Source: Hyphochytrium catenoides
Taxonomy: Eukaryota; Protista; Hyphochytriomycota
Assembly: GCA_900088475.1 (NCBI GenBank)
Contig: FLMG01002640.1
Location: forward strand, 1 to 41,695
Length of the DNA: 41,695 nt
Direction of reading: 5' to 3'
This document shows positions 1-41,695 of the stretch, piece after piece. Both the position numbers and the translations under genes were made by a program. Within the stretch, counting starts at the first letter, position 1; each line of letters opens with the position of its first letter. Below the pieces are notes generated by a model. The model made no database searches. It saw nothing but the letters and a program-made list of their open reading frames with translations, and had not been told where the DNA came from.

Positions 1-1997
1 TCTTCCTCCTGCTGCCTCCTCCTCCCAGCAGCAGCAGCAGTTAGCCCTCTCCTCCCTTCGTCGTCTTCAATCATCAGGAAGGTTCACCATCATCAAAAAG
101 ATCGGTGTGACTAGATGAGGTGGAAAGCTGAGGATATGCTAGAGCGTTGCGAGAGGATGGATTAGCCCATCTTGGGAGAAAAGGGCAGAGATGGAGGACG
201 AGACCGTGTGATGATCTCCCGCTGTGTCTCGTTCTCCGCAAAGGATCTAGATTCTTCTATTCTACTACTTTCTGGCATCATTTATTAGCGGGTGAAAGGC
301 TCAGGCAGTGCAACCAATAATAATGCTATGTCTCATTCGGCTGCTTGATACTCGCTGCTGCTGGTTGGCTACGTAGTAGCCCGCGGATTGGATCTTTACG
401 TCATCGCTGCTACCTTCTTCACCTGTCCTTCCTTTACATCCTAGCCACCTAATCTATTCTCTGCTGAGAGGAGAAAGATGCCTGGTCACAGGTTTTTGCT
501 CCTGCCTCCTTCAGCTGTCTAGCCCGTGTACTGACGCATCCTCCAATCGTCCCGGTCCAAGAGAATAGATGCCCACAAGTCACGGCATCTCTGTTGTGAC
601 TTTTGCTTACTTTAGCTAGATGAAGCTTCGCCGCGGCTTGCTCTCTCCCCTGATCTTCTCCTCTATAATTCTTCGCTCTCAACAGCTAACAATCGTCTCA
701 GATGCTTAGTTGGTTAGCTAACGACAACTAAGTTAATGTGAAAGCATCCAATAGAGATGGAGTGTTCATTTTTTTTCCAGCTGAGCTGCGCATTGCTTGT
801 CGCTATCTAGTGGTCTCTAGCAGGAGACCAAGAACAGTAAGCAAAGATCTGCCGCTGCTTTCTTTTAGTTTCCTGGAACATATAGCTGGGCTGCTAGTGT
901 CCACTAAGCCGTGGCAGAAAATATTTAACTTAGTCGCCGAGGAAGCCTCTATATGAAAACCCAAGGAGAAAGGCGGACAGGAAGAGCGAGATGAAGAGCA
1001 CTGGGCAGCTCTACGCTAAGACGGATCTAACTATCTGTTCGGAGGTGACGACTCTAAACGGCGTTGCAAGCACAAAGATGGTCTTCTTGCTTCAGCTCCT
1101 CGGATGGTCCTTATTATAGTTTGATGAAGGCATTGCATATATTCAATCAGTCTGATCTCTTCGCCGCTCGTCTTCGCCCTTTCCAGCTAATTCTCCGACT
1201 GGATCTGCGACCAGCAAGCTAAGCTCACCGACAGGCCACAAACTTTAGTCAAACTGCACTGCTTGCTTTGAACCTATGGTTCCCGGTGGCGCTTTCCGTC
1301 TGACAGTTGGTCATGTAAGGCGCGCCGTTAAATGATGGCAGGCAGGCTGGTGCCATAACTCATTCTCAAGTCGGTGCTATCGTGTACGAGGAAAGTGCAT
1401 GCGATTATTATAGTCAACTGTCTAGAGCTATAGACAAGCGCAAGGAAAGCCTCTCCGGCCACGTCTATTCGAGCTAAGCTTGATGGCCGGGCCAAGGTAG
1501 ATGAGGGAAAATAATGTGGATGTGCACTGGTACGTAGCGCATGGTAGGAGCACATCCATTAGCTACCAGCACTAGTTGCAAATAAGCCCTGCTACTCTCC
1601 TACTTTTTGCTACCACCACTAGTTGCAGGGTGAACCGCGTGGTTGAAGAGGAAGGTGGGCCGCATACAGTGCTCGGCAAGGAAGTCGCGAAGGATTCTGG
1701 ACTACTATGTATTAGAAAATATATTGAACAGCAATAGCAAGGGAGGAAGAAGCGAAAGGACTGACTCTCTCCGCGTCCTGCTTTTCCTTATGCCACCTAT
1801 ACTAACTCCTCTCTCTCCCTTGCTATGTCATACGAAGGGCCTATATCTACATACAGAAGCTGCTTCACGTCATAGGAAGGTCCAACTGGACAATCACCCT
1901 TCGCTTCTCCTGCTGAAAGTCGGAAATTTCCTGTCCGGCCTTCCTGATCCACCACCTATTCCATAGTCTATAATGCTTTGTTGTCCGCTTCATGCGC

Positions 1998-2396
1998 TTA
2001 TCTTGGTAGGTTGTGTCTGGTGTCCAAGTCCACACCGAATGGCGCAAGGGACAGCCGCGCCAGCTTGAGATGCGCGTATCCAAATGGAATACCGATAATC
2101 GTGATAAACATGAACAGGGCCCATAGAAGGTGATTGACCGCCAACAATAGCCCAATTGGGAGCCACAGAATGTTCATGCAACAGGAAAGACCCCTGCCAA
2201 AGCCAAACGGTCTGGTCTCGATGTGATGAGAGAAAGGTAGGAGAGAGAGCTGCGCAATCTTGAAGCATTGCATGCCGAAGGGGATCAGGACGATGGTAAT
2301 GCAGAGTATAAGTCCAATGAAGGCCCAGAGAAAGAATGACTCGATGCCTCCAAGAAAGAGCCAGAGAACGGTGAGGAGAAAGTTTACGATGCGCAT
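1998..2396 (-). CDS. yccF: YccF/DUF307-family inner-membrane-type protein, intronless, 132 aa
   Basis: Single ATG-to-stop ORF with two internal YccF repeats: 'LWLFLGG...ILCITIVLIPFGMQCFKIAQLSLLPF' and 'MNILWLPIG...FITIIGIPFGYAHLKLARLSLAPFG'. Confidence 0.9.
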   Translation of the reverse strand: MRIVNFLLTVLWLFLGGIESFFLWAFIGLILCITIVLIPFGMQCFKIAQLSLLPFSHHIETRPFGFGRGLSCCMNILWLPIGLLLAVNHLLWALFMFITIIGIPFGYAHLKLARLSLAPFGVDLDTRHNLPR

Positions 2397-2929
2397 GGTT
2401 GTGGCTTAATGTGGTCCTTAGCTAAGGCCTTCCCGTTTCTCTCTCTTTGTGAATTGCTGGACCTGGCGCCCTCGTAGCCAGTAGCTTGGAGTCTAGGTTC
2501 CCAAACTGCAAAGTGAAGATGCGATGAACTTTGTAAATCTGGAAGTAAGGACTGTTGGTCGGGGCGCTTCAGCGGGCCGCCGCCTTCGGGACGAACACTG
2601 TTAGGACGCAGAGCCAACCTAGTGCCGCCAACTTACTGCGGCTTGGAAGAGTGCCTGTAGGATGACCCCTGTGGCTGCCAATGAGTGCAGGAGAGGAGCA
2701 GATGGCCCGATAAGCTTGTATTAGCAGATAACATGAGCGCCTTGTCCAGGAGTAGTTCTAGCTAACCGGCTACATTTATGGTTCCAACGAACATGCATAC
2801 ACGCCACGCTGGTACTATGTAAACCTCTGCAGTGCCTTCCTGTTCTTCCTTCTTCGACCAGCGGGAGTTGCTCTTCCACTGGGCACATAAGGAGATGAGA
2901 AGTGGCAAAGAAGAAGAGCTGACTTCCTA

Positions 2930-3330
2930 ATGCCCTGTCATGGTAGCCCGCCCCGCCGCCTCTTCTCCTGGCTTGACCCTTTCATCTCCTGTTCCTTCCT
3001 CGCTTACATACTTCCCAGCTTCCTATAGTTTGTCGTCTGCAGCTCGCCCGACCAGATAGCAGACGCTGCTTTTGCACGCAGCTGTCAGCAAAGAATCGGG
3101 GCCAGGACAGGCGGAGGCAGAAGGAAGAAGCTGAAGCTAGCAGCATCGCCAGACAGGCAGCAGCAGCAGCAGCAGTGTGCAAGAATGTAGAGAGGAGGAG
3201 GAAGACGGCAGCCGCGAAGAAGAGAAAGACAGCAAGGAAGAAGAAGAAAGAAGGGAGAACAGCGGCACAAAGAAGTAAGAAGAGAGAGAAAATCCTGAGG
3301 GGAGATCTTTCGAGACGATCTAGGGCATGA
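2930..3330 (+). CDS. Putative two-exon small basic protein (104 aa) with N-terminal CxxC...CxC; not in the ORF track
   Basis: Model: ATG at 2930, exon 1 2930-2942, intron 2943-3028 (gtagcc...polypyrimidine tract...tatag, phase 1), exon 2 open to TGA at 3328-3330. Translation MPCHVCRLQLARPDSRRCFCTQLSAK...RRRKTAAAKKRKTARKKKKEGR...RRSRA. No recognisable homolog, and the purine-rich low complexity could give an open frame by chance. Confidence 0.25.
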
Positions 3331-4099
3331 AGAGACAGAGTGAGGATAATGGTTGATAGTATTAGGGATACGCGGATAGAGGTTATGAAGCGAGGACAAA
3401 GAAAAGGAGGAAAGGAGAGTTGGACAAGTCCTGCATAATCCAGGTAAGGCTAAGACAGAGGTTTTAGTACTGGGCAGACAGAGGTGAGCTATAACGTACT
3501 CAAAGCCTAGTCTTTCTCAATCTGAGGTATGACACTTAGTGATCACTAGATATAGGAAATAGGGCTACGGTAGGACATGCTCTGATCAAGGACTGCGAGG
3601 GGCAAAAGCTAGAAAAACAAAATAAATAGGCCAAGTGTGGAAGGTTACCGGCTACCGCCAAATCTGATTACCGTTTACTTGATCCTCCACCATAAGATTT
3701 ATGTATGTACAGTGAAGATTTGCCTAGGATTTACCCTTTATCACCGCACTTAATGCATAAATCTAGCGTTACCGGTCCACTTGGGCGTTACTCTCTGACT
3801 GAGAGGTTGTGGGAAGGCTGACAGGCAGGCAGGGCAAGCAGCAGGTAGGAGAGGGAAGGAGGAGCAGAGGCAGCACCGTTGCCGCCCGTCAGACGCGCCA
3901 GAGGCCAGAGCCAGCCGCAGCGTGACAGCGGCGTCAGTCACTCAGGACAGTGACAGCTACAGAGATCCGTCTCTAAAGCCTCAGTCTAGGAGAAGTTAAG
4001 GCCTAGAAGGCCTCGTAGTAGCCACGTTACACAGAAGCTTGGATCTCTTGAGTCTTCAAGCTATATCACAGCCATAGCTCTGACACCAAAGCCCACAAG

Positions 4100-5805
4100 A
4101 TGAAGGCATTGAACCTAGGATGCTCCCGGCTCCTTGCAGGGCTTTTGGCTTTGTGTGGTGAGTCCTACGCTGATGTACCTTTCCTCAGGCTTAACTGCTA
4201 GAGACGTTCTGCCAAAGGCACTGTCGGACCATTCAAAAGTCTCTCATCCTCTCTCTTCTCGTACCTCTATTCCCTCCGTTTTCTTGCATCTGCGCCTTCT
4301 CACTCATTGGTTATCGCGATCATGTTATAGCTTTTCAGAGGGCAGACGCTGGCGGCTATTGCGGTCCAAAGCCTGGATCTACGTTGACTTCTGAGAAACT
4401 TATGGATTATCCGGTAGATCGAGTGGTGGGCGGAAAGCCGACTTACGTTTGCATTGGCTTTAATGGGTCGGACTCTGGTTTTGCTGATAAGATGGCGTTC
4501 GTACCGACTGCTGACGCTTTCACCAGGATTAACGTCACAGGCTGTAGGTTACTTTGTCTCGCTCTATATCCTCCTCGCTACTCTGTCTTTGAGCTCAACG
4601 CCTCAGTGAGTCTGATGGCTTCCCCCGTGCATCTTTCTCTCGGCTGTCTCTCTCGATCTTGGTTGGCTCCAACCTGGGGAGAGTGAATTCAGAGAGGATC
4701 AGAATCCGTCATCTTCTCCCTGTGGCTGCTCTCTATCATCCTCCTCTTGTTACGGCCGTTTCTGAGCTAGTCTTTATAAATGATCTTGGTCATCATTTGT
4801 TAATTCTGCTTCCATTGTTCTCTCATAGCCTCTCCTTCCTTTTCATCCAGGCCACTAACGATGTCTCCTGCTGATGTCTCTCCTCTCTCGCTGTGACTTC
4901 ATCTTTCTCTCGTATCGTTTCTCCACGCTATCTGGTCCTCCAATTGTTCTTTCTATCCTTTCGCATGGCAGCGTATCAGAAGTTTATGGCCAAGAGCACG
5001 CAGCGTCCATCGTCCTTCAACAACACATTCCTCTATGTTCAGAGCTTCAACGTCTCTTCTTATTATAAGATCTTTATAGATCGTAACGCCAACTCTTTCA
5101 CTGACCTGACGGCTGTTATTAACGTCAAGGACGGCATTGTCCAGTCTATCACGTGGGACGAAGGCTGTCTCTTCTGTGTGGAGGGGACGCCACAATGTAG
5201 CGTATCTACCTACCTGGAGCCTCAGAGGGGTTATGACCTGAAGACATTAGGACTGGACTCGCAGTTTGGGAATGGCAAGAGCTGTCTGACGCCTGTGGAT
5301 CAATGCACCACGAATGGCAAGCCGAATGTGCTCTGTGATCTCCGGGTAAGAAAAGCGAAAGGCCTCACGCCAGCTCAAAGGCAGCGTCATCACTTCGACA
5401 AGTTGCTCTTCGCCTCCTTCTGCTTACTCAGCCATCTTGTCACTCCAAAATGCGTCTTAACGCTCTTCGTTCTGCTTTCTTGTTCAGTTCGTTGTTCTCA
5501 TTGCTCCGATGACTCTCCAACGGTAACTTATTTGTTTGGCTCTCTCCCTTGTTGTCCGCCTCCAATAGCTGTATGTGACGTGGACGGGCACAGACGCCGA
5601 TGGGCGGCATCTTGTCAGCGCAGCAAATCGCTTCTCGCAATTTCGGGCCTACTCTATTAGCTCTTACTACGATCAGGCAATCAACATCTTCAAAACGGAG
5701 ATTATTGACATTAGTGACGCGATCGCTGGCGGTACAAGCGCACCGACTCCTGCGCCCACCGCAAGCAACCCAGTCGTGAATGGCACCTCCAATAGCACGC
5801 TCTAG
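4100..5805 (+). CDS. Uncharacterised secreted cysteine-rich protein (signal peptide; about 4 exons)
   Basis: ATG 4100 MKALNLGCSRLLAGLLALC|AFQRADAG (signal-peptide-like). Phase-consistent GT-AG joins lead through 'ITWDEGCLFC...CDLR|LYVTWTGTDADGRHLVSAANRFSQFR' to TAG at 5805. Several NxS/T sequons and a Ser/Thr/Pro-rich tail. Confidence 0.8.
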
Positions 5806-6176
5806 GCTGCTTTTTATTAACCAAAGACAGGAAGTTGCAGATTGCAAAGTTGCCATATAATAAAACTAAGGAAGTCCATTGTGTGCAAGAAGGAAAGCTA
5901 AGCAGATTTGTACAGAGACTCCCTACGACACTACAATGTGGAAGGATTGCCTTACAACTAACTAACGACTGGAGAAATGCTCCTAATACAGACTATTTGT
6001 AGCATCTTGATAAATATTGGACAGAAATATCTCTGTCTGACCACGGTAGGCATCTGAGAAGAGGTCTAGAGGATTGGAAGCAACTTCCTAGATGCAAATA
6101 GTGTCCTCGCAGCCCTTACAAGAGCCTCATTATTCGAACCTGTCGTGGCTCCGATGTGGAAGAACTCGGTATCGAG

Positions 6177-9100
6177 CTAAAGACCTGGTGAGTGGAGTTG
6201 ACGAAGGAAGGAGAGTGCGTCCCAGTTGTTGGTCACGTGACTAATTTTGCCAGCATCGTTGATGGAAAAAACGGCAACACCTAAGTTGCAGGCGACAGTA
6301 GGAGACGGGTTATGTTAGAGGACAAGGAAGAGCACAGCCGAGCCTGACAATCCAACGGAACAGCGCAGTCGAAGAGGCAATAGATGCAGTCTAATGGGAA
6401 GTGGATGAGGTTCACAAAGAAGTTTGGTCCTCCAGTTGACAGTACCCTAATCATTGTTTATTTATCTGCTGTCACCTCACCATTAAATCTGGCATCTCTG
6501 CTTCTCACATCAAGTTTGCCATGGTAACTTCCACAGGCTTGCCAGTCTACACGAACCTGAGAATAAGAGGAAGCAATTAGACAGCCTGTTGGCTAACAAT
6601 GCGGAGGAATGTTTGTCTCATGCTGCCTCTTACCGTACTCTTTTCGGCCTCCACCTTTGTATACCGGATGCTGAGTCCTCCTATAGCTTTTCGGATCCTC
6701 TTCACATACCGATGCAGACCCTCAGAACCTTTGAAGACTCCACCAGCGTTGTAGTCATACAGTTCAATGTGGTCCACGTCAATAATAGCCCTTATGTCCT
6801 CGGACTGAGGTTTTTATGAATAGCGTTAGAAGGGATATGTTGTTCGGCTATAAGTTGCCTGTAAAGCGTTACTTCGATGGACGTAGATACTCATAAAGAA
6901 CAGTGGAGCACAGAGGTAAGTGATACTGAGAAACTCCGACGCGGCTGACAAAAGTATTAGAGGAAATCTGTACCAGTCCGAGTTCTTACCAATAACTCCT
7001 CCTTGGATAGGTCATGGGATGAAAGGAGCTCATTCATCAGAAGTAACACCTTCATCTTGACATGATTTTCCTCCTACATGACTGGGCTTAGTAACTAAAT
7101 ATGGCTGATGGATTAACTCCGGAGAGCATATGGCTGATGGACTAGCTTCGGGGAGCATATGGCTGATGGCAGCTACAGAAGGAGGGCGGTTGTATATGAA
7201 GTATATTTACCTTGAAGTTGCTTTCCGGTGTCGGTGGTTGGCTTCTCTTCCGCGACAGTGGCGATACAGGGCTTCGCACAAGTTCTACCTCCTGTCTTTG
7301 TTTGATCAGTTCTTCGATCACCTAGCGAGATAAGTCCGCCGGCAGAGAGCATTCAATGAGTAAAGCGATAGTCAGAGTCTCACAGTAAGGGTTGAAGGCG
7401 AGCCTGTTCAAGAAAGGTGGCATATAATCCTTTGCAAGACAAAAGCGTAACTTTGACGTTATACGATGGACCCCTAACTGAATCTCAGTGTTGCCACATG
7501 GTGGTCCCCAAACTTTACCTCAAAGCCTCCAAGCTGCTCCATATACGTCAAGACGTCCCACTTCCAAACTGCCTCCTTGATCTTGCCGCTCACAGGGTCG
7601 AACTCCACCATCGCCATACCACCTAAATGCAGCACTAATTAGTCGCATCTCCCTGTGTCATCCTGAAGGCCCGCTGTCCCAAGTGCCATTATCTTTCGCA
7701 GATGACATCAGAATGTCCTAATAACTCCTCCACAATCAAAGCGTGATTCTTACCGGTTGACACCTCTCTAGGCTCCAACAGGTGCTGTGCATGGATCATC
7801 CACATGAACATGGTCTACACACAAAGACCTTAAGCCTAGCTCCGTCACACGAGGCAGACGAAGACATCGCAAACGAGAGGTCTAGGAGCTTGCAAGAAAG
7901 GCTTCACAAGCAGCACCACGATCTACCTTATGATCTTTTAGGATTAGACCTCTGTCTATCTCAATGCGCTTCGGAAGGTGGACGTACTGGCCCATTCTCT
8001 TCCTCTCTCGCTTGATTGCCTCAATCATGGCGTCGATACCTTGGATAACGGTAGACCCCTGACAAAACGTGGAATAGGACGAAGCCAAACCCCAGATCTT
8101 TGGTCAGTTCTACATTCAGTGCGTAGAATAATAACACACAGCGTTGTTAAAAATGAGGGCATACAGGGATTAAAATGAAGTAGCTGTTGGGATTCGCTGC
8201 GTTTGATGGAGATTGCTCTATACAAAAAGCATAGTCTCTTACCGGCCTTGGAGTTCCTGTTCCTGAGCGCTTTATAATAGTCTCTCTAATGATGGAGGTG
8301 AACGGCATTTGGAGACGACAGTCTGCGATAGAACACCAAAAAGAGCCAAGAGGGACTTAGGTTGGATAGAGAGGAACAACGCTCGTAACCTTCTTTTTAG
8401 ATAGAAGCCTCTCGTCAGCTTGAAGTTAAGAGTCTCGCATGGAGAATGAGCTCATGTGAAGGATGGCGAACTATCAAAACGAGTGAATGAGCACTTGCGC
8501 CAAAGAAGAAGACTTAGAAGTACCAAGGAGTGGGAATACAAGCGGATCTCAGAAAGGATATACTGTACGCTGACGAACCTTGTGCGAGAATCTCTTCCCA
8601 CTTTTCTCTGTCCGTCACACACCAAGCACGATATTGAAAAAGCAACTCAATTTTTCTCTTCAGGCTCTTCATGTCTAAAGCTGAATTTCAATATAAGCCA
8701 TAACTGCAAACTAGAGAGAGACCAAACGGACACACTACAGAAGAAAGACACAGACCCACGACCACGAAACGCGTCAACCCTAGTGGTTGGAAAAAAACAG
8801 GACTCAGACAGAGTTAATGGTACCACCTAAGGGCAAGAGATTTTCCCCGCTGCTCGAGCTCCTTGGTAGTATTGCATCGCCGTCGGCTTCAAACGCATTA
8901 AAAGCCATGAACTTCGGGTCACTACAGAGAAGTGGGGCGGCATTCACCATAAGAGAAAGTGATTGCAAACAATGGCAGACTTCGACGCCACAAATAGAGG
9001 AGAGGAGTATGGACGACCCAGGCCTTGATATGCACCTTTCCACTCGTTGTTTGCGGGCTAATCTGGCACTCGTACTTTGCCCAGTTTCAGTGGGTGGGGC

Positions 9101-12100
9101 CCGATCAAGTTTCTTGTCGTTCCGAACTTTGGGAGGCTCTATCTGCTTGGAAAGCTGTATGGGAAACCGAGACGGTGAAACAGGCGCAATAGCGGTTAAT
9201 AGAGGTTTCATCCTTACCAATTTGTCGAATGAAAGTCCTTTGAAGAAGGGGTGATTTTGAACTTCTTGCGGACCATTCCTACCCAACCTCTTCGCTGGGT
9301 CCTTCTCCAGCAAGCAAACGATAAGATGCTTAGCGTGCTCTGATATCTCGGGGGCCGGTGGAAACTCCACCGAGCAGTTTGCGATCTGAAGGGGAGGATG
9401 GTTTCGACGTCAGACACGACCAACAACCATCGGTACGCGTATTGCCCTGGGAGTTCGAACATTGAGAACGTTCTTGCTTCCTCTTGGCTTAAGATGACGC
9501 CACCAATCTTATCTTCTTTCCGAGTCCGGTGACCCGGAAGCATATCTAAGCTGAACCCTCTCTAAAAATGTATTCACCTGGTAAAAAGTGCGGGAATATT
9601 CCAACGACGAGAAGGGCGTCCTCCCGTATAACATCTACAGAGTGATATTAGAAGCAGTGGGGTGATAATAGAGCTCGAAATAGGGCGGCAGCAGTATGCA
9701 GTGCTACTGAGGTGTCTCAGGGTGTTGTCCTTGGCTACTTTCTGGCTAAAACTCACCTGGTACATCAGAATGCCCAGAGACCACCAGTCAACTTCCTTTC
9801 CGTGGCCCTCTCTAGACACTAATTCTGGTGCCTGAGGTATTAACGTCAGAAAGATGGAGCAAATGGTGCTTCAGCAGATTCCGACACTCCACCGATAGCG
9901 ATCAAGTTAAAGAGACAGATAGCACAGCTAAGTAATGCGAATTAGCAGACCAATTGCCCCCTTCTCCTCACCATGTAATCTGGTGTTCCCACGATTGAGA
10001 CCAATCGCTCTCCACCCTTTCGCTTCCGCGTTGCCGTCCCAAAATCGGTCAGTACCACATGACCTTACAAGTCGGTGAGGTGGAGAGCATGGAACGTTGA
10101 ACGGTAGACGCAGTTAAGCTTCACCATCTGAGCCAATTTTTAGACTATATGAACTTACCGTCGACTCCAAGGAGAATGTTTTCCGGCTGCAATAACGAGG
10201 AGGCGTTTAGCCAAGACCAGGGACGGCGAGAGAAAAATGGATAAGGGTTGCAGTGAAGGAAGAAAAACATAAATAGCCACTGTAGTAGAGGCAACAGCAA
10301 AACGATATAATGAAAGTTATCGCACCTTCAAATCCCTGGCAGACGCGGAAGCGGGTTTCGTCGAGGAGACCAATAGTCAGTCAATGTGAGGTAGGCCAGG
10401 GGCCGGTGGACGGTACAGATAGAGGGGTTATGCAAGGACAAGGTCGTGAGGAAGTCTCGATGGGTAAAGTCTGTAGGTCTGGGCTGTGTCTGACCTGTAC
10501 ACTACTTCCTTTGAATGGAGGTAAGCAAGAGCCAGAGTAATCTCCGCAATATAAAACTCAACAGCACTCTCGGGAAGACGATATCCCTCTTGCTTCTCTA
10601 AAAGGGAGAAAATGTCACCTCCTCTGTGACATGGCGGGAAATGGGAGACGTCAGGGTCAGACAAGTTTCAGGCAAGGTTTTCTAGCAGGGTACAAATGCA
10701 GCCCCATAGTTCGGACACATAATTGGTATTTTTTATAAAAGAAGACACTCACAGCTTTCCTGGAAACGGCTGAGCGATATGGTGATAAGGTAGCTTAGTA
10801 GTGATACAGAAGGAAGTCAACCTGTACGGTGCGAGGAGCTGAGAAGACAATCTCTTACCCTACGTAGTCCTGTACGAGAAAGAGTCGGGTGGAGTCCTGA
10901 AAGGCGTAAGCCAGCCGAACCACGAATGGATGATGGATGCTCTATGCATGCGCCGTTAGTAAGTAGAGTCATGCTGAAGGCACACTACACTGGAGGGATG
11001 ATAGGTTGAAATCAGATCTGCTGGAGCTAGGATAGCTGATGGCAACGAAGGGTTTCTTTTTTACAGTACCTGCATAATGTCGTTTTCTTCAACTACTCTG
11101 TTTATGACATCCGTACGGGCAATGAATGCCTTATCTAATATCTTGATTGCGTAAATAATCCCAGTGTCTTTCTTGACGGACATCCACACCTGCATCGGAA
11201 AACGTCAGGACCTTCTAGTCCAGTGCATACCAATCCCCATCCCACCCTTTACCGGACATTTCAGTCCTCCTAACAATTAACCGCGGCCCGAAATCCGTAC
11301 GAAGTCATCTTCCCCTACTATAGTGATTCGACTCTGCCCTGAGCACTTCACACTAGTGCTTACCTCTCCATAAGCTCCTTTGCCAAGCCGTTTCAGTAGT
11401 TCAAACTCATGCCTCACATTCTAAAACGTCAAAAGTAAGTGGCGGCACATACAGGATTTTTACAATCGGCGTTAACGCCTTTGAAAAGAAGTGAAGTCCG
11501 TGAGAACCAACTAAAGAAATTATCGTAAGGCAAAGGACAAGGTACGGAGCTCGAGAGCTGGACCAAAAGAGTCATGCCATTGAAAGGATATAGGTAGTTG
11601 AAGTATGAAGTTCGTATGGTGTCTTCGTGAGTATAGTCCGGATAGCTTACTCTTATTGTCGCCTGTATAAGGTCTCCTTTCTTCAGATTCAGGCTAGGGC
11701 TTGCGTGGAGATGGGCACTCTCCTCTTCAGAGCTAAGCTTAGAAGAGAAAAAGATTGCTCTTGCTCCGAACATTAGGAGAAGAACCACCATCAAGTACCA
11801 GACTGACCAAATGAACCGGTAGACAGCACGAATGGGATAAAACACGGCATCAACGACGGCGCTTAGGTTCGCTAGGCCTAAGGGAAGAAGCAGTCCTTTG
11901 ACTCTAACGGACAAGAACATGAGAAGGCATTAGCCAGACAATAGAATTCAAGTGGTTGCTAACAGATCCCACCTGACGTGGCTGTCATCAACATCATCTT
12001 CATCGTCAGTTGGGTGCTCGAATATGTGGACAAGGTGCATTAAAACAGCCGTGCTGACGACCACGACAGCTATTACTTCTGTCATTGGTAGCTGTTGCGA

Positions 12101-12332
12101 AGACTTGATGGTAAGTCTGGAAGCTGGAAGACTCGAGGGAGATGACGCCGAGAGAGAATCATCTTCCTCCTCCCATTGACTCCGGAGGGAATTCTGAATC
12201 TCCTCCATGTGATGCAGCCAATGCTGTATTTGCTTCCCAGGTCGCCCTCGGAAGATTGAGCCGAGGGAGAACTGATTAGAGACAGAAGCTGGTCCTACAG
12301 CCTGGAAAACTCACAAAGCCGCTGAGAGGCAT
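6177..12332 (-). CDS. AGC-group Ser/Thr kinase with N-terminal hydrophobic (TM-like) segments and two C-terminal SnoaL/NTF2-like domains
   Basis: Kinase motifs across exons: LGKGAYGE|VW, YAIKIL, HHPFVVRL, YR|DLK|PENILL, DFG, SIVGTPDYM|APE, DWWSLG, RLG...HPFF. Phase-1 joins (PL|ALDMK, LAQ|DCRLQMPFT) continue into domain 1, ending 'GMAMVEFDPVSGKIKEAVWKWDVLTYMEQLG', and domain 2, ending 'GVAVFSINDAGKISHVTNNWDALSFLRQL'. Stop TAG at 6177-6179. The start (ATG 12332) and the splice near 11421-11580 are less certain. Confidence 0.8.
7099..7169. repeat. Intronic 29-bp tandem repeat, about 2.4 copies
   Basis: atatggctgatgg at 7099, 7128 and 7157, with related intervening sequences (attaactccggagagc / actagcttcggggagc). 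Confidence 0.9.
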
Positions 12333-13169
12333 GATGTCTCGGCCACTTTCAAACGACCGTGAGAATTGCCCTCTGTCTCCACAAGGTCTAGCATTCTTCC
12401 AAGCTAAGCCAGCATTGCGTTTTCCCCACGTTTATAACCTCTACGACGGTCTGACAGACAGCCTTGTTAACAAAAGTATGCTTTCAACCGCTGGGTCCTG
12501 CCATGGCATGAATCTTCTCAGATTCAGGCCGATCTTACAGAGATCTCTGGCTCTTTTTCGCAATAAAATTCTTCCGTACGAGAATCACGAAATTTGGGAA
12601 AGAAGCGGTGGAACGCTGAACTAAAATGCCGGCATCCCTTTTCTTTCTTACAGTATTTGCCGATCACGGTAACTCAACAGCTTGTGGGAGGACCGAGGAC
12701 GGAGAACTGAGCAGGAGATAACTCTAGATAAATTGTACCAGATTACTAACTTTAGTTTTCGAGTGATCATCAATATCGCTGATGGTCAATGGCGGGTAAC
12801 GGCCTTCTTTAGTGATGTTTGTTTTGAGTGTGTGAGATGTTGAGCTCCTTGTCCGGCACTTCAACTTGAAAGCGCAGTTTTGTAGATGGAGCGCAACTTG
12901 GCATGGATGACTTGCTCTGAGCTCTGAGCAGATGGTTGGGAGACAATGACAGATCGACACATACAGGTTATCTACATCACCAGCGCGAGAAGAGCTCCAT
13001 TGGTAGAGTGTTCCATTATCATACAGTAGCATCAGCGCCGTAATCCATTTTAAGGCCACACTTTGCTGCCTTCGCTTGGCTAGTAGTTATCCTTAGCATC
13101 TAACTTGTTCCTTGGTTCAAGCATCTTATATTGACACATACGGCCTCTTTAGAGTTAGAGTCCTGACAC

Positions 13170-14638
13170 ATGAGTTGGTTGCTGCGGAGACACAAAGAAT
13201 CAACTCTCAGCATAGCTGGCATTCAGCGACTCCTCCGCATTCGGGTTGACGTTGGCCAAGGATGGCCTAGCAGATCGGGCATGGCACAATCTCACTCGCT
13301 TACTTCAATGGGCAAACACTCAGAGTGCCCTTCAGGCCTTGGTGGGCCTCAGGATAATGACCCTCGCTTCTTTAGCTATACGCACGCGCTCACAAGAGGA
13401 CTGTCTCCAGCCTTTCTTGACAGCCTGAAGCTCCATCCTCCTCCCGTTCCGATTGATATTGGCCTGGCTCATCAACAGCACGATCAGTACACCCAACTAC
13501 TTCAAAAGTTAGTGCCCAGCTTCTACGAGCTACCTGCAGAAGAGAAGTATCCGGACTGCTGCTTCGTTGAAGACACGGCCATAGTGGTGGGGAACATCGC
13601 AGTCATCACTACCATAGGTGCCCAAAGCCGGCAAGGCGAGGAGGTACGATAGCGGACAAGGCTTGTTGGAATCATGAACCTGACATTAATGTTGCCCTGG
13701 CTAATGTATCTGCCTGTCAGGCAGCAACGAAAGCAGCTCTTCAGCGGTTCTCCTCCTTAAAGACTCACCATCTCTTGGCCCCAGCCACGTTAGACGGAGG
13801 GGATGTCCTGTACCTGGATCATGATCTCTTCGTTGGTCTATCAAAAAGGACCAACCAGGACGCAGTCACACAGCTTCGGCGCATCTTCGATGATAAAGGT
13901 GAAATCGTAGCGTCGTACATGACTAGGAAAACTCTCCTAGTGGGTCTCCTTCCTGTCATTCAATTGGTTGTCCGGGCCGTCTGTCACCCTGCATCTTAAT
14001 GTTCGCCACATGGAGCTGAGCAGTCACAGTGTCTTTCGCCTCCTACTAGGTATCACTGTTCACCCCGTGCAAGTGGGCGGATCACTTCACCTTAAATCTG
14101 TCATGAGTGCTCTGGACCTAAATACCATTATAGTAGCTGACACAGAGGTGAGACTGCTCCGAAGAAAGTACGCAGTTATCCCTGCAACGATGCTGCCTGC
14201 GCGATGGGAGATACTTCGTCTTTCTTCACTGCCGGGTTCATCGTACCCAAGAAACGCTTATACTAAGTGTTGGAGGTGATTCTGACGATTGGTCTATAGG
14301 CTGGCAAGAATGTTGAAGAGCAGCTAAGGAAAGCGAGGCCACATTTGCAGTTTTTGAGAGTCCCTGACGTGGAAGCTTCAAACGTACTGCGCATTGGCAC
14401 CAACCTGGTGATTCAAGTTAGTACAATGCATCATCCTTCAATGCTGCGTGTCTTAGCGAATAATCCTATAACTTTCTTGCTACTTACTACTCAGGATGGC
14501 TTCCCAGAGAGCGAGGAAATTTTGTGCAAAGCGGCAAGAGAAAGGGGACTGCGGGTGTCGAAGCTGAAGATGTCAGAATTTATCAAGGCCGACGGCGCTC
14601 TTACATGCTGCAGCATTCTATTCTCCGCAGAAGAGTAG
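13170..14638 (+). CDS. DDAH: N(G),N(G)-dimethylarginine dimethylaminohydrolase (amidinotransferase superfamily), 5 exons
   Basis: Motifs 'YTHALTRG', 'LAHQQHDQY', 'YPDCCFVEDTA', 'SRQGE', 'LDGGDVL', 'FVGLSKRTN', 'LHLKS' and 'MSEFIKADGALTCCS'. The Asp-His-Cys triad is intact and the introns are canonical. Confidence 0.95.
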
Positions 14639-14669
14639 TACAAGTAGAACCTACGCAGTAATAAAAGAC

Positions 14670-14727
14670 NNNNNNNNNNNNNNNNNNNNNNNNNNNNNNN
14701 NNNNNNNNNNNNNNNNNNNNNNNNNNN
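14670..14727. other. Assembly gap (N run) in intergenic/3' UTR region
   Basis: 58 N. Confidence 1.
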
Positions 14728-15044
14728 TTGGTTTTTCAACTTCCTGTTATAGTTCTTTCACAGTTGAAACACCAACATTTGCTGTACACGCTGATCCCTG
14801 ATCTCCAATGATCATCAGAGACCAACATCAAGGAAGATGACCGGAGAATGGCTCTTGTGTCCGCCCCAGAGATTTCCAGCACTCCGCCCAAGAGACCATT
14901 ATCCCGCGTGTGCAGCTTGGCGCAGAGCCGTCTTCATACTAGGGTAAAGAAGACGACCGCAAGTGGACAAAGCGGGCGGCGAAGCTTCAGAAGGACATCT
15001 TGACCAGAAAGAACGGAGGCATAGTCAAGGACCTCAATGATAAG

Positions 15045-17371
15045 ATGGTGTCTGGGGGCGAGACGAATAAGAATACATATCTTGGGCAATACGTGTCCGC
15101 CAAGGGCGCGGAGAATCTGAAGCTTTATCAGTACTCGGGAGCTGATAATTCACCTATATACAAGCATGTTCTTAGCCCTTTGGCCCAGTTCCTTGTGGAC
15201 AAGTTCGTTCCGCCTCATGTGGCCCCAAACCTGGTAGGCCGGTCTGCACAACTGTCACGTTTGAGCCACTTCTGATACTGTCATCTACGATCTCTCCATG
15301 CAGATTACTCTATCGGGTTTACTTATAGTCTCCACATCCCACTTGCTCTTCCTATACTATTGCCCTCGACTTGAAGGGGAGGCGCCAACATGGGCTTATG
15401 TGTGGGCTGGGCTANNNNNNNNNNNNNNNNNNNNNNNNNNNNNNNNNNNNNNNNNNNNNNNNNGCAAAACTGGATCGTCTTCACCTCTTGGCTTGCTATT
15501 TGACCATGGTAGGACGCTTCCTCCCGAGAGAGGGTAATTCCGGCAGGACTAAGAGCTGACATCCTCCGCCCTCGACCTACTTGCTCCTTTCTCTTCTGTT
15601 TGTCTCAATTCGCTACGTGCTGGTAGGCTGTGATGCGCTGACTGTCATCATCTCAACTGTTACACACTCCGCCACACTTCAACTGGGGCCCAACTGGACC
15701 TCTAAGGTGTTGGTGGGCTTTGGGACCCTGGTGTTTTACTTCGCAACCTGGGAAGAGTAAGGACATATTGGTCACTGTTTGTTCAGACACCCTGCATGCT
15801 GCTGTTCTCCTGTTGTGGCTTCCTCTCTGTCACGTAATGTCGCATCTGCCTTATTGCCTTGGGCATTTCCCTGTCTCCATCCTCCTCAAATTCCCCTTTA
15901 CCCATATTCTGCCCTTTAGTCGACCTTATCAGACTCCTGACTTGCCTCATCAGGTACTATACTGGGACGTTGGAGCTCCCAGCCATCAATGGTCCGTCGG
16001 AGGGCATCCTTATAGGAGTCTTTGTACAATTTCTCACGGCTTTAGTAGGTCAGTGACCTTGCAGTCTTCAGTTACGACTTTTTTGGCTTCTTTGTTGTTC
16101 TAATACTAATTGTCCATGCCACTTGCTCGTCAGGTCCTCAGTTTTGGCTGCAAGAGAGTCTAGGCCTTCGCCATAACACTTGGTTTGTTATTGTCACGGG
16201 CGCCGCTGCGGTGCCCACAATCTGGTCTAAGTAAGGCTGTTCTGATGGCTTTGTGTCTCACTTCCAGCTCTCCTCTTGGGCTTTCGCTCCACATGGATCT
16301 TGCTTCAGAATCCGGTGGCTCTTTTCCTAACTGGAGTCCCTAAGCCCTCTATTCCTGGGTTCTAGCATGGGAGGGCTTCTTCCACGAAAGTTTCTTACTT
16401 CGTCCTCCTTAGCATTCACAACGTGTACAAGTCAGTGAAAAGGAACAGAGAGAGTCTTTTCATTGCTATAAGTCGCCTGATACCTTTCATGCTTCTTAAC
16501 GTGCTGGTCATCATCTGGATTATGACCTCACCGGCAGGTAGGTTGGTGCTAGGGTGATAGCTGTACCAGATGACTTATTCATACCGCTGGTCTTCGCCCT
16601 TCTCTTTACTGTCGCTCCTGAAAGATATAATGGATTCTCATCCTCGCCTGGTGCTTTGGACGGTTGGACTCCTTAACTCAAAGCTAGTGGTGAGTCTATA
16701 CTTCTAAGTCTGACGACTATTGTGTGCAATAATTCCTGCCATCTGCAATAACGTTTGGCCCATAGTAGTTTGCATCCTAAACAGTACTAGGAGCTTCTCA
16801 CAGCACTCACTTTTCTCTTCATTAGCCACCTTTATCTAAGTGATAGTTATCCTAATCTCGCTGCCTGACTCTGCACTTTGGACCACTTCCGCTATCTTCT
16901 TTACCTTTGTTATCCTCGGTAACACGGTATGGATCTCGATATCTCACCTGCGTCCAATAGTTGCACCTGATGCTTGCCCACCTTATGATTGAGGAGTATC
17001 ATCCCTTCCGGAAAACCCTAGTTCCTATCTTCTTCATAGCTGCGCACACAGCATACAGTGCTTTTTTGGGGTGAGTGAAAGTGTAGTGTTGTTGGCTGTC
17101 CAGTCACTTTGAGCTGTGAGAGTTCTGTTCCCTACCGGGGCCTCAGAATGCTCTTCGTGATGGCCCCTGCTCTTCTACGAGCGATGCTAACCAAGGTTCT
17201 TCCTGTATCTGCAGCAAGTACCATATGGTGGATGAGGAGATGATCTTGTACGAGTTCTTTTTCATCTCCTCCCTCTCCTATGCCCACCTCGCCATCAGCG
17301 TTATCTGGGAAGTGTCAGCAGTATTAGACATTCCTATACTGACAATGCCAAAGAGAGCGAAGAGTAGTTAG
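15045..17371 (+). CDS. Choline/ethanolaminephosphotransferase (CDP-alcohol phosphatidyltransferase; CEPT/AAPT family), 9 exons
   Basis: Motifs 'NLKLYQYSGADNSPIYKHVL', 'APNL|ITLSG', 'KTGSSSPLGLLFDH|GCD' and 'FATWEE|YYTGTLELPAINGPSEG'. Multiple TM segments; stop TAG at 17369-17371. Confidence 0.95.
15415..15463. other. Assembly gap inside CEPT exon 2, covering the first half of the CDP-alcohol transferase motif
   Basis: 49 N plus 2 nt equals 17 codons and preserves the frame. The missing segment should include the DxxDGxxAR motif. Confidence 0.95.
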
Positions 17372-17978
17372 GACAATACCATCAAGTTCCAAGTATTCAT
17401 AGAAACGGTAGTTTTGCGCACAGAGATACACACACACAAGGGCAGAGACTGGAGACCCAAGACAGAAAGTGGCGAATGGGAAACACCTAGCTCATGATCT
17501 GATGATTGGAGGCGATCTGATGTACTTATATCACTTAGCAAGCAACAGCAATAACATAGCTATGGCAGATCAAGTGGGTCACTTTCGATCTGCTTGCCTT
17601 CCAACATGTCATCTCGTCGCCGTACCCTCTCTACTTCGCCTAACCTATCCCTTATCACTCCTGAGCAGTGCTAACTAGCATTGAAGCTCTAGATGGAGTG
17701 GAATACTCTATGGGGCAGCTAGTGGCAAATAAATCAATCAACCTTACACTTGTTTACGGTATCGTCCATGTCAGTGAGAGACTATAACGGGTCGGCTCTG
17801 CTCTGCCGAAAAGCTCTCCGCCGCTCCTGGCGCAGGCAGCAAGGAGGCAGCTTCCTCCATGCCAATCAGGAGACAGGCTGGCTCAACGGTACGGAGAAGA
17901 AAGCAAACAGAATTCGTCAGCGAGGAGGAGCTTTTTGGAAGACGGCTCGGTAAAGACAGACAGGAGCCCTGGAGGAAT

Positions 17979-19982
17979 CTACCGACGCTTACCTGCCAGA
18001 GGTGCAACCCAGATTTTCATTACATCCCATACAGCAGCTCGATCCGGCCGCTGGGCGCCAACCCAAAGCCTCTGACCCTCTGCTTTGAAGGCCAAGAAAA
18101 GTGGCGGCACGTGGGGGATCTTCCAAGCTCCGGGAGGTAACTTGCTCATGATCTCGCTAAAATAAGCCAAACAGAAGGTCAAAACGTGAACACAAATGGG
18201 CAATCTATATCCCTAGAACTCTAAAAGCAGGATGTGGGAAAAGTTGCTGAACTCTGTGACCAGTGCTCTTGGTTCCACCTTCAGATACAATAGAAAGGCT
18301 AAGTGAATTGGTACTCACGAGATAGAGACCGCAAGGAATAAAGAGGAATCAAGAAGGAAATTGAGGACAGTTTCCTCGTTAGCATTCCTTCGTGCATGCG
18401 CCATCGCGCGAGCCAGCATGAGGTAAGTCTCAAGGCGCGAGAGGGAAGCTGTATCAAAGTCGGGGGTATTATCAGGAAGGTATTCTCTCAAGTTCGATTG
18501 AATCCTTTTGAAGGCCCTGAAGATGGAAGGTAGAAAATTTCTAGTGAGATGAAGGAGTGGCCAAGCAGAAGTGACCAACGTACAATGTCCAGTCGCTGTA
18601 GAGTTTTCTATGTGCAGGTTCTAGTTGGATGGCAGCGACGAGTTGCCTCATATCAGCTCGCAAATCACTTCTCATCATTCTACAGTCCGCATCGTAAAGT
18701 TGAAGCGCAGCGTTATCCGGTCGAGACCGCAAGTCACTCATTAGGTTCAATGCCTGTTCATCTCAGAGTCAGCATTCCACTGTTAATAGAGCTCCTAAGG
18801 TCTCCACTTTTAGGTGGTCCCACTTACTTGGTTACGTTTCTGCTGAGAGACTATAAGGGCTCCCTGCTCCTGCTCCTTTGCATTTGCTCCTTCATTGAGG
18901 GATGTCTTCACAAATCTGCCTTTAACTCGAGGACGTTGATGTGCCAAAGACTGCCGTATCCCGTACTTTACAGCCTGCTTGCCGAGCGTTGCCATCCTCT
19001 GTAGGTAGAACCGTCAGAGCTCCACCCAAGAACTTCCCCTTTTGTGGCTGACCACGCCAGTATGGATAGCGTCCACTTCCTCCCTGCTGATACTCTATAA
19101 TTGACCGTACGCTGGCCCAACAACCCCCATCTATCCATGAAAATCCCGGTGTGCATCACCTTAGCTCTCTTGTCAAGATATCTTGTGATCCTTTGACGAC
19201 GAGATCGCGGAGTATAGGCACCCACCCTCGTCACGGAAGGTGCAGGCAATTCTAATGGTGAAGGTATTGTTTCCTGGCAACCCTTTGTTGGAGTTGGAAA
19301 TTGAAAGATGCTGGGGAGGATGCACGACGTGGGATGGAGTGCAGGCGTTAGTCAATAATACGAGAGGTTAAATTTGACGATGACACTACAACCTGCTGGG
19401 GCTAGTTTCTGAGAGTTCTTCCCCTTTGGCAACAACCGATGGATTGGGCTCTAGCATTGCGTTGATAGCTCCTAGGAAGAGGTCAATAGAGTTCCGAGCC
19501 TCCTCTTCTTCCTATTTAGGCAAGTGTTTAAGAGGTAAAAGGTTAAATCCAAGAACTAGGGACAGATGAAGTATGTGGCGAAAATTTTTATGATGCCACA
19601 TTAGGCAGGCATACAGGTCAAGGGGCTCCGTTGCGGCGCATTCTCTAGCATAATGGCGAGCATCTTACCTCCATAACCTCTACCGCAGGCTCATCGTTGG
19701 CTCGTATGTCTATTCTGCTGGAGCTATCTTTCACTAAGAGCTTCTTTTGGTCTTTATGAACGACAAAAGTCTTACAAAGCTGTTCGGGTAACATAAGAAG
19801 AGGGAAGGCTTGGTACCTTTTTCGTTCTTCGTGGCAATTGGGGTCCTTCCATGCTTCATTTGGGTCCCGCTTGCCTGCAACTCTGCAGCTTTTAGTAGCT
19901 TTGGGAATAGAGCTCCTGGGTCTGCAGCAGTCTGCGTTTCACTTTCAGGTCTCCTTCTTCTGCGAGTCCCTGGTGTCGCCAT
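17979..19982 (-). CDS. CCT-motif protein with the CCT motif located centrally and a C-terminal helical extension
   Basis: Spliced CCT motif: VGAYTPRSRRQRITRYLDKRAK|RMATLGKQAVKYGIRQSLAHQRPRVKGRFVK. Phase-consistent exons continue (ALNLMSDLR..., AFKRIQSNL..., EIMSKLPPGAW...). The 3' end is uncertain: either the stop at 17979 or a further splice at the gtaagc donor near 17990. Confidence 0.8.
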
Positions 19983-20652
19983 GAGAACTAGCGGCTGAGC
20001 CAAGAAAATACTCCTTTATCAGCTCTTAGCAAGCCGAGAGCTGCAAAGAGGGTGGCACTTCCACGGAGAAGAACAGCAGCGTCATAGGCAAAAGCTGCAC
20101 AAGGCAAGAGGTGCCGAGGCAAGAGCTGCAGCTTCCACAGGCAAGAGCTGGAGTGGCAGATTCTGATGGCTGCGGCAGTCGGTGCTCGTCATAAACCCAG
20201 CCCTAGGCCTGCTAGGTTGTGCCTTTCTCAACCCTCTTTCTCTCTCTTTATACCTCTCTCTGTCTCATTCCACTTGATAAGAAAGATTACCAGAGTGCCA
20301 AGGGCCGTGCGTCCATCGCCGCTTGGGATCAGAATCACGCTCCCTCCCAAGGCAGATGCGTCACATTCTTTGGTGGTAGGCTTTCAATTCAGTGTTGTAA
20401 TGCTTAACTTGGAGGGCCTGCCCGGACAAAACATGTCAAGGGACAAGTGCCTCCACTGGCTCTTCAATGAACTGTACACCTGAGACAGCCGGTACCGGCT
20501 AGGATCGAAGCGTGTTCAAGCTGCAAGAACAGCTTTGGAGTTGAAGTTTGTTCAAAACTCATTTGATCTGATTCTGGGGGAGCTCTGCATATTTAACAGA
20601 CACCAGATTGCGTGATGAATGAGAGAGGAGAAACCAAATCCGTTTCACCATC

Positions 20653-20687
20653 ATTCTCGCGCCAAATCGTAAATCGATTCTCGCGCC
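20653..20687. promoter_or_regulatory. Duplicated ATTCTCGCGCC motif including an E2F-like GCGCCAAA in the CCT/HORMAD divergent promoter
   Basis: 11-bp direct repeat at 20653 and 20677. GCGCCAAA at 20659-20666 is the reverse complement of the E2F consensus TTTGGCGC. Confidence 0.45.
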
Positions 20688-20797
20688 CACGCAATTACGC
20701 TCAAACACTTTAATCCGAGCACAATTCAACTGAAAAAGGCTACTTAGGGCTTTCTGAACTTCTGCTCAGGACTACGGGCGCCTTCAAGGACAGCAGC

Positions 20798-23700
20798 ATG
20801 TCTGTCAAAAACGATGGCCGTGCGGCGCCGCTAATTCTGCTTTGGCTGCCGCTTCCGAAAGAATGCAAAGTGCGACTGGGCCTAATATTCAAATACGGAG
20901 TACAAAGCTTTAGGGCTAAACTTGATTTTCTATCAAGCGCATAGTTCTAGAGGCATAGCTGTGCGTGTAGTGGAAGAGTGACGGTATCAGATCAACAGGA
21001 CGCTCAAGTTATGAAAGACACCGCGGTGAGTTCACTTCATTGAGAATTTATTGGTGGCGTGCGCCAAAGTGTCTGAGCGGCAACAATGTGAAGGTGGCAG
21101 AAGAATTTATTGAGGCGGCACTGTCCCACATCCTTCGAAAGCGAAAGCTCTTGCCTGAGAGGCTCTTCAAAGAAAAATGTTACGCAGGTTCTTTTGCATA
21201 GATTATGTCTCTACAAGCAGACCTGTCACCAATACTACTCGTTGCTCCTATCCTCCTACAAAGGTGTTGGAGAGACCCCAGGGCTGACGTTGGCAATGCT
21301 TCAAACGGGAAAGGAGTCCGCGACGTTGAAGGACGCGGGAGGGGAGCACCAACAGGGAGTATGTTTGACAGCAGATCAGACCACGCTTAACTTCAAATAT
21401 CTCGCGGAGGCTAGGTTTATCACCGAGGTATGGTCTTGAAATAGTCCTCTGAATGGCTTCTTTCCGACCGCGTAGTAATCGCCAACAATGCAATCGCTTA
21501 TTTGCTACCTTAGGCATTTTTACCTGGTATTACAGGCTCAATGCGAACTGGGACGTTAAGGAAGATTGCTCTTCAAGTCCTGACGATGGACGATGTACTC
21601 GTTGAGGAGCTAACGCTTCGGTAAGACTATCATTCAAGAAGTTAGCCCAGACAGAAGTGGCATCTAACATTTTGTGTTTCTTTGACTACTGCTGGCAGTT
21701 TTAGCAGCGACGAGCTTGATGGAGACAACGAAACTTCTGCTGCCAAAAGAGAAAACTCTAGGGCGACCTTCCTCTCGGCACTGCAGAAAGTCAAGAGGCA
21801 AGTGGACGTTCTGACGGCCACGTTGGAGGTACGAACGCGTCAGTCGCTACCTCAGCCTTCACGGGTCAAAACATTCGCTCTTGTACTGCCAGGATGCTCC
21901 TAGGACAAGATACCTTCTAATGAAACTAACTCTGAAAGATGAATCTCCGTCGGAGGTACTAGAAATAAGGTTTTGGTCGTAACTGCGGCAGCTATCTTTT
22001 CGCAATTTTAAGTTAGTTGGGCACTCCAGGCTTTCATCCTTGGCACTCCTTATCTATCAATATTCCTCATGGAACCTACCTTCTGCAAATTCTTTCTCGG
22101 ACTTGGGGGTTGGGTCTATTGCAGGTGACAACATCTATGAAACGAGCAAGACACGAGAAAGAAGTGATTGGAAGCGCGACCTTAGCTCCTTATCTCCGTC
22201 CATTTGCTTCAGCTGCCAGACCTCAGGATACTGGCTTCGAAAGATCCCAACCCTCCTCTTCGAACAAGCTCGTCGTGTGTGATCTTGGACTTGTTAGCGT
22301 AGAAGGCGTCAGAATAAGCCTCAGCCTTCGCTCAACATGCGACGCATTCTCTTTGGCGGAAGCAGCTCTGGCTCCTGTGCATTCACTGGTTGTTGTCGAA
22401 GAAGAGGAAGTTGTTACAAAGGAGTTACAGGCACATGAACCCGGAAAGGAAGATCGACCATTTGGTAGCGCCAAGAGTTAAACTCCTCCAATTAGCTTCC
22501 ATGCGACCATTCTGTGCTTTCGACTTCCTTCTTTCTTTATCTTTGTACCAATGATCCAATGCTCTGTGATGACCTTGACATCAGTGCTTTCGATATTCCT
22601 CGTGTCTCATGCTTGTACCAGCAATCAAAACTCTGTGATGATCCTAACCTCTTCTACACAGTAACTACCCGGAAGAACTCTCCCAGCAAAGCTGGTGTTA
22701 ACAGTGACAGACCAGAAAAAGAAGACGTTGTCCAACCTGGCTCTCAAGCATCTCGGTCAGATGGGTCTCCTAGGCGATCACAACGCCTTTCACACCTCCG
22801 ACAAGCTGAGCAGACGCAGAGGGAGGAACAGTCTGAACACAACACAGCAAACCATGACGCAAAAAAAGATGCCAACGAGAAGGTTAGAGCGGCTGTCGGC
22901 TCTTCACGTCGAAGGCAAAAGCCATTGATGTACAAGATCACAGGAGTGGGCAAGGGCAAACAGAAGGTTATAACGAATCTCAAGCAAGCTTCATCGTCAT
23001 CTGTCCGTATGTTAACGTTTGTGTTAGGCACGGCCAGAACCTGCCAGGAAGAAGAAAGAAGCGCATGGTCCTCCTGCGCCCACCTCACCTGTCGGTCCTT
23101 TGGGAAACAAGAAGCCACCTAATGAAGCGAAGGATATGTCTAGCATGAAGCAGACGCCTTCAAAAGCGCAGGTTATCAAGGTTATCCTCACATTTGATTC
23201 TCCTACTGTTAAGGTGAAAGCATGAACTATGAATTGGCTCTTTCTGCGGCCTCTGCCTGACCCTATAGTCTCCGACATCTACAGAATGTATGCAAGGAAC
23301 TTCCTGGTGCTCCGTATAAGTACGTCTGGAAGTGTTTCGACGATCTATGGCGTGACGGAAAACTGGAGAAGAGGCGAAATGGGGAGTATGTAAACCCTAA
23401 CAAGGTTAAGGAAACGCACATATTAGATGTCGTGAACAAAAAGCCTAGAACAGATATCCCCCGGCATCCACCGGTAAGCATCCAGAGCCAGAGTCTTGAT
23501 CTTATTGCTTACAATCTGTGTACGAGAGGGAAATGGGATAGACCATTGAGTTGAGGACAAGTCAAACGTAACAATTTATTCTTCCTGAATCAGGTTTCAG
23601 AGCAACCTCAAAAGGATGCTAAGAAAGACACCCCAGAATCATTGCTGCGTCCAAACCCAGACAAAGGTACGTTGGAGCTACTTCTAAATTGCTTTTCTCC

Positions 23701-23961
23701 TGTTCTGTATTCGCCAAGATTGCCTATTAAGAAGGATCTGTGCGATGAGCAATATTGGAGGATGAGAAAGACAGGAGACGAACGGTAACGACGTATTCCC
23801 TACCCTCCCTGGCTGCAGTCTCTGCCTCAAAGTTCATACCAAACAAGCTTGTCCTCATGGAGCGGAAATGCAGCAGCATCATCAGCCCTATCATGCAGCT
23901 CAACTCTCCGAGTTCTCCAAGAAAAGTAGAAAGTGAGGCTGCGAGAGGGCCGGTTGCGTAA
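20798..23961 (+). CDS. HOP1: Meiotic HORMA-domain protein (HOP1/ASY1/HORMAD-like): HORMA, disordered linker, winged helix, closure motif
   Basis: Spliced exons give 'VAEEFIEAALSHILRKRKLLPERLFKEK', 'EARFITE|AFLPGITGSMRTGTLRKIALQV...VEELTLR|F', 'LQKVKRQVDVLTATLE|DAPRTRYLLMKL' and 'LVVCDLGLVSVEGVRISLSLRSTCD', collinear with the ASY1/HORMAD HORMA domain. They are followed by a wHTH-like 'KAQVIKVIL...YVWKCFDDLWRDGKLEK' and C-terminal 'RKCSSIISPIMQ'. The start codon is uncertain. Confidence 0.8.
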
Positions 23962-24111
23962 AAGCATTTTGACGTCTGATGTGGTACAATGTACACTGCA
24001 ATTCTATTAGTTCCAACATGTTGACAATAGCACAACAGGATGCGGCCCCCCGAGCCGCGGCAGATTCTGAAAGACTAACCATCTCATAGGTGATGTCTAC
24101 GCCTCATAAGT

Positions 24112-27100
24112 CTACTGCCTTTCAACAACGCCGCTCTTTCTTCCATTTATCGCTGCAATATGTCGTCTCTTCCTCTGCAGCGCATCGTTCTCATCATCGT
24201 CGAAGGACAGTACGGGGGCCGAGCGCTTATGGCTATTAACGGCTCTATTGATCAGCGCCAGATCACGGGAGGGACTCTCCCCGAAGGCGTAGAGACCTCG
24301 AGTCCTACAGATGCCAAAGGTCAGGAACAGAGGCGGAAAGGCGAGCATTCGGGGCTCGCGTACGAGATCATAGAATGAATTAGGAGAACCCCTCAACAGA
24401 GTGATAGAGATCGAGGGCACCGGAGACTGGTGGTTGGTATCCATGAAGGGCGGAAGACTGAGAGGCGGCAAATCGAAGATTCATCCCAAGCACATCCTCA
24501 AGTCCTGGGTGTTTGATGTCAAATGCGGACCAGTCTTACCTTGGCGTCATCTTCGTCAGTGGGCTGTCAGTGATGGGCCTCCGCGGAGAAAGGTAGACGT
24601 TAGAAGCTAATACCCGCTGAGGCGACTTGACATGGAGAGGAAGTGGGAGCTGCTGAATCTTTGGCGACATTGGGATCAGCTTCCGTCCGAAAGGACCCGC
24701 AGGGGGAGCGCTGGGATAACAAAGGAGCAAGCAGAGAGAAGTGAGACTTAATGTTACAGTGTGGACGACGATGCCGTCGTTGCTCAGATTGCATGACGCG
24801 GAGAATAGACTGTGGCTATATCGTGTTCCATGAGCAGACAGGGCGTCAGCAAGCCAGAGCCCGATAGTGAAAGTTACCTAGAAGTAGCCGCGACTGCGGC
24901 CGCAGCAGTCTCGTTCGCCGTCTTCACGATGTCCTTCACTATTGTCCCACTGCTTCCAGTTGCTCCGCCCTCCTTGGCTACATTATCTGCAGCTTGCTGC
25001 TGGAGAGCCTGCTGCTGGAACTGCAACAAAAACATCTTCACTTCGGGAATATACACCTATGTAGGTAGAGACAGCCGTCAGTACCAGGAGCCTTCAGTTG
25101 GACGAAGACCTTCAACCTGACGATCAAAAGGGCTTTCTACATGGTCCCAACCTAAAGATAAAGAGGTGGTTCGAAGAGAAAGCAAGCAACTACCAGCACC
25201 CTTCGGATATCCTCTCGTACCTTATTATAGAACTTGACAATGTCTCCTCTGGTGCCGTCATGTAAGATGATGTCTCTGATAACGCTGACTTTGGTCGAGT
25301 GATGGGGCATCTGCTTATACACCTGAAAGAGTCAACCGAGGCACATCGTTGTCGTAAGGTCCAATGGGAACTGCCACCTTTTGCAATAGATAAAGATAAA
25401 GATGGGAGAAAGAAGAGGATGGGCCCGAGGGCAGCCCATCAAACGAGAAGACGCCCAGCTCAGGAACAAGAAGGCCCATAACCCTTATAAACAATGGTGA
25501 TTTTTATTGCACAAACGCACCAACATAAAGACACGGACGAGCTGCAGAATGAGGGAGAAGCGCTTTTACCTCAAGTATCCCCTTGAAGGTAACCTCCGGC
25601 TTCACCTTATTCACTTTAGCAACCCCGTATATTGAGCAAAGAATAATCTGGTCCAGATGCCTGTGTCGAGGCGTTAGAGAAACGTCTGAATAATGATAAC
25701 GAACTTGCCGTAGAGGTAGAGGACTTCCCCGGCGGCGGCTTATCGCCCGCGTGGTAGGGAGCCCCAGCTTACCTGTTCTGGAGCAACTCAATGTGGTCAC
25801 TGAGAATCCACTTCACAGCTGTCCACACTTGGTCATAGAGGTCTCGCCGCAGGTCTAATCCTTTACAAAGCTCGTAAATCCGAGACGCAGACAGAGATAA
25901 AACCTGACAAAGGAGGACAAAGCAAGAGAAAGAGTGAGGGAGTAAGACCGCTATGATGATGAAGGGAAGACAACCTGACGGGGCAAGTCGGATGAGGGAC
26001 CACGCATTTCCATGAAGAGGCGATGTCAAAGAGGAGAAATGGGAGGTGTGGGTTATCGGCCCTCCACGTAGCCTGAGAGAAAGCCTTACCTTGCGGAAAA
26101 AAAGGTCAAGCACAGAAGACTTCTTCTTCGCTGCAGCGCTCGTTGTCGCGTCAGGCCCTTTCTTACTATCTGCTGCTCCGTTCTCCGTCTTCATGATACC
26201 TCCTTTCTTTGTTTTTTCCTGCTCCTCTTTCTCTTTCTCCTTCTCCCGCTGATACTGCTCTCGCAGTATGCTCCATAATGGGGAGTTGGCTGCCCAAGCA
26301 GAGCTCTCAAGAATGATTTCCTCAATCTCATTCATTCTTCTCTTTAGAAGAGAAGGAAGCTTTGGAGCGTGACGAACAAAGCTCTAGGAAGAGGAAAAAT
26401 TACGTTCAGTTTTGGTGTAAAGCTCCATATGAGAAGATGAGGGCAATTTAAGACAGCTGAGGTCTTTGATTGGGAGGAGTGTGGGACTTGAGGAAGGAGA
26501 GAAGGGAGAAATGAAGGGGTTACCTCAATGACCTTTGAAAGGTCAAAGGCCGATATGCTGAACAGCTCTAGGATCTTCGGGAAGCACAGTGTCACCAGAC
26601 TGTTCGACTTGAGAGCAACTTCCACGCTACATGCGAACAAAGCTGAAAAGCAGAGAGTACGAAAGTGAAAACGAGTTCCAATTTTTTGACAGCCTAGACC
26701 AGAAAGCGACGGACTCTTTCACTTCGCGAGACAGTATTTCGCGAGACAATTGAGTCAAAGTAACATCTCCTCTCTCTATTGTCTTACCTCGATGGAAGAC
26801 CTCATTATGAAGCAAATTGCCAAAGTCTTTCGTCTTAAGCCTCTCTTCCTCCCGGGACAGCATCTCCTCCAGTACACGGTAGTATAGGCGAACGGCCAGG
26901 ACACGAGTCTTTGTAATCCCACTGGCAGCCTCACTTTGGAGTTTTCCTCTTTCACCAGTTCTTTCGGTTCCTCTATCCACTACCTCTGTGGCAGATGAGA
27001 AGTCTAGCCCTTTCACGCTGCTAGGCTTTCTCCACGATGAGGAGGACGAGGCGTGAGAAAGAGTTATCTTCTCCGCCATCTTCTGTAACCTTTCTTCTAT

Positions 27101-29783
27101 AGCCTCAGACGGATTAGGGCCCGAGCAGGAAGAGAAGAATTCTGTTAATCGTAGGCTGGGACCCTGAAAGTCTTCCTCCAAAAGGTTTCTCATCCATTTG
27201 TTAGCCTCCATCGCTGCACTGACTGGAGTCTGAAGCAAAGACGGAGACCTCAAGAGGGATAGTGAAGAAAGAAAGGGGGTAGAGAACGGCCAAAGTCAAG
27301 AGACGGCATCGTCTTAGTATTCATGCTCAGAAAAAGCTAGCTTTGATCGCCCTTGTTCCTCCTCCACGATAGCTTTCTCCTTACCTTGGACTTGCTCCCA
27401 GTCTTTGTGGCGTGTGGAAAGGTTTGCTAGGAGAGCGTGGCGGGAAAGGGGATCGTGGAGGGACTTTTCCCTGCCAGTTCCAGGAGTGCTCAGGGAATCT
27501 CTTCTGTGGAGATTGTGGACTTCCATCTCCCTAACATAAAAAAGACAAGTTCATAAAGTTAGGTGAAGGCAATACCAAATGAGAGCTGCTTCTTCTCTCT
27601 CTCCCATTTCCCTTTCAGAAACGTACCTCCTGAAAGAGCTTTCTACTGGCACTCTTAGGTGTTGGAGGGAAGGGTCTGGCGGAGGAAGAGAGCTTTGAAG
27701 GTGTGCCGATGTTGCGGGCCAGGTCTCTGTTCATAAAGAACCTCTCATCGATAACGTTGATTTTATGGAGGAATGCTAGCTCATAGTGAGAGTACAAGCG
27801 AGACATGTCTTCCGTAAGAAACATGAAAGGCGAAGAGGTGGAAGACGCCTGGCTACTTTCTGAGACCCCCAATAGATGGAGGACCCTTTGTGCCTCCCGA
27901 TCGAAGGAAGAGTCTTCCTTTTCGCCCTCTCCCTCTTCTTGACCGAGAGAGAGAGGATCTGGACTCTTCAAAATACCTTGCTCTCTGAGTACTGCAATGG
28001 CTTTCAACACAACTAATAACCCCTGCTGGATCTAGGGACAAAGAGGACAGGAACCAAGTATTATTAAGGGACAAAGAGAACCAGGCGCGAGAGACAGATG
28101 ACGTGCTAGGGACAGATAGACAGAGAAAGGCAAGAGAGAGAGATATGAAAACCTAGAAAGTAGAGACAAAACTCTTAATCTAGAATATAGAGACAAAACG
28201 ATCTTAGAAGTAGGCGAGATATAGGACAAGTGATGGCAAGGGATACCTCAGTCTCTGAGAGCTTCGTCTCCTTGCATAAAAGCTCCATGTGTGACATCTT
28301 TCGCTCTCCTTCTCGTCCCCTTTTCTGCGTGTCTGCTGTGCCTCGTTGGGGAGATCCCATCGCGGTCAAGGCAGCAGCTACATCGATCTCAATAGGAGGT
28401 GGGTCAGAGGAAGACGAGCGAGAAGCAGGAGGGAGATAGAGAAGGGCATAGCACATAGAGCCAACCAGCACCCGGTAGCTACTGGGAATGTTGGGCTCCA
28501 CCTGCAAGCGTGGAATGAGATGCAAAGCCACAGAGAAAAGCTGTTAGCCTTAGAGCCATGAAGAACAAGAGTTACAGGAAGACACAGAGAGCTCGAGCCC
28601 AAGGATAGAAGTGCCTATATCTATGACAAAGTGGGAGGCAGGTCTAATTATAAGAAGTCGCAGACCTGTGAGATATTCTTTGATGTGACGAAGAGAAGCC
28701 AGCCGAAGTCAAAGAGTCGATCAATCAGCGATCGGTCTGAGGCAGAAGAAGGATCTCCACGGACTGTCCGACATTTGATCCATAGTTTCTGGTGACAAGA
28801 GAAAAGGACAAGATGAGATGCTGGGAATAATGACGGGCGAGAGATGCGAACGTACACATTAGCGAAGCGAAGCGAGGGCGCGGGAGGAACAAGAGACTAT
28901 GGCAGCGGTTGTAGAAGCAAAAGAGAGGCGTAAAGGCCGAAAAAGAAGAGAGCTCGACGTCGGCAAGAAACTGATCAAAGTGGCATCTCACCTGGTACTT
29001 CTTATACAGTAGACTTGCAGAGATAAAATTCTCCTTCATGTGCAAGGTAGAGTCCTTCACTGTCGGGCCGAGCGGTAACTTCTCCTGCAGCAGCGCGAGG
29101 TGCTCGAAGAATTGAACCATCGAGACACTTGTGGCACCAAGCAGCTGCGCTAGCTTCAAACCATTGCCTAGCGTCTCCTGAGAAGAATAAGGACGAGGAA
29201 GAGATGAGGGAAAACATAGTTCGTCAGAGTAGGACACATCGACTGACATAGAGGGCGACATAATAGGAAACGAAGGGGAAGAGGTTGGAAGGAAGAGGAC
29301 AGCGCCTTGCTTTTTCCCTTCTCTAACAATGGCAAGAGAAGGTTCCCTTAACTCTCCGATCTTTCTGTTCTGAGCCCCATCTCTTGTTCGGTCTACCGTA
29401 TCTCCTACCCTTACTTTCTCTCTCCCTAACTGCAAACCCAGCGTATCCTTTCTTCCTTCCCTTTTCCTATCCCAGCTTCCCTATGAAGATCATTCTTCAA
29501 GCTCAAGTAACTCACGACTATGCTCAAAATCTTCATTTCCACCTATTCCTCTCATTTGATCCTTCTTCTCTCTTACCTTTCCCTCTTCCGCGCCGTAGAT
29601 CTGTCTCACACTCGCTAGAAAGAGAGCGCAAGCGACCCAGACCAGTTCTGATGTGTTTTCTTCTGGATGGAGCCTGAGCGCAATGATCGTTCTCCATAGC
29701 TCCAACCCTTGCTGTGCTGTTTGCTCATCCAAGTTCAGTTTCCCATAGCAGATCTCGGTGAACACTTTCTCTTGTGCCACCAT
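24112..29783 (-). CDS. RBR: Retinoblastoma-related pocket protein (RB-N, RB-A, RB-B, RB-C)
   Basis: Motifs 'WVACALF', 'FGWLLFV', 'TPVSAAMEANKW', 'LYYRVLEEML...EEERL', 'FHR|SMFACSVE', 'AFDLSKVIE|SFVRH', 'IEEIILESSAW', 'LFFRK', 'NR|HLDQIILCSIYGVAKV', 'DIVKFYNK|VYIP', 'NVYLSP' and 'MTPR|TRGLYAFGESP'. Many S/T-P CDK-type sites. Confidence 0.97.
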
Positions 29784-30169
29784 CTCTCTCTTTCCACAAA
29801 GGTCTGCGACTCCGTCTCTCTCCCTCTCTCTGTCTCTCCGTCTCTCTTGGTAGCAGGAGTAGATGGGCCTTCCTCTTGTCACACGTCTTCTCGCTCAATA
29901 AGTTTTCTCTACTTCTGCCCCTCAGATGACAAAGATGCTGAAGCTTTGAGAAGGGAAGGAGTCACCTTATCCTTCGCAAGGCAGACGCAGAGGCAGAACG
30001 CTAAGAGGATAGTAGTGTGACAGATGGCGGGGGCGTGAGGAGACCGTCAAGGATGTTCTGTCCTTTGCTTCAACGCCTTTCCTCTATTCTGAACTTCAAG
30101 AACAACATGGAAGCAGACACCTTGAGTCTCTATCAACCTGGTGCACTGTAACAGAAAGCTGATGGGTCT

Positions 30170-30229
30170 CCCTCCCCCTCTCTCCCCTCCCCCTTTCTCT
30201 CTCTCACCCTGTGTCTCTGTCCCTGTCTC

Positions 30230-30278
<49 letters not shown>

Positions 30279-30292
30279 GTCTTCCCTTCTCT
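30170..30292. repeat. (CT)n-rich microsatellite upstream of RBR
   Basis: Interrupted CT dinucleotide tract. Confidence 0.95.
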
Positions 30293-30462
30293 CGAAGGTT
30301 CCCATGGTCAAAACCAAAAAGTCAGGAAGAGGAAGCGCGCCAGATGGTGAGGTAGCCGTTGAGATGCCGAGGTGTGGTAATACCATCACCGCGACAATTA
30401 TCGATAGTTTAGCCTCTGATCTCCATAATAATATTCAAGAGTTCTACATGTCAAACGGCTAG

Positions 30463-30476
30463 TTTGCGCGGGAAAA
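30463..30476. promoter_or_regulatory. Overlapping/inverted E2F-like site upstream of RBR
   Basis: TTTGCGCGGGAAAA contains TTTGCGCG on + and TTTCCCGC on -, about 0.7 kb upstream of the RBR ATG. Confidence 0.55.
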
Positions 30477-31050
30477 GTGGAGTGTGAGCCACCTTCCGCT
30501 TTCTTGTAGTTTAGACTAATACGTTAAAGCTTTGTATTGAGTACTTACTTTACAACTATATTGCTAACCTAAGGGAACCGCTTTATCGGAGTACGATGGG
30601 TAGAGCTGCTTCTCTTTTGGAAGCTGAGCCTTTCGTTCGATCGTCTGCATATCTTTCTTAGGAGTGCACTTGAAGAGTTACCCTCCTCCCTCTCTTTCTC
30701 TCTCTCTCTCTCTCTGTACCTCTCAAGACTCCTCTCTTACGTGCCAAGCTGTCTCATGCCCTTCCTCTCCTCTTTCGCATGCCTCTAGTCATTGGTAGGC
30801 ATCATCACCGTGAGTGATTGTGCCGTTGCCGTGCAGAGCGCCAGTCCCAAAGGACTTGCATTGCCTGCGGCACCTGGGAGGTTCTTTGGCGGGCAACCAG
30901 GGTCAACGAGTGTCTAAGGGCGAAGGCGCTTGAGCCAACCAGACCCTCCTGATAGTGCCTTGTGTTTCTCTGGCTCTTAGGTGCTGCTGTTTAAGTTGGA
31001 CCGTTCATGGCTCGCTTACATCCGCGACTTAGCAAGCGATCGGGTCAGGG

Positions 31051-32996
31051 TTAGGAGTCGCTAATAGAAAGAGAGGGTCTTGTCTTGGGTCTTCTGGCAG
31101 GCGGCTGTGGTGCCTGAATCTGCTGGAAATAGACCTCCAGCCGGAAGGTAGAGTCAAAGCGCGTGTGATGGTCATCCTGCAGATGACGTGTGGAACTTGT
31201 AGTGAGTGAATTGAGTAAAACCTTATAGGGAAGCGGAGCGGAGCCATAGAGAGGAACAAAAGGCTATTGATCAGGGACAGAAGGAAAGAGAAAGGAGTCT
31301 AATGCCGAGTGCGATGTATGGGACTGAAGGGCCAGCTTCAACGGACATTCAATGGGCAACCAAGAGACGCAATACTGGATAATAACGCACTCAAAAGGGT
31401 CAGCGAAGAAGAGAGAAGGCAAATGTCGTGGTACCAAGCTTGCTCCATCGATCACTGCCTTCTCGAAGCTAAGGAACGAGCTTTGAATGAAGGAAGTGTT
31501 GAACCAGACAGAGAACAACTGTGTGGCAGAACAGAAGAGGGAGGATTTTGCCCTCAGTGCCTTGCTATCCTTTCCTCCCCTCAGGCTCCAGCCCTCTGTC
31601 GCTCTTCCTCACTGGGTCCGTCGCTCTCCTCTTATGGTGTCATTCTCTCTTTCCTAGTCTTCACTCGGTCGCACAATGGGCGGCATTCCTCTGCTTCATA
31701 GTCTCGTACATTCCTGTCCTTCTCCCCCGCTTGTCCTCCTAATGATATGTGCCTTGGGTCTTTCCTTACCTCGACTTCTTCCTTGTCCCTCTGGACACAG
31801 AACATGACCTCGATGTCGCCCAGGAGCTTGATATTCATAGTCGAACAGTCTATGTCCAGGCAATAGTCAAAGGTGTTGACCGACGGTACCTATATGAAAG
31901 CGCAGGAAGGGCCAGAGGAATGCATTAGAGCATTTTTCGAGAAGGTAATGACTAGGACAGGGAGGTCAGCTGTCGACTTAGAAATGCATAACGAAGTGTC
32001 TGAAGAGAGAGAGAGAAAGATTTGAAGCACACCTGCATTTGATCCTTACTAGCGCCCCGATAGCCGAAGATCTCTTCCTTCTGCCACTGTCGAGCTCCTT
32101 CCTTCGACAGACGCATGATTTTGAAGAAGAGCTGATGGTCTCCTTCCTAACAAGAGGAACAAATTATTAGCTTTACATTCTTCCTTTCAGACGCCAAAGC
32201 TCATTTCTCCAGTCACTCTCGGTTCCGGTCACAACTTTGCTACTGACACTCCTATTTGGCCTCTCTTTCCTGTTGTTTTACCTTCTGCCTGTTTGTCTCT
32301 CTCTCTCTGCAAGGACACACAGACACAGTCTCTCGTTGCTCTATCCTCTCCTCACCATCCCAATTGCCTTTGCCGGGCTTATCTCTCTCCAAAGCCGTCT
32401 TATGACTTGCCTTCTCACTCTTCAGTGCGAGAGGGATCGTGACGATACGAATATGAGTCAGCTGATAGGCTCGCACAGCTAGTTGGCAAGCTTTCTCCCT
32501 CCGGTGGTGATAGTAGTGGACGTACCGCATCTGACTAGACGACATCTACTGAGTTGGCGCATGTCTCTTTCTTTCTGGCGCGAGAAGCACGTCTCAATCA
32601 CATCTCTCTCTCTCTCTCTCTCTCTTCATATTTCTCCGTACGATGGCTTGCGAGCACTTTCGGTTGACTGCTGTCCCGCTCTCTCTCTATAAGACCTAAA
32701 CATGAACACCATTCCCTGTGGTCCAGATCACTGTGCTGCCATCCGTCTCCCCTCCTTTCTCTTCAATCACTAATTCTCTCTCTTACTACACGATGTTCCC
32801 GTGATTCTCTCCTATCCTTCACCTGGGTTCCATGAGTCCAATGTTATGGCCTGCAGAGAAAGCTCCAAAGAGCTTAAGTGCCTCGTCGGCCTCTTTCACA
32901 ATGCCGGCGTCCAACAGGTAAGCAGATATCATAAGAGCCGCGATACCCTGGGAGAGGAAGCGAGTGTCACGGCGGTAACAGATGGGTAGGTCACAC

Positions 32997-33042
<46 letters not shown>

Positions 33043-34450
33043 AGAGAGAGAGATGCAGAGAGAGAGAGAGACACACACACAGAGAGAGAGAGAGAAAGGA
33101 GAGCAAGTGGGAAGATAGAGGAAGACGACCGAGAAAAAAACAGGAGGACCTCCTTCGCCCACCTGACCACCGTGGCCGCCAAGCACAGCAATAAGATTCT
33201 CATTGTCCTCCTTGAGAAAGTCGCTCACACTTTGAGAGAAGTCTGCCAACATCTCCAAGGCGCTGACCTTGGAAGCTGTCACGGGGAAGCTTTCAGTCTG
33301 AAAGCGTATTGAGGAGAGAGAAGAAGAGGGAAGTGGAGCAGAGAAGGAGAGAGAAGTGGAGAAAGGAACGGTAGGAGAAGAAAGAGAAAGAGAAGAGAGA
33401 TCCCATTCGCTGCTGATGTTATAGAACTTGATGCGGTCGGCATACTTGGCGACCAAGGTCTGGCTAGAGGCAGCGAAAGAAAGAGTGAAAGTGATAAATG
33501 AAAAGAGAGACTGAGAGTATAGAAGCACAGGCCGACTCGGAACAATGCGAAGAACAGATAGGAGGAGAGGAGAAGCAAGAGTCAGCAGTCTTTAGGGGAT
33601 AGAGTAGAAGAGACGGATAAAGGCAGGAGAGAAAGTAAACGAGAGAAGGTAAGAGAAGTGAGAGAGGAAAGGTAGAGAAAGAAAGACAAAAGTGAAAGAA
33701 AGTGCGACTAGCGAGGCGAAGAAGGCGAGAAAGAGAAAGAATAGTATCTTGTGCACAGAGCAAAATAAAAAGCAGAGAGAGTTGGAGAGAGAAAGAGGGA
33801 GAGAGGCAGAGTCTGAGAGGGGAAGAGGGAGAGAGGCAGCGGCTAAGACAGGGAGAGAAAGCCAGGGGCACAAGGGGAGAGAGAGAGGCAGAGGCATCGA
33901 GGGGGAGAGAGAGCCAGAGGCACCGAGAGAGAGAGAGCCAGAGGCACCGCGAGAGAGTTAAAGTCTCTAACCCCTTGCCTTTGCTTACCAGACTTCAGTG
34001 ACATGCGGTGATCCCGACACTAAAATCCTAGGAGTGACGTAGGTCAGGCAGAGATCAAGCTTGTGACCCGCTCCGCCATCTCCGGCAAAACTCTTCTTCC
34101 CAAGAGAAAGAGAAAGCAGAGAGCGGGTCATGTCCTCTTTTACAAAGTCAATAGAGCGTCTCAGGGAGAAGGATGCCCCATAAAGAGCTACACAATGAGC
34201 CCGCCGGTGAGAGACAGAAGAGCCGGCGAGAGGGAGTGAGAGATAAAGAGCAGAGCAGGAGATGAGGGACACGGAGACAACAACGGAGAGAGAGCCAACA
34301 CAATGCGAAGCGAAGGTTCGACTCTGATTGAAGGATTTTTCTGTATAACTTCCCTCACGCCAACAATCCTCTACTAGAGAGGTCAGGTGGGGCAACGCCT
34401 TTCACCCGGTGCGCTTTCTGCTCTCTTACTCTATTCCCTACCACCTTCAT
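31051..34450 (-). CDS. PTEN/tensin-type phosphatase plus C2 domain protein; predicted pseudophosphatase
   Basis: Phosphatase region: 'LDLCLTYVTPRILVSGSP', 'KFYNIS', 'FLKEDNENLIAV', 'LMISAYLL...ADEALKLFG', 'SSQMRYVHYY'. C2 region: 'LLGDIEVMF', 'LFSVWFNTSFI', 'IDGA', 'RFDSTFRLEVYF'. Stop TAA at 31051-31053. The first exon (ATG 34450) is less certain. Confidence 0.88.
33001..33096. repeat. (GA)n/(CA)n microsatellite in PTEN-like intron
   Basis: Long GA run with an embedded CA run. Confidence 0.95.
33905..33957. repeat. About 24-bp intronic tandem duplication
   Basis: gagagagagccagaggcaccg occurs twice. Confidence 0.85.
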
Positions 34451-34489
34451 TGTCGTCTGATCGGCTTGTCTTCCTATGGATTGCTCGCT

Positions 34490-34504
34490 CTTTCTCTCCT
34501 CTCC

Positions 34505-34552
<48 letters not shown>

Positions 34553-34611
34553 GAGTCTCCCTCTCTGTCTCTGTCTCTGTTCCTCTCTCCTGTCTCTCTC
34601 TCTCTCTCTCC
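34490..34611. repeat. (CT)n microsatellite between the divergent PTEN-like and ankyrin genes
   Basis: Long CT tract. Confidence 0.95.
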
Positions 34612-34922
34612 CATACACTTCCCTTTTTGACCTTTCACTTCTCTCACACGCACCGAAAAAATCAGCTAAATCTCAACAAGGACAATAACTAGAAAATGAT
34701 AACCTTGGAACGCCACTAATTGATCACTTTCTTGCCTGCGAAAGGTAACGAAGCTATTGACAGAGTTTTCAGAGCTTCCAATCGCTATTTTCTTCCGGAC
34801 AACGAACAGACAGAGACCAGCCACAGCCTCGTCATTATCTTAGAAGTGCTGTCGGGAGTTGCTCTTCACAGTGCCATTCGTACGAGACAGACAAGGCACT
34901 GGCACCTTGTGCTCAGGGCAAG

Positions 34923-35953
34923 ATGTCCGGCTATCAACATATGTCGCCCTCCACCCAGGCGCTGTATGACCTTGTGGAGGGCCCACAAGCTGATGAATCC
35001 AGGCTCCTAGCTATTATCAAAGAAGGCGCAGACGTGAACTGGAGAGACCCCAAACAGGTTTCTCGCGGGACTCTACCGGCTTCTTCTCCTCATATAGCGC
35101 ATTCAATCTTCTCTCTATCGATCAGCCCCCTCTCTTCCTCCCTCATACCTATCTACGCCAGAGTTTATCGTCTACGTATCCCTCTGCGTCTCTCTCACTA
35201 TCTCTGCCTGCGGCTATGCTGGTGATACTCAAAATTCGACTGAGGAGGTCATCTAACTTGTCACAGGATGGCGCTACTCCTCTTCACATCGCTTGCATTC
35301 ATAACAACATCACGGCAGCAAGGGTCCTTCTGGATAACAAGGCGGACATCACAGCTGTGATGACTCCGGTGCGAACGAGCGCTATAGCTAGCTTCTCTTA
35401 GGCAACATTCTATATACAGTTTTCATGGCTTTCATGTTACTCCTCCTCTCTCTCTCTCTGTCTCTCACTCTTTTTCTCTCACTTTCGCTCTTTCTTTCTT
35501 GACATGACTCCTTTTTTGTGTGTCTCTCTGTCTCTCCACGGCCCGGGGACTCTCCCTTTTCCCTTTCCTGTCTCCTTTCTCATCACCTCTTCGGCCTTCT
35601 ATGTCTCTCTTTCTGCTTGTCTGTTTGTCTCTCTGTCTGTCCCTCTCTGTCTATCTGTCTGTCTGTCTCTCTCCTTACGTCTCCTTTGTGTCCCTTCTCT
35701 CCTCAATACGATTGCCATGCTGTTCACTCTAACACTCTCTCGCTCTCTCCTTCGGTCGACTTAGAATCTGAACACTCCTCTCCATATCGCCTCACACCAC
35801 GGTTGGACGAAGCTAGCTCAGATGCTTGTGGAGCGAGGGAAGAATGTGAAGGTTCAGGGCGTGGATCAGCACCCCTTCAACATCCTAGAAGCGAAGAATC
35901 AGGTACTCATGCATGGTCTCTGCCTCGGTGCTCTCTCGTTCTGTCCCTTTCTC

Positions 35954-36000
<47 letters not shown>

Positions 36001-37735
36001 CTCTCTCTTTCTTTCTCTCTCTCTCTTTCTCTCGCCTGTTCTCTGTCTCTCCTGTGCTCTGTTTCTCCTTTATTCAATCTTTCGCTCTCTACAAATGATA
36101 GTCAAGTTATTCTTGAGCGCTGGAATGTTCTTCTAGACCTCTATAATCCTCCTTCTTCTTCCTCTCTTTTCTCTGAGTTGGGTTTGATCCCGTATAATAG
36201 CTCTGTTTCTCTCGGGCTGGTTTCGTCACCCGACTACCGCCTCATTCTCCGCTTTGAAGCCATTTTTGCGGCTTAGCCTCTTCATCTCTCCTTCTTAACT
36301 GCCTACTATCCCAATTCTTCTAGTGTCCTAGCACTCTCTTTCCTTTTCTCTCGTTCACCTCTAGCTTTACTCCGTCATCTCTCGCTTGCTCTATCTGTCT
36401 TTGTGTGTCTTTCTCCTTTCTGGTTCTGTCCGGCTCTGCTTTCGCTTTTCTGTCTACTGGCAGTCGTATGCTCTTTTCTTCAGCCAGTAGCTTCCTATCA
36501 CTGACTTTCTCCTTCTGCCAGTATCATAACACTCCGCTGCACAGCGCAGCCATGGCAGGAAAAAGTGATACCGTGCAGCTGCTCCTCGACCACGGAGCCA
36601 ACGTTAACGCAAGGAATGCGGTGAGGAATGAGAATAATTATAACCCTTTTCCAATACGAGTGCTTCCCCTACACTACTCTCGTCAAAGCTTCCTCTATCT
36701 TCTTTTGCTTCTCTTTCATCCTGCAGCTTGCCACAACCGCCATCTTCATGCCAGTAGTCTGCATCTGGACTATGGGCTACTGTTGACAACCTCTGTTGTC
36801 TCTTTTCTCCTCTCTACTTTATCGATCCATCTATGATCTGGCACGCTTCTTCCGTCTCTTTCTTCCTTTATTTGATCCTGTCCCCATAACGTGGTTGCGT
36901 TGGGCAGCATGTAGACCCTCGTCAAGCTTCTTTCTTCTGTACGTATCTTGTCGAATAGTCAAACATTGTACCGGTCCTTACGCCTGTGGGACTGCTGACG
37001 CTGCCCCTCGCGCCTAACCTCTCTCCCTGAGATGCTTGCTTTACTAATAGCCTGCTCCCTCGCGCCTTTACCGCTTTCACCTCCATCCCTCTGCAGAGAG
37101 GCTCAACCCCTCTGCACTTCGCTCAATACAGCGACACAGAAAACCCGGAGTTAACAATAGCCTTGCTGGCCAAGGGAGCGCTTATTGATGAGCCAGACAA
37201 GGTAAAGCTACAGGGCCCGAGGTCCTAAGACCTCTTAGGACATGAAGGAGAAGCGCGATTTTGAGGGTGGCACGAATAGGAAGGAAGATTGTGAGAGGAA
37301 GAGACACCTCCAAAGACATCTTCTCGATTCTGATGGTATTATATCTCTCAGGATGGCATCACTCCACTCGCGGTGGCCTGCACAAAGGGTCATCTGGGGG
37401 TGGCCAAGGTCCTTATCAAGAATGGCGCAAACCTGCACTATGCTGACCAGGTCCGCCTGCCCCTTGTGTCCTCTTTGTTCTGTAGTTGTTCCTTTTAGGC
37501 CGCTGTGCTTTGTAGTACACAGACTCACCTCCTATTGTTGACACTGCGCTGTCGGCTTCCATATTCTCATTCTTTCTTGTGCTCTCTCTCACTTACTTTC
37601 TCTCTCTCTTGCACAAACACACACAAACTCTCTCGTTTACGCACCGTCCTGCAGTTGGGCCGAAAGCCCATTGACCATGCCTCCGAACGCGGACACCAGG
37701 AGCTTGTGGAGGTTATCAAGAAGATGGGAGCATAA
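34923..37735 (+). CDS. Ankyrin-repeat protein, 7 exons (about 6-7 repeats)
   Basis: Exons begin DGATPLHIAC, NLNTPLHIAS, YHNTPLHSAA, RGSTPLHFA, DGITPLAVAC and LGRKPIDHAS. All introns are phase-0 GT-AG; stop TAA at 37733-37735. Confidence 0.93.
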
Positions 37736-37833
37736 TGGACAAAGACAGAGAGGAAAGAGAGCGCGAGATCAAGGCGGGGCCCTATATTCTTTCCTCGGAT
37801 AGCAAAGAGCTTGCGCCTAAACGTACAATCTTA

Positions 37834-40473
37834 TCAGTCATTGCTTAGAACGCTCGGCTTTATCTGTATCTCCAACTCCGGGGGCAGTTGATACCCTTTC
37901 TCCTTAGCAGCGAGTTGTTCCTTTCCTCCGTGATCTCTCTCCTCCCCTGCGTTGTTATTACCAGGGAGAGGAGGCCATCTGGGCAGTCCCTTCGAGGACA
38001 CACGGGATTGTTTTGGTATCGAGTGCGGGAGATTGATGGAACAAGAAAGACCAGCGGCCAACGGTTGTCGACTTCCTTCCACACTGATGTCCTCATGTTC
38101 ATTCTGAATCATACTCTGTCTGTCTGCTTCACCTTTTGCGTCCATATCTGTCCTTCTCAGTACCCTCATCCCGTCGGGGGGATGCAAGGCAGAGGATGAC
38201 AGGAGGGCTCGAGAACTTCTTCTAGTCGTTCTAGCCCTGGGTAGCTGGATATGGGGTGAAACAAGAAGACAAAGGGAACCCCGTCGCCCTTTTGGTCGTC
38301 AGTGGCAAATTGCTCTTCATTGTCTGCTGGGGTCAGCTTGTCCGCTACTTTTTCTTCGCTCTCTGGCCTCTCTTCTGGCTCCTTCGCTCCCTCGGCATTA
38401 TCCTGTGGCGTAGAAGGCGGGGGAATTTCTTGCGAAAGAGAGGGAGAAACCGCGCTATTTTCAACATGAGAAGAGGGAGGAGGGCGAGCATGAGAGGCAA
38501 CACGAGAAAGTCCACGAGGAAGCAGCGGCTTCTTCTTTGGTGAGGGCACTGGCACGCGCGTGATGGGAACAGGAGGGGGAGGAGGGGAGGCGGAGACGGC
38601 AGGGCTTGTCCTTTCTTGGGATGCTGTCGCTTCGACAAGAGAAGCATCAGGGAAAGAGGACGAAAGGTTCCAGGGCTCTTCCAACATCTGAAGATGCTCT
38701 TCCAACATCTGAAGATGCGTAAGGTTGAACTGCACTTTCATCTCTTCAAAGAGCTGATGAATGAGAAAAACCGTTCATTTGAATGAGAAAAACCGTCCAT
38801 TAGGTCTCATGACAATAAGGAAAAGGAAACGCAAGGCTACCCTTGTGGCCACAGGAGAGAAAGGGAAAGGAGGGGCGACCACATGGAAGAGAGAGACGGA
38901 ACACGTAGTAGAGAGTGGCGGCCTTGAGTGAGGAAGGTAGTTGGATTGTTTAGTCTGCTGAGGTGAAGGAGGAAGGGCCGCTTAACTTAGAAGGACCTTT
39001 TACCTCAGTCTGCTTTTCCTTCTGCGCCGTCGGTGCTAGGTGGCTTCCTTGCAGCGATACGTTAACCGCGGAGTGCCCTCGTGAGAAGAAGTTAGCTTGT
39101 GCGGATCGGACCTAGACACAAAGAGGACTTTAGAGTAGGAGAAGTATATCTGTAGGCTGTGAAAATTGGCCTTGGTTCTTTCTAAAGGTATATACATATA
39201 TAAGATCTAGCATGAGATAGAGTCAGAGATTTTCAGCTGACTCTCCATCCCTTTCAATCTCTGACTCTATGTTCTTCCCAGACCATCATAGACCAAACCC
39301 TAGCCTTTTCCCGAGGCTGGCCTCCTGTCTATTGTTTGATTGCTCTCTCGTGCCCACAGCTCTCATTTACCCTTCCCCAACCTTACAATCTCAAGCTCCG
39401 GCGAGAGGAAAGTAGCTCTCTGTGCCTCATACTCAGCGAAGACGTGCAGCAGTTCGTAAGTTGCGACAAGGTACTTCTCTCTGCAGGCCTGCAACTTCTC
39501 CTCCTTTCACAGCGTCAATATTGACATGAAGAGTAGTAGGAAGAAAGAGAAAGAGAGAGAAAGGGGTAAGCCGCCCCCAGTCACTTTTCTCCGTGGTATA
39601 TAGGGCTCTATGGAGAAGAAAGCCCAGTCACAGAGGACGACAAGTGAAAGGAGACTTTGACCAAAAGAAGAAAGAAGAGGCCATACCTTCCTCCTTCTCT
39701 TCTCTGGTGACAAACTCTTAAGAGAGTGAAATTTACGGACTCTCTCTTTGAACTTTTGTCTCAGCTCCGTTCTCCTTTCTAGCTGAGGATGCACGCGTTC
39801 CATGGCAAGGTACTTCCGTCTCAGCGATTCGATGGCGCCACGTATAGCTTCCTCCTATAAATAGTAGAGGAAGAAGAAGAGACAAAAGAGAGAGAGAGAG
39901 AGTTAGAACCCACCGCCCAAAGAAGAATATGGCACAAAGTGCGAGAGAAGGAGGGCGGATAGACAAGGAGCATATCTTCACATTATTGGTGCAGACTAGC
40001 GAGAAAGAGAGGAAGCAAGAAGTAAAAGCGGGAGAGGTCATGTTATATGTCTCCAGGGACAGGGAAAGCAGGGCAAGAGAGAAATGCCTGATGAGAGAGA
40101 GCGCTTTTTAGCGATCTGAGCGTCAAGAAGGAGGATGTCGGGAGGGATAGGCAGGTTGTTATGCAGAAGATGCATAGCTTACTCCAGTCCTGAACGAGTG
40201 CGTCGTATCTTCTTCTCTCTCTATCTTAAGCATGCCCTCCGCCATCCTCTCTCCATCGCTTTCCCTCCTGCCCACACTCTTTCTATCCACCTGGCTAAGA
40301 AGCTCTCCTCCTAATGCACCGCAGACACGACGGAAAGCGGCGGCCGCGGTTCTGTAGTCCTCAAGGAGAGAGAGGAGTCTCTTGATGTGCAAGGAAAGGG
40401 AGTTGAAGCGCTCACATAAGGAGAAGAAGAAAGCATCATCGTCATGGAAATGGTTTAGCGTCTCCGTCTTCAT
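37834..40473 (-). CDS. Putative BAR-domain (amphiphysin/endophilin-like) coiled-coil protein with Pro-rich disordered tail
   Basis: Exons 'DDDAFFFSLCERFNSLSLHIKRLLSLLEDYRTA', 'EEAIRGAIESLRRKYLAMERVHPQLERRTELRQKF', 'EEKLQACREKYLVATYELL...RATFLSPELEI' and 'VRSAQANFFSRG' follow the three-helix BAR pattern. Both ends are uncertain (stop at 38166 or 37834; possible upstream exon near 40700-40813). Confidence 0.6.
38675..38801. repeat. Two adjacent micro-duplications (21 bp exonic, 22 bp intronic)
   Basis: gctcttccaacatctgaagat x2 (encodes HLQMLEE twice) and gaatgagaaaaaccgt(t/c)catt x2. Confidence 0.9.
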
Positions 40474-41036
40474 GATTTTCAGGAGCCAGACAGAGTGCCA
40501 CCACCAGCAGGCAAACAAGAGACCGCTAGAGCATTCGAAGACACCGGCCGGGGAGACACGGGAAGAGAGAGAGGGATAAAAGGGGCGCGCACGAGAGAGA
40601 AGCTACAGACCACTCTCCGCTGCGATGAGGGTTAAGTCAGATTTGGGGCCGGTAGAGGAAGAAGGGGAGGAGGAGAAGGAGGAAGCACTAATATGACTAA
40701 CCAGGTGTATTTGCAGCAGGGAAGAAGGAGAAGATGGAAGGTTGTGTCACGGCCCGACGATGCCGCGGGAGACGTGAGGAGGAAAGCGATGTACACTTTA
40801 CCTTGCGCATCATGGAAGGCGACGAGCGACGTGGACAGAAGAGAAGAGCGAGGAAGAAAGGAGAGGAGAGGAGAGAGAGACAAGGGAGAAGAGGGACATA
40901 GAGGACGCACGCAGCAGGGGAGAAGAAAGAGAGGAAAAAGGTAGCAAAGTGGGAGAGAGAGCGAGAGAAGAGAGAGAGAGCAGAGCAACGGTAGCAGAAC
41001 GAGAGGAAGCGGAGAGGAGGCGGCCAAGAAGGGAAA

Positions 41037-41355
41037 AGAGAGAGAGACAGAGAGAGAGACAGAGAGGAGAGAGAGGGAGACAGAGAGAGAGAGAGAGAGA
41101 GAGAGTGAGAGAGAGAGAGACAGAGAGAGAGAGAGTGAGAGAGAGAGAGAGTCCCAGGCCCCAAAGCCCCTCTGCCCTTCCTAATGAGCGTTTCCAACAT
41201 GCCTTTTCCCTCAGAATAGATCAGATTGATAGGAACTGGTCACTGATCTTTTATCGGTAACTAGGGAAACAAAGTAACGGCTTTACTAGTGGCAGGATCG
41301 ACTGTTAGCGGCTATGATACAGATTCTTGGCTGCCAGTCTTCTTCACTTCTCTCA

Positions 41356-41387
<32 letters not shown>

Positions 41388-41465
41388 GTCTCTCTCTCTC
41401 TCTGTCTCTCTCGTTGTCTTGCTCGCTCCGCTCCCTCTTTCTCTCTCTCTTTTTCTTTTCTCTCA
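41037..41465. repeat. Opposed (GA)n and (CT)n tracts flanking a non-repetitive core
   Basis: GA tract at about 41037-41151, unique sequence at about 41152-41340, CT tract at about 41349-41465. Confidence 0.9.
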
Positions 41466-41695
41466 GAAACAGCCCCCCTCCTTCCTCTGCGCGGGCTGCT
41501 CTCTGCTCCCCTCATCTGATTCTTGGACCTATGGGCGTGATGAACACCCTCTCAATCTGTCCCTTTCTCTCCTGAGAGCTTGCCTCTCTGTGTATGGCTC
41601 GTAGTCGTCATCAGCTGTATGCGGATGAAGGCGGCTCTTCTGCATCTGGTAGGATGAGCGTACTTGGAAGAGAGGCAGTACTGAGCGCCACGGGA

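What the first reader, a model, noticed from the sequence alone, without database searches (positions are those of the whole stretch)
6177..12332. One-chain 'hydrophobic N-terminus + AGC kinase + tandem SnoaL/NTF2-like domains' protein: candidate small-molecule sensor kinase
Seen: the kinase frame does not end after its AGC C-tail. Phase-matched GT-AG splices (CCCTTAG|gt...ttcag|CTTTAGACATG and GCACAAG|gt 8578...cgcag|ACTGT 8322) carry it into 'MKSLKRKIELLFQYRAWCVTDREKWEEILAQDCRLQMPFT...QGIDAMIEAIKR...GMAMVEFDPVSGKIKEAVWKWDVLTYMEQLG'. A second related domain follows: 'FKGSEGLHRYVKRIRKAIGGLSIRY...VRVDWQACG...FNGVAVFSINDAGKISHVTNNWDALSFLRQL'. Upstream exons encode hydrophobic stretches (VIAVVVVSTAVLMHLV; FIWSVWYLMVVLLLMFGA). 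Established: the G-K-I-x(5)-W-D-x-L...Q-L ending is typical of SnoaL-like/NTF2-fold proteins, which have hydrophobic ligand pockets and oligomerise. The CaMKII hub is a kinase-linked NTF2-like fold, but familiar AGC kinases use PH, C1/C2, LOV or cNMP modules and are not membrane-integral. Inference: a membrane-anchored kinase gated or assembled by NTF2-like pockets, an architecture I do not recognise.
Basis: partly seen in the sequence, partly recalled or inferred. Interest (0 to 1): 0.85.

Follow-up and report, generated by a model that had tools for sequence, protein, structure and literature searches.

The report
AGC kinase beside two NTF2-like units
A real, intron-rich gene for an AGC-type protein kinase with a hydrophobic front end is followed 135-146 bases later on the same strand by two diverged SnoaL/NTF2-like domain units, but no evidence I could reach shows whether they are spliced into one protein, so the unusual kinase-plus-sensor architecture stays about even odds.

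Summary
I assembled 24 GT-AG exons into one open 861-codon frame with four parts: three hydrophobic segments, a kinase domain with intact catalytic motifs, SnoaL-like unit D1, and a linker exon followed by SnoaL-like unit D2.

The kinase is real. Its exons match Pfam Pkinase in collinear order and match only AGC kinases among solved structures. One metatranscriptome contig confirms two of its splice junctions.

D1 and D2 are homologous to each other (z about 10) and share two intron positions. Pieces of both give weak hits, and those hits fall only in NTF2-clan families.

The central claim, one chain, is unproven:
- No RNA covers the kinase-to-D1 junction.
- Its donor is the weakest of 23, and its phase match has about a 1 in 3 chance expectation.
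- The kinase frame reaches a natural stop 7 codons past that donor.
- D1 and D2 each begin with Met-Lys at the start of helix 1, as standalone genes would.

In favour of fusion:
- Only 134 bases separate that stop from the D1 ATG.
- The spacer has intron-like composition.
- One allelic change before the ATG is synonymous in the fused frame.

I put the full fusion at about 0.45-0.5. Kinase plus NTF2-like fusions are already known (CaMKII, plant MKK3, bacterial kinases), so this would be a new variant, not a new kind.

The parts
11973..12208 (-). Exon n1. Putative start ATG at 12208; contains hydrophobic segment 1 (residues 45-63, Kyte-Doolittle 19-residue mean 2.44).
   Evidence: Open frame, strong donor CAG|GTGGGA (8.1 bits) in phase with the n2 acceptor; hydropathy. 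No RNA support. An alternative start at ATG 11920 would drop this exon.
11651..11903 (-). Exon n2. Hydrophobic segments 2 and 3 (residues 82-100, 1.76; residues 113-131, 2.16), followed by a Ser/Glu-rich stretch.
   Evidence: The donor at 11650 (GTAAGC core, but A at -1) is the only in-phase donor that reaches exon k1. Exon k1 has a stop just upstream and no in-frame ATG, so it needs an upstream coding exon.
8827..11420 (-). Twelve kinase exons k1-k12: 11420-11364, 11189-11070, 10941-10859, 10623-10495, 10335-10326, 10186-10159, 10063-9972, 9831-9757, 9634-9578, 9385-9218, 9154-9036, 8921-8827. They encode the G-loop GKGAYGEV, the YAIK lysine, YRDLKPEN, DFG, SIVGTPDYMAPE, and a tail with HPFF...PP and FMAFNAFE.
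   Evidence: Six exons hit Pfam Pkinase at collinear profile positions. Exons k4 and k10 match only AGC kinases among solved structures (PKA, PKC iota, RSK, S6K, ROCK, SGK, Akt, MRCK, GRK). A 203-nt metatranscriptome contig confirms junctions k9/k10 and k10/k11 (9218 to 9154) exactly.
10326..10335 (-). 10-nt micro-exon k5, which supplies Asp-Leu-Lys of the catalytic loop YRDLKPEN.
   Evidence: Only with this exon, flanked by ctgccag| and |gtgcga, is the catalytic loop restored in frame.
8681..8826 (-). The disputed spacer. It is either a 146-nt intron joining the kinase tail to unit D1, or the kinase's last 7 codons plus stop (TGA 8809-8807) followed by a 134-nt gap before ATG 8672.
   Evidence: Weak donor, 2.6 bits. 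Acceptor 4.5 bits, in the top 12% of AGs. Phase match expected about 1 in 3 by chance. Composition A 0.14 and T 0.42 is like the introns (A 0.13-0.30) and unlike five gene flanks (A 0.22-0.31). The second haplotype carries 4 SNPs and a 5-nt deletion here. No RNA covers it.
7519..8680 (-). SnoaL/NTF2-like unit D1, exons s1-s5: 8680-8579, 8322-8243, 8097-7927, 7814-7754, 7622-7519. In-frame ATG at 8672.
   Evidence: Homologous to D2 (Smith-Waterman 75 against shuffles 27.5 +/- 4.5; 0 of 2000 shuffles reach it). The last two introns match D2's in position and phase. For exon s5, the protein-language-model neighbours that carry a family are SnoaL, LEH, DUF1348 and SnoaL_2. Allelic SNPs in s1 are all synonymous third positions. 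Exon s3 alone gave no NTF2 signal.
7211..7321 (-). Putative linker exon s6: 37 codons, Ser/Pro/Arg-rich, containing an R-K-R-S basophilic site.
   Evidence: It is flanked by the two strongest donors of the D1-D2 spacer (7518, 7.0 bits; 7210, 10.5 bits) and is in phase on both sides, but its own acceptor is weak (1.4 bits). The codon-usage score of 2.0 bits is inconclusive: 5% of intron windows and 21% of stop-free intron windows reach it. It could instead be a non-coding 5' exon of a separate D2 gene.
6177..7073 (-). SnoaL/NTF2-like unit D2, exons s7-s10: 7073-6990, 6804-6634, 6556-6481, 6280-6177. In-frame ATG at 7055; stop TAG at 6179-6177.
   Evidence: Exon s8 hits Pfam SnoaL_2, E=0.057, profile positions 23-63 of 102. 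Exon s10 hits TIGR02096 (ketosteroid isomerase-related), E=0.009, positions 102-128 of 129. All family-bearing neighbours of s8 in the protein atlas belong to the NTF2 clan. No sequence homologue was found in 1.84 billion representative proteins.

Best explanation
One minus-strand gene of 24 exons encodes an 861-residue protein with four parts:
- an N-terminal region with two or three membrane-spanning hydrophobic helices;
- a catalytically competent AGC-group Ser/Thr kinase with its C-tail;
- a Ser-rich linker of about 24 residues;
- two diverged NTF2-fold (SnoaL_2/ketosteroid-isomerase-like) domains joined by a Ser/Pro/Arg-rich linker of about 45 residues.

Shown:
- The kinase and its AGC affinity.
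- Two of its splice junctions, by RNA.
- The homology of the two downstream units to each other.
- Purifying selection on the exon set.
- Weak but concordant NTF2-clan signals in both units.

Inferred:
- The weak donor at 8826 is used, perhaps alternatively with read-through to the nearby stop, which would give a kinase-only isoform.
- The two NTF2-like domains pack against each other as an intramolecular pseudo-dimer, the way free SnoaL-type proteins dimerise.
- This module acts on the kinase as a regulatory or docking unit, either by binding a small hydrophobic ligand or by self-association as in the CaMKII hub.
- The R-K-R-S site in the inter-domain linker is a candidate site for phosphorylation by the kinase itself.

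The units look like a formerly standalone SnoaL gene that was duplicated in tandem and then captured.
For: - A complete open frame is obtained through 24 canonical GT-AG exons.
- Only 134 nt lie between the kinase's read-through stop and the D1 ATG, which leaves no room for a 3' UTR plus promoter plus 5' UTR. Other gaps in the window are about 370 nt for a convergent pair, at least 400 nt head-to-tail, and about 960 nt divergent.
- The spacer is A-poor and T-rich like the introns and unlike the gene flanks.
- The acceptor at 8681 scores in the top 12% of AGs.
- The allelic SNP at 8679 lies upstream of the ATG and is a synonymous third-position change (Ala GCT to GCC) in the fused frame.
- The two strongest donors in the D1-D2 spacer are exactly those of the model, and exon s6 is open and in phase on both sides.
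- Exon-wide SNP and indel statistics support the exon set.
- Other unverified notes on this genome report SnoaL-like domains fused to Akt-like kinases and to bZIP zippers, and one follow-up agent accepted the bZIP case.
Against: - No RNA read or contig spans 8827 to 8680, 7519 to 7321 or 7211 to 7073.
- The k12 donor is the weakest of all 23 donors, and its phase match is expected 1 time in 3.
- The kinase tail is already complete (hydrophobic-motif-like FMAFNAFE) and reaches a stop 7 codons after the donor.
- D1 and D2 both start with Met-Lys exactly at helix 1, each with an acceptor-like AG 8-18 nt upstream. This is what separate genes with a 5' UTR intron or trans-splicing would show, and a note on this genome claims that pattern for most genes.
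- The codon-usage score of exon s6 is not distinguishable from stop-free intron windows.
- No homologue with the same architecture could be found anywhere.
Confidence: 0.48

Rival explanations
1. Three separate head-to-tail genes. The first is a hydrophobic-N-terminus AGC kinase of about 514 residues that reads through the 8826 site and ends at TGA 8809-8807. The second is a standalone SnoaL-like protein starting at ATG 8672 and ending at the stop near 7477. The third is a standalone SnoaL-like protein starting at ATG 7055. The AGs just upstream of the two ATGs would serve 5' UTR introns or spliced-leader addition, and exon s6 would be non-coding.
For: - The donor at 8826 is weak and the phase match is at chance level.
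- The kinase has a natural stop and a complete AGC tail.
- Met-Lys is conserved at the start of helix 1 in both units although they are only 23% identical.
- Acceptor-like AGs in the top 9-18% lie 8-20 nt before the ATGs of D1 and D2 and also before three other genes in the window, in line with note s1-347986.
- Exon s6 has no clear coding signal.
- The units enter in different intron phases (phase 1 for D1, phase 0 for D2), so they were not duplicated as in-frame exon modules.
Against: - A 134-nt gap from stop to ATG is far shorter than any other gene gap in the window and has intron-like composition.
- There is no A-rich poly(A)-type hexamer in that gap, whereas AATAAA or AATAAT follows two other stops.
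- A strong donor GAG|GTAAAG sits exactly at the end of D1, and exon s6 is open and phase-compatible on both sides. I estimate roughly 2-5% for this by chance.
- Genes in the window alternate in strand, which does not look like polycistronic clusters.
- An AG within 3-17 nt of an ATG is expected by chance about 60% of the time.
Confidence: 0.22
2. Two genes. The kinase ends at TGA 8807. A separate gene starting at ATG 8672 encodes a tandem double-SnoaL protein: D1, linker exon s6, D2.
For: The D1-D2 link has much better splice signals (donors of 7.0 and 10.5 bits) than the kinase-D1 link (2.6 bits). Met is at the start of D1. The kinase has its own natural stop.
Against: The same 134-nt gap problem and intron-like spacer composition apply. 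The synonymous SNP at 8679 lies upstream of the ATG. The s6 acceptor is weak, at 1.4 bits.
Confidence: 0.2
3. The two C-terminal units are not NTF2-fold domains but an unrelated lineage-specific alpha+beta domain. On this view the SnoaL-like ending motif and the weak hits are coincidental.
For: - No piece reaches a curated family threshold: 14.5 bits against 27, and 16.3 bits against 97.1.
- Searches of solved structures with single exons and with a two-row profile found nothing relevant.
- The atlas neighbours of exon s3 were molybdopterin-binding clusters, not NTF2.
- No sequence homologue exists in 1.84 billion representative proteins.
Against: Four independent pieces of evidence all point to the same clan, at collinear positions:
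- s8 to the middle of SnoaL_2;
- s10 to the C-terminal end of a ketosteroid-isomerase-related model;
- s8 atlas neighbours, where all ten family-bearing hits are NTF2 clan;
- s5 atlas neighbours SnoaL, LEH and DUF1348.

The tested pieces are only 33-57 residues long, so sub-threshold scores are expected.
Confidence: 0.13

Closest known systems
CaMKII (kinase plus C-terminal association/hub domain, Pfam PF08332, NTF2-like fold)
   Same: A Ser/Thr kinase followed, after a flexible linker, by a C-terminal NTF2-fold domain that is non-catalytic and controls the kinase through assembly (described in PMC3924330, and PMC5177658).
   Different: CaMKII belongs to the CAMK group, not AGC. It has a single hub domain forming 12-14-mers, a calmodulin-binding segment and no membrane segments. 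No PF08332 signal was seen here; the hits are to SnoaL_2 and KSI-type families. Here there are two tandem domains, and the fusion itself is unproven.
Plant and green-algal MKK3-type MAP2K with a C-terminal NTF2-like domain
   Same: A eukaryotic protein kinase of more than 500 residues with an NTF2-like domain appended C-terminally. The role of that domain is still unreported (PMC5177658).
   Different: MKK3 is a STE-group MAP2K. It has one NTF2 domain of the nuclear-transport-factor type, no hydrophobic N-terminus, and is conserved across plants. The present units have no detectable sequence relatives at all.
Bacterial Ser/Thr kinases and ECF41 sigma factors (M. tuberculosis sigma-J) carrying NTF2-like or SnoaL_2 domains
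   Same: NTF2-like/SnoaL_2 domains are used as fused, probably ligand-responsive regulatory modules on signalling proteins. [quoted passage not shown] Bacterial NTF2-like DUFs are linked through a membrane segment to kinase domains (PMC3924330).
   Different: Those are prokaryotic. In the kinase cases the NTF2-like part is extracellular and on the other side of the membrane from the kinase. Here it would follow the kinase on the same side, in tandem, on an AGC kinase of a eukaryote.
Canonical AGC kinases (PKA, S6K/RSK, PKC iota, ROCK, SGK, Akt)
   Same: The catalytic core, the activation-loop pattern S-x-x-G-T-P-x-Y and the tail with HPFF...PP and an F-x-x-F-type motif. These kinases are the only solved kinases matched by exons k4 and k10.
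   Different: Known accessory modules are PH, C1/C2, PDZ, coiled coils, a second kinase domain or LOV. None has NTF2-like domains or an integral-membrane N-terminus to my knowledge, and the paper search found none. Pfam Pkinase_C was not detected on the tail.

Membership tests
Protein kinase superfamily, AGC group | Intact catalytic core: Gly-rich loop, beta3 Lys, catalytic loop [HY]RDLKPEN, DFG, APE | tested here: met
   All motifs can be read in the spliced frame. Six exons hit Pfam Pkinase at collinear positions 55-80, 83-121, 137-164, 165-189 and 223-263.
Protein kinase superfamily, AGC group | Closest relatives are AGC kinases rather than other kinase groups | tested here: met
   Exon k4 gave 42 hits, all AGC (best is yeast PKA 1fot, E=1.1e-7). 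For exon k10, 59 of the 60 listed hits are AGC, with ROCK2 best at E=1.6e-8; the exception is one CaMKK1.
Protein kinase superfamily, AGC group | AGC C-terminal tail with a hydrophobic motif F-x-x-F-[S/T/D/E]-[F/Y] | tested here: inconclusive
   HPFFKGLSFDKL...PP and FMAFNAFE are visible, but Pfam Pkinase_C did not hit the k10-k12 stretch. The motif reading rests on my knowledge of the family.
NTF2-like clan (SnoaL_2 / SnoaL / ketosteroid-isomerase-like) | Match to a clan family model above its curated threshold | tested here: inconclusive
   Only single exons could be submitted. Exon s8 gave SnoaL_2 at 14.5 bits (cut-off 27, E=0.057). Exon s10 gave TIGR02096 at 16.3 bits (cut-off 97.1, E=0.009). 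The whole spliced domain has no reference, so it was not submitted.
NTF2-like clan (SnoaL_2 / SnoaL / ketosteroid-isomerase-like) | Alpha+beta cone fold (three helices packed on a curved beta-sheet) | not testable with these tools
   Structure prediction needs the spliced sequence, which cannot be given by reference. The only proxy is protein-language-model neighbours of exons s8 and s5, which are all NTF2 clan, while exon s3 is not.
SnoaL polyketide cyclase (enzyme) | Catalytic acid/base residues in the pocket | not tested
   No reliable alignment to SnoaL itself could be made from exon pieces. I do not claim enzymatic function.
CaMKII-type hub kinases | C-terminal association domain (PF08332) forming ring oligomers | tested here: not met
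   PF08332 did not hit any D1 or D2 exon at E up to 10. Oligomerisation cannot be tested here.
   No RNA run of the organism was listed. The only RNA contig covers k9-k11. Two metagenome scans and three protein searches found nothing.

The most novel reading that the evidence does not exclude
In this unidentified eukaryote, SnoaL/NTF2-like pocket domains have been recruited as a general-purpose regulatory or sensing module, playing the role PAS, LOV or GAF domains play elsewhere. On this reading they are fused to a membrane-anchored AGC kinase (this locus), to Akt-like kinases and to bZIP zippers (other notes on the same genome). A hydrophobic small molecule or self-association would then directly control phosphorylation and transcription.
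Probability: 0.2. Interest if true: 0.75.

Novelty: new variant of a known kind. Interest (0 to 1): 0.4.

Why it matters
If the fusion is real, it would be the first AGC kinase with NTF2-fold accessory domains, and a rare membrane-anchored one. Together with the bZIP and Akt-like cases noted elsewhere in this genome, it would suggest a lineage-specific signalling vocabulary built on a fold better known from enzymes and transport factors. That would give a tractable system for asking what ligand or assembly state an NTF2-like domain can transmit to a kinase.

If the units are separate genes, the locus is an ordinary AGC kinase next to a tandem pair of orphan SnoaL-like genes. It would then mainly be a warning that phase-matched GT-AG pairs between neighbouring genes are easy to find by eye.

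Tried and rejected
**RNA**
- The look-up of sequencing runs with kind rna listed nothing.
- With kind any, it listed three DNA runs of the organism, two soil metatranscriptomes and one unknown run.

**Homologues**
- phmmer of exon s8 against 1.84 billion representative proteins: 0 hits.
- Word-indexed search with the stop-free k10-k12 stretch: 0 hits.
- Word-indexed search with the s8 stretch: 0 candidates.
- tblastn of s8 against plasmids: no match.
- JGI metagenome scans with s3 and with k10-k12: no relative.
- The genome's own proteins are apparently not in the protein collection. Even the single-exon YccF gene found nothing closer than 64% identity, so the annotated full-length protein could not be fetched.

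**Fold**
- Searches of solved structures with s8, s3 and a two-row s5/s10 profile gave only chance hits.
- Pfam on the aligned C-terminal exons added nothing.

- hmmscan, structure prediction and fold search of the spliced protein or domains.

**Considered and rejected**
- ATG 12331 as the start: it opens only an 18-codon upstream ORF.
- Acceptor 8109 for exon s3: it brings in an in-frame TGA.
- The plus-strand ORFs 8456-8830 and 8787-9254: antisense, with no family hit.

**Other**
- The codon-usage test of exon s6 was inconclusive.
- Papers: none describes an AGC kinase fused to NTF2/SnoaL or a bZIP fused to SnoaL.
Full report
**What is there**

The finding lies on the minus strand of an intron-rich eukaryotic scaffold with about 49% G+C. 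Three-frame translation shows many short open segments. From these I assembled 24 exons joined only by GT-AG introns of 63-256 nt. They give one open frame of 861 codons from ATG 12208 to TAG 6177.

**The kinase is real and is AGC-type**

The spliced frame carries an intact catalytic core: GKGAYGEV, YAIK, YRDLKPEN, DFG and SIVGTPDYMAPE.
- Six exons hit Pfam Pkinase at collinear profile positions.
- Exon k4 matches only AGC kinases among solved structures. The best is yeast PKA (E=1.1e-7), followed by PKC iota, RSK, S6K, Akt, MRCK and SGK.
- Exon k10 matches almost only AGC kinases. The best is ROCK2 (E=1.6e-8), followed by ROCK1, PKA, SGK, RSK, S6K and GRK, with one CaMKK1 as the exception.
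- The catalytic-loop residues Asp-Leu-Lys are supplied by a 10-nt micro-exon (10335-10326).
- After the kinase core comes an AGC-like tail (HPFF...PP, then FMAFNAFE). Pfam Pkinase_C was not detected, so the hydrophobic-motif reading is by eye only.
- A 203-nt contig is present, identical, in two soil metatranscriptome runs. It matches at 99% or better and joins k9/k10 and k10/k11 exactly as modelled, skipping 9155-9217. The gene is therefore transcribed and spliced.

**The N-terminus**

Exon k1 has a stop just upstream and no in-frame ATG, so it needs an upstream coding exon.
- The only in-phase donor reaching it is at 11650. It has a GTAAGC core but an atypical A at -1.
- Exon n1 ends in a strong donor (8.1 bits) in phase with the n2 acceptor.
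- Kyte-Doolittle means over 19 residues reach 2.44, 1.76 and 2.16 for residues 45-63, 82-100 and 113-131. Nowhere else in the protein exceeds 1.15.
- The hydrophobic N-terminus is therefore confirmed at the level of hydropathy. The number of helices and the topology are not settled, and there is no RNA support for these exons.

**The two downstream units**

D1 comprises exons s1-s5 and D2 comprises exons s7-s10.
- They align over 92 residues at 23% identity. The Smith-Waterman score is 75, against 27.5 +/- 4.5 for 2000 shuffles, none of which reaches it.
- Their last two introns fall at the same positions and phases.
- They are therefore diverged tandem duplicates.

Because spliced sequences have no reference, I could only test single exons. 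The results were:
- s8 (D2) hits Pfam SnoaL_2, positions 23-63 of 102, E=0.057.
- s10 (D2) hits TIGR02096, a ketosteroid-isomerase-related family, positions 102-128 of 129, E=0.009.
- The protein-language-model neighbours of s8 that carry a family are all NTF2 clan: SnoaL_2, NTF2, DUF1348, DUF3804 and DUF4440.
- The neighbours of s5 (D1) are SnoaL, LEH, DUF1348 and SnoaL_2.
- Against this, s3 gave unrelated neighbours.
- The searches of solved structures gave nothing.
- No sequence homologue exists in 1.84 billion representative proteins.

I rate the NTF2-fold assignment at about 0.85. It is not proven.

**Support for the exon set from variation**

A DNA run of the same organism carries a second haplotype.
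- Of the 40 listed SNPs, 31 fall in my introns and 9 in exons. Exons are 42% of the stretch (P=0.0075).
- All 12 listed indels are intronic.
- 7 of the 9 exonic SNPs are at codon position 3 (P=0.008).
- 6 of 8 exonic events are synonymous (P=0.004).
- The four SNPs in exon s1 are all synonymous. One of them, 8679, lies upstream of the D1 ATG and is synonymous (Ala GCT to GCC) only in the fused frame. That is a single data point.

**The disputed junction**

I built donor and acceptor matrices from 18 introns internal to the kinase, D1 and D2.
- All 18 donors have G at -1. Leave-one-out donor scores average 7.6 bits, with a minimum of 3.5.
- The k12 donor TAG|GTGGTA scores 2.6, the lowest of all 23 donors, and 20% of GT dinucleotides in the locus do as well.
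- The s1 acceptor is decent: 4.5 bits, in the top 12% of AGs.
- Near the end of k12 only two GT sites are usable, and both are in phase 1. The two AGs between the last in-frame stop and the ATG both fit phase 1.
- Without splicing, the kinase ends seven codons later at TGA 8809-8807. That would give a normal AGC kinase ending about 30 residues after its hydrophobic-type motif.
- D1 then starts with ATG 8672, exactly at the beginning of its first helix. D2 has the same Met-Lys at the equivalent place (ATG 7055).
- Both ATGs are preceded by an acceptor-like AG, 8 nt upstream for D1 and 18 nt upstream for D2. The ATGs of three other genes in the window show the same.
- A first-stage note on this genome claims that most genes have an acceptor 3-17 nt before the ATG, and suggests trans-splicing or stereotyped 5' UTR introns. 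I could only partly test this. An AG in that interval is expected by chance about 60% of the time, and the scores are only in the top 9-18%.
- Taken together, these points describe an ancestral standalone SnoaL-like gene that was duplicated in tandem. Whether the copies are still standalone is the open question.

**Arguments for fusion**

- From stop to ATG is only 134 nt. Elsewhere in the window the gaps are about 370 nt for a convergent pair, at least 400 nt head-to-tail, and about 960 nt divergent. A 3' UTR, promoter and 5' UTR therefore do not fit.
- The spacer is A-poor (0.14) and T-rich (0.42). That is like the introns (A 0.13-0.30) and unlike five gene flanks (A 0.22-0.31).
- The spacer lacks the AATAAA or AATAAT that follows two other stops in the window.
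- Between D1 and D2, the two strongest donors are exactly the model's: 7518 (7.0 bits), sitting at the end of D1, and 7210 (10.5 bits).
- The 37-codon exon s6 is open and in phase on both sides.
- However, the s6 acceptor is weak (1.4 bits), and its codon-usage score (2.0 bits) is reached by 21% of stop-free intron windows. The RNA-confirmed linker exon k11 scores no better (-0.7).

**Weighing**

| Reading | Estimate |
|---|---|
| Kinase-D1 link | about 0.55 |
| D1-D2 link | about 0.65 |
| Full single chain | about 0.45-0.5 |
| Kinase plus a separate double-SnoaL gene | about 0.2 |
| Three separate genes | about 0.2 |

A weak donor followed closely by an in-frame stop would also suit alternative isoforms: kinase-only and fused.

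**Mechanism (inferred, if fused)**

- The kinase would be an active, basophilic AGC kinase tethered to a membrane.
- Free SnoaL-type proteins are dimers. A tandem pair joined by a linker of about 45 residues would most simply form an intramolecular pseudo-dimer.
- That module could dock on the kinase or its tail, bind a hydrophobic ligand, or mediate self-association.
- The linker carries R-K-R-S and Ser-Pro/Thr-Pro sites, which are candidate (auto)phosphorylation sites.
- None of this was tested.

**Comparison with what is known**

Kinase plus NTF2-like fusions exist:
- the CaMKII hub;
- plant and Chlamydomonas MKK3, with a C-terminal NTF2-like domain of unknown role (PMC5177658);
- bacterial Ser/Thr kinases linked to extracellular NTF2-like domains (PMC3924330).

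A fused SnoaL_2 domain also regulates the M. tuberculosis sigma factor sigma-J (PMC5766207). I found no paper describing an AGC kinase with NTF2/SnoaL domains. If real, this is a new variant of a known kind.

**Prior notes from this scan**

The scan has noted SnoaL-like fusions on other DNA of this same genome: bZIP zippers, Akt-like kinases and a DUSP12-type zinc domain. One follow-up agent accepted the bZIP case. I could not check any of these.

**Limits**

The following were not possible with the references available:
- whole-domain hmmscan;
- structure prediction and fold search of the spliced protein;
- any search for the full-length annotated protein.

The genome's own proteins do not appear in the protein collection.

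Noticed in passing
window 10326-10335 (minus strand): A 10-nt micro-exon encodes Asp-Leu-Lys of the kinase catalytic loop. Without it YRDLKPEN cannot be formed. Such exons are easily lost by gene predictors and by assembly gaps.
   Followed up: partly
window 1998-2396 (minus strand): A single-exon YccF/DUF307 inner-membrane-type gene (Pfam YccF, E=1e-28). Its best relatives are one 64%-identical protein on short Logan contigs and then mostly bacterial proteins at 44-52% identity. It is a possible bacterial-origin gene in this eukaryote. Its own sequence is absent from the protein collection.
   Followed up: partly
window 6160-12150, DNA run X1: The DNA run holds a second haplotype differing by SNPs and small indels, locally 2-5% in introns. 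Part of it is shared with a contig in another run, X6. The sample is therefore heterozygous or a different strain from the assembly.
   Followed up: partly
window 9135-9388, runs X4 and X5: Two soil metatranscriptome runs from different studies hold the same 203-nt spliced contig of this kinase at 99% identity or better. The organism or a very close relative is therefore active in soil, or the two records share data.
   Followed up: no
It is a possible upstream ORF.
   Followed up: no
window 25769-29900 (minus strand), 13170-14638 (plus strand), 36405-36836 (plus strand): Neighbouring genes: a retinoblastoma-family gene (RB_A E=1.5e-21; RB_B E=1e-6), an amidinotransferase/arginine-deiminase-superfamily gene (ADI E=6e-5 on one exon) and an ankyrin-repeat gene. 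Scaffold gaps (runs of N) lie at about 14671-14728 and about 15420-15470.
   Followed up: partly
whole window, especially 33000-36500 and 40600-41200: There are long CT/GA microsatellites and strong strand-specific purine/pyrimidine skews that follow gene orientation. Introns are pyrimidine-rich on the sense strand (mean 0.56). These traits, the many small exons, the scaffold gaps and the 2011-era small runs resemble published descriptions of the Physarum polycephalum assembly (PMC4758236). The observed heterozygosity does not fit its haploid strain, and I did not verify the identity. If it holds, the deposited reference transcriptome named in that paper would settle the junction.
   Followed up: no
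window ATGs at 12208, 8672, 7055, 2396 (minus strand), 13170 (plus strand): Each has an acceptor-like AG (top 9-18% of all AGs by my matrix) 8-20 nt upstream. This agrees with note s1-347986 but is not clearly beyond chance in this window.
   Followed up: partly
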